Below, one piece after another: positions 1 to 39,622 of a DNA stretch of 39,622 nucleotides. The DNA is from an uncultured bacterium. GTDB taxonomy: Bacteria > Patescibacteriota > Minisyncoccia > Phycocordibacterales > UBA918. The stretch lies in contig CALMKR010000218.1 of the NCBI GenBank assembly GCA_937867625.1, positions 1 to 39,622 on the forward strand. The letters are read 5' to 3'. The first letter of the stretch is position 1, and each line of letters opens with the position of its first letter. Both the position numbers and the translations under genes were made by a program. The notes beneath the pieces are model-generated. The model had not been told where the DNA came from and searched no databases. It was given only the letters and a program-made list of their open reading frames with translations.

Positions 1-55
1 GTACTTGTGGAAACGAAGCTAAAAGAGAAGCTATACAGCAGGAACTCTTAAAAGC
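1..55 (+). repeat. 55-nt exact direct repeat, copy 1 (copy 2 at 39340..39394)
   Basis: gtacttgtggaaacgaagctaaaagagaagctatacagcaggaactcttaaaagc is identical at both sites. Both copies encode CTCGNEAKREAIQQELLKA. Confidence 0.9.
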
Positions 56-161
56 CGAATTAAAAGGTTTTGATAAAGCATTTGATAGTCATGATTACGA
101 TGGTTTAAGAAAATACAAGTCCGACCTACAAGCTAAACTAAAAGGCACAAACAATGAGTGA
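1..161 (+). CDS. 3' part of a small ORF spanning the window junction (5' part at 39607..39622); hypothetical protein, paralog of 39258..39533
   Basis: The frame is open from nt 1 (codons at 3, 6, ...) to TGA 159-161. Joining 39607-39622 to nt 1 gives MKYSNCTCGNEAKREAIQQELLKAELKGFDKAF...LQAKLKGTNNE. The stop overlaps the next start (ATG 154). Confidence 0.6.
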   Translation, partial: TCGNEAKREAIQQELLKAELKGFDKAFDSHDYDGLRKYKSDLQAKLKGTNNE

Positions 162-606
162 TATAAATCGTAGTTATAAGGTTTTTTTTGGAGACAACAG
201 AGAAGAAGCCATAAAAAGGGACGGGGAAAAATGTGTTAAGTGTATGATTACCAGGGATGAGCATAAAGAGAAATACAATAGAGATATAACCGTAGACCAT
301 ATAGATGGAAAAGGTCGAAATACTCCGCTAAAACTAAAAAATAACTCACTCAATAATTTGCAAACACTGTGCCTATCTTGCCACGGTAAGAAAGATATAC
401 TACGAAGAACAGCACTAAATACAGCAACAGGAGAAAGACACGGTAGTGCAAAACTTAAACAGCAGGATGTTGACGATATACGGATGTTCTACAGCCGAGG
501 TATAAAAGTCAAAGACATAGTGACCGTATATCCAGTATCTAAAATAACACTCTACTACATAGTCAATGGTACTACATGGAAAACTAATAATAAGGGAGAT
601 GAATGA
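154..606 (+). CDS. HNH homing endonuclease with C-terminal HTH-like region
   Basis: Motif VDHIDGKGRN...NNLQTLCLSCHGKKD (H-N-H with Cys pair). The C-terminal part resembles DNA-binding modules of homing endonucleases. Confidence 0.8.
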   Translation: MSDINRSYKVFFGDNREEAIKRDGEKCVKCMITRDEHKEKYNRDITVDHIDGKGRNTPLKLKNNSLNNLQTLCLSCHGKKDILRRTALNTATGERHGSAKLKQQDVDDIRMFYSRGIKVKDIVTVYPVSKITLYYIVNGTTWKTNNKGDE

Positions 607-746
607 TGGGTAAAGAACTAGAATTACTAATCAGAAAAAACGCACTCAAAGATGTAGAAGTTTGGTTATACCAACAGTACGAGGAGATTGCTAGAGAGCT
701 TGATGAGATAAGAGCCTCTAATGAATTGGAGAGTAGTGATGATTAA
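603..746 (+). CDS. hypothetical small protein (47 aa)
   Basis: ATG overlaps the HNH stop (ATGATG at 603). The 3' end overlaps the next start (ATGATTAA). Not in the track because it is under 60 aa. Confidence 0.3.
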   Translation: MMGKELELLIRKNALKDVEVWLYQQYEEIARELDEIRASNELESSDD

Positions 747-1161
747 CGAGATAAATGAAAATACATCAGACGGTTATCATACATTTAAGGAGCTATACGA
801 GTATAGATTGCTTTACAACGCCTGTATGTTTAATGAGCTGTACCGAACCCACCAAGAGTACGACATACATAAAAGCTGGAAGCATTCAGACGGTGAATTA
901 GCCTTTGGCGGTGGATGGTTTGTAGTTGTTGCTCAACTGCCAACAGGTCAAATAACAAACCACTATGATATGAAAGACTGGTATTTGTTTGACATTGAAG
1001 AACGAGATACAGCTGATAAATGGGACGGTCACACACCACAGGACGTAGCTGAACGGTTACGAGTCTATGCCGAGAGCTATGAGAGTCTCGCTAAAGTTCG
1101 GGCGAAAACTTCGTCTAGCGTACGCAAGCCCAAAAAGGACACTACAAGGGAGTCAGAATGA
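739..1161 (+). CDS. WDGH-motif protein of unknown function
   Basis: ORF contains ...ERDTADKWDGHTPQDVAERL. Start moved to ATG 739, which has GGAGAG 5 nt upstream. The 721 start is also possible. Confidence 0.5.
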   Translation: MINEINENTSDGYHTFKELYEYRLLYNACMFNELYRTHQEYDIHKSWKHSDGELAFGGGWFVVVAQLPTGQITNHYDMKDWYLFDIEERDTADKWDGHTPQDVAERLRVYAESYESLAKVRAKTSSSVRKPKKDTTRESE

Positions 1162-1268
1162 TATATCGAATTAAACAATGGTGGGCTAAACGATGGGGCG
1201 AGTGTATGAGACAGAAGATGGGCTACTCGTGTAGGAATAGAGTGTGTAAGGGTTTAGAGGAGCATTAA
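1158..1268 (+). CDS. hypothetical small Cys-rich protein (36 aa)
   Basis: ATGA overlap with the stop of the preceding gene. Translates to MIYRIKQWWAKRWGECMRQKMGYSCRNRVCKGLEEH. Confidence 0.25.
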   Translation: MIYRIKQWWAKRWGECMRQKMGYSCRNRVCKGLEEH

Positions 1269-1273
1269 GTAAA

Positions 1274-1606
1274 ATGCTAGAGTATCTGTGTAAAAATTGT
1301 GGCAGGTCGTTTCCAAGATATAATACAACTGTAACAATATGTCAGGTTTGTGCGTATAACAAGTACACTAAACCAAACAAGCCTATTGCCAAAAGAGGTA
1401 AGAAGTCTAAAGAATATGATGATTGGCGTATAAATGTAGCAATACCCTACTTAGATAAACAATACGGTCATAGGTGTGCTATATGCGGTGTAGATGGCAA
1501 GCTTGATATAGACCATATACAGAAGCGTGGCTCACACCCGGAGCTTAAAATGCAGATAACTAATGTTCGTTATTTGTGCAGGAATTGTCATATAAAAGAA
1601 ACATAA
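1274..1606 (+). CDS. HNH endonuclease with N-terminal zinc-ribbon
   Basis: CKNCG...CQVC, then DIDHIQKRGSHPE...NVRYLCRNCH. Confidence 0.75.
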   Translation: MLEYLCKNCGRSFPRYNTTVTICQVCAYNKYTKPNKPIAKRGKKSKEYDDWRINVAIPYLDKQYGHRCAICGVDGKLDIDHIQKRGSHPELKMQITNVRYLCRNCHIKET

Positions 1607-1614
1607 AAAAGTAC

Positions 1615-1643
1615 TTGACATTATGCTTATGGTAATGTATAAT
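1615..1643 (+). promoter_or_regulatory. consensus sigma-70/sigma-A type promoter
   Basis: TTGACA (1615-1620), 17-nt spacer, TATAAT (1638-1643). Confidence 0.7.
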
Positions 1644-1649
1644 ATAAGT

Positions 1650-1755
1650 ATTAAGTTAGATGATAACTTAATAAAACAACCTCGACAGCGTACCGATAAA
1701 AGATAGCAGTCATGACTAGCAAATCACATCGAGAGCGCAACAGGTTGTTTTTTTA
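1650..1755 (+). ncRNA. candidate structured RNA of about 105 nt (sRNA or leader element 1) ending in a T-tract
   Basis: Begins about 7 nt after the -10. Hairpin attaagtta/taacttaat (1650-1672). Long-range stem aacaacct (1675-1682)/aggttgtt (1742-1749) followed by T-run 1748-1754. No ORF in the interval. Confidence 0.35.
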
Positions 1756-1757
1756 TG

Positions 1758-1766
1758 TGTTATACT
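1758..1766 (+). promoter_or_regulatory. possible extended -10 promoter (TGtTATACT)
   Basis: TG at 1758-1759, TATACT at 1761-1766. No good -35. Confidence 0.3.
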
Positions 1767-1807
1767 CTAATTATGAACTACACCGCTAGGAGTTTTAATC
1801 TAACAAT

Positions 1808-1841
1808 AGACGCATTATCTAGCGGTGGTGCGTCTTTTTTT
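1808..1841 (+). terminator. intrinsic terminator/attenuator 1 nt upstream of the RBS of the first island gene
   Basis: Stem agacgca (1808-1814)/tgcgtct (1829-1835) plus T-run 1835-1841. A competing 9-bp helix caccgctag (1781-1789)/ctagcggtg (1819-1827) uses the terminator loop. Confidence 0.55.
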
Positions 1842-1851
1842 GGAGTTAAAA

Positions 1852-2091
1852 ATGGGTAATACGATTGAATGGTTTAAATGTATGTTTAGTAAAAAACACG
1901 CTAAGAAAACAAAGCTTCGTATAACAGAGGCTAAAGAAAAGAGTATGCTAGAGAGTTTAGACATAATAGCGATACTTATATTTATGTTGCTTTTATTCAA
2001 CATAGTAAACGTCTGGTATCGCTACCAAGAGTTACAAGTTTTAAAAAACAGTGATAGAACAATAATACAAGTGGAGTTTGAAGATGAGTAG
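1852..2091 (+). CDS. small membrane protein (79 aa)
   Basis: ATG 1852 with GGAG at 1842-1845. Hydrophobic segment LDIIAILIFMLLLFNIVNVWY. The track start at 1825 (GTG) lies inside the terminator and was rejected. Confidence 0.5.
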   Translation: MGNTIEWFKCMFSKKHAKKTKLRITEAKEKSMLESLDIIAILIFMLLLFNIVNVWYRYQELQVLKNSDRTIIQVEFEDE

Positions 2092-3052
2092 AATCGCATA
2101 TATAGGTAATTTTGAGCCAGAATTTTCGACTGAAAATGATGTTCGCAAAGCGTTTGAACATCTGGGGCATACAGTTATACAGCTACAAGAAAACAAAGTC
2201 AGTATGGAACAAGTACGAGAAGAATCATTAAATAGTGACCTACTTCTAATTACTGGCACATGGGCTACTCAGCCATTAGATGAATTTATTACTCATATAC
2301 ATACTTTAGCAATCGCAGGTATACCAAGTGCTACATTACACCTCGATACGTTTTGGGGAACATCAAGAGGTGGTCGTAAGTGGTGGCTAGAGCCTATGTT
2401 TCACACTGCCTATATATTTACGGCTGATGGGGATTACAATGACAAGTGGGAGTTACTCGGCAAGAATCATATGTGGCTTATGCCGGGTGTGAGATATGAC
2501 GCAGCGAAGTTTGGTACAGAGCGTAAAGAATACGAATGTGATGTTGCCTTAGTTGGTAGTAATGGCGAGGGGTATCACGAAGATGTGTGGACATATCGTA
2601 AAGAACTTGCAGGACAACTCCGAGAAATGTGTAAGCGTAACGGTTGGACGTATAAGAACCCAGGAGGAGATGAGCCAAAAATTGACCGTAATGATGACAT
2701 GAATGACTTTTATGCAAGTGCCAAAGTCACCGTAGGTGATTCACTCTGTTTAAATAAAGAAGATTCTAAGTACTGGTCTGACAGAGTACCAGAGGCTACA
2801 GGGCGTGGTGGATTCTTAATCATGCCACAGATCAAAGCTATGAAGTACAACTACCCTAAACTTCCTACTTATTCTTGGGGTAACTGGAAACAACTAGAAG
2901 AAATGATTAAACACTACTTAGAACACGAGGACGAACGTCACACGATACAGGCTGAAAACCAACGCATTACCAAAGAAGAACACACCTACGTTAATCGAGT
3001 TAAAACTATTATGAAGATTTGCGAGGTAAACGATGAAGATGGTCAAAAGTAA
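2084..3052 (+). CDS. putative glycosyltransferase, CgeB-like (Glyco_trans_1_2-like C-terminus)
   Basis: Start at ATG 2084, 7 nt after GTGGAG. The C-terminal part ...KVTVGDSLCL...SDRVPEATGRGGFLIMPQ resembles the CgeB/YkvP-type GT C-terminal domain. Similarity judged by eye only. Confidence 0.4.
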   Translation: MSRIAYIGNFEPEFSTENDVRKAFEHLGHTVIQLQENKVSMEQVREESLNSDLLLITGTWATQPLDEFITHIHTLAIAGIPSATLHLDTFWGTSRGGRKWWLEPMFHTAYIFTADGDYNDKWELLGKNHMWLMPGVRYDAAKFGTERKEYECDVALVGSNGEGYHEDVWTYRKELAGQLREMCKRNGWTYKNPGGDEPKIDRNDDMNDFYASAKVTVGDSLCLNKEDSKYWSDRVPEATGRGGFLIMPQIKAMKYNYPKLPTYSWGNWKQLEEMIKHYLEHEDERHTIQAENQRITKEEHTYVNRVKTIMKICEVNDEDGQK

Positions 3053-3785
3053 ACTAAACGGAAAGTATGAACTGTACTTACCAGAGCATAGAGCTAACCG
3101 TGAAGAATGGCATAACGAAAAAGGTTGGGAAAAAGCTCGGCTAGAATCAATGCACAAACACATAGGTAAAGGTGATGTTGTCTACTATGTAGGAGCTGAA
3201 CTCGGAGAAATGGCGGCACTCTGTCAAATGTGGGGTGCAGAGGTAGTACTATTCGAGCCTAACTTTAGTGCATGGCCTAGTATTAAAAAAACATGGGAAG
3301 CTAACAAACTTAAAAACCCTTTGGCTTGCTATGCAGGATTTGCTAGTAATGTACATCAACCGATACCGCCTAAACCTGATATTGCTTTATTAAACGGCAA
3401 AGGTTGGGAAATAGGTGAAGATGGATTTCCACTATCTGCTAATGGAGAAATAGTCGAAGCTCATGGATTTAGTGAATTGTATTTAGAAGCTGATGGTTTA
3501 CCGCAATACAGAATTGATAACTTAGTAGCAGAGGGACTTAAACCACCAACAGTTATTACTGCTGATGTAGAGGGTGCAGATATGCAAGTACTATATGGAG
3601 CAAAAAAAACAATAGAACAGTATCACCCGAAGATATGGATGTCATGGCATCCCGAATTTCAGTTTGACCAGTACGGAATATACCTTAGAAATGCTAGAGA
3701 TTGGTTAATTGACAGAGGATATTCGGAAACGTTTTTAGACTACGAACATGAAATCCATATGTTATATGTAAGTAAGGGTGTATAA
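3033..3785 (+). CDS. FkbM-family SAM-dependent methyltransferase
   Basis: GDVVYYVGAELGEMAALCQMWGAEVVLFEPN (SAM-binding G-rich loop) and ITADVEGADMQVLYGAKKTIEQYHPKIWMSWH (the K/DxEGxE...Gaxxxl signature of FkbM enzymes). Confidence 0.75.
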   Translation: MKMVKSKLNGKYELYLPEHRANREEWHNEKGWEKARLESMHKHIGKGDVVYYVGAELGEMAALCQMWGAEVVLFEPNFSAWPSIKKTWEANKLKNPLACYAGFASNVHQPIPPKPDIALLNGKGWEIGEDGFPLSANGEIVEAHGFSELYLEADGLPQYRIDNLVAEGLKPPTVITADVEGADMQVLYGAKKTIEQYHPKIWMSWHPEFQFDQYGIYLRNARDWLIDRGYSETFLDYEHEIHMLYVSKGV

Positions 3786-4231
3786 TGTTAAGCATGAGAA
3801 CAAGACAATCAGAAATAGACATATTCAATAAGAATACTGTTAAAACTGATACTTGCTGGAATTGGATGGGTTACGTTCAAAATGCTGGTTACGGTTCTAT
3901 GGTTACATATAAACGAAATTATCTTGCTCATAGATGGGCTTTTGAAAACTTTGTAAGACCGATAAAACCAAAAATGACTATAGACCACTTGTGTAAAAAT
4001 AAAATATGCGTAAATCCTGAACACATGGAAGAAGTTACTAGAGCCGATAATATAAGACGTTGTGGGTTGCAGGGCGTTGCATTAAAAGAATCTCAAAAGA
4101 CTCATTGTAATAATGGACATGATTATTCTATATATGGCGTGAGGTATAAAAATGGATTTAACGAATATGGTACTCGTAAATATGCAAGACGATGTATAAA
4201 ATGTCATCCAAAGTTTACGAGATATGTATGA
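3785..4231 (+). CDS. HNH_3-type homing endonuclease
   Basis: CWNWMGYVQNAGYGSM...LAHRWAFENF...IDHLCKNKICVNPEHMEEVT. Paralog of 24025..24456. Confidence 0.8.
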   Translation: MLSMRTRQSEIDIFNKNTVKTDTCWNWMGYVQNAGYGSMVTYKRNYLAHRWAFENFVRPIKPKMTIDHLCKNKICVNPEHMEEVTRADNIRRCGLQGVALKESQKTHCNNGHDYSIYGVRYKNGFNEYGTRKYARRCIKCHPKFTRYV

Positions 4232-4932
4232 AAGTATTAGTTGTCATACCTGTAGCAGATTATGAGTTAGGCAAGGCTTGCATTGAATCTATATTACGAG
4301 AAGATAGTGCTTCGGGTATTGATATAGATGATGTGTTGATTATAGATAATACAAGAGAGTGGTGCTTTCCGTATGGCAAACACTACTATCGTGACCCAGA
4401 CGGACATAACATAGGCGTAGCAAGGGCGTGGAACATTGGAGCAAGACAAGTTGTAGAAAAGCAATTAGACTATCTTATTATTATGAGTCAGTCAATGTTA
4501 TTTGGACCCATAAAGGAAACGACTTGGATTAAACAAATGGAAACCTTTGCAGGGGAAAACGTTATAGAAGCAGACGGTCACTCATGGCATCTTATCGCTT
4601 TGCATAGACGGTTGTTTGAGAAAGTAGGATATTTTGACGAGAACTTTTACCCAGGTTATTTTGAGCAGATAGACTGGTGTTACCGATTAGAACTAAACGG
4701 ACTACAAAGTGCATGGGCTAGAGTATGGGTTAATGCGTTATCTCAGACAGTCGGTAATCATACGAACTTAGTACTTGCACCACCTCTGTTACAATACTAC
4801 CGTGAAAAGTGGGGTGGAGATAAAGGAGAAGAAACATTTAAACTTCCGTTTGGCGATAAGCCTATAGGTTACTTTCCTAATAATTCTATACCATACCTTG
4901 CTAAAAAGTATGAGCTAAAGGAGTGGTGGTAA
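4228..4932 (+). CDS. family 2 (GT-A) glycosyltransferase
   Basis: Start at ATG 4228 (ATGA overlap with the HNH stop). KVLVVIPVADYELGKACIESIL...VLIIDNT...NIGVARAWNIGA...VGYFDENFYPGYFEQIDWCYRL matches the usual GT2 layout. Confidence 0.7.
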   Translation: MKVLVVIPVADYELGKACIESILREDSASGIDIDDVLIIDNTREWCFPYGKHYYRDPDGHNIGVARAWNIGARQVVEKQLDYLIIMSQSMLFGPIKETTWIKQMETFAGENVIEADGHSWHLIALHRRLFEKVGYFDENFYPGYFEQIDWCYRLELNGLQSAWARVWVNALSQTVGNHTNLVLAPPLLQYYREKWGGDKGEETFKLPFGDKPIGYFPNNSIPYLAKKYELKEWW

Positions 4933-5588
4933 TGAATACTTGCGGTGTAGGACACAAACAACACGACAGGCTGTTGCTAGATACACAGCTTGGTAAGATG
5001 TGGGCGTATGATTCAGAAAAATATAGTAATCATGCAGGGTATTACTGCACCGGTCAAGATGCTATATCGGGTGCTTTAAGGATGCAGGGGTCATGGGAAG
5101 ATAGAGATACACGCCCTATATCTGAAATTCTTATTAACGGTAATAGAGATAACATTGTAATAGACTTTGGCTGTCATATAGGTTGGTATACGATCATGGC
5201 TGCACAGCTTGGCTATCATGTTATAGCAATAGACGGTGACGCTGAAAACTTAGAACTTTTATCAATGACAGCACAACTTCACGGGGTATCAGATAAGATT
5301 AAACTTATACATGATTGGGTAGACCAAGACTTCACACTTGGATTGCCAGATGTAGGTATTGAACTGGTAAAAGTAGATTTAGAGGGTAATGATGACTACG
5401 CTGTAAATTCGGTAGACCTTAGAAATGTTAAAAACTTGTATGTAGAAATATCACCTGCATTTAATAAACGTTATCCTGCACTTGTTAAAAAGATTACCAG
5501 TCAAGGCTTCAAAGCATATTACCCAGAGGACAAACCGTTTGACGATGACTTTTCTGAGAGCCAAATTAACTTGAGGTTTTCACGATGA
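4932..5588 (+). CDS. FkbM-family SAM-dependent methyltransferase (second copy)
   Basis: Start at ATG 4932 (TAATG overlap, GGAG upstream). VIDFGCHIGWYTIMAAQLGYHVIAIDGDAENLELL and LVKVDLEGNDDYAV. Confidence 0.7.
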   Translation: MNTCGVGHKQHDRLLLDTQLGKMWAYDSEKYSNHAGYYCTGQDAISGALRMQGSWEDRDTRPISEILINGNRDNIVIDFGCHIGWYTIMAAQLGYHVIAIDGDAENLELLSMTAQLHGVSDKIKLIHDWVDQDFTLGLPDVGIELVKVDLEGNDDYAVNSVDLRNVKNLYVEISPAFNKRYPALVKKITSQGFKAYYPEDKPFDDDFSESQINLRFSR

Positions 5589-6445
5589 TAGCCTACCTTT
5601 TATCGCTTAACCCAGACGCTAATATAGCCGACCAGTGGGACTTTGGTTTTCTTAAAGATATGTTTACGGATTTAGATGTAGAGTTTGAATCTGTAGACAC
5701 TATACCTAAAGGTGATAAAGCTATTGTTGTAATACCAGCTCGACATCACGCAGGAATGGAAAAGCAAGTACAAAAAGAATTAGACAATCTGAATCACTGT
5801 GTACTGTTTTTAATGGGTGATGAAGAAGCAGAGTTTGACATAGACCAAATACAGGCAACTCATATATGGGTACAAAATCCTCATCTTGGTAAGCATGACA
5901 AATACAACAAACTTGGTACAGGTTACCCACAACACATGAGCGATATACTCGAAGCTGTAGTACTTCCGATCAAAAAGAATGTAGATATATTCTATGCAGG
6001 ACAAAAGACTCATCAAAGACGAGAAGAACTTTCTGGTCAGTTAAAGACAATGCACCGTAAAAACAAGATAGAAGCTTACGACACACAAGGCTTCACACAG
6101 GGCATGAGCCATTTAGATTACTATATGGGTATGGTTGGAGCTAAAGTCGCTCCTGCACCCTCTGGTGCGGTCATACCGGATAGTTTTAGACTGTTTGAAG
6201 CGTTAGAGTGTATGGCTATCCCCATAGCCGATCAGAAAACAGCTAAAGGCGAAGTTATGGAGTATTGGGATTGGTTATTTGGCGAGATTACGCCATTCCC
6301 TCATATCACCAACTGGGAATCGTTACCGGCTTATATGAAAGAGATTAAAAAAGATTACCCACACAACATACATAAACAAACTGCGTGGTGGCTAATGTTT
6401 AAAAGGAACTTTAAATTGAAAGTATTGGAGCAATACAATGGCTAA
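5585..6445 (+). CDS. putative glycosyltransferase (exostosin/GT-B-like C-terminal signature)
   Basis: IFYAGQKTHQRREEL...APAPSGAVIPDSFRLFEALECMAIPIAD resembles the acceptor/nucleotide-binding C-terminal region of exostosin-like GTs. Weak, by eye. Confidence 0.35.
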   Translation: MIAYLLSLNPDANIADQWDFGFLKDMFTDLDVEFESVDTIPKGDKAIVVIPARHHAGMEKQVQKELDNLNHCVLFLMGDEEAEFDIDQIQATHIWVQNPHLGKHDKYNKLGTGYPQHMSDILEAVVLPIKKNVDIFYAGQKTHQRREELSGQLKTMHRKNKIEAYDTQGFTQGMSHLDYYMGMVGAKVAPAPSGAVIPDSFRLFEALECMAIPIADQKTAKGEVMEYWDWLFGEITPFPHITNWESLPAYMKEIKKDYPHNIHKQTAWWLMFKRNFKLKVLEQYNG

Positions 6446-6626
6446 ACTTAATCAAGAAATATTAGAATATTTAGCAAGCCTAGATGTTAGTGAAACGGCT
6501 ATAGAAATATTTAAACAGTTTACTATTGAAGCAGAAGCATATCACCCTAATAGCAATATGTATAGGTCGCTAGAACGTGACGCTATGTTAAGAATAGGCT
6601 ATGAGCTTGGTAAAAATGAAAAATGA
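6438..6626 (+). CDS. hypothetical protein (62 aa)
   Basis: ORF overlaps both neighbours within the coupled operon. Confidence 0.4.
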   Translation: MAKLNQEILEYLASLDVSETAIEIFKQFTIEAEAYHPNSNMYRSLERDAMLRIGYELGKNEK

Positions 6627-7359
6627 TATAACAGTCATATTAGTTAGTTCCGTACTACCGAGCCACCCAAAGCTAGATATTATTGAGGAAACTATTGCTA
6701 GTATTAGACATCACTTGCCAGACAGTGAGATTATTTTACAGATAGACGGACTACGAAAAGAACAAATAGACCGTAAAGCAGATTATGACGAATATAAGAA
6801 TCGTATACTATGGAACTGCCTACACAAGTATAAGAATGTATTACCTGTAGTATTCGATGAACACTCACATCAAACAAACATGATGAAAGCTACGATTGAT
6901 TTAATCAAAACTCCACTGATGTTGTATGTAGAGGGTGACGCTCCTTTAGTTAAGGACGAGAAAATAGACTGGGAGAAGTGTATAGCGTTTATTATGAGCG
7001 GAGAAGCCAACACTATTCGTTTTCACCACGAGGGTAAGATACCTCTAGAACATGAGGGGCTTATGCTCGGCAGAAAAGACAAGTTTATGCGTACTTACCA
7101 GTGGAGCCAACGACCACATTTGTCTACGGTTATTTATTACAAGGAGACGGTTTTACCTACGCTCCGAGAGAAGTACTTTATAGAGGACACTTATCATGGA
7201 GTGGTCATGAACGCATGGCATGAATACGGACATTTAGGATGGGCCAAACATAGGCTGTGGATTTACTACCCGAATGAAAAGAACATTAAACGAAGCTACC
7301 ATATAGACGGACGAGCCGGTGGCTTAAAATATACGTCAGATGACGAGGTAGGATTATGA
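6601..7359 (+). CDS. putative GT-A-fold glycosyltransferase
   Basis: N-terminal ITVILVSSVLPSHPKLDIIEETIASIRHHLPDSEIILQIDG and an acidic YVEGDAPL (DxD-like) motif. The start could be ATG 6616. Confidence 0.4.
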   Translation: MSLVKMKNDITVILVSSVLPSHPKLDIIEETIASIRHHLPDSEIILQIDGLRKEQIDRKADYDEYKNRILWNCLHKYKNVLPVVFDEHSHQTNMMKATIDLIKTPLMLYVEGDAPLVKDEKIDWEKCIAFIMSGEANTIRFHHEGKIPLEHEGLMLGRKDKFMRTYQWSQRPHLSTVIYYKETVLPTLREKYFIEDTYHGVVMNAWHEYGHLGWAKHRLWIYYPNEKNIKRSYHIDGRAGGLKYTSDDEVGL

Positions 7360-8357
7360 AACTCACGCTATTAGTAGTGGCTAGTAAAACTGGGCTTGGT
7401 TACCAAACGAGATCGTACTATAAACATCTCAAACCTCACAAGACTATTATTATAGACATCTCTAATTTAAATGGTATGGAGCAGAACTACGATTGGTATC
7501 CTGACGCTCAGATAATTAAAGGCATACCGAAAGATGATCAACTGCAAGGTATGTTGACCGATACAGACGTACTGATGACTGCTGAAACTCCATACAATAT
7601 GAATTTGTATCAGGTGGCACGGTCAATGCAAGTCAAAACTGTATGTGTAGAAAACCCTGAATTTTATGACCATATTAAATACCCACAGTATCAACTTCCC
7701 GACCTTATGATCTTACCGAGTACATGGCTAGAACAGGAGATTACGAGACACGCCAACGCCAAAGGCACTAAGGTTATCCAACTGCATCACCCTGTAGACC
7801 GAGAAGAAATTGAGTTTAGACTTCGTGAAAATAATAAGGTCATGCACATAGCCGGAAAGCCTGCATCACATGATAGAAATGGAACGTGGGATTTTCTACA
7901 AGCGTGTCCAAATGGGATAGTCACTACGCAAGTAGAGGAGTTTGCTAACCAGATTAGAAAACGATACAGAGACACAAGAGTTATATCTAACATACAAGAT
8001 CCAAAATATCTATATTTACTAGGAGATATACTTGTAATGCCGAGAAAGTATGGCGGTAACTGTCTACCGTTAAATGAAGCTTTAGCAAGTGGTATGCCAG
8101 TAATCATGCCTGATATTACACCTAACAATAATCTACTACCGCCTGAGTGGTTAGTACCAGCTTATATAAGTGATTCGTTCACTCCTCGTACCAAGGTAGA
8201 TATATGGACAACCGATCACAAAGCTCTAGTAGAACGTATACAATGGATTAAGTCACAGGACATGAAAAAACTATCACAGCAAGCGAGCAATATAGCTGAT
8301 ACGATTAGTTGGAAAACATTACTACCTAAATATATGGAAGCATTGGAAAGTTTATGA
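7356..8357 (+). CDS. GT-B fold glycosyltransferase (family 1/4-like)
   Basis: LGDILVMPRKYGGNCLPLNEALASGMPVIMPDITPNNNLLP is the typical C-terminal nucleotide-sugar binding motif of GT1/GT4 enzymes. Confidence 0.65.
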   Translation: MKLTLLVVASKTGLGYQTRSYYKHLKPHKTIIIDISNLNGMEQNYDWYPDAQIIKGIPKDDQLQGMLTDTDVLMTAETPYNMNLYQVARSMQVKTVCVENPEFYDHIKYPQYQLPDLMILPSTWLEQEITRHANAKGTKVIQLHHPVDREEIEFRLRENNKVMHIAGKPASHDRNGTWDFLQACPNGIVTTQVEEFANQIRKRYRDTRVISNIQDPKYLYLLGDILVMPRKYGGNCLPLNEALASGMPVIMPDITPNNNLLPPEWLVPAYISDSFTPRTKVDIWTTDHKALVERIQWIKSQDMKKLSQQASNIADTISWKTLLPKYMEALESL

Positions 8358-9019
8358 TTAAACTCAACATACTAGCTATCGCAGCAGTTGAAGATAGAAC
8401 AAATTTAGATATTCAAATTGCCAAACAAACACTACAGCCTAATAACGTATTCGTACATGTAGACAAGAATCCAGCACAGGGTATAAACGATCGTAGAAAA
8501 CGCATAGCCGAGAATCATAAGATACTTGTTCAAGCAGTAGAAGATTTGAAGCCTGATCTTGTATGGCAATTAGAAGGGGATTCAGTTCTAAACCATAATA
8601 CCTTACAAAAGCTGTATGATGACTTTCAAATACTTAAAGGTAATGGGTTTGGGTATGTATCAGGAATACAGGTCGGTAGACATGGGCTATACGCACTTGG
8701 AGCATGGACAAACTTCACCGAAGATAGTTTTGAGAGTATTAACTACACATTAGACGGATTACAACGTGTAGAAGCTACTGGATTTTATTGCTTACTAGCA
8801 CAGCCGAAAGTATGGCTGAGTGGTCAGTGTTCTTGGGATGGAGAGCCATATGGACCAGATGTAGTTTGGGGACGCAGTATACAGAAACAAAAGTATGTAG
8901 ATATGGATATTCCGATCGGACACCTTGTAAAGAACGGAATAATTAGACCAGAACATATGAGTACCTGTAATGTAAAATTTAGTAAGATAAATGGTAAATG
9001 GGAGTATAAACAACTATGA
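8354..9019 (+). CDS. possible GT-A-like transferase, otherwise hypothetical
   Basis: LNILAIAAVEDRTN... and QLEGDSVL (an EGD motif, as in 6601..7359). Weak. Confidence 0.3.
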   Translation: MIKLNILAIAAVEDRTNLDIQIAKQTLQPNNVFVHVDKNPAQGINDRRKRIAENHKILVQAVEDLKPDLVWQLEGDSVLNHNTLQKLYDDFQILKGNGFGYVSGIQVGRHGLYALGAWTNFTEDSFESINYTLDGLQRVEATGFYCLLAQPKVWLSGQCSWDGEPYGPDVVWGRSIQKQKYVDMDIPIGHLVKNGIIRPEHMSTCNVKFSKINGKWEYKQL

Positions 9020-10212
9020 ATATAAATGACATCATACCAAACAAAGATAATCCGAGAGTTATTCGAGATGATAACTTCAAAAAGCTCGTGCAATCTATAA
9101 AAGACTTTCCTGAAATGCTTGAGATTAGACCGATCGTATTGAACAAAGAACACGTTATTCTTGGTGGAAATATGCGGTATCGAGCTTGTAAAGAAGCAGG
9201 GTTAAAAGACATACCTGTTCAGATTGTAGACTTATCAGAAGAAAAACAACGTGAGTTTATTATAAAAGATAATGTTAGTGGTGGTGATTGGGATTGGGAT
9301 GTATTAGCTAATGAATGGGATACTGATTTATTGAATGATTGGGGACTTGAATTACCTGGTGGGTTTGGTGATGAGGAAGTAGAAGAAGATGAAGCACCAG
9401 AGGTAAGTAGTGAGCCACCTGTGAGTCAACTTGGAGTGGTTTATCAGTTAGGCAGACATAGGGTTATGTGTGGGGATAGTACAAATGATTTACCTATATT
9501 GATGGATGGAACAAAAGCAAACCTATTAGTAACCGATCCACCATATGGCGTTAGTTACGCTGATAAAAACGCCTTTCTTAATTCTATTTCCCGGGGAAAT
9601 AGAAACCAAACAAAGATAGAAAACGACCATATGAAGCCTGAAGAAATGAAAGAGTTTTGGACAGAATCATTCGGGGCAATATTTGCTTATCTTGAAAGTG
9701 ATGCTAGTTTCTACATAACCTCCCCACAAGGAGGGGAACTACTACTACTACTACAGTCATTATACGATATTGGTTATCCCTCAAGACACATGATTATCTG
9801 GGCAAAGAACAACCATGTTTTAGGTAGATGTGACTATAATTACAAACATGAGCCAATTCTGTATGGGTGGTTAGAAAAGCACAAGTTCTACGGTAATGGC
9901 ACACAGAAAACGAGTGTTTGGAACATAGATAAACCACACCAGAGCAAAGAACATCCAACAATGAAACCAGTAGAGTTATTTGCAGAGTGTGTTTTGAACG
10001 GTACTGAAAAAGGACAGGTGGTACTAGACGCTTATCTAGGTAGCGGAACTACTCTAATAGCTTGTGAACAAACAGACCGCACTTGTTACGGCATGGAGCT
10101 TGACCCTAAATATGTAGATGTTATACGCAAAAGGTATGCTAAGTTTATAGGTGAAGAAGATTGGGAAGCAGTAACACTAGAAATCAGCGGAGGAACAGCG
10201 GATGGCTCTTAA
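9016..10212 (+). CDS. ParB-like nuclease domain fused to an N6-adenine/N4-cytosine DNA methyltransferase
   Basis: N-terminus IRPIVLNKEHVILGGNMRYRACKEAGLKDIPV (ParB/Srx fold). Methyltransferase motif IV LLVTDPPYG, then HPTMKPVEL and motif I VLDAYLGSGTT (beta-class order). Confidence 0.85.
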   Translation: MNINDIIPNKDNPRVIRDDNFKKLVQSIKDFPEMLEIRPIVLNKEHVILGGNMRYRACKEAGLKDIPVQIVDLSEEKQREFIIKDNVSGGDWDWDVLANEWDTDLLNDWGLELPGGFGDEEVEEDEAPEVSSEPPVSQLGVVYQLGRHRVMCGDSTNDLPILMDGTKANLLVTDPPYGVSYADKNAFLNSISRGNRNQTKIENDHMKPEEMKEFWTESFGAIFAYLESDASFYITSPQGGELLLLLQSLYDIGYPSRHMIIWAKNNHVLGRCDYNYKHEPILYGWLEKHKFYGNGTQKTSVWNIDKPHQSKEHPTMKPVELFAECVLNGTEKGQVVLDAYLGSGTTLIACEQTDRTCYGMELDPKYVDVIRKRYAKFIGEEDWEAVTLEISGGTADGS

Positions 10213-10612
10213 CCCACAAAACATAGAACAACACAAGTTCAAACCGGGACAATCGGGCAACCCTGCCGGAAGACCACCGGGTATACCTAATGCAAAAACA
10301 AGGTATAAAAGATTACTAGAACTTGTTACTAAGAAAGCTAACCCTGTAACTGGTGAGATAGAAGAATTTACTCAACTAGAATTGATGGACATGGCTATTT
10401 TTAATAAAGCACTAAAGGGTGATTTAAGAGCCTATAAAGAAGTGATGGATAGACTAGAGGGAACATCTGCACAAAGCGTAGACTTAACAAGCGGTGGTGA
10501 AAAGCTACCAACAGTTATAATAGAAAATGTATATGGAACAAAACCAAACTTCCGAGTCAATAATGAGGTTGCCGAGGCTGATAACGTGGCAACAGACAGT
10601 AACCCAGAATAA
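10202..10612 (+). CDS. terminase small subunit (putative)
   Basis: Position immediately upstream of TerL. N-terminal KPGQSGNPAGRPPG motif is common in small terminases. Confidence 0.55.
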   Translation: MALNPQNIEQHKFKPGQSGNPAGRPPGIPNAKTRYKRLLELVTKKANPVTGEIEEFTQLELMDMAIFNKALKGDLRAYKEVMDRLEGTSAQSVDLTSGGEKLPTVIIENVYGTKPNFRVNNEVAEADNVATDSNPE

Positions 10613-11768
10613 CGCTAGATTTAAAATACTTAGATGTGGACGTAGAACTGGTAAGACTTTTTATTTTATTATAGATAGTTTATCGCTTGGGTTACTCTAT
10701 CCTAATTTATCTATGGCGTATGTTGGCTTAACGTATGGTCATGCAAAAGATGTGGTATGGGAAGATTATATAAAGCTTGCCGGTGGATTGATTGAATATA
10801 AGAACAGCCAAGAGTTAATAATACGACTACATAATGGCTCACGCATAAAATTGTACTCATGGGATTCAGTCGATAATATGCTTGGTAAGAAGTATCACAA
10901 GGTCTATTTAGATGAGTGTGCTGTAGCTAAGAACTTAAAAAAAGCTTGGGAAGATGTAATCGAGCCTACACTATTGGATTATCATGGTGAAGCGTTATTT
11001 GCTTCTATGCCTCGTGGTAAAGGTCAATTTAAAGCTATGATTGACGAGAGTAAAAAGAAAGATGATTGGCAAGACTTTCACTTTACATCTTATGATAATG
11101 ACACTATCCCAAATGTAAGAGAGGATTTGGATCGCAAGCGTAGAGATATAGCACCTAGTGTATTTGCTCAACAATACCTTGCAGAGTTTACTGATTTAGA
11201 GGGCCGTATATATACTGAATTTAAGCGTGATGATGCATTACAAGAATGTCCATTTACGCCTATACGATATGGGTTTAGTGTAGACTTTGGCTACAATCAC
11301 CCACTTGCGGCTTATGTATACGCTATAGGAAGTGACGATCAGATTCATGTTATTAAAGAACTGTATGCTCGCAAGTTAGATGATTTACAACGTGTACAAG
11401 CTATTAAAGATTTAACCGATGAGTATAGAATAGATGTTGCAGTAGCAGATAGTGAAGACCCGATTGCGATACAACAGCTATCTAGAGAATTAAACTTTAG
11501 GGTAGACCCTGCTGTTAAAGGTAAAGACTCAGTGTTTCAAGGTATTAACGAAATGAAATCAGCCTTTCATTCAGGGCAACTTACGGTCAGTGATACATGT
11601 ACAAACTTAATAGACGAATTAGAAATATACAGTTGGAAGCTAGATGCAGAGGGCAAGGAAACCGATCAACCAATAAAAGAGAATGATGACGCTTGCGACT
11701 CAGTAAGGTACTTTGTTACTAAGATACGAAACACAAGTTTAATAACAATGCAAGATATTGCAATGTGA
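10527..11768 (+). CDS. terminase large subunit
   Basis: Walker A LRCGRRTGKTF, Walker B-like VYLDEC, and a C-terminal nuclease region with acidic residues. Start uncertain (10527 or 10563). Confidence 0.85.
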   Translation: MYMEQNQTSESIMRLPRLITWQQTVTQNNARFKILRCGRRTGKTFYFIIDSLSLGLLYPNLSMAYVGLTYGHAKDVVWEDYIKLAGGLIEYKNSQELIIRLHNGSRIKLYSWDSVDNMLGKKYHKVYLDECAVAKNLKKAWEDVIEPTLLDYHGEALFASMPRGKGQFKAMIDESKKKDDWQDFHFTSYDNDTIPNVREDLDRKRRDIAPSVFAQQYLAEFTDLEGRIYTEFKRDDALQECPFTPIRYGFSVDFGYNHPLAAYVYAIGSDDQIHVIKELYARKLDDLQRVQAIKDLTDEYRIDVAVADSEDPIAIQQLSRELNFRVDPAVKGKDSVFQGINEMKSAFHSGQLTVSDTCTNLIDELEIYSWKLDAEGKETDQPIKENDDACDSVRYFVTKIRNTSLITMQDIAM

Positions 11769-11821
11769 TTGTGCTATAATCACATTAGAGCGCCATTGAG
11801 TGCCATAACAGGGTAACATTT

Positions 11822-13789
11822 ATGAAATTAGGTCAGCGATTACAGACCGCATACAAGGTTCTAACTTCTCAGAATCTTGGCAATTCAATTAGTGGACAAG
11901 TTCTACGCAATTATCAACAAGGGTCAGCCTTTAACCCAACACGACAACTCTACGGTATAACGTATAAAGCAATAGATAAAATAGGTATGGCAGTAGCCGA
12001 CTACGAGCCACTGGTAGAAAAGTCTAATGGTGACACACTAGAAAACCATCCTATTTATAACCTTGCTAAAATGCCAAACCCTAGACAGAATGGGCATTAC
12101 TTCTTTCATCTTGAAGCGATGCTGTATGAGATATATGGAGAAACTTTCTGGTACAAGGTACGAGGTGAACGTACAAACAAAGTAAAAGAACTGTACCTAC
12201 TTAATCCGGCTTCTATGGAGTTAGTATTTGGTGAGGGCGAGTTGCAAGGCTATGTACTACATAAACCAAACGGACAACAGATACCGTTTACCTTAGAGGA
12301 AATACACCACGATAAACGACCTAACCCATTTAACGAATGGCGTGGTATGTCAGTAATGGAAAAAGCATCACAGTATGTAGACATTGAACTCACTACTACT
12401 TCGTTTACGTTGAACTATATGCGGAACAACGCTAGTCCATCAGGGATTGTAAGCCTACCTGATATGGATCGAGATACGTTTAAACAATTCGCTGCTCAAT
12501 GGCGTGAGGGGTATGAGGGACCGGAGAACGCCGGAAAGACTGCCTTTATACGAGGTGGTGAAGCAGACTTTAAAGCAGTTGGTGCTACTCTAAAAGACAT
12601 TGATCAGAAGATAACTCGTGACATGGCAAAAGACGACGTGCTGATGATGTTTGATATGCCGAAAGGACTACTCGGAGCGAGTGGTGAAAAAGGACTGGGG
12701 CGAGCTGAAACAGAAGCATTAGAATACATATTTGCGAAGTATAAGGTCGAGCCTATGATGGAGCGACTTGATGAAATCTTTGAGGGTATATTAGTAGAGA
12801 TGGGTGTGAGTGATTCTACCAGTGAGATTACCCACTTAACCTCTATTCCTGATGACAAGCAATACATACTGAACCAGAATGAAAAAGGGGTCGGACGGTG
12901 GATTACTATAAACGAGGCTCGGCAATCACAGGGACTTCCTCCCATACCTGATGGTGATGAACTCGGTTCACCGCCTGCACCCACAAATGAAACTAAGGCT
13001 AAAAAAGTCACGCTTAAAAAAAAATTAACTAAAGCTGAAATGACTAAGAAAATCAATCAAGACCAAGAGGAGTTTAGACGAAACTTGGTTGAGACTAACG
13101 ACATCTATGCTAAAAAGTACAAAAGCAAATTAGTTACATTTCTTAGTAATCAAGAAGATGAGATTATTGAAAAGATAGGCGCTCGGAAAAAAGCCTTTGA
13201 AGAATGGTTGTTTGATATTAAGAACGCCAGTGAAGATATGAAAGACGCATTACTGCCAGTCATATTAGATTTAATGGAAGCACAAGGCGAAGATGTTACT
13301 AACTTTATATCTGGGGAACTCTTAACGATATCTCCTGAGATACGTCAAAAAGTAGAACACGACATTCTACAAATTAGTGGTGTGTTTAATACTGATACTA
13401 TTAAGGCACTAGAAAAGACACTACAAGAGGGTCAAGCACAGGGTGAAAGTCTTGTCAAACTAAAAAAACGAGTGGAAACAGTGTACTCAGACGCTAAAGG
13501 CTACCGAGCCGAGAGAATTGCTAGAACTGAATCATTACGAGCCAGTAATAACACGGCGGAGATTGTCTACCAGCAATCTGGCTATAACAAAGTCGAATGG
13601 TTTACTAATCCCGGAGCATGTGAGTTTTGTCAGACGTTTAGTGGCAAGACCAAAACTATTGGCTCAAACTTTATGGATAACGGTGATACATTGACTGGTG
13701 CTGATGGTGGTATGATGAAAATAACTTACGATGATGTGGCAACGCCACCGCTCCACCCTTCTTGTACTTGCTCGCTAGTACCAGTTTAG
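11822..13789 (+). CDS. portal protein fused to a Mu F / SPP1 gp7-like head morphogenesis domain
   Basis: 655 aa, positioned after TerL. The C-terminus AERIARTESLRASNNTAEIVYQQSGY...NPGACEFCQ...PPLHPSCTCSLVP is the classic MuF domain ending. Confidence 0.8.
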   Translation: MKLGQRLQTAYKVLTSQNLGNSISGQVLRNYQQGSAFNPTRQLYGITYKAIDKIGMAVADYEPLVEKSNGDTLENHPIYNLAKMPNPRQNGHYFFHLEAMLYEIYGETFWYKVRGERTNKVKELYLLNPASMELVFGEGELQGYVLHKPNGQQIPFTLEEIHHDKRPNPFNEWRGMSVMEKASQYVDIELTTTSFTLNYMRNNASPSGIVSLPDMDRDTFKQFAAQWREGYEGPENAGKTAFIRGGEADFKAVGATLKDIDQKITRDMAKDDVLMMFDMPKGLLGASGEKGLGRAETEALEYIFAKYKVEPMMERLDEIFEGILVEMGVSDSTSEITHLTSIPDDKQYILNQNEKGVGRWITINEARQSQGLPPIPDGDELGSPPAPTNETKAKKVTLKKKLTKAEMTKKINQDQEEFRRNLVETNDIYAKKYKSKLVTFLSNQEDEIIEKIGARKKAFEEWLFDIKNASEDMKDALLPVILDLMEAQGEDVTNFISGELLTISPEIRQKVEHDILQISGVFNTDTIKALEKTLQEGQAQGESLVKLKKRVETVYSDAKGYRAERIARTESLRASNNTAEIVYQQSGYNKVEWFTNPGACEFCQTFSGKTKTIGSNFMDNGDTLTGADGGMMKITYDDVATPPLHPSCTCSLVPV

Positions 13790-13798
13790 GAAAAATGA

Positions 13799-14353
13799 AT
13801 GAATACATGTAAATATTGCAATCAAAAATACGCACCAACAAGAAAAGACCAAAAGTTTTGCAGTATTAGTCATGCTTTAAAACACCGTTATGCTAATGGG
13901 TTTAAACCAAATACAGAAAAAGCACATGAGACACTACGCACCAAAGGTCATTATAAAAGAGATAATACATACTTAAAAACTAATAACCCTGCTAAATCAC
14001 CCGAAGCAAGAATAAAAATATCTGATTCCAAGATGGGTAATAAAAATGCTATGTACGGAATTGTGGGTGATAAACATCATAATTGGTCAGGTGGAAAAAA
14101 CAAGACAATATGGAAATCAGTAGAATATCAACGATGGCGCAAATCAGTAATGCGGAGAGATAATTTTACTTGTGTAGAATGTGGAGATAACAAAGGCGGT
14201 AACTTAGAAGCAGACCATATTAAACCTAAATATTTATTTCCTGAACTAACATTTGTAATAGATAACGGCAGAACGCTTTGTGTAGATTGTCATAAAGCAA
14301 CTAAAACATGGGGACAAAAAGTGAAGTCACTAAGCAGAGCGGACTTCGCATAA
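13799..14353 (+). CDS. HNH endonuclease (NUMOD-like repeats)
   Basis: CKYCN..., KMGNKNAMYG, and LEADHIKPKYLFPE...GRTLCVDCH. Confidence 0.75.
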   Translation: MNTCKYCNQKYAPTRKDQKFCSISHALKHRYANGFKPNTEKAHETLRTKGHYKRDNTYLKTNNPAKSPEARIKISDSKMGNKNAMYGIVGDKHHNWSGGKNKTIWKSVEYQRWRKSVMRRDNFTCVECGDNKGGNLEADHIKPKYLFPELTFVIDNGRTLCVDCHKATKTWGQKVKSLSRADFA

Positions 14354-15180
14354 TGGATAACCTAGAACTCTACCAAGAAGAACAGCGTCAAGCTCTTATA
14401 GATATGAATAAGGGTATTGTTGAATTGTCTAAAAAAGTACAACAACAGATAGATGCGTACGAAGTTGTTAAAAATGTTGAAGTCACCGGTAGAGTAGAAG
14501 TAAATACTGAAAAAGAAATAGCTGTGAGCAACTTAGAGGACTTACAGGGCTCAATAGAAAGCTTAGAGGGTACATTATCTAAAGCTATTAAAGATAACTC
14601 GTACAAGCCCTTAGAAGCGGTCACCGTAAAGAATATTAAGGACGCATTACCTACTGAGTTAAAGATTACTAACTTAGCTGATATTAAACAGTATTTTAAT
14701 GATCTTGAGCAATCTATTAAGAATAATCAGCCAATTGTCAACGTAGCAAAACAAGACATTGTATTCCCTACTGATCCAAAGAAGCCAATACCTGTACGCA
14801 TAACTGATGGTAAGAAGTTTATAGACGCATTGACAGTCGCAGTCGGTGGCGGTATGGATTCTCAAGGAATCATAGACGCTATAAATAATATTACAGTTAG
14901 TGTTGATACAACTGGATTGGCTACAGAAGCAAAACAAGATGACCTTATTACCGCTGTTAATAATATGGGTGGTTCAGTAACATATAAAGTTCTCGTAGAC
15001 AAATCAGTTACCGACATTATCTATATCGGCAAGGCAACTATTGGGACGGCTACGAGTGTAGCAAGTTGGCAAATTAAAAAAATAGACAAGACCGTAACAG
15101 ATAACGTAACAATAACCTACGCAGCTTCGGGAGCATTCACCGCAACGTGGACAAATCGAGGAAGTGAGACCTACTCATGA
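14353..15180 (+). CDS. putative virion-associated protein, N-terminal coiled coil
   Basis: Start at ATG 14353 (TAATG overlap with the HNH stop). Coiled-coil N-terminus and a beta-rich, Thr-rich C-terminus. Function unknown. Confidence 0.4.
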   Translation: MDNLELYQEEQRQALIDMNKGIVELSKKVQQQIDAYEVVKNVEVTGRVEVNTEKEIAVSNLEDLQGSIESLEGTLSKAIKDNSYKPLEAVTVKNIKDALPTELKITNLADIKQYFNDLEQSIKNNQPIVNVAKQDIVFPTDPKKPIPVRITDGKKFIDALTVAVGGGMDSQGIIDAINNITVSVDTTGLATEAKQDDLITAVNNMGGSVTYKVLVDKSVTDIIYIGKATIGTATSVASWQIKKIDKTVTDNVTITYAASGAFTATWTNRGSETYS

Positions 15181-15368
15181 AACCCATAAACCGCAGATAC
15201 CACGACTTAGACGACACCACCAAACAAAGCTGGCTAACTTGGGATTTATCTAATGGTAGTGAGATAGTAGTGGAGAACTTAACTACTTTTGGTGAAGTAA
15301 CAGACAGTAAAGAACAGCTTACAGCCTTAGCTCAAGAGGTCTGTGATAGTTATGAGGAGAATCTATAA
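15177..15368 (+). CDS. hypothetical acidic protein (63 aa)
   Basis: ATGA-coupled ORF. Confidence 0.4.
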   Translation: MKPINRRYHDLDDTTKQSWLTWDLSNGSEIVVENLTTFGEVTDSKEQLTALAQEVCDSYEENL

Positions 15369-17893
15369 TGGCAGTAATTGTATCCAATGGAGCAACTAAC
15401 TTATCCACAGCTGGTGGGTTTTATCGGTCTGAGAGTTACAACCTCTCACCTATGAGTACAACTTATCTGACATTAGCAAGTGCTAGAACAATAAATGTTA
15501 CTTTTGCTAATGCTGGCAACTGTCAAGGGTTAATTATTTACCTAGCTACCGCAACACACTGCAACAAAGACGTAACTGTTAAACTCCAAGAGAATACTGG
15601 CTCATGGGTAGACCGAGCAAGTGTAACCCTGACCGCTAATCAAATTACTAACAGCGTAGCCAGTAATGCTCAGGCTACCTGGGTAAAGGCTTTTACATTT
15701 GCAACTCCTTATGCCGTAGACACCACAGCTAGCAAATGGCGATTCGATATATCACAAGGCTCAGGTACAAATAACTGGTCACTCAGAACTTCAAATGGTA
15801 CAGCTCCGTCATATATTACTTGGTGCGATAACGCCATAAGCTACACTACTAACGATGTAATTATCGCTAAAGAAACTATAACCATTGACCAAAACTGTAC
15901 ATTTAAGGGGCTATTATCTACTGGGGATAGCACCAACTCTATTTGTGCGATTGCTTGTACTAGCACTACTAGAGACCCAACTGCTAACGGTATGATAGTT
16001 TGGGACGACACCCCAGCGTCAAGCTACACAATGAACATAGACGGCTATATGGTGTTATCTGCTTATGCAGGTTTTCACATTGGTAATTCAACTAATCGCA
16101 TACCCTATGCACAAAAAGCAGTCGTGAACATTAAAAACGCTACTTCTGGCACTGCTACTAATACAGGTATAGGACAGGGTGGCAACGCTTCTCACGCAAG
16201 TGTAACTGGCAAGTCTAGTTTTCAGTTATACGGTGAAGTACCTGCCGTGCGAGTTACTGAGCTTGCTTCAGACGCTAACTTTAACCAAAAGAACATAGTT
16301 ACTACTGACACAACTGGTTGGAGTGTGGGCGATAAGGTGGTTGTCTGTAAGGCTCAAACAGCTGGTGGTACTGCCGAAACTGCACCATTTACAATTGATA
16401 CAATATCTGGCACTAATATTACATTTTTAGAAAATATACTCTCAGCTAAAAGGCTAACTGGCGGTAAAGTTTTCAGAGTTAATGGCTATGGAGTAGAAAT
16501 AATAGTAGAGAATAGTACTGCCATTACCAATTATCTGAACGGCTGTAATGGTTACACAGTTGATGGGGCATATATAACAAGAGCTGTTTTTAATTTTACT
16601 AATGGAACAAGTGAGTGGAACGATAGTGCGGCTAACATTACTGACCTGAAAACAGTAGACAGTGCATTTGTAGGTGCTTCTATCTATGCCACAGTAAATT
16701 GGCATAATAGTAGAACAATAACCGCTGAACGCTGTCATAATTTTAAGGGTGGATTCAGTAGCACTTTTTATGGACCACCAACAGCATTAAAAACAATCAA
16801 GGATTGTATATTCTATGGAACAGGTATTGGTGGTTGGTACAGAGTCCAAAATGCCTTAGTTGAGGATAATTATGTGTATAATAATGGGTCACCACTACTA
16901 GGTAATGGTGGTCTTTACAACTCAACTTTTAGAAATAACTATTTTTGGGGTGCTCAATATGTGTTCCGCAACGATGGTCCATTTGCCAATATTCTGTTTG
17001 AAAATAATATCTGGGATTATACCGACCGCTCTTTCTATAATTTTAATGTAGTAACTAATGTTATTTTTAGAAACGACACATTTGGAGTTGAGCTTGCCAC
17101 AAGATATGTTTTTTCTAACTTTCAAAATTATTCACCAATATCGGCAGTTCTATTTGACAACTGTGTAATTAAGCCAGTTCTCAACTCGCCAACCGAAAAC
17201 AATGGAGAGAGTGTGGACGGCTCAAAAATGAGGTTCCAAGACTACAACCAAACCGCTAACTATGATTTTACTGCTATGACTTACGGCACGATTACTAGAA
17301 CAGGCACAGGACTAGCTGACACTACCGTCCGAACGGCTGGGGGCTTTGCGATGAGGTTTGAACCGACTTATTCACCAAACCTAATGCACTGGGAACAGAA
17401 TGTTCCAACAGGCAATATTCAGAACAAGACGATGACTGTTTCACTCTGGGTCAAGCTAAACAATTCAGCTTACTGGGCTGGCACTCACACCAAACCAACC
17501 CTAACGATTGATTACGACAACGGCACAACTATCACCTCAGTAGCTCAAGGTAATACTAACTGGCAACTACTAGCTTGCACCTTTACACCTGCTACTACCT
17601 ATGGACAGATTGAAATGAAAGTCACAGGAGCTACCGACGCTACTGGCACGGATAGATACTTCTACGTTGATGATGTGAATGTAGCCTACCCTGCTGGTGT
17701 GGCTATTGACCTTGGCAACTTGGACTTGTGGGCAGAGGGATTGCCTGTAGCTCCAGCTATTGCAACTATGCCTAGTCTTGGTGGTGTATGGGACGAGCCA
17801 TTATCTGTACACACAATTGCTGGTAGTGCTGGAAAGATATTGAAAGACGGGGCTGATAACGCAGAGGCAGCAGCATATGATATGTATAAATAA
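15368..17893 (+). CDS. large Asn/Thr-rich protein, probable right-handed beta-helix (fibre/depolymerase-like)
   Basis: 841 aa. Recurrent short N/G-rich turns (NNGS, GNGG, FRNN, FENN, FRND) are typical of parallel beta-helix repeats. Fold call is by eye. Confidence 0.45.
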   Translation: MAVIVSNGATNLSTAGGFYRSESYNLSPMSTTYLTLASARTINVTFANAGNCQGLIIYLATATHCNKDVTVKLQENTGSWVDRASVTLTANQITNSVASNAQATWVKAFTFATPYAVDTTASKWRFDISQGSGTNNWSLRTSNGTAPSYITWCDNAISYTTNDVIIAKETITIDQNCTFKGLLSTGDSTNSICAIACTSTTRDPTANGMIVWDDTPASSYTMNIDGYMVLSAYAGFHIGNSTNRIPYAQKAVVNIKNATSGTATNTGIGQGGNASHASVTGKSSFQLYGEVPAVRVTELASDANFNQKNIVTTDTTGWSVGDKVVVCKAQTAGGTAETAPFTIDTISGTNITFLENILSAKRLTGGKVFRVNGYGVEIIVENSTAITNYLNGCNGYTVDGAYITRAVFNFTNGTSEWNDSAANITDLKTVDSAFVGASIYATVNWHNSRTITAERCHNFKGGFSSTFYGPPTALKTIKDCIFYGTGIGGWYRVQNALVEDNYVYNNGSPLLGNGGLYNSTFRNNYFWGAQYVFRNDGPFANILFENNIWDYTDRSFYNFNVVTNVIFRNDTFGVELATRYVFSNFQNYSPISAVLFDNCVIKPVLNSPTENNGESVDGSKMRFQDYNQTANYDFTAMTYGTITRTGTGLADTTVRTAGGFAMRFEPTYSPNLMHWEQNVPTGNIQNKTMTVSLWVKLNNSAYWAGTHTKPTLTIDYDNGTTITSVAQGNTNWQLLACTFTPATTYGQIEMKVTGATDATGTDRYFYVDDVNVAYPAGVAIDLGNLDLWAEGLPVAPAIATMPSLGGVWDEPLSVHTIAGSAGKILKDGADNAEAAAYDMYK

Positions 17894-17904
17894 AAGGAGT
17901 TAAT

Positions 17905-18249
17905 ATGGCAGAAATTGATATAGTCAGAGGTGATACAAGGGTAATAACAGCTACATTTTTAGATAGTGCTGGCGACCCTATAAATTTAAGTGGTGGTGAA
18001 GTATTTTTTACGGTCAATGCAGATTCTGAACCGACAGATGATACAGAAGCAGTAATACAAAAAGATATTTCAAGTTTTAGTACACCAACTACTGGTGTAT
18101 TGTCTTTTACATTATCGGCTAGTGATACGAATATCACACCTGCAACGTACTGGTATGATGTACAATTTGTATCAGGTGCAGGTGTAGTTACATCGCTACC
18201 AAAGGATAAGTTTATAATAAGGTCAGATATAACAAGGAGAACCGCATAA
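17905..18249 (+). CDS. small Ig-like/BppU-N-like structural domain protein
   Basis: IVRGDTRVITATFLDSAGDPINLSGGEVFFTV...TPATYWYDVQF pattern is common in phage fibre and decoration Ig-like domains. Confidence 0.4.
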   Translation: MAEIDIVRGDTRVITATFLDSAGDPINLSGGEVFFTVNADSEPTDDTEAVIQKDISSFSTPTTGVLSFTLSASDTNITPATYWYDVQFVSGAGVVTSLPKDKFIIRSDITRRTA

Positions 18250-18327
18250 TGGAACAGATAGAAGATATAACATTACAAGTAGATGATTTAGACATCATAA
18301 TTAACACTAATATAGGGGAACAATAAC

Positions 18328-18693
18328 ATGGCAAAACTAATACCTGACGGACGACTCGACTCAATGCTCGGAATATTAACTAACTGTACTTCAATAAGCG
18401 TATGCTCCACACAGCCTACTACTCGTACAGAAGCAGTAACAACGTATATGCTTGCTACTAAAACAATTACTAGTGCTAATTTTACATTAGCTGATGACTC
18501 AACTGTAGGACGTAAAGCTACTACTGATGTACATTCTGCTATTAGTATAACTAACTCTGGTACTGCACAACACATAGCTGGTACAGACGGAACAAACCTT
18601 TTATGGGTTACAACTTGTACTTCACAATCACTTACAGCAGGTGGAACCGTAACAATCCCTGCATTTGCACTCAAACTAGCTGACGCTGCTTAA
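18328..18693 (+). CDS. hypothetical Thr-rich protein (121 aa)
   Basis: ORF with GGGGAAC-type RBS. The antisense ORF 18288..18674 was rejected. Confidence 0.4.
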   Translation: MAKLIPDGRLDSMLGILTNCTSISVCSTQPTTRTEAVTTYMLATKTITSANFTLADDSTVGRKATTDVHSAISITNSGTAQHIAGTDGTNLLWVTTCTSQSLTAGGTVTIPAFALKLADAA

Positions 18694-18707
18694 ATAGGAG
18701 AAGTCCT

Positions 18708-19004
18708 ATGCAGTTACATCTATATGGCGGTGAAAAACTTGTTTTAACTGTAGATGACGCTGTGCAATATATTAAGGTAAACGGCACAGATAACATCTTT
18801 GGTATATCTGATGAGAAAGTGGCGTATTTTGCTGGACTTAAAAAGTTAAATAAAGACACTACTAAAGCCGAAGAATTACTGACTAAAGATATTACTTTGT
18901 TTGAATACTACTATGAAAAAGGTGAACTGGAATTAGACAAACTAGACCATGCAACCAGAGACAAACTTAAACAAAAATTACCTGATGTGAAAGTGAAAAT
19001 ATAA
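18708..19004 (+). CDS. hypothetical protein (98 aa)
   Basis: ORF with AGGAGAAG upstream. Confidence 0.45.
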   Translation: MQLHLYGGEKLVLTVDDAVQYIKVNGTDNIFGISDEKVAYFAGLKKLNKDTTKAEELLTKDITLFEYYYEKGELELDKLDHATRDKLKQKLPDVKVKI

Positions 19005-20503
19005 TGGCAGTAACTATTAGAGGCAGTCAAACGTATCAGTCTGGAAGCGGTGGATTTTTATCTTCGCACACTATGGCAGACCTTGATGTTACAGGAACAG
19101 ATACATGTGCTATAGCTGCTGGGTTCAACCGTAACCCTGCTTCTGATGTAGGTTCATGGACGTTTGAGGGTAACACTCCTACTGCAATAGCTGACTCAAT
19201 AAACGCTAATGTGGTAGCTGTTAGTACTCAGCGTTATTTAATAAGTAACGCAGCTACTACAATCGTATCTAATACACCATCATTTAAGCTACAAGCCATG
19301 ATAGGCGTTGCCTTAGAGGGTGTTGACCAGACTACACCTATTGCTGGTTCTACTACTGGTGGTTCTTATGGCACAGCTGCGACTGCAAGCTATACAGGTA
19401 CAAGTGGCAACATGTTGCTTGTATTTGTATCTACTCAAAACGATAGAACATTTACTGCTTCGGGTACAACTGATATAACCTCAGTCACTCATGCAGACGC
19501 TAACCTTGGTTCGGGTTATGCAGGGTATGTATCGGCTACAGGAAGCTCGCAAACTATAGGAGCAACTTTATCGGCTAACGATAACTGGCGCTTAGTAATA
19601 ATGGAAGTTACGGCTGCTGCTTCGGGTACTACGCTTGTAGTACAAGATATATCTACAACGCCAACTTTCGAAGTACCTGCATTAACTCAAGCTAACACCC
19701 TTGTAGTACAAGACGCTTCTATTACGCCTACACTGGAAAACGTAGCACTCACTCAAGCTAATACTCTAGTCGTACAGGATATATCTACTACACCAACATT
19801 AGAAAGTCCTGTTTTAAGTTTATCGTTGATAGTAGCGGACATTAGCAGTACACCTACACTAGAAAGCCCTACATTAACGCAAGCCAACACATTGGCAGTA
19901 AATAATGTTAGTACTACTCCTACTATAGAAAGTCCTGCACTTACTCAGGCAAATACCCTTGTAGTAACTGATATAAGTACAACACCAACTTTTGAAAGTC
20001 CTGCACTTACGCAAGCTAATAATCTAACTGTAGCTAATGTATCTACAGCCCCTACATTTGAAAGCCCTGTTTTAACTCAAGCCAATACTTTAGCTGTAGC
20101 CGACATATCTACTACACCTACTTTAGAAGCTACTGATGTATCTGGTGCAAATGTTCTATCTGTAAATGATATATCGACAACTCCTAGCTTCGAAATACCG
20201 AGTCTTATGCAAGCTAATAATCTTGCAGTACAAGATGTGAGTATAGTAACAGGATTAGATTCAACAACTCTTGATACAGGGATTACTACATTAACGGTAC
20301 AAGATTTAAGTCTTACACCTACACTAGAAACAATAGATTTTAGCACCGCAGTAGATATAGAACTTACTATTAGACAAATACAAACGGATATTGAAGTATC
20401 TCAAGAACTAACTGATTTAATTATAAGACAACAAATAACCGATATAATCGTAGAACAAGTAACTGATTCTATAATTGTTCGTCAGGAAATATCAGAAGTA
20501 TGA
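19004..20503 (+). CDS. tandem-repeat Ser/Thr/Pro-rich protein (putative virion fibre or decoration protein)
   Basis: 499 aa. Residues 206-445 form eleven units of consensus TQANTLVVQDISTTPTLESPAL. The C-terminus has three IRQ..TDIIV-like mini-repeats. Confidence 0.6.
   Translation: MAVTIRGSQTYQSGSGGFLSSHTMADLDVTGTDTCAIAAGFNRNPASDVGSWTFEGNTPTAIADSINANVVAVSTQRYLISNAATTIVSNTPSFKLQAMIGVALEGVDQTTPIAGSTTGGSYGTAATASYTGTSGNMLLVFVSTQNDRTFTASGTTDITSVTHADANLGSGYAGYVSATGSSQTIGATLSANDNWRLVIMEVTAAASGTTLVVQDISTTPTFEVPALTQANTLVVQDASITPTLENVALTQANTLVVQDISTTPTLESPVLSLSLIVADISSTPTLESPTLTQANTLAVNNVSTTPTIESPALTQANTLVVTDISTTPTFESPALTQANNLTVANVSTAPTFESPVLTQANTLAVADISTTPTLEATDVSGANVLSVNDISTTPSFEIPSLMQANNLAVQDVSIVTGLDSTTLDTGITTLTVQDLSLTPTLETIDFSTAVDIELTIRQIQTDIEVSQELTDLIIRQQITDIIVEQVTDSIIVRQEISEV
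19619..20338 (+). repeat. in-frame tandem repeat: 11 units, period 66 nt (one 60-nt unit)
   Basis: Unit boundaries at aa 206, 228, 250, 272, 292, 314, 336, 358, 380, 402 and 424. DNA copies differ at many synonymous positions. Confidence 0.85.
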
Positions 20504-20694
20504 TTGATGTAAAATGCAAAGGCTGTAATAAGTTACTTGCCAAAGTTGATAACTTACAAGGCGCTATTAAATGTCCACGGTGCTATATGATATTTGAATA
20601 CAATGTTAAGAGTAATGAGATATTTGTCACAAATGAATTTGACATGACTAGCATTACTGTTATAATGCCACCAGAGTCCTCAAAGAGACCATAA
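20500..20694 (+). CDS. Com-like zinc-ribbon protein
   Basis: IDVKCKGCNKLLAKVDNLQGAIKCPRCYMIFEY resembles the Mu Com family (CxxC...CPRC). Confidence 0.5.
   Translation: MIDVKCKGCNKLLAKVDNLQGAIKCPRCYMIFEYNVKSNEIFVTNEFDMTSITVIMPPESSKRP
20639..20666 (+). promoter_or_regulatory. near-consensus sigma-A promoter with extended -10, inside the 3' end of the Com-like gene
   Basis: TTGACA (20639-20644), 16-nt spacer ending TGt, TATAAT (20661-20666). Confidence 0.6.
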
Positions 20695-20738
20695 ATCCAC
20701 CTCAGTTACGAGCTGGTCGGTTGTCAGAGGACTTTTTT
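20675..20738 (+). promoter_or_regulatory. structured leader with T-tract upstream of the protease gene
   Basis: agtcctc (20675-20681) pairs with gaggact (20727-20733), followed by T-run 20733-20738. Confidence 0.35.
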
Positions 20739-20754
20739 AATTATAAGGAAATAC

Positions 20755-21453
20755 ATGCACATAAAAGCAGATGGGTTAATAGAAAAAGCTAGTCGATTAA
20801 AAGAGGGCGAAGTAGAATTTGTGGTATCAACGAACGCATGGGACGCTCACGGTGAACGTATCAATGTAGACGGCATAGACATAAAAGACTTTAAGAAAAA
20901 CCCTGTTGTATTATGGGGTCATGATGGATTTAACCTACCTATAGCCAAAGCCACTAAGGTTTGGAAAGAGGGTGGCAAGTTAATGGCTAAAGCTCAGTTC
21001 TATATGAAAGATGAGTTTGCAGCCAAAGTATATAACTACATTCTTGACGGATACTTGAACGCTGTATCGATCGGTGGAATGGTGCAAGAGTGGGGATCAG
21101 ATGGACTTACTATTACGAAGATGATGATGAAAGAGTTTAGTGTTGTATCAATCCCTGCTAACCAAGAAGCACTAGTCGCTAGTAAGTCATTTGATGGTAA
21201 TCAGAAAGCGGAACTCCGGGCATTGGCTAACGCTTACGCTCGTAAGATGCTGACTGATGGTAATGAAATTAAAAACGATATACAAGTATTGAAAACACTC
21301 GTAGCCACTTTAGAGGAATTAAGCTTTGCTGAACCCGAAGAAGCGTTGGCAGACGAAACAACTAATAGACGGGTTATTTTGCGCCAAGCGCAAGCGGTCG
21401 ATAACCAAGTTGAAACTGTCATAAGACAAATTAAATTGAAAGGAAACTCATAA
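20755..21453 (+). CDS. HK97-family prohead protease (S78-like) with C-terminal coiled region
   Basis: VEFVVSTNAWDAHGERI...VVLWGHD...FSVVSIPANQEA. Positioned directly upstream of the capsid gene. Confidence 0.8.
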   Translation: MHIKADGLIEKASRLKEGEVEFVVSTNAWDAHGERINVDGIDIKDFKKNPVVLWGHDGFNLPIAKATKVWKEGGKLMAKAQFYMKDEFAAKVYNYILDGYLNAVSIGGMVQEWGSDGLTITKMMMKEFSVVSIPANQEALVASKSFDGNQKAELRALANAYARKMLTDGNEIKNDIQVLKTLVATLEELSFAEPEEALADETTNRRVILRQAQAVDNQVETVIRQIKLKGNS

Positions 21454-22682
21454 TGAGTACAGAAAAAATCGAAATTGACTCAGACGTTATTGACGCTGTT
21501 TCAAAATCAGTTCAGGAAGCTCTAAAAGCTGACATGCCTAAAGCTGCAAGTGCAGACGAAATCGCTGACGCAATTATTGCTAAGACTGAAAAAGTAGAAA
21601 AGAAAGCTATTCACAGTGACGAAAAACCAGTTGTTAAAACTTCTGCTATGGAATCACTTAGTAAAGAACAACGCTTTGCAAAAGGTCTTGTTGCTTTTAA
21701 GAATAACGACTCAGTAGGAATTGCTGAATATAACTCTTATGTCGATAAGGCATGGAGCGAAGTAAACAAAGCTAACTACCAAAACGTTACAACTGCTGCT
21801 GACGGTGCTGCTCTAGTACCAGACCCAGAATTTGTTGCAGAGGTAGAACGACTTACGCAGGATTACGGTGTTGCTGCTCGTTTAGCTGATGTTCGTGTTA
21901 CTGATCGTGACTCTGTAACATTGCTTGCTGGTACAAACGAAATCTCGTTTACTCGTACAGGTGAAGCTACAGCGCAGAACGCTCAGAAACTTACTTACTC
22001 AGCTACAACTGTTGCACTTGATAAGTACATTGCTACACTAGTATTTACTAGCGAAGTTATTGAAGATGCTGCTATCAATCTTTGGAATGATGCTGCAACT
22101 GAAATCGCTCGTGCAAGAGCTAAATTGTTTGACCAATTAGTATTCACTGACGCTACATATGGCTTGCTATATGCACCTGATGCTGGTGAAGCTTTCAAAA
22201 CTCTATCAGTTGGTTCAGCCATCACAGATTTCTCTGCTGATGATGCTATGGATTCACGTTACCTCGTAGTCGGTTCAGTCCGTCGTGCAGGTCGTTACTT
22301 CATGCACCCTACTGTTTGGAACATGCTACGACAAACTAAAGAAGCTACTACTGGCGGTTACTTATTCGGTGGCGTTGGTGGTTCAGTAACTCCTATGATT
22401 GACGGTGTTGCTGTAGAACTAGTTGATATTCTTCCTGAAAAGGGTGAAATCACAGCTAACGAGCCTTTTGCAGTATTCGGTGATTTAAGCCGAGTTAAAC
22501 TACACGTTAAAAGACTATTGGAAACAAAAATCTTTGATAGCGGTGTTGTAAAAGACGCTGGCGGTTCTGACATTAACCTGATCACTCAGGACGCATGGGC
22601 AATGCGAGCTACACTTCGATGTGTACCGCAAACACGCTTCCCCGGAGCTTTCGTAATCATTGGAACTGGTGTTGTTTCTTAA
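21453..22682 (+). CDS. major capsid protein, HK97 fold, with N-terminal delta-like domain
   Basis: 409 aa, ATGA-coupled to the protease. Ala/Lys/Glu-rich N-terminal region of about 100 aa, then a typical HK97-type body. Confidence 0.85.
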   Translation: MSTEKIEIDSDVIDAVSKSVQEALKADMPKAASADEIADAIIAKTEKVEKKAIHSDEKPVVKTSAMESLSKEQRFAKGLVAFKNNDSVGIAEYNSYVDKAWSEVNKANYQNVTTAADGAALVPDPEFVAEVERLTQDYGVAARLADVRVTDRDSVTLLAGTNEISFTRTGEATAQNAQKLTYSATTVALDKYIATLVFTSEVIEDAAINLWNDAATEIARARAKLFDQLVFTDATYGLLYAPDAGEAFKTLSVGSAITDFSADDAMDSRYLVVGSVRRAGRYFMHPTVWNMLRQTKEATTGGYLFGGVGGSVTPMIDGVAVELVDILPEKGEITANEPFAVFGDLSRVKLHVKRLLETKIFDSGVVKDAGGSDINLITQDAWAMRATLRCVPQTRFPGAFVIIGTGVVS

Positions 22683-22718
22683 TCGAACAATATTAAACCA
22701 ATAAACGAAAGGTAAATC

Positions 22719-23246
22719 ATGGCACAAATTTCAAAGCTAAAAGTAGCAGCCGGATCTCTCATCACCTTTGGTGGTGTTGATTTAGGACATACTGTTGATG
22801 GTGCTGAAATTGAAATCGAGCGAGAGTTTACCGAAGTAAAGACTGACTTATACGGAAATACACCTGTAGATTACGTTTTGTCTGGTCAAAAAGCTACAGT
22901 CAAACTCAAGCTTGCTGAAATTCACCCGTTTACTCTTAACTATGTCATGCCTGAGAATGATTATGACGTTGGTACTGCTGACGATCATACTCACTTTGGT
23001 ACAAAGGCTGGTTACAGTTTGCGAAATGACGCTCTTGAATTAGTTATCACCCCACAAGGTGGTAATGCTGATGGCAACCTAACCTTTACTTTCTTCAAAG
23101 CGGTATCTACTGAAAACGCTACGCTTGCTTACAAAATAGATGAGCAATCAGTGTTTGAAGTAACGTTTACTGCTCTCGTTGATGAGAGTCGAGCTGCAAC
23201 CGATGGACGATTCCTCGGACGCATGGGACCAGTCAATATTTCATAG
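22719..23246 (+). CDS. putative major tail (tube) protein
   Basis: 175 aa. KLKVAAGSLITFGGVDLGHTVDGAEIEIEREFTEVKTDLYGNTPVDYVLSGQKATVKLKLAE resembles siphovirus tube proteins. No other tube candidate lies between the tail terminator and the chaperones. Confidence 0.5.
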   Translation: MAQISKLKVAAGSLITFGGVDLGHTVDGAEIEIEREFTEVKTDLYGNTPVDYVLSGQKATVKLKLAEIHPFTLNYVMPENDYDVGTADDHTHFGTKAGYSLRNDALELVITPQGGNADGNLTFTFFKAVSTENATLAYKIDEQSVFEVTFTALVDESRAATDGRFLGRMGPVNIS

Positions 23247-23260
23247 GCTGACTTTTAATC

Positions 23261-23293
23261 AGAGCCTTGTCGTAAAAAGCAAGGCTCTTTTTA
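23261..23293 (+). terminator. strong rho-independent terminator
   Basis: agagccttg (23261-23269)/caaggctct (23280-23288) followed by a T-run. Confidence 0.8.
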
Positions 23294-23315
23294 ATACTTG
23301 TGCTATTATGAAAGT

Positions 23316-23468
23316 ATGCTACGCAACTATTACAACTCGGCAATCTTACGAGTAAGAGAACATGTAGGTGGGGTAGATAAACTATCGCCAATAAAAGGTG
23401 AAACAGTAGAAGCATACAACGCAAGACGAAAAGCTTATTTAAGAAGAAAACTCAATAAGAAGAAATAG
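23316..23468 (+). CDS. possible small basic protein (50 aa)
   Basis: ORF MLRNYYNSAILRVREHVGG...RRKLNKKK in the intergenic gap. Weak RBS. Confidence 0.2.
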   Translation: MLRNYYNSAILRVREHVGGVDKLSPIKGETVEAYNARRKAYLRRKLNKKK

Positions 23469-23469
23469 T

Positions 23470-24024
23470 ATGGCACTTATTACACAAGCAGATATAGAGG
23501 CAAGACTCGGTAGGAGTCTTACCGCAGACGAATCAAGTTCTTTTACACTTATAAACTTAGCGTTACAAGCTCATATAGAGCGCATGATTGGCTCAAGCAT
23601 TGAATCGGTCAGTCCAACCACCCGTTACTATGATGGTGGAGTACAGCATCTAGCTATAGACCCTTGTACATCGATCACCGCACTCAAGTATGTTGATGAT
23701 AATACTGATGTTGAGTACACCTTTATATCTTCTGACTATACGAGCGAGCCTGTAAACAAAACTCTTAAAACTATGCTTCGTAATCGTGATGGCAAGTTTG
23801 TTACTGGTATAAACAACATAGCTGTTACTGCGAAGTTTTCTATATACGAAGATACAAACACATTAAACATTGTTAAATCTGCACTACTTGAATCACTGGT
23901 TAGTGAGATTTCAAACAACGACAATATACAACGTGAATCAATCGAGGGTTACTCAGTAGACTATGTAACTGATCAGACCAAAGACAATCTAAGTGCTATT
24001 AAGTTCTTATTTCCGGGGGTATAA
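23470..24024 (+). CDS. head-tail connector (gp6-like) protein
   Basis: N-terminal ITQADIEARLGRSLTADE is typical of gp6-like connectors. Supported by position. Confidence 0.55.
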   Translation: MALITQADIEARLGRSLTADESSSFTLINLALQAHIERMIGSSIESVSPTTRYYDGGVQHLAIDPCTSITALKYVDDNTDVEYTFISSDYTSEPVNKTLKTMLRNRDGKFVTGINNIAVTAKFSIYEDTNTLNIVKSALLESLVSEISNNDNIQRESIEGYSVDYVTDQTKDNLSAIKFLFPGV

Positions 24025-24456
24025 ATGAAGCCTAAAGACTTAGTAAGATTTTGGAACAAAGTTACCAAAACTGAAATGTGTTGGGAATGGAGTGCTGGTA
24101 CTCAAAAAGGGTATGGAGCTTTTCATTTAAATGGAAAAATGCGACCTGCTCACCGTGTATTATACGAGCATTTGTATGGTGAAATAGAAAAAGGTTTAGA
24201 GATTGACCATACTTGCTTTAATAAAAAATGTGTAAACCCTATGCACTTAGACAAGGTTACTCCATCTGTAAACACTCGTAGAGGTAAATTAAATGCCGGA
24301 CAAGTTAAACTTACATATAAGTCTGATGTTAAAGAGTATTGTAAAAATGGACATCTAAGAAATATAGGGAATACTTATGAAAATGGCAAAAATAAAACCT
24401 GTAGAGTTTGCCAATTAGCTAGTGTAAACAGGTACAATGCGAGGGTGACATCATAA
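24025..24456 (+). CDS. HNH_3-type homing endonuclease
   Basis: CWEWSAGTQKGYGAF...PAHRVLYEHLYG...IDHTCFNKKCVNPMHLDKVT. Confidence 0.8.
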   Translation: MKPKDLVRFWNKVTKTEMCWEWSAGTQKGYGAFHLNGKMRPAHRVLYEHLYGEIEKGLEIDHTCFNKKCVNPMHLDKVTPSVNTRRGKLNAGQVKLTYKSDVKEYCKNGHLRNIGNTYENGKNKTCRVCQLASVNRYNARVTS

Positions 24457-24464
24457 AACCACCC

Positions 24465-24773
24465 ATGCTTCACACTGCGTATAAGGTTACTACAACCAGA
24501 AATGCCTATGGCGACTTTGTACAAGGTGCAGAGGTAGAACATGCTTGTCACTTTCGATACATCACTGAACAGGTAAGCAGTCAATCTAACGAGGTTATAA
24601 ATTCTGACGCTATGGCGTGGTTTAATCCTGACAGTGGAATAGATAAAGAAGATATACTTAGAATAGATGGTGAGTACTTTAGAGTAGAGCGTGTAACAAA
24701 AGCTCGCAGACTTCGTAACCCAGAGGTATTATTTATTAAAGTCACTCTGCTGAGATATGGGGTAATATCGTGA
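24465..24773 (+). CDS. head closure / head-tail adaptor protein
   Basis: About 100 aa, supported by position. ...DILRIDGEYFRVERV pattern matches SPP1 gp16-like proteins. Confidence 0.5.
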   Translation: MLHTAYKVTTTRNAYGDFVQGAEVEHACHFRYITEQVSSQSNEVINSDAMAWFNPDSGIDKEDILRIDGEYFRVERVTKARRLRNPEVLFIKVTLLRYGVIS

Positions 24774-25126
24774 ATATTGTGAACGACAAAATGCCTCAAT
24801 TTAAACGAAGTCTTTATAATGTATTAGATGACGCATTTCGAGAGGGAGCAAGAGATACACTTATAAATGCTAAACAAAACGCACCATTCGATAAGGGTGG
24901 ATTGCGTAGTGAAACAGAAGTAAGCAAACCGGGTATATTGCACTACCGAGTATCATTTTGGAAAGAGTACGCTCGTTATCAAGAATTTGGTGGAGATGAT
25001 AATCGTACTGTTAGAAACTACTCAACTGCCGGTACTGGCAAAGCATATTTAAAAACAGCCGGGGATAAAGAAGCTACTAAGTTAGTAATGACAATTAAAA
25101 AACATATACCGAGGGTTCGAGTATGA
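24770..25126 (+). CDS. HK97 gp10-like tail-completion/neck protein
   Basis: ...NAKQNAPFDKGGLRSE... motif, plus position. Confidence 0.5.
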   Translation: MNIVNDKMPQFKRSLYNVLDDAFREGARDTLINAKQNAPFDKGGLRSETEVSKPGILHYRVSFWKEYARYQEFGGDDNRTVRNYSTAGTGKAYLKTAGDKEATKLVMTIKKHIPRVRV

Positions 25127-25512
25127 TAGACGTTGCATTAACAGTCGGAACATATCTAGACAATGCCGGGTTTGGTACGGTTGGAACTGATATATTTATT
25201 GGTCAAATACCTGCTACACAAGATGGTATATATGTACTTCGTGCCGGTGGACAAATGAATAACTATGTACCTATTGAAGAATCTGTAGTAGACATATATG
25301 TAAAGAATACTACCTCACAGCAAGCTATACAGACCTTAGAACAGATTAAACGCTACATTCACCGTATGCACTCTACAACTATTGGTAATGATTACATCTA
25401 TACCTTTTTAGTTTTAGGTGATATAGAAGATGTACAGCGTGATTTAGAGTTAGCAAAGATTTATAAAATAACCCTGCAAGTAGTTCATAGGGACGAAGCA
25501 GTAATAAGTTAG
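25123..25512 (+). CDS. tail terminator-like protein
   Basis: Position and size (129 aa). Confidence 0.4.
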   Translation: MIDVALTVGTYLDNAGFGTVGTDIFIGQIPATQDGIYVLRAGGQMNNYVPIEESVVDIYVKNTTSQQAIQTLEQIKRYIHRMHSTTIGNDYIYTFLVLGDIEDVQRDLELAKIYKITLQVVHRDEAVIS

Positions 25513-25520
25513 GAAATAGT

Positions 25521-25871
25521 ATGCCCAGCATTGAAGATTTAAAACCAGTAAAGTTTAAGATAAATATCCGAGGGGTAGATTTAAACTGTAGCCCACTTCG
25601 TTTATCTCATGCGTTGATCGTAGCTAAAATTGGCGAGGTATTCCAAGACCCTAAAAGTGCTAAAAGTGCTGATATAAAACAAGCACAAGCCGACATGGAC
25701 GAAGTGATTGCTGAACTTATACCAGAATTACAGGGAATAGAATTAGATATGACCGATACTATTGATTTGATTACTCAACTGACAGATTCTAATGTACCTA
25801 CTGATAACAAATTTCTTAAAGAGTCGGGGGTACAGTTTGAAGACCCAAAAGCGAAAGTGAAAGCTGGATAA
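25521..25871 (+). CDS. tail assembly chaperone (G-like)
   Basis: Acidic 116-aa protein immediately upstream of the tape measure. Slippery site near its 3' end. Confidence 0.65.
   Translation: MPSIEDLKPVKFKINIRGVDLNCSPLRLSHALIVAKIGEVFQDPKSAKSADIKQAQADMDEVIAELIPELQGIELDMTDTIDLITQLTDSNVPTDNKFLKESGVQFEDPKAKVKAG
25844..25850 (+). promoter_or_regulatory. -1 programmed ribosomal frameshift heptamer C_CCA_AAA
   Basis: In the zero frame gac cca aaa. A -1 slip reads ccc aaa agc gaa agt gaa agc tgg ata ATG ATG, joining the frame of 25871..26107. Confidence 0.6.
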
Positions 25872-26107
25872 TGATGATACCGGAGTTTATTAGATTTTAC
25901 GGATATACAGTCGAGCAGACTTTGAATGAATATGCTCAGACGTTCTTTTCGTTGATAAACTCTATGTATCAAATTCAAGCTAAAGAAACTTTGTATAATG
26001 CATACGCCTCAAACGCTACACAGGAACTTATTGATAGTTTACGAAAACAGGAAAAAGGTATTTCAGGCACAGTGCAAGAAGTTAAAAATGCAAGGAAATT
26101 CAAATGA
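25871..26107 (+). CDS. tail assembly chaperone extension (T-like part of the G-T fusion)
   Basis: In the -1 frame relative to 25521..25871 and open from the slippery site. ATGA-coupled to the tape measure. Confidence 0.55.
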   Translation: MMIPEFIRFYGYTVEQTLNEYAQTFFSLINSMYQIQAKETLYNAYASNATQELIDSLRKQEKGISGTVQEVKNARKFK

Positions 26108-27573
26108 GTACCAATGTAGGCTCGATTCATTATGACTTAGACCTCGATACTAAGAAGTTTGATAACGCTGTTAATGGATTAAACAATAAACTTAAATCTG
26201 TTGGTTCAGGTATGCAAGACGTTGGTAAGAAAATGTCTATGTTTGTTACCTTGCCAGTAGTTGCAGGCTTTGGTCTTGCGGTTAAAGCTGCGTCTGATTT
26301 TAATGAAACAATAAACAAAGTAGATGTAGCATTTAAAGAACAATCTAAAACTGTTAAAGACTGGTCAAAAACTTCACTTAAAAGTATGGGTCTTGCACAA
26401 GGTTCAGCGTTAGAAGCTGCTGCATTGTTTGGCGATATGTCTACAGCGATGGGGCTGAATACTAAAGAAGCTGCGGATATGTCTATGTCGCTTGTTCAGT
26501 TAGGTGCTGACTTATCTTCGTTTAAAAACATAAATATAGAACAGGCTCAAACTGCACTTGCCGGTATCTATACAGGTGAAACCGAAAGTTTAAAGAAGCT
26601 CGGTATTATTATGACCGAGACTAACCTACTTGAGTTTGCTCGTAAGCAAGGTATTACAAAAACAATTCAGGAAATGACTCAAGCTGAAAAAGTACAGCTA
26701 CGTTATGCGTATGTTATGAGTGTTACAAAAAATGCACAGGGTGACTTTGCAAGAACATCTGGTGGTGCTGCAAACCAAATGCGTATGACATCTGAACGTG
26801 TAAAACAACTATCTGCTGATATAGGGCAAAAACTTTTACCAATAGCTATGCAGCTTCTTGGTTGGGCTAACATGATACTAACTAAGTTCCAGCAATTAAG
26901 TCCACAGCAACAAGACATGATTCTTAAAATGTTAATGATAGCTGCGGTTATTGGTCCTCTTATTTGGATACTAGGAACGCTTGCAACTTCTATATCTGCA
27001 ATTATAGGATTGTTTGGTGCTACTTCTACTGCAATAGGAGTTGCCGGTACTGCGTTTAAAGGATTTGCTGCGTTACTTAATGTACCATTAGTTATGCCAG
27101 CGATCGTAGTTGCTGCTGCTTTGGCTTCGTTGTATGCAGTTTACCAAGCACTAGAAAGTATTAGGGGAGCTATAGACGCTGTTAATTCATCTGCTAAAGC
27201 TGCTGCGTCTGCTAACAAGTCTAATGATGCAGTATTAGCTAACTTAAATAACCTTGTTAAAAATGGAACACCTGAACAAAAAGCCAGAGCTAAAAAGACA
27301 CTTGCTGATATGGCTCGAACTGGTGGATTTGCTAGAGGTACAGCCTATGCTCCGGGTGGTATGGCTTTAGTTGGTGAGCGTGGTCCTGAATTAGTCAATC
27401 TACCAAGAGGCGCACAAGTACATACAAATCAAGAGTCTAAGCGAATGATGGGTAGTAGCGAAAGTATTACAATCAATATTGGAAGTGTTCAGAATCAATC
27501 AGACGCAGATTATATATTAAGAAGATTAAACCGAGATATGAAACGTGTTAATCTAGGAGTGAGTCCAGCATAA
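26104..27573 (+). CDS. tail tape measure protein
   Basis: Core ...LGADLSSFKNINIEQAQTALAGIYTGETESLKKLGIIMTE..., hydrophobic central segments, and C-terminal GGMALVGERGPELVNLPRGAQV motif. Confidence 0.85.
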   Translation: MSTNVGSIHYDLDLDTKKFDNAVNGLNNKLKSVGSGMQDVGKKMSMFVTLPVVAGFGLAVKAASDFNETINKVDVAFKEQSKTVKDWSKTSLKSMGLAQGSALEAAALFGDMSTAMGLNTKEAADMSMSLVQLGADLSSFKNINIEQAQTALAGIYTGETESLKKLGIIMTETNLLEFARKQGITKTIQEMTQAEKVQLRYAYVMSVTKNAQGDFARTSGGAANQMRMTSERVKQLSADIGQKLLPIAMQLLGWANMILTKFQQLSPQQQDMILKMLMIAAVIGPLIWILGTLATSISAIIGLFGATSTAIGVAGTAFKGFAALLNVPLVMPAIVVAAALASLYAVYQALESIRGAIDAVNSSAKAAASANKSNDAVLANLNNLVKNGTPEQKARAKKTLADMARTGGFARGTAYAPGGMALVGERGPELVNLPRGAQVHTNQESKRMMGSSESITINIGSVQNQSDADYILRRLNRDMKRVNLGVSPA

Positions 27574-28355
27574 TGCCACAAATTATAAATCCAGTTACAT
27601 TTAATGGAACAAGCCTGACATCAATCACAGGCGTTACCGTACTGTCTACTAACCCATATTTAATACCGAAACGAAATGTAACGTTTGGTCAAATAACCAG
27701 AACAAACAAATCTAAAGTAAACTCCGGCTTTTATAGCGATAGAAACATCATAGTCAAAGTTGGAATCAGCATGCCGACTCGTGAGTTAATGCAGCAATCA
27801 TTAGATAGCCTTATGACGATTCTACAGCCTCTTGACAAGGAATTAATACTAAATCAGGGAAGTACAACCAGAAAGTACTATGCAACGCTTATAGACGCTC
27901 CTGCGAGCGTAGAAAACAACTCATACCAAGAACTTGATTTAACCTTTTACTGTAGCGATCGGTTTGGATACGACACGACTGCTTCTAACTTAAAGTCTAT
28001 ACCTGTTACTACGACCTCAACTTTAAACTACGTTATAGCGTTTAGTGGAAGTGCTGAATGGCAAGTACCTGTTATAACGCTAAACTATTCAGTCATCACA
28101 GGTGGTACATCTAAGAGTGTACTTATGGGTAATAACTCTGTTGGTCAAGCTGTTACGGTGAATAGAACATGGTCTGCAAGTGATTCACTTGTCGTAGATT
28201 CGTTTAACAAAACAGTCAAGGTCAATGGTGTAGATGTTGTATATACCGGAGCAATACCAGAATTTAAAGTTGGTAATCAGACTTGGTATTATGCAGATGA
28301 GTTCACAACTCGCTCGTTTACTGGTTCGATAACATGCGTGAGTAGGTATGTATGA
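27573..28355 (+). CDS. distal tail protein (Dit)
   Basis: Position after the tape measure. N-terminal FNGTSL...GVTVLS...PKRNVTF pattern. Confidence 0.6.
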   Translation: MPQIINPVTFNGTSLTSITGVTVLSTNPYLIPKRNVTFGQITRTNKSKVNSGFYSDRNIIVKVGISMPTRELMQQSLDSLMTILQPLDKELILNQGSTTRKYYATLIDAPASVENNSYQELDLTFYCSDRFGYDTTASNLKSIPVTTTSTLNYVIAFSGSAEWQVPVITLNYSVITGGTSKSVLMGNNSVGQAVTVNRTWSASDSLVVDSFNKTVKVNGVDVVYTGAIPEFKVGNQTWYYADEFTTRSFTGSITCVSRYV

Positions 28356-30058
28356 TATTAGAACGCAAACATGTTTATAAGATATACCGAGATAGTACTT
28401 ATCTTGGAACACTACCGTATGTCATAAGTGAGTTTAATTATTCGCAAGATATAAACACAGGAAGTGCAGAAACTACTATAGAAGTAGTACAGGGACTAGA
28501 TACTGCGCATGAAGATGTGGTAGACATCGAAACAGAAGCAGGTGAAACACTTACAACTGAACTCGGTGAAGTGATTACGACAGAGCGTAGCTTTGAAGAT
28601 ATAGGTAATAAAGATTCAGGACGTTTAATTGCCAGTGGAAATGATGTAGAAATATTTGAGTATTCAGATGATAACCCAAACGGTGTACTAGTATTCAGTG
28701 GGTATATATCAGGGTGGAGCAACAAAGTTGGTGAAGAAGATAGAACAACTATCACCGTTATATCTCATGGTAAAGATTTAGATGATTATGTGTATGGTAA
28801 CTCAGCTTTTACATTACAAAAATCGCAAACAAATGGAAGTGATTGGTTTCCTCTTGGTAGAGCTGACCAAATATCTAGTTCAATGTATTCAGTTGGACAG
28901 TCTATATCAGGAGAAGCATTTTCATTATCTAAAATTACATTATACTTAATGGCAGGAAATAGATATTTAGGAATCTACCCATCAAGCGTAACAGTCACAT
29001 TAAAGTTATATATAGGACCGATAACAGGTGGAGCTGCTTTTACACCTGCAACTTTGTTAGATACTGTAAATGTTATAATAACTAACAATTCTTATCAAGA
29101 AATTGGATTTGTTTTAAATAATGAGATTACACTTTCTTCATCATCTACATATTATTGGTTACTGTACGCTACTGATTTAATGGAAGTTGGTACAAGTCCT
29201 ACAGAAACTTCATCAGGTAATTATCTCTTAATTAACCCAAATGTAACAACTTATGCAGCTAGTACCGATGGTGCTGATTGTTATTTCAAACTATATTCTG
29301 GAGCAATACTTACGGACGCTGAATTTACTTCAACTGACCCTAGCGAAATGATTACCGAAGCACTTACCTACGGTGGACGAGTAACTGAGGGTGATGTAGA
29401 CCTTACTGGATTATCGCTTACATATACATTTCGACTTGCTACGGTGCTAGAGATAATAAACAAGTGTTTAGAACTTGCACCTAGTGGTTGGTATTGGACG
29501 GTAGACCCTGCTACACAACAATTAACATTTAAAGAAACATCTGCGTCACCGACTCATTACTTTACGTTACACAAACATCTTGAAAGTATTGAGGTACACT
29601 CGACCATTGAAAATATAAAGAACGTGGTGTACTTTTCTGGTGGACCGACTGCTGGAGTAAACCTACTCAAACTGTATACCGATACAGCTTCACTGGCGAT
29701 AAACAAACGTGGACTAAAACGACTATCGGATAACCGTGTAACATTAGCTGCAACTGCACAAACTCTATCTGAAAACTTGATGGAAGAATATTCTGACGAA
29801 GAATTTTCTAGTGAGATTACTATACTTGGAGAAACTTATGACATTGATTCTATACACCTCGGAGATACCGTAGGCTTCCGTTCGTTTGGAAGCTTTATAG
29901 ATAACCTTGTATTACAGGTTAGAAGCATTACCAGAGGTACGGATTACGTTCGTTTAGTTATAGGAAAACTACCGCTTAAATCAAGTACCTATGTTGATGA
30001 TTTAAAACGCTCACTTGAAAACGAGCAAACATTAGATAACCCTAATACACCGAGTTAA
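28352..30058 (+). CDS. tail-associated protein (Tal / baseplate hub)
   Basis: 568 aa, follows Dit, ATGA-coupled. Confidence 0.55.
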   Translation: MILERKHVYKIYRDSTYLGTLPYVISEFNYSQDINTGSAETTIEVVQGLDTAHEDVVDIETEAGETLTTELGEVITTERSFEDIGNKDSGRLIASGNDVEIFEYSDDNPNGVLVFSGYISGWSNKVGEEDRTTITVISHGKDLDDYVYGNSAFTLQKSQTNGSDWFPLGRADQISSSMYSVGQSISGEAFSLSKITLYLMAGNRYLGIYPSSVTVTLKLYIGPITGGAAFTPATLLDTVNVIITNNSYQEIGFVLNNEITLSSSSTYYWLLYATDLMEVGTSPTETSSGNYLLINPNVTTYAASTDGADCYFKLYSGAILTDAEFTSTDPSEMITEALTYGGRVTEGDVDLTGLSLTYTFRLATVLEIINKCLELAPSGWYWTVDPATQQLTFKETSASPTHYFTLHKHLESIEVHSTIENIKNVVYFSGGPTAGVNLLKLYTDTASLAINKRGLKRLSDNRVTLAATAQTLSENLMEEYSDEEFSSEITILGETYDIDSIHLGDTVGFRSFGSFIDNLVLQVRSITRGTDYVRLVIGKLPLKSSTYVDDLKRSLENEQTLDNPNTPS

Positions 30059-30060
30059 TC

Positions 30061-30588
30061 ATGGTTAAAATATCTGCACTACCACTCGACAGCACTCCAG
30101 ATTCAACAGACTATATTATAGTTAATGACACTACTTCAAGTAATACTAAAAAAGTTCTACTTTCTGCTTTAAATACTACTAAGCTTACTACTATATTTAA
30201 TGAAACTGCCGGTATTGTAGGAGTATGGACAAATGCTACAACTACCTTTTCTGATGTCACTAACTGGACTGGCGGTAGTATTACTACAACGGGTGGCGAT
30301 GTTATATTTCATATTGAACTAAGCTATTGGAAGGGCGCACCATCTGCTGGTCAAGCAGATTTTAGGTTAGTGCTAAACACTACAAACTATTACCCATCTT
30401 CTGCCGGGTGGAGAGTATACACTAATGAAACTGCTAGTCATAAATATAGTGGAAGAACAATATTAGTTTCAGGTTTAGCAGCAGGAACGTACACTGTAAA
30501 AATACAGGGTGCAAATGCAAGTGGCACAGATCTTAAAGTAGACAGTGGTGACTATCTTAGAATAACTGCAGTGGAGTATATAATATGA
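30061..30588 (+). CDS. fibre/receptor-binding protein paralog 1
   Basis: N-terminus MVKISALPLDSTPDSTDYIIV..TKKVLLSAL is shared with the next two genes. Beta-sandwich-like C-terminus. Confidence 0.5.
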   Translation: MVKISALPLDSTPDSTDYIIVNDTTSSNTKKVLLSALNTTKLTTIFNETAGIVGVWTNATTTFSDVTNWTGGSITTTGGDVIFHIELSYWKGAPSAGQADFRLVLNTTNYYPSSAGWRVYTNETASHKYSGRTILVSGLAAGTYTVKIQGANASGTDLKVDSGDYLRITAVEYII

Positions 30589-31163
30589 CCAAAATAACTG
30601 CATTACCATTAGATTCAGCGCCAACGGGAGCTGATTATGTACCTACTGTAGACGTTACTGATACAACTACTAAAAAAGTAACAATATCAGATTTACTTTT
30701 AGTAGACAGAGCGCACCGTAGCGGATTACTTTTTAACTTAGATAGTGGTGTGGTGTTTAGTAACACACAAATTACTTGTGCTTACGATACAGTATACTCT
30801 GGTGAATACGGATTGACTGCTACGACTGGTGCTAGTTCTAAAATAACGGTGGCTAGAAGTGGGTTATACCTTATAAACATGCATTTTAGATGTATTGATG
30901 TTACTGCAACAGCTTTTATAACATGGATATGTCATAATCGAAGTGGAACAGTAAATACTATTCGCAGACCTGATCAAAGTATTGCTGTTGGTTTAGGAGA
31001 TAATTGGAGTTTCACATTACCGTTAGTAGCAGGAGATTTTATATATCAGCAAGTATATAACGGTAGTGGTGCTACACGTTTTGGTCATGCTAACGCTGCA
31101 ACACAAGCGTCTGAAACAGTCAGAATTATGGGTATGAGTTTAATGATGACTGAAATACGATGA
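30585..31163 (+). CDS. fibre/receptor-binding protein paralog 2 (C1q/TNF-like C-terminus)
   Basis: MTKITALPLDSAPTGADYVP..TKKVTISDL. C-terminus ITVARSGLYLINMHF...LVAGDFIYQQVY. Confidence 0.5.
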   Translation: MTKITALPLDSAPTGADYVPTVDVTDTTTKKVTISDLLLVDRAHRSGLLFNLDSGVVFSNTQITCAYDTVYSGEYGLTATTGASSKITVARSGLYLINMHFRCIDVTATAFITWICHNRSGTVNTIRRPDQSIAVGLGDNWSFTLPLVAGDFIYQQVYNGSGATRFGHANAATQASETVRIMGMSLMMTEIR

Positions 31164-31708
31164 CTAAAATATCTAACTTACCACAAGACACCTCACCGAC
31201 TGGTGATGACTTTATTCCCAGTTTAGATACAACGAATGGTCAAACTCGTAAAGTCTTATTGAGTGACATAGGGGAGTACATAGGAAGCTACCCTCAAAAT
31301 CCGTATAAGTTTGCTGCATGGCGGAGTACTGCTTTAACTCCTAATGGTGCATACGTCACATTTAATGCAGAACTTTTTGATACAAACAATAATTACGATA
31401 CATCAAATGGAAAGTATACTGTACCCGTTACCGGCTACTATCAGATAAATGCATGGATTGCTTACAATGTAACTGCTGCACCACAAGACCCGGCTATCAT
31501 GTTAAAGAAAAATAATGCAACAGATTTAGCATATGGACACTTTGTGAATATGTACAGTGGAGCTTCTAACGGAAGCGTATCAATATCTACTCTTGTTTAT
31601 CTAACAGCAGGAGATTATATACAAGTGCAGGGAGTTTCAAACTTAGCTATGGTTGTAACAACACAAGCACAAAATCAATTTAATGGGTTCTTAGTGAGTG
31701 CAACGTAA
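31160..31708 (+). CDS. fibre/receptor-binding protein paralog 3 (C1q/TNF-like C-terminus)
   Basis: MTKISNLPQDTSPTGDDFIP..TRKVLLSDI. C-terminus FAAWRS...VTFNAELFDTNNNYDTSNGKYTVPVTGYYQINAW...LTAGDYIQVQG...FNGFLV matches the gC1q pattern. Confidence 0.55.
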   Translation: MTKISNLPQDTSPTGDDFIPSLDTTNGQTRKVLLSDIGEYIGSYPQNPYKFAAWRSTALTPNGAYVTFNAELFDTNNNYDTSNGKYTVPVTGYYQINAWIAYNVTAAPQDPAIMLKKNNATDLAYGHFVNMYSGASNGSVSISTLVYLTAGDYIQVQGVSNLAMVVTTQAQNQFNGFLVSAT

Positions 31709-31734
31709 TATGTTATGCTTAAAAGAGAACTACA

Positions 31735-31983
31735 ATGGCTAAACCAACATTAGACTCAGCTCTACAGAAGATAGACACCATCATTCAAGAAGTGGCTGAG
31801 TTAAAGGACAATAAAGCCGACAAAGAAGTTATTGTATTGGAACTTCAAGCTATTCGTAAAGATATTACAAACGTACAAGTAGAACAAGCCAGAGTCAATG
31901 GGTATGGACGGTGGGTTATTTTAATCATCGCAGGTGCTTTGATTACTGCTTTTCTTAATATCGTTATAAGGAATCAGCCATGA
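31735..31983 (+). CDS. XhlA-like membrane protein (lysis accessory)
   Basis: Coiled N-terminus plus C-terminal TM segment WVILIIAGALITAFLNIVI. Adjacent to the endolysin. Confidence 0.5.
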   Translation: MAKPTLDSALQKIDTIIQEVAELKDNKADKEVIVLELQAIRKDITNVQVEQARVNGYGRWVILIIAGALITAFLNIVIRNQP

Positions 31984-32432
31984 CACATAGGAAGAAAGCT
32001 ATGCTCACCGCTTGGCATGTATTTGTTGTAGCTACTTTGATGGCTTCGGGATTATTCGTGGGTATTATATTCTACTGGACTGTACAGCCGTTTGGAAAAG
32101 AAGTAGTAGAGTTCCCGATGGGACTTACTATAGTAAATGAAACAGTTAAGCATGGCGAATCAGTCATGATAAAAGCTCCGTATTGTAAGAACGTCAAAAC
32201 AGAGGCAACTATTCTAACTCGCTCATTCCAAGACCAGATTACCTACTACATACCTGTACAAGAAAGTAACGTACCAGTCGGGTGCAACCTTAACTACACA
32301 AGTGTTATAGAAATACCTAAAAACTTACCACCGGATACTTATACATATAATTTGAATTTTACCTATCGAGTAAACCCCATTAAAACAGTGGAATACTCGT
32401 TTGAATCAACTAAGTTCGTAGTGGAGAAATAA
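31980..32432 (+). CDS. membrane-anchored protein of unknown function
   Basis: N-terminal TM segment VFVVATLMASGLFVGIIFYW. Confidence 0.4.
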   Translation: MTHRKKAMLTAWHVFVVATLMASGLFVGIIFYWTVQPFGKEVVEFPMGLTIVNETVKHGESVMIKAPYCKNVKTEATILTRSFQDQITYYIPVQESNVPVGCNLNYTSVIEIPKNLPPDTYTYNLNFTYRVNPIKTVEYSFESTKFVVEK

Positions 32433-32433
32433 C

Positions 32434-33108
32434 ATGGCATATCAAGATTTTAAGAACAGATGGTTAGGACGAAGAATCGACTATGACCATGTGTACGCAT
32501 ATCAATGTGTCGATCTTATACTTATATATATCAAAGAGGAATTTGGACTCGCTACCGGAGTATGGGGTAATGCAATAGATTATTGGAACAGACCAAGTGC
32601 ACCGCTTCTAGGAAAATTTAACTTAGTGGCCGGCAGTAATGCTCAACAGGGTGACATTGTAGTGCTTAATGGACTTGCCGGTAATCCTTATGGACATATT
32701 GGTATCTGTGAATCGGTTACTGCTACCACTGTTAATATACTAGAACAAAATGGTGCTGGTTCAGGCACAGGTACAGGGCGTGACGCTATTCAAGTTCGTG
32801 GAATCCCTAAAAGCCGAGTAGCCGGTTTACTTCGACCAAAACCTGCAACACCGCCACCGCCACCACCACCGGCTGCACGTTCAACTGTTTTCTTACCAGG
32901 AAATGTACAATCATGGAGACTCTACCGAGTCGGCAGCTATTTGCGACCTAATACAAGCGACCAAATCGCTACACTCGCACCTGCTCAATTCGGTGGATTA
33001 ACGTATAAGATTGAGGCATGGGTAGGAGACTATGCAGTAGTAATACAAACTCAGATGTTTGGCCGTGGGGTTATCTGGGTAAAAGGAACGGAGGCACAAA
33101 TAAGATGA
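32434..33108 (+). CDS. endolysin: CHAP domain, poly-Pro linker, SH3b-like cell-wall binding domain
   Basis: Catalytic Cys in YAYQCVDLI, His in NPYGHIGICE, linker KPATPPPPPPPAA. Confidence 0.8.
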   Translation: MAYQDFKNRWLGRRIDYDHVYAYQCVDLILIYIKEEFGLATGVWGNAIDYWNRPSAPLLGKFNLVAGSNAQQGDIVVLNGLAGNPYGHIGICESVTATTVNILEQNGAGSGTGTGRDAIQVRGIPKSRVAGLLRPKPATPPPPPPPAARSTVFLPGNVQSWRLYRVGSYLRPNTSDQIATLAPAQFGGLTYKIEAWVGDYAVVIQTQMFGRGVIWVKGTEAQIR

Positions 33109-33203
33109 GTAAAGACATTCAAGACAAGCGTGGTAAGCGACGCAACACCACATGGGCTAAAGTTAAACGTTGGCTAAAAAGAAATAAGAAAGAACTGAAA
33201 TGA
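33105..33203 (+). CDS. possible highly basic peptide (32 aa)
   Basis: ATGA overlap with the endolysin stop. Translates to MSKDIQDKRGKRRNTTWAKVKRWLKRNKKELK. Confidence 0.25.
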   Translation: MSKDIQDKRGKRRNTTWAKVKRWLKRNKKELK

Positions 33204-33268
33204 ATACATCAACAATCTTGATCGGTGCATTGTTTATTATTTTAATTGTAATTATCGCAAGGAGATAA
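33200..33268 (+). CDS. possible single-TM micro-protein (22 aa)
   Basis: ATGA overlap. Translates to MNTSTILIGALFIILIVIIARR. Confidence 0.25.
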   Translation: MNTSTILIGALFIILIVIIARR

Positions 33269-33270
33269 TC

Positions 33271-33483
33271 ATGCGTTTACCTAAAGTAGATTCAGCAACA
33301 TATAGAGGAATCGTAACAGCATTACAGGCGTTCGTTGGACTAGTAGTCGCAGCTATCGCAATTCCAGAGTTCAGACAGTTAGTATTAGATTTCTACCCAT
33401 CAGCACTTCCGTACATTGTTACTGGTGCAGGTATGGCTTCATTCATACTCAATTTCTTCCGACCTAATGTAAAAAATTACTAA
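33271..33483 (+). CDS. holin (two TM segments)
   Basis: AGGAGATAATC-ATG RBS. TM segments GIVTALQAFVGLVVAAIAI and YIVTGAGMASFILNFF. Confidence 0.6.
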   Translation: MRLPKVDSATYRGIVTALQAFVGLVVAAIAIPEFRQLVLDFYPSALPYIVTGAGMASFILNFFRPNVKNY

Positions 33484-33713
33484 TGAGCCACCGAGTAGAC
33501 CACTGGCATGAAGCGTTAGTAGAGCATTTAACGAACAGGGAGTGGTCAGAAAGCCAAATAGAAGCGTTGAGTCATGATATAGGGCGTTCAGCTTTAATGT
33601 CGCATGAGGGCGTTCTACGAGTGTTAGAAGTGCAACAACAAGTTGATGAGCAGATAGCTGCTGAAAAAGAACATGACAGATGGGCTATAGCTAGAGAAAT
33701 AGGCGAGTTGTAA
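33483..33713 (+). CDS. hypothetical protein
   Basis: TAATG-coupled ORF. Confidence 0.4.
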   Translation: MSHRVDHWHEALVEHLTNREWSESQIEALSHDIGRSALMSHEGVLRVLEVQQQVDEQIAAEKEHDRWAIAREIGEL

Positions 33714-34060
33714 TGAGTGAGCGTGGCGAGCCTGTCATGCACAACAACCACCATGTATTCTTCGAGCGTAAAAACTACAAATCTCCTATAGAACGCAGAG
33801 TGCGTAATATGGGAGCTTTTGTTTTAAAAGTAAACGCTGTTGATCACCAAGAGCTACATGCTAACGTACCACCACCACCAATGCTTCAAAGCGAACAGCT
33901 ACATGACCTACACCAGTTTATGCAAGAGCATAACTACGACATAGAGGGACTCGATGGTTTGATGTGGGGTATTGTATGGGCTAATGACAGACGGTTATAT
34001 AATGTAGAGGAAAATCTCGACCAACAATATTTTTATGCATCAGGAGACTATAGACGATGA
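33713..34060 (+). CDS. hypothetical His-rich protein
   Basis: TAATG-coupled ORF. Contains HNNHHVFFERKNY...VDHQELH. Confidence 0.4.
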   Translation: MSERGEPVMHNNHHVFFERKNYKSPIERRVRNMGAFVLKVNAVDHQELHANVPPPPMLQSEQLHDLHQFMQEHNYDIEGLDGLMWGIVWANDRRLYNVEENLDQQYFYASGDYRR

Positions 34061-34233
34061 GTGAATTTAACAGAGAACTATTCCAAGCAGAAGCCGAGCT
34101 ACAACAAAACCAGAATCAATTAAATGATGTACGAGATGCTATGGCTGCAGCTACGAGAGAGTGGGACGCTTTACAATTAGAACGAACAAGTATCATAGCT
34201 AGACTGGTAGAACTGAGACACGTTGATGAATGA
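34057..34233 (+). CDS. hypothetical coiled-coil protein (58 aa)
   Basis: ATGA overlap with the upstream stop. Not in the track (under 60 aa). Confidence 0.35.
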   Translation: MSEFNRELFQAEAELQQNQNQLNDVRDAMAAATREWDALQLERTSIIARLVELRHVDE

Positions 34234-34672
34234 ACAAGAGCCTCAGAACTGGCATTTAACGTGGGAGTATGACGAGTCTGGGGAGTTCGTTATGTTTAGA
34301 AAAGATGGTCGTGAGTACAAGATGAACGAAGACGATACTGGAATATTTACTTTCTCGCACCAACCAGAAGCAGACCACATATATTACTGCAATACTGACG
34401 GTGATGAGATGGTAGAAGATTACACGTTTCGATCGGAAATAGACGATAAACTTGGTGATGGAGTGTTTGACTTTATATGTAGAGAGTTCTTAGAACATGG
34501 CTTTGCGTGGGAAGTAGCACAGCACCCAAGCGAGATAGATATACTAGAGTACTATCACCGGTTTAATTTGATACCAAAGATAGTTGATCCGTATGAAGTC
34601 ATAGCCTTAGATGCTCTTAAAAACTTCGATAAGGAATGGGATTACTACCAAGACGAAGATGGTTGGCACTAA
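34226..34672 (+). CDS. highly acidic hypothetical protein
   Basis: Start at ATG 34226 (the track used TTG 34223). Rich in D/E throughout. Confidence 0.5.
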   Translation: MNEQEPQNWHLTWEYDESGEFVMFRKDGREYKMNEDDTGIFTFSHQPEADHIYYCNTDGDEMVEDYTFRSEIDDKLGDGVFDFICREFLEHGFAWEVAQHPSEIDILEYYHRFNLIPKIVDPYEVIALDALKNFDKEWDYYQDEDGWH

Positions 34673-34676
34673 AGAT

Positions 34677-34704
34677 TTGATTTATAAACTTTGTTATGTA
34701 TAAT
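34677..34704 (+). promoter_or_regulatory. sigma-A-like promoter
   Basis: TTGATT (34677-34682), 16-nt spacer, TATAAT (34699-34704). Confidence 0.55.
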
Positions 34705-34716
34705 ACAGATAACTAT

Positions 34717-34728
34717 TGTCTAAGAGAT
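34717..34728 (+). repeat. 12-mer TGTCTAAGAGAT, copy 1 (copy 2 at 34825..34836)
   Basis: Exact direct repeat 108 nt apart. Each copy lies just downstream of a -10 element. Confidence 0.8.
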
Positions 34729-34793
34729 TAAGACACTAGCCAGTATGAGGGTATACTAGTTACTCTTTTATGCAATCAATTTAAATAAGCGGT

Positions 34794-34823
34794 AAAAGAA
34801 AAACCCCACATGTAGCGTGGGGG
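34794..34823 (-). terminator. minus-strand intrinsic terminator
   Basis: The reverse complement reads ccccac-gctacat-gtgggg followed by tttttctttt. On the + strand the hairpin has no T-tract. Confidence 0.5.
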
Positions 34824-34836
34824 GTGTCTAAGAGAT
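34794..34836 (-). ncRNA. candidate very short antisense transcript (about 40-45 nt)
   Basis: Bounded by the minus-strand promoter (34843-34870) and the minus-strand terminator. Confidence 0.3.
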
Positions 34837-34842
34837 ACCCTA

Positions 34843-34870
34843 ATTTTACCACGCTGACTAGGAGTGTCAA
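34843..34870 (-). promoter_or_regulatory. minus-strand sigma-A promoter with extended -10
   Basis: The reverse complement reads TTGACA (34870-34865), 16-nt spacer ending TGg, TAAAAT (34848-34843). It overlaps the RBS region of the + strand ORF starting at 34871. Confidence 0.5.
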
Positions 34871-35143
34871 GTGGAAATTTCAAGAATCATCGAAAAACAA
34901 TCGATAATCGATAATCGACAAACTAAAGACTTAAACCAATCGACTATCGATAGGGAAACAGATAGACTTAGAACTTTACTAAACGATCAAACATTACATT
35001 CGGGTTTTGTAAAAAAGATATTAAACCAATTAAGTGAACATCAAATAAATAGCTTTGCTAATTACGCAGCTCGTAAGGGAAGCAATCCGGGTCGAGCGTT
35101 TGTCGGTTTATGTGAAAAGATAATGAGGCAAAAAAATGCCTAA
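34871..35143 (+). CDS. hypothetical protein (GTG start) containing internal ATCGA-type repeats
   Basis: AGGAG at 34859-34863, 7 nt before GTG 34871. Confidence 0.45.
   Translation: MEISRIIEKQSIIDNRQTKDLNQSTIDRETDRLRTLLNDQTLHSGFVKKILNQLSEHQINSFANYAARKGSNPGRAFVGLCEKIMRQKNA
34889..34951 (+). repeat. cluster of (A/T)ATCGA(T/C) motifs, three of them as tandem 7-mers
   Basis: atcga 34889-34893; AATCGAT 34899-34905; AATCGAT 34906-34912; AATCGAC 34913-34919; AATCGAC 34938-34944; TATCGAT 34945-34951. Confidence 0.75.
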
Positions 35144-35333
35144 AGTACCAAACCTAAACATACCGAATAAAGACTTTGGTAAATGGAAACCAGATAAACA
35201 AGAAGTAAACAATATGAAGTATTGGAAAGCTAAAAAACCAGTATCTACTAAAAGCTTCTTTGTATGTAGCGTTTGCAAGCATGATTGCTTAACCAGAAAA
35301 GCGTTAAAAGAACACTGGGATATGGAACATTAA
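35136..35333 (+). CDS. small protein with C2H2-like zinc finger
   Basis: FVCSVCKHDCLTRKALKEHWDMEH. Confidence 0.45.
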   Translation: MPKVPNLNIPNKDFGKWKPDKQEVNNMKYWKAKKPVSTKSFFVCSVCKHDCLTRKALKEHWDMEH

Positions 35334-35341
35334 AATAAGTA

Positions 35342-35370
35342 TTGACATATTAGCATAAGCGTGATACATT
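35342..35370 (+). promoter_or_regulatory. sigma-A promoter with extended -10
   Basis: TTGACA (35342-35347), 17-nt spacer ending TGa, TACATT (35365-35370). Confidence 0.6.
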
Positions 35371-35402
35371 GTTTATGTCAAACTAATAGAAAGGCAAGAC
35401 AA

Positions 35403-35615
35403 ATGAAAAACAAAACAACTAACGAAGCTCCAAAGAGCAAAAAAAATATCAAACTAGGTTTCGCTAACTTATGGGAACTCGTACTCGTATTAGCAGAGAT
35501 CGCCAGTGCATATACCTTTGCGACACAAAGCAATCAGGTGTTATGGGTACTCGCAGGAGTGCTAGGTTTAGACGCAAGTATCAGACTTGTTAAACGATTC
35601 GTGTATAATAAATAG
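35403..35615 (+). CDS. small membrane protein
   Basis: ATG 35403 after the AGAAAGG leader. TM segments LWELVLVLAEIASAYTF and VLWVLAGVLGL. The track start at 35361 lies within the promoter. Confidence 0.5.
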   Translation: MKNKTTNEAPKSKKNIKLGFANLWELVLVLAEIASAYTFATQSNQVLWVLAGVLGLDASIRLVKRFVYNK

Positions 35616-35670
35616 GTAACTTAAAAAGGAGTTTTAGTATCGCCTAACCTAACTGACTGAGATACAGATT

Positions 35671-36252
35671 ATGAAAAAAGCAATATATACAGCCTTAGTA
35701 TTTGGACTGCTAATCGGGACAATGCTAATAGCGAGGCATATTCGGACACTAAATAATCAAATAGAATTTAAACAGATACAGTTAAAAGATAACTCAACGC
35801 AATTAAAGCTTTTAGATAGCAAGTACGATCAACTGAATAAAGAGTTAGACCGTACCGGCTCAGATAAAGCCAAGGTTGAAGAACAGCTAAAACAATTACA
35901 AATAGAGCGAGATAAACTACAAGCCGATTTGCAGGCTAAAAAAGAACAGAAAGCTAAAGACCTTGCAGTACGGGCTTCTCAAGCAGCACAGGCAACCGTA
36001 GTACCGCAGAAAGCATATGCAGCAAGTGGGAACTTCTACAAAGACTATATTTATCAGCATGAGTCAGGTAATAGAACTACCGCAGTCAATTCAATAGGCT
36101 GTCGTGGGCTTGGTCAGGCTTGTCCGGGAACAAAACTGCCATGTGGAGATGATTACGCATGTCAAGACGCTTGGTTCACTAACTACGCTATGCAACGATA
36201 TGGCTCATGGCAAAACGCCTATAACTTCTGGGTCGCAAATAGATGGTGGTAG
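35671..36252 (+). CDS. membrane-anchored coiled-coil protein with a C-terminal Apf/IsaA-like (lysozyme-like transglycosylase) domain
   Basis: N-terminal TM segment, long coiled coil, and C-terminus YIYQHESGNRTTAVNSIGCRGLGQACPG...QDAWFTNYAMQRYGSWQNAYNFWVANRWW. Confidence 0.5.
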   Translation: MKKAIYTALVFGLLIGTMLIARHIRTLNNQIEFKQIQLKDNSTQLKLLDSKYDQLNKELDRTGSDKAKVEEQLKQLQIERDKLQADLQAKKEQKAKDLAVRASQAAQATVVPQKAYAASGNFYKDYIYQHESGNRTTAVNSIGCRGLGQACPGTKLPCGDDYACQDAWFTNYAMQRYGSWQNAYNFWVANRWW

Positions 36253-36305
36253 TATGAAGTACGAACGCAAGTGGAAATATTACGAGATACTAGAATCCGA
36301 TCCTA

Positions 36306-36401
36306 TGGTATAATAGCCAAGTGTGAGGAACTCTTATTTCATTGTAAGCCTTTCTAGCTCGCATACTTATCCCTGTCTGTGAGGTCGGGGATATTTTATT
36401 T
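36306..36401 (+). ncRNA. candidate small transcription unit 1 (extended -10 promoter to hairpin/T-tract)
   Basis: TGgTATAAT at 36306-36314. Hairpin 36368-36375/36386-36393 plus ttttattt. Confidence 0.3.
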
Positions 36402-36402
36402 G

Positions 36403-36471
36403 TGATATAATTAAATAGCTCCCAATTGAGGGTTATAAAAAGCAGAAGCAGACTCGTAAGGGTCTGTTTTT
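36403..36471 (+). ncRNA. candidate small transcription unit 2
   Basis: TGaTATAAT at 36403-36411. Hairpin 36446-36453/36462-36469 with a T-run. Confidence 0.3.
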
Positions 36472-36472
36472 G

Positions 36473-36590
36473 TGTTATGCTTAAAGTGCCAAAATAGCCG
36501 GATTGATCACGTTATAGATTGCACCTTTGTTTCCAACAAACTCATATTATTACAACCGCCACTGACTTACCTCTTGGCGGTTCTTTTATT
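36473..36590 (+). ncRNA. candidate small transcription unit 3
   Basis: TGtTATGCT at 36473-36481. Terminator aaccgcca (36554-36561)/tggcggtt (36575-36582) plus cttttattt. Confidence 0.3.
36554..36590 (+). terminator. rho-independent terminator
   Basis: 8-bp GC-rich stem followed by a T-rich tail. Confidence 0.7.
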
Positions 36591-36600
36591 TAAAAAAGTG

Positions 36601-36629
36601 TTGACATTGTATAGCAATAAGCGTAATAT
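36601..36629 (+). promoter_or_regulatory. sigma-A-like promoter
   Basis: TTGACA (36601-36606), 17-nt spacer, TAATAT (36624-36629). Confidence 0.6.
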
Positions 36630-36659
36630 ATAAATGTAACTAATAGAAAGGTTTACAAG

Positions 36660-36809
36660 ATGATCTATACAAAAAACCAAATTAAAAAATGTCCACACTG
36701 TAACAGAATATTTTCTGCTATTACAGAAGATGACTACGTTGATTACAGCGAGCATAAAACGTATTGTAATCCGGCTCACAAACGAGCTGAATGTGGTGAA
36801 AGTTTCTAA
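36660..36809 (+). CDS. small zinc-ribbon-like protein (49 aa)
   Basis: ATG 36660 after the AACTAATAGAAAGG leader. Contains CPHC...CNPAH. Confidence 0.45.
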   Translation: MIYTKNQIKKCPHCNRIFSAITEDDYVDYSEHKTYCNPAHKRAECGESF

Positions 36810-36810
36810 C

Positions 36811-36912
36811 ATGAGCGACTTCTACTCACTACTCGCAGACGCATTAGCAGACGAACAAGAAGCTCAACTAGAGCTAGACGAATTTAATAATAACGAATTT
36901 ATACAGGAGTAA
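36811..36912 (+). CDS. small very acidic protein (33 aa)
   Basis: MSDFYSLLADALADEQEAQLELDEFNNNEFIQE. The track start at 36730 overlaps the previous ORF. Confidence 0.35.
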   Translation: MSDFYSLLADALADEQEAQLELDEFNNNEFIQE

Positions 36913-36914
36913 TT

Positions 36915-37055
36915 ATGAGTGTATCACTACTAGAAGTAATAGAATCAGCAGGTTACGACCTCAACATTCTAGGGGATTGTGTTTGGCTACTAAGTAAAGA
37001 AAGCGAGTTTTATGAACTCATGGAACAAGCAAAAGAAAGGTTAGAAGAAGATGAC
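36915..37055 (+). CDS. small acidic protein (46 aa)
   Basis: AGGAG upstream. ATGA overlap with the next gene. Confidence 0.4.
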
Positions 37056-37275
37056 TGATGAACAATATTTTGGCGAAACGCTAGACGAAATGAAAGATTG
37101 GGCATTTGGTATCGCAGCCGAATGGAACGGTGATGATTCAGGTATACAAGAAGATAGAGCTATACAAGCCGAACATATTTGTAGAGTGATTGACACATTA
37201 CAGGCTGAGATTAAAGAGATGGAAGAATTAAGAAACTATTACGCAATAGAAGATGAAGATAAGGGAGTACTATGA
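37051..37275 (+). CDS. acidic hypothetical protein
   Basis: Coupled ORF. Confidence 0.45.
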   Translation: MTDEQYFGETLDEMKDWAFGIAAEWNGDDSGIQEDRAIQAEHICRVIDTLQAEIKEMEELRNYYAIEDEDKGVL

Positions 37276-37850
37276 GCAAAGATTTAAAGGAAAAAGCTAT
37301 ATCAATTAAGGGCAAGGATTACGTTTTAGTATCTGACCGAGTTATATATTTTAACGAGCAATACCCAAACGGAAGTATCACGACTGAGTTAATCAGCGAT
37401 ACAAAAGATGACCGAGTAGTTATCAAGGCTACAGTTATGCCGGACATAGATAAGCCTGAACGTAAGTTTAGCGATTACTCACAAGCATTATGGGGAGATG
37501 GCTTCATCAACAAAGCAAGTGCAATCGAAAACTGTTCTACAAGTGCAGTTGGGCGAGCATTGTCATACATGGGAATTGGAGTAATTGATTCGATCGCTAG
37601 TGTAGATGAGATAAACAAAGCACAGAGTACTACTGGCTACGACACAGGAGCGTCATATACAACGAACGCACCAGCTACCGCAGCACAAGCAACATTACTA
37701 TTGCAAAAGGCTAAAGAGTACTCGGGTCTTGATACGAAAGAGGCGGTACTTAACTGGTTCTTCGAAAAGACTGGTATGCAACTCGGTCAAGTTAAAAAGA
37801 TTGAAGTTGATAATGTACTTAAATTCTTAGAGGAAGAACGTGATGTATGA
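37272..37850 (+). CDS. possible Rad52/Sak-like single-strand annealing protein
   Basis: VLVSDRVIYFNEQYPNGSITTELI and ...ENCSTSAVGRALSYMGIGV... resemble the conserved N-terminal and xxAxxRALxxxGIG elements of Rad52-type SSAPs. By eye only. Confidence 0.35.
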   Translation: MSKDLKEKAISIKGKDYVLVSDRVIYFNEQYPNGSITTELISDTKDDRVVIKATVMPDIDKPERKFSDYSQALWGDGFINKASAIENCSTSAVGRALSYMGIGVIDSIASVDEINKAQSTTGYDTGASYTTNAPATAAQATLLLQKAKEYSGLDTKEAVLNWFFEKTGMQLGQVKKIEVDNVLKFLEEERDV

Positions 37851-37941
37851 GTTCATACCTAACGATTACTCGCCAGAAGAACAAGCACATGATGCAAACA
37901 TAATAGTAATCTTACCTGACATAGAGGAGAAACCTTTTTAA
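37843..37941 (+). CDS. possible small protein (32 aa)
   Basis: GAGGAAG RBS. TAATG overlap with the next gene. Confidence 0.3.
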   Translation: MYEFIPNDYSPEEQAHDANIIVILPDIEEKPF

Positions 37942-38378
37942 TGGAAACTATACAACAAGCAAAAGATTACTTACGAGAAAATTGGGAAGATGGAGTCAAC
38001 TGTCCTTGTTGCAAACAGATGGTAAAACTATATAAACGAAAATTGACTACAACTATGATGTTGGGCTTGATTGATTTAAACAAACATACTCAACAGCCGG
38101 TACATATTAAAGAAATAAAAGTAGTCAATGGTGGGGAGTTTGCTCAGATGAAAAGATGGGGTCTAATCGAAGATGATAAAAATGATGATCTAACAAAACG
38201 TACATCAGGTCAATGGAGTATTACACAAAAAGGTAAAGACTTCTTGAATGGGATGATACGAATACCGAAGTATGTATTCACCTATAACGGACAGACAATG
38301 AAATATAGCTCAGAACTTACAGATGCAAAATCAGCGCTTGGTGATAAATTTAATTATAACGAATTGATGGGAGCATAA
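37941..38378 (+). CDS. hypothetical protein with CPCC zinc-ribbon-like motif
   Basis: GAGGAGAAAC RBS. Contains VNCPCCKQMV. Confidence 0.45.
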   Translation: METIQQAKDYLRENWEDGVNCPCCKQMVKLYKRKLTTTMMLGLIDLNKHTQQPVHIKEIKVVNGGEFAQMKRWGLIEDDKNDDLTKRTSGQWSITQKGKDFLNGMIRIPKYVFTYNGQTMKYSSELTDAKSALGDKFNYNELMGA

Positions 38379-38379
38379 C

Positions 38380-38577
38380 ATGGCAGGAACAAAAGCAGGT
38401 GGAGCAAAAGCAGCAGCAACTAACAAAGCAAAATACGGAGATGACTTTTACACAAACATAGGTGCTAAAGGTGGTAAGGCAAAAGTACCTAAAGGATTTT
38501 CAAAGATGAGTCCTGAAAAGTTACGAGCAGCAGGAACTAAAGGTGGCACAATGTCTAGGAGAGGAAAAACAAAATGA
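38380..38577 (+). CDS. KGG-repeat (GsiB/YciG-like stress-protein motif) small basic protein
   Basis: GAKGGKAKVPKGF...AAGTKGGTMSRRG. Confidence 0.5.
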   Translation: MAGTKAGGAKAAATNKAKYGDDFYTNIGAKGGKAKVPKGFSKMSPEKLRAAGTKGGTMSRRGKTK

Positions 38578-38771
38578 CAGATTTAAACGGTGATGGATTT
38601 TTAGGAAACAGAAAATATATCTATAACAAAAAAACTAAAGGTTCAAGATTTATGGTAGTAGAAATATTACTCGTATTACTCTTTGGTGTAGCACTAATAA
38701 TGTTTGCACTAGCATATTCGAACAATGATGTAGGTGTAAAAGCATTACAAATGTTGATAGCAGGTAGGTAA
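38574..38771 (+). CDS. small membrane protein
   Basis: TM segment FMVVEILLVLLFGVALIMFALAY. Confidence 0.45.
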   Translation: MTDLNGDGFLGNRKYIYNKKTKGSRFMVVEILLVLLFGVALIMFALAYSNNDVGVKALQMLIAGR

Positions 38772-39061
38772 TGAGTAACTCAAACATAGATGACACCTAT
38801 TCAGTAGATGAAACATACTGGATTGAACGAATTGCGAAGTTTGTTGATGAGTACGATGATGAGTGGCGTTCTCCAGGTAACAGCTTAAAAAAACTGCACA
38901 AGATACAAGACGACCTTGTAGCAGAGATTCTGTTATATGCGATTAACCACCATTACCAAAAAACCCATTACCCCAAAGCTATCGGAAATATTAACGGAGT
39001 ACAAATTGAAACAGATGACTCTGTACCAAGCGGAATGATTTATATAAAGGGGAAAGAATGA
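38771..39061 (+). CDS. hypothetical protein
   Basis: TAATG-coupled ORF. Confidence 0.45.
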   Translation: MSNSNIDDTYSVDETYWIERIAKFVDEYDDEWRSPGNSLKKLHKIQDDLVAEILLYAINHHYQKTHYPKAIGNINGVQIETDDSVPSGMIYIKGKE

Positions 39062-39261
39062 AAAAACAACTTGTGTTTGATGATATTGTCCTCGAAAGTT
39101 TCGAGATTATTTATTCAGATAAAATAAGATATGGTAAAGACAAGACTAATACCGCAGTAAAAGTAGAACTTAACATTAAAGGTAAGATATTCACGCACAC
39201 TGAATATATGTGGCAATGGCAAGTTAGCGAATACTTAAATGAATATGGGGCGGAAATATGA
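39058..39261 (+). CDS. hypothetical protein
   Basis: ATGA-coupled ORF. Confidence 0.45.
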   Translation: MKKQLVFDDIVLESFEIIYSDKIRYGKDKTNTAVKVELNIKGKIFTHTEYMWQWQVSEYLNEYGAEI

Positions 39262-39533
39262 ACACTTCAAACATAGATGACTTGTTCCCTTGCATAAGCT
39301 GTGGGGTCAACGCAGACCCAGCAGACGGGTTTGGTAAATGTACTTGTGGAAACGAAGCTAAAAGAGAAGCTATACAGCAGGAACTCTTAAAAGCGAGAAT
39401 TGCAAAGTTAGAAAACGTACTAAGCCAAGATATGTTTAAGAACCCAAACCCCACAGTTGAACAGAAAATCTTAAATCTAGTAATCAAAGACCATATCACT
39501 AACCTACAAGCACAACTAAAGGAGAATGAATGA
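39258..39533 (+). CDS. hypothetical Cys-motif/coiled-coil protein, paralog of the junction-spanning ORF
   Basis: ...CISCGVNADPADGFGKCTCGNEAKREAIQQELLKA...LQAQLKENE. Confidence 0.5.
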   Translation: MNTSNIDDLFPCISCGVNADPADGFGKCTCGNEAKREAIQQELLKARIAKLENVLSQDMFKNPNPTVEQKILNLVIKDHITNLQAQLKENE

Positions 39534-39598
39534 GTGACCCAGAAGACGGAGATTATCAATGTAGACCAGGGGGCGGTTGTCCCGTCTGTAATGATTAA
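39530..39598 (+). CDS. possible Cys-rich micro-protein (22 aa)
   Basis: ATGAATGAGTGA overlap. Translates to MSDPEDGDYQCRPGGGCPVCND. Confidence 0.25.
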   Translation: MSDPEDGDYQCRPGGGCPVCND

Positions 39599-39606
39599 GG
39601 AGTATT

Positions 39607-39622
39607 ATGAAATATAGTAACT
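39607..39622 (+). CDS. 5' part of the junction-spanning ORF (continues at nt 1)
   Basis: AAGGAG at 39597-39602, ATG at 39607. The frame is open to the window end and in phase with 1..161. Confidence 0.6.

Follow-up and report, generated by a model that had tools for sequence, protein, structure and literature searches.

Gene content and layout of the island

In the window, i.e., the whole stretch of 39,622 nucleotides that was analysed, whose source is an uncultivated 40-kb tailed phage, the computation of ORFs and junctions disclosed a gap-free chain of overlapping genes on the + strand, extending from 1825 to 11768 through the genes for a ParB-methyltransferase, TerS, and TerL (Table 1). 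The genes are joined by TAATG at 3783-3787 and 4930-4934, by ATGA at 4228, 5585, 7356, 8354, and 9016, and by three additional overlaps (g1/g2, 20 nt; g6/g7, 8 nt; g7/g8, 26 nt). This arrangement matches the run of + strand genes with stop/start overlaps reported in a preliminary description of this DNA, and the proposed contact between the island and the ParB-methyltransferase gene corresponds to the overlap at 9016. Since the chain runs without gaps into the ParB-methyltransferase, TerS, and TerL genes, the island forms the leading part of the packaging operon rather than a unit of its own. It contains six glycosyltransferase genes (g1, g4, g6, g8, g9, and g10) and two SAM methyltransferase genes (g2 and g5); no membrane segment was found in any of the island enzymes, which are predicted to be soluble. 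The counterpart of the 88-aa protein in locus L024, a 94% identical relative, is 87% conserved.

Table 1. Features of the packaging operon and candidate acceptor proteins in the window.
Feature	Position	Strand	Basis or remark
88-aa protein, one membrane segment	1825..2091	+	KD19 2.56; 8-nt overlap with g1
g1, CgeB-like glycosyltransferase, core	2084..3052	+	PF13524 Glyco_trans_1_2 and PHROG match
g2, FkbM-family SAM methyltransferase, core	3033..3785	+	Pfam, NCBIfam, and PDB profile match
g3, HNH homing endonuclease, not a pathway enzyme	3785..4231	+	Pfam and PHROG profile matches
g4, GT-A/GT2-like glycosyltransferase, accessory	4228..4932	+	PHROG profiles only
g5, class I SAM methyltransferase, accessory, paired with g4	4932..5588	+	profile matches
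g6, predicted exostosin/GT114-like GT-B glycosyltransferase, core	5585..6445	+	family profile
g7, 62-aa ORF	6438..6626	+	only in close relatives
g8, predicted GT-A glycosyltransferase, core	6601..7359	+	AF2 and Foldseek; invariant E111-x-D113
g9, predicted GT-B (GT4-like) glycosyltransferase, core	7356..8357	+	PHROG and family profile
g10, predicted GT-A glycosyltransferase, frequent core gene	8354..9019	+	AF2 fold; invariant E74-x-D76
ParB-N6/N4 DNA methyltransferase, TerS, TerL	9016..11768	+	coupled to the island by overlaps
499-aa protein, about 12 Ser/Thr/Pro-rich 22-aa repeats, alternative candidate acceptor	19004..20503	+	specific to this phage
Major capsid protein, candidate acceptor	21453..22682	+	ends ...GTGVVS-COOH
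Tail tube protein, candidate acceptor	22719..23246	+	ends ...GPVNIS-COOH
Neck protein, candidate acceptor	24465..24773	+	ends ...YGVIS-COOH
Neck/tail-top protein, candidate acceptor	25123..25512	+	ends ...EAVIS-COOH

Identity of the island enzymes

Profile and fold searches, named beforehand as a possible refutation of the enzymatic character of the island, assigned glycosyltransferase or methyltransferase folds to 8/8 candidates, and they agree with the earlier calls of g1 as CgeB-like, g6 as exostosin-like, and g8 and g10 as GT-A-like. The g1 product matches PF13524 with 52.1 bits (gathering cutoff 25) and phrog_28745 (glycosyltransferase) at 3.5e-29; the gene is syntenic in more than 40 loci, and its cultured-phage relatives are limited to nine Streptomyces phages. 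Of the two enzymes described as FkbM methyltransferases, g2 passes the cutoffs of both PF05050 (36.1 bits vs 22.7) and TIGR01444 (47.8 vs 37.7), its profile matches the FkbM structure PDB 2py6 at 4.5e-8, and its D178-x-E180-G181 is invariant; g5 is indeed a methyltransferase, but its FkbM similarity lies below the cutoff (27.4 bits vs 37.7), and its classification goes no further than class I SAM methyltransferase.

As to g6, 22/29 family members match RXYLT1_C and 12/29 match Exostosin_GT47. The best solved relative of the family is the chlorovirus A075L (PDB 8avq, 8asa, and 8q8i; E 7e-6 over profile positions 150-260), and the invariant R202 aligns with the arginine of the A075L motif THRLWE, i.e., the phosphate-binding Arg208 (for the A075L residue roles, see PMC11571054). 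The alignment stops short of the N-terminal half, and the invariant D79/E80 and R146 are candidates for the counterparts of the catalytic base Asp73 and of Arg158.

The AF2 model of g8 (pLDDT 91) has GT-A enzymes as all of its top 50 PDB matches in Foldseek, and that of g10 (pLDDT 95) likewise adopts a GT-A fold, with COLGALT1 and STIV A197 as best matches and a resemblance to Ardmore gp87 at the fold level only. In both proteins the metal/donor motif is ExD instead of DxD, and their glycosyltransferase activity is a prediction. The g9 product, called GT-B/GT1-like, matches phrog_2170 (1.2e-13), and its score against Glycos_transf_1 (PF00534) is 24.0 bits, just under the gathering cutoff of 26.4; the g9 family profile also matches 7qsg, deposited as a D-inositol 3-phosphate glycosyltransferase, at 0.0019.

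The g3 gene, left uncalled in the preliminary description, is missing between g2 and g4 in L024 and is a recent insertion. The reading of g4 as a GT2 enzyme agrees with phrog_29879 (galactosyltransferase, 1.3e-12), on PHROG profiles alone, no match having been obtained against Pfam; g4 was found only in L014, L024, L026, and L044, and in L026 g4 and g5 occupy the usual slot of g2. No match to Pfam or PHROG was retrieved for g7.

Distribution and genomic context of the cassette

The order g1-g2-g6-g8-g9(-g10) is kept in more than 60 loci, with a GC content ranging from 0.32 to 0.69, and forms a conserved, mobile core. These loci include uncultured phages as well as isolates of Nocardia and Mycolicibacterium, in which the cassette sits in prophage-like regions, and the g8 family counts 988 clusters at 50% identity in public data. 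The size of the enzyme set stressed in the preliminary description stands, but the set is not an oddity of one phage: the block of six glycosyltransferases and two methyltransferases embeds a core that is common in uncultured phages. As to the phage being apparently virulent, no integrase was found in this window, which is absence of evidence only, and the cassette also resides in the prophage-like regions of isolates. From cultured phages it is essentially absent, since g2, g6, g8, and g9 gave no tblastn match among 50,697 GenBank phages; no PHROG match was found for g6, g8, and g10.

In the majority of the 150 g8-family representatives listed, g6 and g8 are fused, and a g1-g6-g8 triple fusion exists in Nocardia pulmonis. 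The cassettes of relatives also enclose accessory genes for an epimerase, PIG-L, an NTP-transferase, SAM synthetase, and extra methyltransferases. The conserved gene order, the fusions, and these sugar-tailoring genes argue that the enzymes belong to one pathway.

A link with the virion is suggested by the overlaps with the ParB-methyltransferase, TerS, and TerL genes and by the neighbours of the cassette in other genomes: in an element of Mycolicibacterium moriokaense it lies upstream of the genes for TerS, portal, and capsid, in N. pulmonis it adjoins a Mu-F head protein gene, and in L041 and L042 it immediately follows the capsid gene. In the portal lineage to which this phage belongs, the cassette occurs in every contig extending far enough upstream (L081 is ambiguous). 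Against such a link, in the 101-kb phage L022 it is not adjacent to structural genes. This recurrent linkage to head/packaging genes in several unrelated genomes speaks against the idea that the cassette makes a methylated oligosaccharide, either free or lipid-bound, similar to the polymethylated polysaccharides found in the cytoplasm of Mycobacterium and Nocardia, or that it decorates a small molecule. The alternation of glycosyltransferase and methyltransferase genes, the actinobacterial association, and the frequent use of FkbM enzymes in natural-product tailoring would fit such a product, from which, however, a lytic phage would gain no evident benefit; we regard it as very improbable.

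The DNA methyltransferase adjoining the island might instead point to glycosylation of phage DNA, i.e., hypermodified bases that, together with the ParB-methyltransferase, would evade restriction. According to a text citing Pyle 2024, a variety of glycans can be built by phage glycosyltransferases that act on DNA containing 5-hmC. However, the ParB-methyltransferase linkage is inconsistent, the gene being missing beside the cassette in L002, L003, L005, L032, and others, and the listed ORFs of the window yielded neither a hydroxymethylase of the thymidylate-synthase type nor a nucleotide kinase or a phage DNA polymerase (for ORFs 13799-14353, 20755-21453, 24025-24456, 26104-27573, and 27573-28355, the hydroxymethylase scan was run against PHROGs only, not Pfam). 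Moreover, the sugars of phage DNA are not known to be O-methylated. A DNA target, one of the three put forward in the preliminary description, is therefore disfavoured and has only a slight chance of being correct, while the evidence favours virion proteins.

Candidate acceptors and comparison with known systems

Four unrelated proteins of the virion, i.e., the major capsid protein, the tail tube protein, and two neck proteins, share a C-terminal [Val/Ile]-Ser that is invariant in 6-8 relatives. The residues preceding it vary, and the Ser codons alternate between TCN and AGY among the relatives. Among 64 proteins, four such termini were seen vs 0.51 expected (P = 0.002). Further cassette-linked capsid proteins end in ...PGIS (L032), ...NSGS (L017), and ...SQPT (L041/42); the cassette loci L014, L015, and L049 showed no obvious tag, their structural genes not having been identified. 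The tail-tube homologues of SSU5 and ANB28, both without a tblastn match to g2, g6, g8, and g9, end in ...SAQ and ...ITP. It must be considered that the tag comes from few independent lineages, and that assembly contacts or other pressures could conserve a C-terminus.

On the whole, we lean towards a role of the cassette in the cytoplasmic O-glycosylation of virion proteins. The enzymes, translated together with the packaging genes, would use host NDP-sugars and SAM as donors, and four to five soluble core glycosyltransferases (g1, g6, g8, g9, and g10) and the FkbM methyltransferase, acting in a presumed order, would build a short O-methylated oligosaccharide; in this phage, g4 and g5 would contribute one extra GT-A/methyltransferase pair. 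The most likely acceptors would be the multi-copy surface proteins of the phage itself, that is, the four proteins mentioned above, with the glycan probably attached at their shared [Val/Ile]-Ser-COOH, and the assembled virion would bear a glycan coat, whose benefit might be shielding or adhesion. It counts against this reading that none of the enzymes could be singled out as the transferase placing the first sugar on the protein.

The same enzymes might modify, on the cytoplasmic face and before export, a host envelope glycopolymer (teichoic-acid-like, arabinogalactan, or lipoglycan) or an S-layer protein; if so, superinfection would be blocked, or the progeny kept from adsorbing to debris. 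The Foldseek comparison places g8 as near to the wall-teichoic-acid glycosyltransferases TarS, TarP, and RmlT as to protein glycosyltransferases, the host, judging from the endolysin and lysis genes, may be monoderm and have wall polymers, and in the prophage-like elements of isolates a lysogenic conversion would be sensible. On the other hand, known conversion systems comprise 1-3 enzymes, often membrane-bound, while 5-8 soluble ones are present here, coupled to late packaging genes and belonging to the core of an apparently integrase-less lineage. As previously stated for sugar-nucleotide synthesis, flippase, polymerase, and hydroxymethylase genes, none was found in the window by profile searches, nor were lipid-carrier or membrane glycosyltransferase genes; no Pfam family of a Gtr or Wzx/Wzy-type membrane glycosyltransferase, flippase, or polymerase appeared, nor did any flippase or polyprenol-linked step. 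Since an envelope target would also leave the [Val/Ile]-Ser ends of four virion proteins unexplained, we consider it rather unlikely.

If virion proteins are the target, the sugars might be linked to internal Ser/Thr-rich fibre regions, following the logic of the serine-rich-repeat adhesins, and not to the C-terminal Ser, two readings that are not mutually exclusive. The candidates would be the 499-aa protein with its 22-aa STTPT repeats and an 841-aa beta-helix-like protein encoded between the portal and protease genes; in relatives, the same variable slot holds proteins with 21-25% Ser+Thr, and the g9 profile weakly matches Gtf1/GtfA of the serine-rich-repeat pathway (E 0.019). That match is, however, generic for GT4, and the phage-specific repeat protein and its hypervariable slot contrast with the conserved cassette, so that internal acceptors, the repeat and the beta-helix-like proteins alike, appear improbable.

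O-glycosylation of virion proteins at their C-termini would have a counterpart in mycobacteriophages, whose capsid and tail-tube subunits are glycosylated at the C-termini according to Freeman et al. 2023 (Cell Host Microbe 31:1216), as cited in PMC12619734. The best reading is that the cassette resembles this system in function, its enzymes having no detectable homology to it. Soluble phage-encoded glycosyltransferases lie beside packaging or head genes in both cases: in Che8, gp108-110 immediately precede cos and TerS, and in Corndog the interval from portal to protease holds gp38, a named essential glycosyltransferase, and its neighbours gp35-37, which carry no annotation in the record, joined by 4-nt overlaps. 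The hosts are actinobacterial, as are the Nocardia and Mycolicibacterium isolates carrying the present cassette. The capsid and tail-tube proteins of Che8 and Corndog all terminate in Ser, as they do here, where the feature is present and conserved in the predicted proteins; the L5 and Bxb1 counterparts lack a terminal Ser. Unlike the G/D-S ends of Che8 and Corndog, however, the tag is here [Val/Ile]-Ser and includes two neck proteins; the set is larger and fixed (5-6 core genes plus accessories), with a GT114-like enzyme and g6-g8 fusions, and no homology to Che8 gp108-110 or Corndog gp38 was detected at the sequence or profile level (hhalign probability 0.3-1.2%, i.e., <2%). Moreover, Che8 and Corndog are glycosylated mycobacteriophages, whereas glycosylation is here predicted from the genes.

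By analogy, the cassette might also be compared with the streptococcal serine-rich-repeat adhesin system, in which soluble cytoplasmic glycosyltransferases (GtfA/B and extending enzymes) act sequentially on a protein acceptor before its assembly or export; the phage window, too, holds a Ser/Thr repeat protein. Unlike in streptococci, this protein is not conserved with the cassette, the accessory Sec system is absent, and the similarity is weak and limited to generic GT4. TarP, which is encoded by a prophage, offers another example of a phage-borne GT-A enzyme, resembled in fold by g8, as is TarS; however, TarP and Gtr-type O-antigen conversion rely on single enzymes or membrane-bound sets in lysogenic conversion, at variance with the present set, which comprises several soluble enzymes and is coupled to late genes.

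The chlorovirus PBCV-1 also encodes its own cytoplasmic glycosylation enzymes (A075L of GT114, A064R, and A111/114R), a mix of GT-A, GT-B/exostosin-like, and methyltransferase activities that furnishes the major capsid protein with a methylated glycan. PBCV-1 is, in contrast, a eukaryotic giant virus with N-linked glycans, and the similarity is detectable for g6 alone, in the donor-binding half only. Multi-domain fusions are a further shared trait, and A064R carries a methyltransferase domain. A075L is a xylosyltransferase for the capsid-protein glycan, and the g6 family is similar to it in length and keeps the position of Arg208.

Gene chain and predicted enzymes

The genes lying on the + strand between positions 1825 and 11768 overlap one another in a single chain, with zero gaps. 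All the stop/start overlaps listed in the preliminary description were found (TAATG at g2/g3 and g4/g5; ATGA at 4228, 5585, 7356, 8354 and 9016), together with three others, i.e., g1/g2 (20 nt), g6/g7 (8 nt) and g7/g8 (26 nt). Since the chain runs on downstream of g10 into the genes for a ParB-N6/N4 DNA methyltransferase, TerS and TerL, the island (g1-g10) makes up the leading part of the packaging operon. As called, TerS and TerL share 86 nt of their ORFs, and the start of TerL may be located further downstream.

Features of the window and basis of their assignment
Feature	Position	Assignment	Basis or remark
Direct repeat	1-55; 39340-39394	exact 55-nt repeat	
HNH ORFs	154-606; 1274-1606; 3785-4231 (g3); 13799-14353; 24025-24456	at least three strongly supported homing endonucleases, two weaker HNH-like	
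Early-region gene	721-1161	WDGH-domain protein	
g1	2084-3052	CgeB-like glycosyltransferase	PF13524 above cutoff; PHROG 3.5e-29
g2	3033-3785	FkbM methyltransferase	Pfam and NCBIfam cutoffs exceeded; PDB 2py6 4.5e-8
g4	4228-4932	GT-A-like	solely PHROG galactosyl- and glycosyltransferase families
g5	4932-5588	class I SAM methyltransferase	FkbM similarity below cutoff
g6	5585-6445	exostosin/GT114-like GT-B	family profile
g7	6438-6626	62-aa ORF	
g8	6601-7359	GT-A	AF2 pLDDT 91; Foldseek
g9	7356-8357	GT4-like GT-B	profiles
g10	8354-9019	GT-A	AF2 pLDDT 95; Foldseek
TerS/TerL	10202-11768	terminase	
Portal	11822-13789	Mu-F domain fusion	655 aa
Variable region	14308-20503	portal to prohead protease	about 6 kb
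Repeat protein	19004-20503	499 aa	TRF period 66
Prohead protease, HK97-type capsid protein			
Tail tube	22719-23246		
Neck proteins, short tape measure, Dit			
Fibre paralogues (three)	30061-31708	C1q/BclA_C-like	tandem
CHAP endolysin			

The remainder of the window is a siphovirus. The Mu-F-like head-morphogenesis domain forms the C-terminus of the portal, and the same fusion is present in the Mycolicibacterium moriokaense element (L032:14479-16659). C1q-like and BclA_C-like domains were found in the ORF set including the three paralogues, which share the N-terminus M-x-K-I-S/T-A-L-P... and are probably receptor-binding fibres. In the window, no genes were found for an integrase, a polymerase, enzymes of nucleotide or sugar-nucleotide metabolism, a flippase or WhiB; the analysis agrees with the preliminary description on the lack of sugar-nucleotide, flippase, Wzy-type polymerase and hydroxymethylase genes. 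TerL shares at most ~30% identity with that of cultured phages, and neither the island (megablast) nor the prophage flank (blastn) gave any match against GenBank phages. The second copy of the direct repeat ends ~230 nt before the window does; both copies lie inside similar ORFs (CTCGNEAKREAIQQELLKA). The repeat has the appearance of an assembly overlap, one k-mer in length, from a genome that is circular or terminally redundant, together with a strain variant.

The proposed content of glycosyltransferases and methyltransferases was supported by profiles for g1, g2, g4, g5, g6 and g9 (from which the folds of g1, g4, g6 and g9 were taken) and by AF2 and Foldseek for g8 and g10; however, only g2 of the two putative FkbM-type methyltransferases retained that assignment. 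The g8 and g10 proteins have no sequence matches in Pfam, PHROG or PDB, and sequence-profile searches against PDB returned nothing usable for g1, g4, g8 and g10; for this reason, the folds of g8 and g10 were derived from their AlphaFold models, which are confident and whose Foldseek matches are all GT-A glycosyltransferases (POMGnT1, B4GALNT1, TarS/TarP, SpsA, RmlT and ppGalNAc-T for g8; COLGALT1, STIV A197, mimivirus R699 and LH3 for g10). Further matches of g10 are FkbM-fused and multi-domain glycosyltransferases from uncultured phages. Each of the GT-A families has an invariant E-x-D (E111/D113 in g8, E74/D76 in g10), and no membrane segments were found in the island enzymes.

By itself, g6 is sub-threshold. 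In an alignment of 29 family members, 22 matched RXYLT1_C and 12 matched Exostosin_GT47, and the top solved match of the family profile was A075L of chlorovirus PBCV-1 (8avq, 8asa, 8q8i; E 7e-6), the beta-xylosyltransferase that works on the capsid-protein glycan and the founding member of family GT114 (PMC11571054). The invariant R202 of g6 is aligned to the phosphate-binding Arg208 of A075L.

Distribution and mobility of the cassette

More than 60 loci carrying the cassette were disclosed in IMG/VR, GTDB genomes and metagenome protein collections. Independently from identity (25-94%, tblastn) and GC content (0.32 to 0.69), the order g1-g2-g6-g8-g9, often followed by g10, is kept. Within the portal-defined lineage of the window, the cassette is present on every contig extending far enough upstream (L081 being ambiguous), so that the search for cassette-free natural relatives, aimed at a co-varying acceptor, returned none. 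The genes g4, g5 and g7 are accessory and occur in few relatives only; in one of these (L026), g4 and g5 occupy the usual position of g2. Accessory genes of relatives include those for an NAD-epimerase/dehydratase and PIG-L (L022, L014, L034) and for a class I methyltransferase. In distant relatives, the cassettes also encode a SAM synthetase, an NTP-transferase of the MobA/IspD-like type and a radical-SAM enzyme (L050:1721-2722, L035:1992-2873 and L051:10785-11591), so that some phages themselves provide the methyl donor or the activated sugar.

Gene fusions are frequent. The g6 and g8 genes form a single protein in M. moriokaense, and a triple fusion g1-g6-g8 exists in Nocardia pulmonis. The g8 family comprises 988 clusters (full-database profile search); most of the 150 representatives listed are 500-600 aa long and contain g8 as the C-terminal half, the N-terminal half corresponding to g6 (hhalign probability 100%). 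Among isolates, the cassette is embedded in prophage-like elements of M. moriokaense DSM 44221, Nocardia asiatica NBRC 100129 and N. pulmonis CDC141. In cultured phages, g2, g6, g8 and g9 had no tblastn matches, and the matches of g1 were confined to nine Streptomyces phages; in these, the gene for a glycosyltransferase is clustered with those for a hypothetical protein and a methyltransferase. Head genes are found next to the cassette in several genomes: TerS, a portal-MuF protein and the capsid gene lie just downstream of it in the M. moriokaense element, a Mu-F head protein gene lies upstream in N. pulmonis, and in L041 and L042 the cassette immediately follows the capsid gene.

In the early region, the WDGH-domain protein shares 62% identity with the product of a gene (L034:13985-14269) located 1.2 kb downstream of the cassette of Nocardia sp. 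NPDC056564, whose cassette genes are only 33-54% identical. The g3 ORF, left uncalled in the preliminary description, is an HNH homing endonuclease, and its insertion is recent, since the 94%-identical relative L024 is devoid of it. In other relatives (L007, L026, L044, L048), the endonucleases inserted into the cassette (HNH, NUMOD3, Endo VII-like) vary, as do their points of insertion.

Candidate acceptors

The strongest clue to the acceptor is a C-terminal [Val/Ile]-Ser-COOH motif shared by four non-homologous virion proteins, i.e., the capsid (...GTGVVS), the tail tube (...GPVNIS) and two neck proteins (...YGVIS and ...EAVIS). The last two residues are invariant in all 6-8 relatives of the lineage, whereas the preceding ones vary, as do the ends of the other virion proteins in the same comparison. 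Both TCN and AGY codons are used for the terminal Ser, and the DNA downstream differs between relatives; the selection therefore acts at the protein level. Four of 64 proteins, all of them virion proteins, possess such a terminus vs. 0.51 expected from composition (P = 0.002). The cassette-adjacent capsids of unrelated genomes end with ...APGIS (M. moriokaense), ...NSGS (L017) and ...SQPT (L041/42); a scan of un-annotated C-termini at other cassette loci was too noisy for use. The tail tube was recognized through homologues in SSU5 and Stenotrophomonas phage ANB28, which precede chaperones and tape measure and end with ...NSAQ and ...VITP, respectively; in the window, its gene lies directly 3' of the capsid gene rather than before those genes, and no other protein of the lineage is as conserved as its product (77-89% identity).

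Modification of virion proteins fits the coupling to packaging genes, the adjacency to head genes in unrelated genomes and A075L being the nearest solved relative of g6. On balance, the function that we favour is O-glycosylation plus O-methylation, in the cytoplasm, of surface proteins of the phage itself, with the C-terminal Ser tag as the probable site; the whole acceptor assignment is one that we infer. The main rival, according to which host wall polymers are modified, appears unlikely. A lipid-linked surface glycan is also unlikely, given that the window contains no initiating polyprenol transferase, flippase, polymerase or membrane-bound glycosyltransferase. Glycosylation of DNA is very improbable: neither a hydroxymethylase nor another base-modification enzyme was found in the window, and the linkage of the ParB-methyltransferase to the cassette is inconsistent across loci. 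That free glycans are the product is equally hard to credit.

Internal Ser/Thr-rich fibre proteins might be additional or alternative acceptors, a role that is rather improbable. The 499-aa protein consists of ~12 tandem 22-aa Ser/Thr/Pro-rich repeats (TQANTLVVQDISTTPTLESPAL); it had no homologues among the fetched relatives (the L005 slot holds a different 22-aa-repeat protein) and, not being conserved, was rejected as a general acceptor. It belongs to the region between portal and prohead protease, where a conserved 250-290-aa protein is followed by a hypervariable set, different in every relative, of small Thr-rich or Ig-like proteins and an 841-aa Ser/Thr-rich protein (21-25% Ser+Thr), predicted to be apparently beta-helix-like. 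This set resembles an exchangeable slot for fibres or decoration within the head module.

Relation to known virion glycosylation, and host

The capsid and tail-tube subunits of mycobacteriophages have been reported to carry glycans at their C-termini (Freeman 2023, summarised in PMC12619734 and PMC12363180). Direct inspection of the sequences revealed that capsid and tail tube end with ...NKTGS and ...YSDGS in Che8 and with ...PLVGS and ...IKGDS in Corndog. The negative comparators for C-termini were L5 and Bxb1, which we take to be not glycosylated and whose capsid and tail-tube proteins lack a terminal Ser. Gene placement is parallel as well: Che8 genes 108-110 are located just before cos and TerS, and in Corndog gp38 and the unannotated gp35-37, with 4-nt overlaps, lie between portal and protease. 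However, the island enzymes have no detectable homology to those of Che8 and Corndog (a weak BLASTP hint linking Corndog gp38 to g6, E 0.009, was rejected by hhalign). From these parallels and the non-homologous enzymes, the island system appears to work as the mycobacteriophage one does, without being a member of it. The chlorovirus capsid-glycan machinery resembles it in the presence of GT-A and GT-B/exostosin-like enzymes, methyltransferases and multi-domain fusions and, judging from the profile match, a single enzyme, g6, is of common ancestry with that machinery.

To our knowledge, virion glycosylation in phages has been demonstrated only for a few mycobacteriophages, and Freeman and colleagues reportedly saw little indication of it among other phages. 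Nearly a thousand sequence clusters and one gene order over a twofold GC range point to a second, unrelated and far more widespread system. Tentatively, the cassette may be a portable virion glycan-coat system of phages of actinobacteria and possibly other monoderms, i.e., a fixed set of five to six genes, usually with a GT114-like/GT-A fused enzyme, which would recognise the C-terminal [Val/Ile]-Ser-COOH of capsid, neck and tail tube and place the whole particle under a lineage-specific methylated glycan. In that case, glycosylation of virions would be common among environmental phages and would have one enzyme ancestry (GT114) in common with that of chlorovirus capsids. This reading predicts that the C-terminal [VI]-S peptides of the four virion proteins are shifted in mass, and the three isolates DSM 44221, NBRC 100129 and CDC141 represent culturable entry points. 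A glycan coat would influence phage stability, adsorption, immune recognition in therapy and capsid engineering, and the soluble fused glycosyltransferases might serve as glyco-engineering tools.

The host is probably a monoderm, and the cassette is associated with actinobacteria (Nocardia, Mycolicibacterium, Streptomyces phages and the 101-kb phage L022, which bears WhiB); WhiB itself was dropped as a host indicator, being absent from the window. The MAG labels of the low-GC lineage contigs (Saccharibacteria, Gammaproteobacteria, Cellvibrionaceae, Heimdallarchaeota) are in conflict and were therefore taken as binning noise. Cassette contigs from GTDB MAGs (L026, L033, L039, L043-L045) belong to bins labelled Saccharibacteria (six loci), Heimdallarchaeota, Gammaproteobacteria and Firmicutes; these labels are probably the outcome of misbinning, although the recurring Saccharibacteria one could be a hint of the host.

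Follow-up and report, generated by a model that had tools for sequence, protein, structure and literature searches.

A conserved gene slot of variable content between the portal and prohead protease genes of a family of uncultured freshwater phages

In the phage contig analyzed here (39,622 nt, hereafter the window), nine co-oriented, tightly packed ORFs on the forward strand (13799-20694) separate the portal gene from the prohead protease gene. An earlier note described this block as inserted into an otherwise canonical head module, took a flanking HNH endonuclease gene as a hint of acquisition as a cassette, and proposed that the block encodes a second set of fibre-like or enzyme-like proteins. 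Is the block an insertion, and what could its products do? All nine intervening genes were found as the note had listed them, all on the same strand, but their history turned out to be different.

Borders of the slot and its conservation among relatives

The upstream border is formed by a portal gene (11822..13789, +; PF04860, 142 bits; phrog_2662, E 6e-79, full-length coverage), the product of which carries a fused C-terminal Mu F-like minor-head domain (PF04233, 28.7 bits at aa 530-652, slightly below the 29.6 cut-off). The downstream border consists of the genes for an S78 prohead protease (PF04586) and an HK97-fold major capsid protein (PF05065), at 20755..22682 (+). The capsid protein contains an N-terminal extension of ~120 aa, with the PF05065 match beginning at aa 121. 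Given the portal fusion and a tail-tube-like gene (22719-23246) following the capsid gene, the head module departs from the canonical arrangement assumed previously.

A block of 2.8-7.0 kb occupies the portal-protease interval in every relative covering both genes. Ten lineage-1 contigs span this interval (L013/L040, L024, L026, L027, L030, L031, L049, L050, L052 and L055), with 2.8-5.2 kb between the two genes compared to 7.0 kb in the window. In lineage 2 (L006 and L009), where the portal is 26-29% identical, ~4 kb separates portal and protease, and in Streptomyces phage mu1/6, a cultured outgroup, a single 116-aa gene is found at the slot position. Because every relative spanning both genes has a block there, recent insertion is not supported; the synteny comparison suggested in the earlier note shows that this is the universal order in the group, lineage 2 included, with no spanning relative devoid of a block. 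Comparative gene order thus identifies the portal-protease space as a permanent slot in this family of uncultured freshwater phages.

Lineage-1 blocks begin with a fibrous protein and end with a Com-like zinc ribbon, and the slot contents sort into about seven architectures. These include one with collagen repeats and a weak, sub-threshold CBM5/12-like match (L026), one with a long coiled coil (L031), and one with an 809-aa distant homologue of the 841-aa protein of the window (L024/L055; hhalign probability 99.3%). Judging from these relatives, the slot is conserved across many phages while its contents turn over rapidly.

The identification of the first gene of the block as an HNH endonuclease holds (13799..14353, +; PF01844, 34.8 bits): it is a free-standing homing endonuclease gene in the short spacer between the portal gene and the next gene, g275. 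Outside the window, its occurrence is limited to L022 and the identical contigs L056-L058, which are the nearest relatives; it is absent from L010, with a 95% identical portal, and from all other relatives compared. In L010, g275 starts 3 nt past the portal stop codon. By this distribution, the HNH gene is a separate, recent, selfish insertion unrelated to the block, at odds with the proposed cassette acquisition.

A stalk-like protein, a putative small partner and an exchangeable tailspike-like protein

The genes for HNH, g275, g63 and g841, and likewise those for g98, g499 and the Com-like protein, follow each other with start/stop overlaps of 1-4 nt. The putative stalk or adaptor g275 (14353..15180, +; start supported by homologues beginning with MD..LELYQEEQR) comprises a lineage-specific helical N-terminal domain (aa 1-165), a GLATEAKQDD motif and a ~65-aa C-terminal beta domain (aa ~211-275). 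The C-domain is common to proteins with unrelated N-termini in L004, L006, L008, L015, L064 and others. The N-domain is not universal: relatives carry collagen repeats (L026) or a long coiled coil (L031) at this position, and the collagen-bearing proteins of L026 and L049, which share the same portal type, are unrelated to g275. The AlphaFold2 model of g275 is poor (pLDDT 60) and yielded no structural match, so that an anchor role is inferred solely from modularity. The coiled coil previously proposed for g275 agrees with the helical model as far as helicity goes, but the low confidence leaves it tentative.

A helical, low-confidence model is also typical of scaffolds, and g275 is always the first gene after the portal gene, so one might take it for a scaffolding or head-assembly protein, with only the other genes being cargo. 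We consider this very improbable: the ~120-aa capsid extension together with the S78 protease represents the HK97 strategy, which needs no separate scaffold; the g275 C-domain moves together with g63 and g841 into backbones in which the capsid genes are far away (L008, L064); and in L026 the collagen-repeat protein stands in its place.

The small protein g63 (15177..15368, +) is indeed acidic, as noted earlier, with a pI of 4.2. Its homologues lie directly upstream of g841 homologues in L001, L002, L004, L008, L009, L013, L061 and L064, so that g63 precedes the g841 family in most backbones; in L006, no separate g63 ORF intervenes between the stalk protein and the g841 homologue, which follows directly. 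The g63 product might be a connector or assembly partner.

The AlphaFold2 model of g841 (15368..17893, +; 841 aa; pLDDT 89.5, pTM 0.83) bears out the predicted beta-helix. It consists of an N-terminal beta-sandwich (aa 1-160), a right-handed beta-helix (~170-620), a CBM4/16-like jelly roll (~640-780), a flexible tail and a terminal helix. Foldseek searches against PDB matched it, with probability 1.0, to phage tailspikes or depolymerases, namely, gp61 of Pseudomonas phage phi297 (4ru5, 9e-10), S2-4 of Klebsiella K64-1 (9k4a), LKA1 gp49 (4ru4) and CBA120 TSP4 (5w6h), as well as to CBM16/CBM4; the same kinds of match were obtained against BFVD. Pfam matched some g841 homologues (PF13229) but not g841 itself. 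Like these depolymerases, g841 places a right-handed parallel beta-helix behind a separate N-terminal domain (E 1e-9 to 1e-6), but it shares only 8-12% sequence identity with them, has the additional C-terminal CBM4/16-like module, and is encoded between portal and protease rather than in the tail module. The suggestion of an enzyme-like component thus gains a concrete candidate, although, going by the model, g841 could bind glycans without cutting them.

The triad of g275 C-domain protein, g63 and g841 also occurs in L004, L008, L061 and L064, of which L008 belongs to a different capsid family (phrog_422), L061 has the triad adjoining a tail protein gene, and L064 is an SU10-like podovirus. 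On the evidence of gene order, the unit is portable, with recurrences in at least four phage backbones besides that of the window. Within it, g841 has been exchanged on a finer scale. Contig L022 is 96% identical to the window at the nucleotide level over 10506-15199 and then diverges, encoding a truncated g63 and a different 822-aa protein; in L015 and L014, identity returns to 79-93% from about nt 17300. Replacement of the N-domain and beta-helix of g841 in L015 and L022 goes along with a g63 shortened to 36 aa. These breakpoints delimit an exchanged cassette (15199..17300, +) comprising the C-terminal part of g63, the g841 N-domain and the beta-helix core, which, according to the alignments, were swapped recently between near-identical phages. 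Core exchange of this kind is known for depolymerase receptor-binding proteins, which g841 resembles in this respect.

Second sub-block and operon boundary

The optional second sub-block starts with g114 (17905..18249, +), a small protein of a family of unknown function (phrog_1084, E 3e-14) with homologues in L014, L015, L018, L029 and L002. The Ig-like fold assigned to it before finds an echo in an Invasin_D3 match, but at 19.4 bits against a cut-off of 33 it is at most possible. Next is g121 (18328..18693, +), a small Ser/Thr-rich protein with homologues in L015, L030/L052 and Microcystis phage Mae-JY22 (E 1e-14). The small charged protein g98 (18708..19004, +) has a homologue only in L018 and identical contigs and matched no protein family; its overlap with the following ORF suggests translational coupling to g499.

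The repeat fibre g499 (19004..20503, +) contains, as the earlier note had recognized, tandem repeats: 11 copies of 22 aa (aa 210-450, nt 19631-20353; 66-nt DNA period) between an N-terminal globular domain (aa 1-208) and a short C-terminal tail of IRQ-type repeats. The repeat region is common to environmental proteins with an N-terminal Laminin_G_3 domain, and the L015 counterpart (398 aa) differs in repeat copy number. In g841, g114, g121 and g499, Ser and Thr account for 20-30% of the residues, and Lys and Arg for less than 7%, a composition shared with Dit, Tal and the tail fibres and in line with the fibre-like character attributed to the block.

The last slot gene in lineage 1 (20500..20694, +) encodes a Com-like zinc ribbon, an assignment upheld by PF10122 (27.1 bits, cut-off 22.9) and a match to phrog_6417, annotated as translational regulator. 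In all lineage-1 loci covering the region, it immediately precedes the protease leader; lineage 2 lacks it. Within the variable 3' tail of this ORF is a consensus sigma-70-type promoter (20639..20666, +; TTGACA, 16-nt spacer, extended -10 TG, TATAAT) matching at 12/12 positions; just one other site in the window is a perfect match. Relatives conserve its -35 and extended -10 elements, and lineage 2 also has promoter-like sites before the protease gene, so the claim that the downstream head genes have their own promoter stands. No site scoring ≥10/12 was found inside the slot.

The promoter is followed by a terminator- or attenuator-like leader RNA (20673..20741, +). Its long closing stem begins where transcription is expected to start and surrounds inner hairpins; U6 comes next, and then the protease ribosome-binding site and ATG (20755). 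The predicted fold (-21.3 kcal/mol, z -2.85) has the same architecture in all eight other distinct relatives (z -2.3 to -6.5), with differing stem sequences, and matched no Rfam family. In phage Mu, too, Com is a small CxxC...CxxC zinc ribbon, and its gene immediately precedes a structured RNA ahead of the next gene, mom; in contrast, the window has no mom gene, and its hairpin leaves the ribosome-binding site unmasked and abuts a U-run as in a terminator. The Com-like protein is, presumably, a conserved regulator at the operon boundary rather than cargo.

A probable appendage and its place on the virion

The earlier note correctly placed Dit, Tal and three fibre genes in the tail module: the tail tip has Dit and a Tal-like protein as well as three small fibres, of which one contains a C1q domain. 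The fibres are paralogous, with a conserved N-terminal KISALPLDS-type motif, and in L067, a close relative, their heads have diverged. By sequence, the tail tip has its own receptor-binding proteins, independent of the slot. With tailspike-like g841 and fibrous proteins at the g275 position, the block qualifies as a second fibre- or enzyme-like set, as anticipated. Altogether, we favor the reading that the products of the slot form an appendage of the virion, present in low copy and exchangeable, that binds or cuts host surface glycans, and consider this probable.

The slot would lie at the 3' end of an operon running from a glycosyltransferase cluster through terminase to portal, just upstream of the separate promoter that would drive the protease, capsid, tail and lysis genes, and the ORF spacing suggests translational coupling within it. 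In the proposed appendage, g275 would be the fibrous stalk or adaptor, with its lineage-specific N-domain anchored to the particle; its portable C-domain and g63 would form a docking unit; and g841 would dock there through its conserved beta-sandwich and act as a tailspike-type beta-helix enzyme with a carbohydrate-binding module. The optional second set would add g499 along with g114, g121 and g98.

A conserved glycosyltransferase/methyltransferase cluster (2078-9019) in the same operon raises a different prospect, namely, that the products are not virion components but soluble enzymes or lectins freed at lysis, such as a free depolymerase, or that they remodel the infected-cell surface together with this cluster. 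The cluster recurs beside g63-g841 in L064, as do sugar-nucleotide genes in L061, and Pfam and PHROG searches matched no block protein to a known virion-anchoring domain. Nevertheless, we regard this as unlikely, given that the portable C-domain, the ever-present small partner, the conserved g841 N-domain and the swapped core amount to the adaptor-like modularity typical of particle-mounted receptor-binding proteins, that the triad lies within structural gene clusters in every backbone, and that inspection of the sequences by eye revealed no signal peptides or secretion features. No cultured family member or virion proteome was found.

As to the mounting site of an appendage, homologues of g841 are found where tailspike genes canonically lie both in L062, closing the tail module ahead of the lysis genes, and in L065, as the final structural gene in front of the holin gene, and they lie amid large fibre genes in L066; because none of the three has a recognizable g275 C-domain partner, the g841 N-domain may dock elsewhere than on that domain. 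The tail protein phrog_10775 is encoded next in L061, a weak g121 match (E 4e-3) adjoins an annotated tailspike in Octadecabacter virus DB2, and the structural matches of g841 to virion proteins are all tailspikes. Conceivably, then, these are ordinary baseplate or side-tail spikes and fibres that happen to be encoded beside the portal, so that gene position is uninformative on mounting; this reading agrees with ours on function and differs on location only. It appears the less plausible of the two: lineage 1, lineage 2 and L064 are independent backbones, and in all three the slot adjoins the portal; transcription joins it to terminase and portal, not to the tail genes; the motif of the tail-tip fibres is missing from g275, g841 and g499; and the baseplate looks complete already. 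For the appendage, a neck or portal-proximal site is preferred but only slightly likelier than tail or baseplate. Head fibres or a capsid decoration, both suggested in the earlier note, are conceivable; for a decoration, a high copy number is made less likely by joint transcription of the block with the portal, not the capsid gene.

Adaptor-mounted or branched receptor-binding systems include phage G7C gp63.1/gp66, CBA120 TSP1-4 and the K1-5 adaptor. The block would similarly have a conserved anchor carrying an exchangeable enzymatic spike via a conserved N-terminal docking domain; it differs in usually having the small acidic third partner g63, and no sequence or fold relationship of its proteins to those adaptors was found. 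The phi29 gp12 pre-neck appendage and the lactococcal neck passage structure or collar-whiskers are accessory glycan-binding or -cutting structures near the portal that exist in addition to the tail-tip adsorption device. Portal, lower collar and beta-helix appendage are encoded side by side in phi29, whereas the lactococcal genes form the last part of the tail module. The proposed appendage would resemble these structures if located at the neck, and no homology of block proteins to them was detected. The neck appendage terminology is that of PMC10714293. Displaced minor tail genes, as in the tail-spike reading above, are reported for mycobacteriophage Marvin (Mageeney et al. 2012, cited in PMC3706429), likewise a siphovirus in which fibre- or minor-tail-type genes break the canonical head-then-tail order. 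Marvin is of a different lineage, and what would be a single-phage peculiarity there contrasts with the conserved slot in many relatives here.

If the proposed reading is correct, the slot would provide these phages with a further likely means of host contact, in addition to the fibres at the tail tip.

Conservation of the portal-protease slot

The window amounts essentially to a single complete phage genome, about 39.4 kb in length (contigs identical to it comprise 39,394 and 39,426 bases), with all genes on the + strand. The small and large terminase subunits (10202-11768, +) and a portal fused to a Mu F-like domain (PF04860; 11822-13789, +) are followed by nine ORFs (13799-20694, +), namely, an HNH endonuclease gene, g275, g63, g841, g114, g121, g98 and g499, denoted by product length in amino acids, and a Com-like gene. 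All nine had been listed in an earlier note on this sequence, and all were found there, ahead of the S78 prohead protease (PF04586; 20755-21453, +) and the HK97-fold capsid protein (PF05065; 21453-22682, +). In two runs, HNH/g275/g63/g841 and g98/g499/Com, consecutive genes share 1-4 nt at their start and stop codons. The portal, protease and capsid families of an HK97-type head module are all represented, and their contiguous order is absent, with a gap of 6.97 kb between the portal and the protease.

Cultured relatives proved distant. Megablast with 11.5 kb of the window gave no match, tblastn with g841, g275, the g499 N-domain and the capsid protein gave no useful match to a cultured phage, and the best match of the portal among cultured phages is 24% identical. 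NCBIfam contains no match for any protein of the block. We compared the window with 55 related loci, retrieved by searching IMG/VR with the portal and g841, and mapped every window protein onto these loci. In each contig of the same portal type (lineage 1) that spans both genes (L013/L040, L024, L026, L027, L030, L031, L049, L050, L052 and L055; portals 56-72% identical to that of the window), 2.8-5.2 kb of genes separate the portal from the protease. The arrangement is the same in lineage 2 (L004, L006, L009 and L012), where the Mu F-fused portal is only 26-29% identical to that of the window. In Streptomyces phage mu1/6, a cultured outgroup with a fused portal, a single 116-aa gene occupies the equivalent position. 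The block, taken initially for an insertion into a canonical head module, is thus present in every spanning contig and is a conserved slot, a universal order of the kind that the earlier note had itself set against an insertion.

Acquisition of the block as an HNH-mediated cassette is likewise contradicted by the comparison. The HNH gene of the block (13799-14353; PF01844, above the Pfam cut-off) is present only in L022 and in the contigs identical to the window. It is missing from all other loci, including L010, where the portal is 95% identical and g275 starts 3 nt past the portal stop codon, so that its distribution is sporadic and independent of the slot. The gene has the HNH motif, the sporadic presence among close relatives and the precise intergenic placement of a homing HNH endonuclease. 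The window carries three free-standing HNH genes (154-606, 13799-14353 and 24025-24456), and the two outside the block show the same sporadic pattern. Those at 13799-14353 and 24025-24456 occupy short spacers between genes of the structural operon and occur in only some close relatives, a distribution typical of homing.

A moron, that is, a gene unit with its own promoter and terminator, was considered and rejected: within 13799-20630, no promoter site matches at least 10 of 12 positions and no convincing + strand terminator was found, and the starts and stops of the block genes overlap or abut tightly. Searches of the literature for an earlier description of a fibre slot next to the portal gave nothing relevant. 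New here are the conserved portal-protease slot with high cargo turnover across a broad uncultured lineage, a portable three-part unit common to different morphotypes, and the position of the slot at a probable, regulated operon boundary.

Two neighbouring genes deserve mention. Directly 3' of the capsid gene, the product of 22719-23246 is tail-tube-like (26.6 bits with PF25681, just under the cut-off), also matches phrog_885 and phrog_117 (major tail protein) as well as phrog_2175 (Ig-domain), and is among the most conserved proteins of the family (77-99% identity). Between the tail terminator (25123-25512) and the chaperones, where a tail tube gene is canonically located, none is present, and 22719-23246 is either a displaced major tail gene or a decoration protein gene. 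Directly upstream of the small terminase gene, a ParB-N domain fused to an N6/N4 DNA methyltransferase (9016-10212) is encoded and is conserved across the relatives.

Slot contents and the g275-g63-g841 triad

In lineage 1, the first gene of the slot encodes a fibrous protein, homologous to the N-domain of g275 in 9 of the 11 contigs, and the last is the Com-like gene; between them, about seven architectures were distinguished. In L024 and L055, the slot includes a protein of 807-809 aa that is a distant full-length homolog of g841 (hhalign probability 99.3%).

The g275 protein starts with a helical, lineage-specific N-domain (aa 1-165) and continues through a GLATEAKQDD motif to a C-terminal beta domain of about 65 aa that also occurs on quite different N-termini. 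At the equivalent position, L026 encodes a collagen-repeat protein, which also has a weak CBM5/12-like match under the threshold, and L031 a 434-aa protein with a long coiled coil. The structural model of g275 is poor (pLDDT 60) and gave no Foldseek match below E 0.07; neither the g275 profile nor g499 retrieved anything among PDB sequences. The coiled-coil label previously attached to g275 and the Ig-like label of g114 are weaker than the HNH and Com-like assignments. A scaffold function of g275, which its place in the head module might suggest, is unlikely, since the capsid protein brings an N-terminal extension of its own and the C-domain of g275 travels with g841 rather than with head genes.

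The triad composed of a protein with the g275 C-domain, g63 (acidic in the window, pI 4.2) and a g841 homolog recurs in unrelated backbones. In lineage 2, it is found in L004, and in L006 without a separate g63 ORF. In L008, where the capsid belongs to another family (phrog_422), the triad is located downstream of the capsid gene (the gene contexts of L008 and L002 were annotated only in part). In L061, the triad follows sugar-nucleotide genes and precedes a tail protein, and in L064, an SU10-like podovirus with a P22-type portal and the SU10 capsid and adaptor, it has a glycosyltransferase cluster on one side and the portal on the other. L062 and L065 encode g841 homologs at the classical tailspike position, just upstream of the lysis genes.

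Recent exchange within the slot is clearest in L022. This contig matches the window at 96% nucleotide identity over a stretch that extends from the large terminase gene and breaks off at nt 15199, within g63; beyond that point come a g63 cut to 36 aa and a protein of 822 aa that differs from g841. In the L015 version of this protein, identity to g841 returns at around nt 17300 and amounts to about 80-86% over the C-terminus. Given this breakpoint and the resumed identity, the exchanged unit comprises the N-domain and the beta-helix core of g841. Such a swap is the behaviour expected of a host-specificity determinant.

Structure prediction for g841 (15368-17893), which had been proposed as a probable beta-helix protein, yielded a confident AlphaFold2 model (pLDDT 89.5, pTM 0.83) that bears this out. 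The model consists, in order, of an N-terminal beta-sandwich, a long right-handed beta-helix, a jelly-roll and a flexible tail ending in a helix. In Foldseek searches of the PDB, the tailspike/depolymerase-like matches were phi297 gp61 (4ru5), K64-1 S2-4 (9k4a), LKA1 gp49 (4ru4) and CBA120 TSP4 (5w6h), all four with probability 1.0, together with K1 lyase; the jelly-roll resembles CBM16/CBM4 modules (2zez, 1gui and 4d0q; target TM-score 0.5-0.6, E 5e-4 to 1e-3). Predicted viral structures gave the same kinds of match. The g841 family comprises 169 matches, all environmental and unnamed, of which only some bear the PF13229 (Beta_helix) tag. The N-domain forms 272 clusters at 50% identity and is nearly always N-terminal, in proteins of 845-1300 aa; from its co-occurrence with the g275 C-domain and g63, it may dock to them. 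The segment at aa 797-841 (17760-17893) contains a family-wide conserved GVWDEPL..HT..GS.G motif followed by a helix, modeled with low confidence, and may be an interaction or assembly element.

The g499 protein has an N-terminal globular domain of unmatched fold, followed by eleven 22-aa repeats, and no Pfam match was detected. Assignment of the N-domain as a LamG lectin (Laminin_G_3, PF13385) was rejected, as the homology to PF13385 proteins runs through the repeats only, the LamG domain of these homologs merely occupying the equivalent N-terminal position. In g841, g114, g121 and g499, Ser+Thr account for 20-30% of residues and Lys+Arg for less than 7%, a composition similar to that of the tail-tip proteins Dit and Tal and the tail fibres, and unlike that of head proteins.

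A proposed regulated boundary between two late operons

The promoter reported downstream of the slot (20639-20666) is real: it matches 12 of 12 positions with an extended -10, and is one of two perfect sites in the genome, the other being at 1615-1643. The expected transcription start before the protease is the first base of a 63-nt long-stem structure ending in U6, which is followed by the ribosome-binding site and the start codon of the protease. The layout of this leader, with a -35, a TG-extended -10, a closing stem around one or two inner hairpins and then a U-run, is the same in all 8 other distinct lineage-1 relatives (L013, L014, L024, L026, L030, L031, L050 and L055). When each sequence was folded separately, with shuffles, the z-scores were -2.3 to -6.5, and the stems differ in sequence among the relatives. 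Rfam contains no family for the leader RNA or anywhere in the window. The second perfect promoter is followed by long-stem and U-run structures at 1673-1751 and 1808-1841, ahead of the glycosyltransferase cluster. The order found here, a promoter and then a terminator-like leader before late genes, is that of lambda-type late control, in which an antiterminator allows read-through of a terminator close to a strong promoter; 1615-1841 is a second such unit.

The Com-like protein contains a Com-type zinc ribbon (PF10122; 27.1 bits vs a cut-off of 22.9). Its gene and the leader hairpin co-occur in lineage 1 and are both missing in lineage 2, where a promoter-like site alone precedes the protease gene. 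Com of phage Mu opens an RNA hairpin that masks the start of a mom-type gene, whereas here there is no mom gene and, unlike in the Mu target, the ribosome-binding site and ATG are located outside the hairpin. The leader may be an antitermination or mRNA-stabilising switch. If the Com-like zinc ribbon, encoded last in the portal operon, acted on it, the protease and capsid would be expressed only after the portal operon. The promoter, the terminator-like leader and the Com-like gene together provide a testable case of timing control of portal vs capsid expression.

We infer two late operons, A comprising the glycosyltransferase cluster, terminase, portal, slot and Com, and B comprising the protease, capsid, tail and lysis genes. 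The slot would then be the 3' end of operon A, where genes could come and go without polar consequences for essential genes further along; this may account for its turnover. Slot proteins are probably made at low, portal-like levels, which would argue against a capsid-wide decoration. The downstream side of the promoter also takes insertions: in the very close relatives L014 (2665-3189) and L018 (~3297-3814), an additional gene, with a 174-aa product, separates the leader hairpin from the protease gene.

Probable function and possible mounting sites of the slot proteins

The downstream tail genes encode a tape measure protein, Dit and a 568-aa Tal-like protein, followed by three paralogous fibres of 175-192 aa (30061-31708), all with an N-terminal KISALPLDS-type motif and the last with a C1q (C1q/TNF-like) head. 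In the close relative L067 (Dit 97% and endolysin 93% identical), the N-terminal 20-37 residues of the fibres (5933-7541) are kept and the heads drop to 35-54% identity. The slot is independent of these fibres: given that the tail-tip heads diverge and the slot contents vary, there are two independently diversifying adhesin-like gene sets. Further downstream, following a holin-like 82-aa gene, a CHAP-domain endolysin with a poly-proline linker and a C-terminal domain is encoded (32434-33108). This layout is a hint that the host may be Gram-positive, for example one of the freshwater Actinobacteria. A scan of genome collections for the host recovered only three metagenome-assembled contigs, themselves phage-like.

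A cluster of about 7 kb (2078-9019), just upstream of the ParB-methyltransferase and terminase genes, encodes glycosyltransferases (GT1-like, RXYLT1-like and Glyco_trans_1_2) and methyltransferases (FkbM and others). It is present in nearly all lineage-1 relatives and in L004, and similar clusters adjoin g63-g841 in L064 and L061. The cluster may glycosylate the virion; capsid glycosylation has been reported for mycobacteriophages (PMC11256854). The Ser/Thr-rich block proteins would be candidate substrates, including g499, with its 11 'STTPT' repeats that resemble O-glycosylation sites.

We consider it reasonably probable that the slot encodes an exchangeable, low-copy virion appendage. In such an appendage, g275 would be the stalk or adaptor, g63 a small partner, and g841, to judge by its predicted fold, a glycan-cutting or glycan-binding spike, with an optional repeat fibre set added to the triad. 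A non-structural role, as a free depolymerase or in surface remodelling together with the glycosyltransferase cluster, is possible and fits the adaptor-like modularity of the slot less well. For the virion appendage, the neck and the tail are both plausible mounting sites. A neck or portal-proximal site is favoured by the location of the slot beside the portal in three backbones, its probable co-transcription with the portal, and the presence of the triad in podoviruses, whose fibres are attached to the adaptor immediately beneath the portal. Such docking would account for the same triad serving SU10-like podoviruses and these siphoviruses, and for its staying beside the portal gene. A tail site is favoured by the tail-gene positions of the g841 family in L062, L065 and L066, and by the structural relatives of g841, all of which are tailspikes. 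The joint reading, in which neck-mounted, possibly phage-glycosylated depolymerase fibres are combined with a Com-like antitermination switch delaying the capsid, appears rather unlikely as a whole.

Tailspike depolymerases, adaptor-mounted receptor-binding proteins and neck appendages, such as phi29 gp12 and the lactococcal collar-whiskers, are known kinds of phage protein, and mycobacteriophage Marvin reportedly has tail genes in a non-canonical placement (cited in PMC3706429). The slot proteins are of known functional kinds, and current models are not overturned. Docking at the neck, if true, would make this phage a siphovirus with neck-mounted depolymerase fibres besides its tail-tip fibres. 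The triad, if it is a docking unit, would serve sipho- and podoviruses alike as a plug-in and would inform the transfer, including by engineering, of receptor-binding proteins between unrelated virions. If the slot encodes particle-mounted spikes, a widespread uncultured group of freshwater phages would possess two independently diversifying host-contact modules, one of them in the head-gene region, where annotation pipelines and host-range predictors never look.

Follow-up and report, generated by a model that had tools for sequence, protein, structure and literature searches.

Small RNAs made between a promoter and a nearby terminator are already known from bacteriophages, and the locus described here adds another case. 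In phage lambda, the promoter PR' is followed closely by the terminator tR', an antitermination-controlled arrangement that yields the short 6S RNA, and the StxS RNA of Stx phages, which comes from the same kind of promoter-terminator pair, has a regulatory role of its own. The c4 antisense RNA of phages P1 and P7 pairs over a ribosome-binding site. Part of the immI operon, c4 is needed together with a repressor to block the downstream icd/ant genes, and it has a defined binding site on the icd/ant mRNA (PMC8198154). Premature termination gives rise to 29 candidate noncoding RNAs (ncRNAs) derived from 5' untranslated regions (5'UTRs) in six virulent Pseudomonas phages (PMC10914365). In Ceduovirus, the origin of replication (ori) is a noncoding stretch between the first two early promoters, and a transcript from it, PE1-T, has been implicated in initiation (PMC7150918). 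Our survey of the literature on phage small RNAs, covering titles and the beginnings of abstracts, brought up none described for Patescibacteria-type hosts among the matches listed.

The DNA analyzed here, referred to as the window, is a stretch of 39,622 nt that makes up an entire contig (C218) of a bin of 1.68 Mb in 309 contigs, with 96% completeness and 6.9% contamination. Every long ORF of the window lies on the + strand, and the following matches to PHROG families point to a gene layout that is siphovirus-like.

10527-11768, + strand, large terminase (PHROG match)
11822-13789, + strand, portal (PHROG match)
20755-21453, + strand, protease (PHROG match)
21453-22682, + strand, major head protein (PHROG match)
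26104-27573, + strand, tape measure (PHROG match)
32434-33108, + strand, endolysin (PHROG match)

The portal is 24% identical to the closest cultured phage portal. The host may be, and probably is, a Saccharibacteria-type bacterium, because the genomes related to the bin are 0.5 to 1.2 Mb in size and homologs of a transglycosylase-like protein of this phage occur on two "Ca. Saccharibacteria" MAG contigs. The GC content of the phage (38.7%) differs, however, from that of the bin (45.9%), which speaks against such a host. Contig C155 of the bin carries a 16S 3' end.

The region of interest is the gap at 36253-36659, situated between an accessory two-gene cassette upstream and early-type small genes downstream. 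It had been singled out in the first-pass annotation as the largest noncoding stretch of the window, and rightly so, as it measures 407 nt and the second largest gap measures 246 nt. The features of the gap and its surroundings are as follows.

35342..35370, + strand, cassette promoter of the sigma-70 type (TTGACA-17-TACATT with TG), predicted to drive the upstream two-gene cassette
35403..35615, + strand, small protein gene; its leader (CTAATAGAAAGG-N8-ATG) is one predicted target of RNA1
35671..36252, + strand, transglycosylase-like protein gene (phrog_4602, phrog_12661)
36254..36313, + strand, conserved micro-ORF of 19 codons (MKYERKWKYYEILESDPMV)
36304..36314, + strand, predicted promoter 1, extended -10 (TATGGTATAAT) without a -35 element; -10 motif TGGTATAAT at 36306-36314
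36321..36400, + strand, predicted RNA1 of ~80 nt: closing helix, 21-nt block, terminator hairpin (36368-36393), U-tract
36337..36357, + strand, conserved 21-nt block of RNA1 (TTTCATTGnAnGCCTTTCTAG), complementary to the ribosome-binding site/start region of both leaders
36368-36393, + strand, terminator hairpin 1, -12.4 kcal/mol, followed by TTTTATTT
36401..36411, + strand, predicted promoter 2, extended -10 (TGTGATATAAT), directly 3' of the T-tract of terminator 1; -10 motif TGATATAAT at 36403-36411
36418..36472, + strand, predicted RNA2 of ~55 nt: weak 5' hairpin, A-rich stretch, 13-bp terminator hairpin with a GUAA loop, U5
36449-36466 (extended, 36443-36472), + strand, terminator hairpin 2, -9.1 (extended, -17.1) kcal/mol, followed by TTTTT
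36471..36481, + strand, predicted promoter 3, extended -10 (TGTGTTATGCT); -10 motif TGTTATGCT at 36473-36481
36488..36590, + strand, predicted RNA3 of ~103 nt: 34-nt invariant block (36504-36537), hairpin (36554-36581), T-tract
36554-36581, + strand, terminator hairpin 3, -11.5 kcal/mol, followed by TCTTTTATTT
36601..36629, + strand, main early promoter (TTGACA-17-TAATAT), whose -35 element is conserved in the relative L022
36640..36662, + strand, conserved leader, ribosome-binding site (GAAAGG), and ATG of the first early gene; predicted target of RNA1

The promoter at 36601 heads the run of small early-type genes downstream of the gap, and the promoter-leader regions at 35329-35394 and 36588-36651 are paralogues. 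Judged by eye, the product of 35403..35615 looked like a two-transmembrane protein, and that of 35671..36252 seemed to have a membrane anchor and a coiled coil. A longer reading of the former gene, from 35361, had no Pfam or PHROG match.

How do these units compare with the systems described above? The 6S and StxS RNAs lie ahead of late genes and depend on Q, whereas no Q-like gene was recognized here. The arrangement of a small phage RNA upstream of its targets on the same strand is reminiscent of c4 in P1 and P7, as set out in the cited account (PMC8198154). The likeness to c4 is one of arrangement, and none was seen in sequence or structure. Furthermore, c4 belongs to a temperate immunity system, whereas no repressor or antirepressor genes were recognized in this phage, and here there are three RNAs, each with its own promoter and terminator and with an effect on translation that is predicted only. 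With the Pseudomonas phage candidates, the predicted RNAs have in common that they are short transcripts between a promoter and a nearby terminator and are conserved among relatives; in that study, however, the candidates occur one per gene, in the 5'UTR of that gene, whereas the present units are three in series (PMC10914365). A separate consensus promoter lies 3' of the three units, and they are therefore not the leader of the downstream gene. As with PE1-T, a noncoding transcript is predicted at the boundary of the early region, but in Ceduovirus the early and late blocks are divergent and the origin was demonstrated with plasmids (PMC7150918). Here all genes run in one direction and there are three units, and the likeness is positional only. 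What stands out at this locus is the presence of three serial units ahead of a separate early promoter, the support of RNA1 by covariation, and the likely host group.

Each of the three promoter motifs listed in the first-pass annotation, along with its hairpin and T-tract, is indeed present at its reported position. The motifs had also been said to lie close to the preceding T-tract, and their starts are 0 to 8 nt from it. In extended -10 (TGn) promoters of the sigma-70 type, a TG is found one base upstream of a TAnnnT hexamer and the -35 element is dispensable. These sequence features are present at all three predicted promoters and are kept in L022. No -35 element accompanies them because its position is occupied by the preceding hairpin, and for want of this element all three are missed by a generic promoter scanner. 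Promoters 2 and 3 are alike at 14 of 17 positions, flanks included (repeat D1). The form common to all three promoters, TRTGnTAnnnT, has 10 sites on the + strand of the window, of which 8 are intergenic (1628, 1756, 11770, 23299, 31709, 36304, 36401, and 36471), where intergenic DNA makes up 5.6% of the window. This excess is significant (binomial P, 4e-9; composition-aware Poisson P, 1e-7) for a pattern that was defined after seeing the three sites of the gap, and without them five of the seven remaining sites are intergenic. The promoter at 1756 likewise follows a T-tract, and a consensus promoter at 1615 and a terminator at 1808-1842 precede the gene at 1853. The motif TG.TATAAT occurs five times on the + strand, two of these inside the gap, and not at all on the - strand of the window. 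On this distribution, we take the three promoter motifs of the gap to be more than chance. The TGTTATGCTTAAA motif of promoter 3 is found again at 31711, upstream of the lysis cassette, as had been pointed out. The recurrence is real, and the site fits a class of extended -10 promoters found throughout the phage better than it fits a special link to the lysis genes.

Intrinsic terminators were predicted where a G+C-containing hairpin is followed immediately 3' by a T-run on the transcribed strand. All three hairpins with their T-rich tails have this form, and all three are kept in L022, one through a compensatory change and two with unchanged stems. A generic terminator scanner reported the middle one only, since the loop or mismatches of terminators 1 and 3 exceed its rules. 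Relative to shuffled sequences, the + strand of 36253-36600 folded with a z score of -2.75, and the - strand with one of +0.54.

The description of this region as ORF-free has to be corrected for its first 61 nt, which hold the conserved 19-codon ORF at 36254-36313. This micro-ORF starts one base past the stop codon of the upstream gene, to which it is predicted to be translationally coupled, and its own stop codon sits within the -10 element of promoter 1. The same peptide, with two amino acid changes in each case, is encoded by L022 and by a second locus, L024. In the three pairwise comparisons, the ratios of synonymous to nonsynonymous codon differences were 5:2, 6:2, and 7:2, and 6 of 9, 7 of 9, and 8 of 11 nucleotide changes fell on third positions. 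By our own reading, the peptide is charged and nonhydrophobic. As for the other small ORFs in the gap, neither frame nor length is conserved. Two coding frames within the RNA units were rejected, one of 53 codons at 36472, in which L022 has frame-breaking indels of 1 nt and 4 nt, and one of 23 codons at 36426, which has a different length in L022.

The one relative compared at full length across the gap is L022, a 4,128-nt metagenome contig that is syntenic with the locus. It carries, in order, homologs of 35136 (100% identity over 30 matched residues) and 35361 (95%); the transglycosylase-like gene with a different C terminus and then the micro-ORF; a gene on the opposite strand (1131-1580), inserted after the micro-ORF and assigned by eye from its translation to the HNH endonuclease family; and the noncoding block, the early promoter with its leader, a different first gene, and a homolog of 37051 (86%). 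The HNH insertion splits the end of the micro-ORF, on its left side, from the TATGGTAAAAT promoter on its right side, and this promoter keeps the same 6-nt distance to the RNA1 helix as promoter 1 of the window. The block at 36337-36590 has 86% identity to L022, and the coding DNA on its two sides has 89% and 84%. As the conservation of the block equals that of its flanks, recent common ancestry accounts for part of it. Within the block, two runs are invariant, one of 65 nt (36430-36494) and one of 34 nt (36504-36537), and neither promoter 2 nor promoter 3 shows any change. The differences lie in loops and toward the 5' end of RNA1, with indels of 1 nt and 4 nt in RNA3 that argue against coding. 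By our own arithmetic, the chance that a given 65-nt run stays unchanged at 14% divergence is ~5e-5.

Four public runs provided further material in the form of assembled contigs, from which transcript starts and ends are not readable and in which the uncovered parts of the window carry no information either way. One contig from run X2 spans 36235-36420 with 7 differences and no gaps, and the 76 letters preceding this match are unlike the window. A second contig from that run spans 36440-36662 with 22 differences and 19 gaps and diverges two bases past the ATG. The window, L022, and the X2 contig each have a different gene after the conserved leader ATG. A contig from run X3 spans 35983-36373, after which it seems to continue at 36484, so that 36374-36483 is missing and unit 2 may be dispensable; with a single contig, a depth of 3, and a 30-nt side, this is a weak hint only. 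A loose end in run X3 also reads as a variant of the micro-ORF when translated by eye. A contig from an RNA library (X14) matches 35953-36246 alone, with less than 90% likeness, and ends before the RNA region.

Elsewhere the region left few traces. Cultured phage genomes gave no match to it, and 61 genomes related to the bin together with 401 genomes of its class gave short AT-rich chance matches only. Exact patterns for hairpin 1, promoter 3, and the RNA1 block had no match among viral contigs, the exact pattern of the RNA3 core had four matches there, all of them chance, and an exact-pattern scan of genome contigs gave none. A degenerate pattern of the micro-ORF retrieved 33 loci, none with any window protein in common. 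A search anchored on the transglycosylase-like protein retrieved 8 viral, 9 metagenome, and 2 genome loci, among which L022 is the only one syntenic across the gap, and L024 has only the micro-ORF in common. The loci retrieved with the 37272 and 37051 proteins are without the RNA region.

Among the three predicted units, RNA1 is the best supported. Folded independently, the sequences of the window and L022 give the same architecture, in which a helix that begins at the second nucleotide and ends shortly before the terminator encloses a loop, and a 3-nt linker leads on to the terminator hairpin with its U-tract. The closing helix of 7 bp (36321-36327 paired with 36358-36364) starts 7 nt past the -10 hexamer in both phages, which is where transcription is expected to start. 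RNAalifold showed that five of its seven pairs are changed on both sides (UA/GC, GC/UA, UG/AU, AU/CG, and GC/AU) in an alignment whose anchors, set by hand, were the 5' end and the conserved TACTTA; MAFFT alone shifts the register of the helix. One further compensatory pair distinguishes the RNA1 terminators of the window and L022. Helices of at least 7 bp arose in 307 of 20,000 shuffled RNA1 5' segments for the window and in 592 of 20,000 for L022. In the 21-nt block, two positions vary between the two phages. Compensatory pair changes combined with a conserved single-stranded block are as a functional small RNA would show.

The block is complementary to sequences in its neighborhood. Positions 36342-36356 can form 15 bp, one of them a G-U pair, with 36644-36658, where the first early gene has its ribosome-binding site and spacer, and this pairing is present in both the minimum free energy (MFE) and the centroid fold of 36321-36700 (z score, -5.0). 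In both leaders and in both phages, the block forms 9 bp with the ribosome-binding site in addition to pairing near the ATG. The 3' half of the block, CCTTTCTA, is unique on the + strand of the window. Controls call for caution about the two leaders as targets. When RNA1 was shuffled, 75 of 500 versions formed a helix of 15 bp or more with one or another of 71 start regions, and the duplexes of RNA1 with the two leaders have energies (-19 to -22 kcal/mol) no more than 1 to 2 standard deviations below the background mean. The start region with the best energy belongs to another gene, 721 (-32.2 kcal/mol, attained by 2 of 120 shuffles). The reading of the two leaders as targets rests on the conservation of the block and on the neighboring paralogous leaders, and not on energy values. 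From these features, RNA1 looks built to block ribosome binding on neighboring phage genes.

RNA2 and RNA3 are strongly conserved, with neither covariation nor a credible target. The fold of RNA2 (z score, -4.56) is dominated by its 13-bp terminator hairpin, and the structure of the RNA3 body is weak (z scores of -1.68 in the window and -2.97 in L022). Between the window and L022, the two RNAs have no compensatory changes among 40 consensus pairs, because the paired columns are invariant. Predicted targets in phage start regions were no better than those of shuffled sequences, the best one being equaled by 100 of 120 shuffles for RNA2 and by 26 of 120 for RNA3. Antisense matches of all three RNAs across the whole bin had chance-level E values only.

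The units were also compared with known classes of RNA. No family of Rfam 15 matched the window, L022, L024, or L003 at the gathering threshold, so the Rfam scan proposed in the first-pass annotation gave no family, and a permissive scan returned only matches with E values of 0.6 to 10 and 8 to 19 bits, against thresholds of 49 to 100. The absence of tRNA-like RNAs, noted earlier by inspection, agrees with ARAGORN, which found no tRNA or tmRNA gene in the window. A type I toxin-antitoxin system was rejected, as no small hydrophobic ORF is overlapped in antisense and the signals are all on one strand, and so was a type III (ToxIN-like) system, as tandem repeats are lacking and the direct repeats consist only of the 17-nt promoter sequences and short T-tracts. 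For an RNA anti-CRISPR, a solitary mimic of a host CRISPR repeat, the bin, which may not be that of the host, offered no repeat for comparison, as a crude scan of its 1.68 Mb by k-mers turned up no CRISPR-like array. The toxin-antitoxin and decoy roles suggested for these RNAs thus found no antisense toxin ORF, no tandem RNA repeats, and no CRISPR array in the bin to lean on. The suggestion of regulatory sRNAs fared better in one part, since the signals are conserved and RNA1 covaries, than in the other, RNA2 and RNA3 being without covariation or target.

Our results indicate that the units are real and conserved and that they are probable phage small RNAs, whose transcription, transcript ends, and any regulatory effect we infer from the sequence. 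The reading that we tentatively favor, while giving it somewhat less than an even chance, is one of three self-contained small RNAs, among which RNA1 is a repressor that pairs with the ribosome-binding sites of two paralogous leaders. Three independent units on the + strand, each with an extended -10 promoter lacking a -35 element and an intrinsic terminator, would produce noncoding RNAs of ~80, 55, and 103 nt. They would be made between the accessory cassette (membrane protein, transglycosylase-like protein, and micro-ORF) and the main early promoter. RNA1 would act as a structured riboregulator, in which the 5' helix closes a loop that displays the 21-nt block and the terminator hairpin follows. 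By pairing across the ribosome-binding site and start codon in the leaders of 35403 and 36660, the block would lower the translation of the promoter-proximal genes, acting in trans or inside read-through transcripts. The conserved RNA2 and RNA3 would be companions of RNA1.

A rather unlikely alternative, although the one that survives best, is that the locus is punctuation only. Three stacked terminators would shield the early operon against read-through from late genes or from the cassette, each T-tract would happen to form the upstream part of a re-initiation promoter, and the RNAs would be functionless by-products. A composite of hairpin, T-tract, and TGTGnTAnnnT is also found at 23261-23312, where it merely precedes a structural gene, and such elements can therefore be plain punctuation. 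The T-tract before the promoter at 1756 fits this explanation as well, as does the lack of covariation and targets in RNA2 and RNA3. A by-product should drift, however, and yet the 65-nt and 34-nt runs are identical at ~14% overall divergence, while the body of RNA1 keeps its helix through five double changes together with its 21-nt unpaired block. Moreover, a promoter that fires into a terminator 55 to 105 nt away serves no gene.

It is improbable that the gap is an origin of the type found in lactococcal phage c2 (Ceduovirus), in which noncoding transcripts at the head of the early region would start transcription-dependent replication. Its position and layout resemble the Ceduovirus ori (PMC7150918), and no polymerase, primase, helicase, or initiator match was found among the 43 distinct proteins scanned (of ~72 ORFs), a scan that leaves ~29 ORFs outside it. 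Iterons and tandem repeats are absent, though, the cumulative GC skew climbs steadily without a turning point, and an origin would leave the complementarity to ribosome-binding sites unexplained.

The gap is also quite improbable as an antitermination leader, in which constitutive transcripts from the extended -10 promoters would stop at the terminators until a phage factor permits read-through. The absence of -35 elements from these promoters is consistent with such control, and promoter-proximal terminators do recur in this phage, for example between the promoter at 1615 and the gene at 1853. Against this, no antiterminator-like protein is among the 43 scanned, the strong separate promoter at 36601 already drives the downstream genes, and three serial units would be superfluous. 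A decaying remnant of gene loss with fortuitous motifs is poorly supported and very improbable, since the mosaic nature of the junction, seen in the different genes after the leader, the inserted HNH gene of L022, and the swapped C terminus of the upstream gene, is outweighed by the intergenic enrichment of the promoter motif, the strand-specific folding, the compensatory changes, and the long identical runs.

Returning to the favored reading of three small RNAs with RNA1 as a repressor, a broader version of it is conceivable but doubtful. The three RNAs may form a portable cassette of Saccharibacteria-type phages, in which RNA1 would act as an anti-ribosome-binding-site RNA against the phage's own promoter-proximal genes, namely, the membrane-protein cassette and the variable first early gene, and RNA2 and RNA3 would act on the host. 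If this is true, phages of this ultra-small bacterial group would gain their first described riboregulators. If the RNAs are by-products, the locus is ordinary transcriptional punctuation. The TRTGnTAnnnT motif and the terminator set can be used for annotating this uncultured phage group. The cataloguing of small RNAs in lytic phages is just beginning, and, if transcribed, this would be a compact, conserved, and testable locus with three self-contained units, one of which has a predicted site on two leaders.

Promoter-plus-terminator units are not confined to the gap at positions 36253-36659, where three such units with extended -10 promoters are predicted to specify RNA1 to RNA3. A second site lies in the 246-nt gap at positions 1607-1852, and a composite element is found downstream of the gene at 22719-23246, as follows.

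1615-1643, gap 1607-1852: consensus promoter (12/12)
1756, gap 1607-1852: extended -10 site
1808-1835, gap 1607-1852: strong terminator plus T7 tract
23261-23312, downstream of gene 22719-23246: composite of a terminator hairpin (-15.1 kcal/mol), a T-tract and a TGTGCTATTAT promoter

The small gene that begins at about 1853, whose translation reads by eye as a membrane protein, has its ribosome-binding site immediately 3' of the terminator at 1808-1835, and the unit in this gap is a candidate for either an attenuator or a fourth small RNA. The composite at 23261-23312 is built like the terminator-promoter joints of the three-unit gap. Among other loci carrying a transglycosylase-like gene, L024 (3640-3830) and L003 (approximately 3590-3760) have in common a hairpin-rich noncoding stretch 3' of that gene; one of its stems displays apparent compensatory changes, and the stretch has no match in Rfam.

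With respect to genome form, positions 1-55 of the window are repeated exactly at 39340-39394, with the second copy ending 228 nt short of the contig end. This 55-nt repeat looks like an assembly-graph overlap; the phage genome is probably a circle of approximately 39.3 kb closed via the repeat, with positions 39395-39622 probably representing a variant branch. Several HNH endonucleases are encoded in the window, as are glycosyltransferases, a ParB-methyltransferase fusion and a WDGH-domain protein; a scan of 43 of its proteins detected none that corresponds to a DNA polymerase, primase, helicase or initiator. The large proteins encoded at 15368-17893 and 19004-20503 matched nothing in either of the two libraries searched. 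Elsewhere in the bin that contains the window contig, contig C216 carries a perfect 83-bp tandem repeat (approximately 21290-21518) that reaches the contig end; a CRISPR interpretation was rejected because variable spacers are absent.

L022, a metagenomic contig syntenic across the three-unit gap, harbors an additional gene.

L022 1131-1580, minus strand: inserted 149-codon gene, between the micro-ORF (window 36254-36313) and promoter 1

Judged by eye from its translation, the product looks like an HNH endonuclease, and a TATGGTA(T/A)AA-like sequence flanks the insertion on either side. By sequence comparison, the end of the transglycosylase-like gene is a recombination boundary, because the C-terminal part of the protein encoded by L022 (432-1073) differs from that of the window (35671-36252), and a contig from the public sequencing run X2 diverges from the window shortly before the stop codon. 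On the other side of the gap, the window (36660), L022 (1998) and the X2 contig (after 36662) share a conserved promoter, leader and ATG, but each of the three phages has a different first early gene behind this ATG. The position looks like a variable gene slot.
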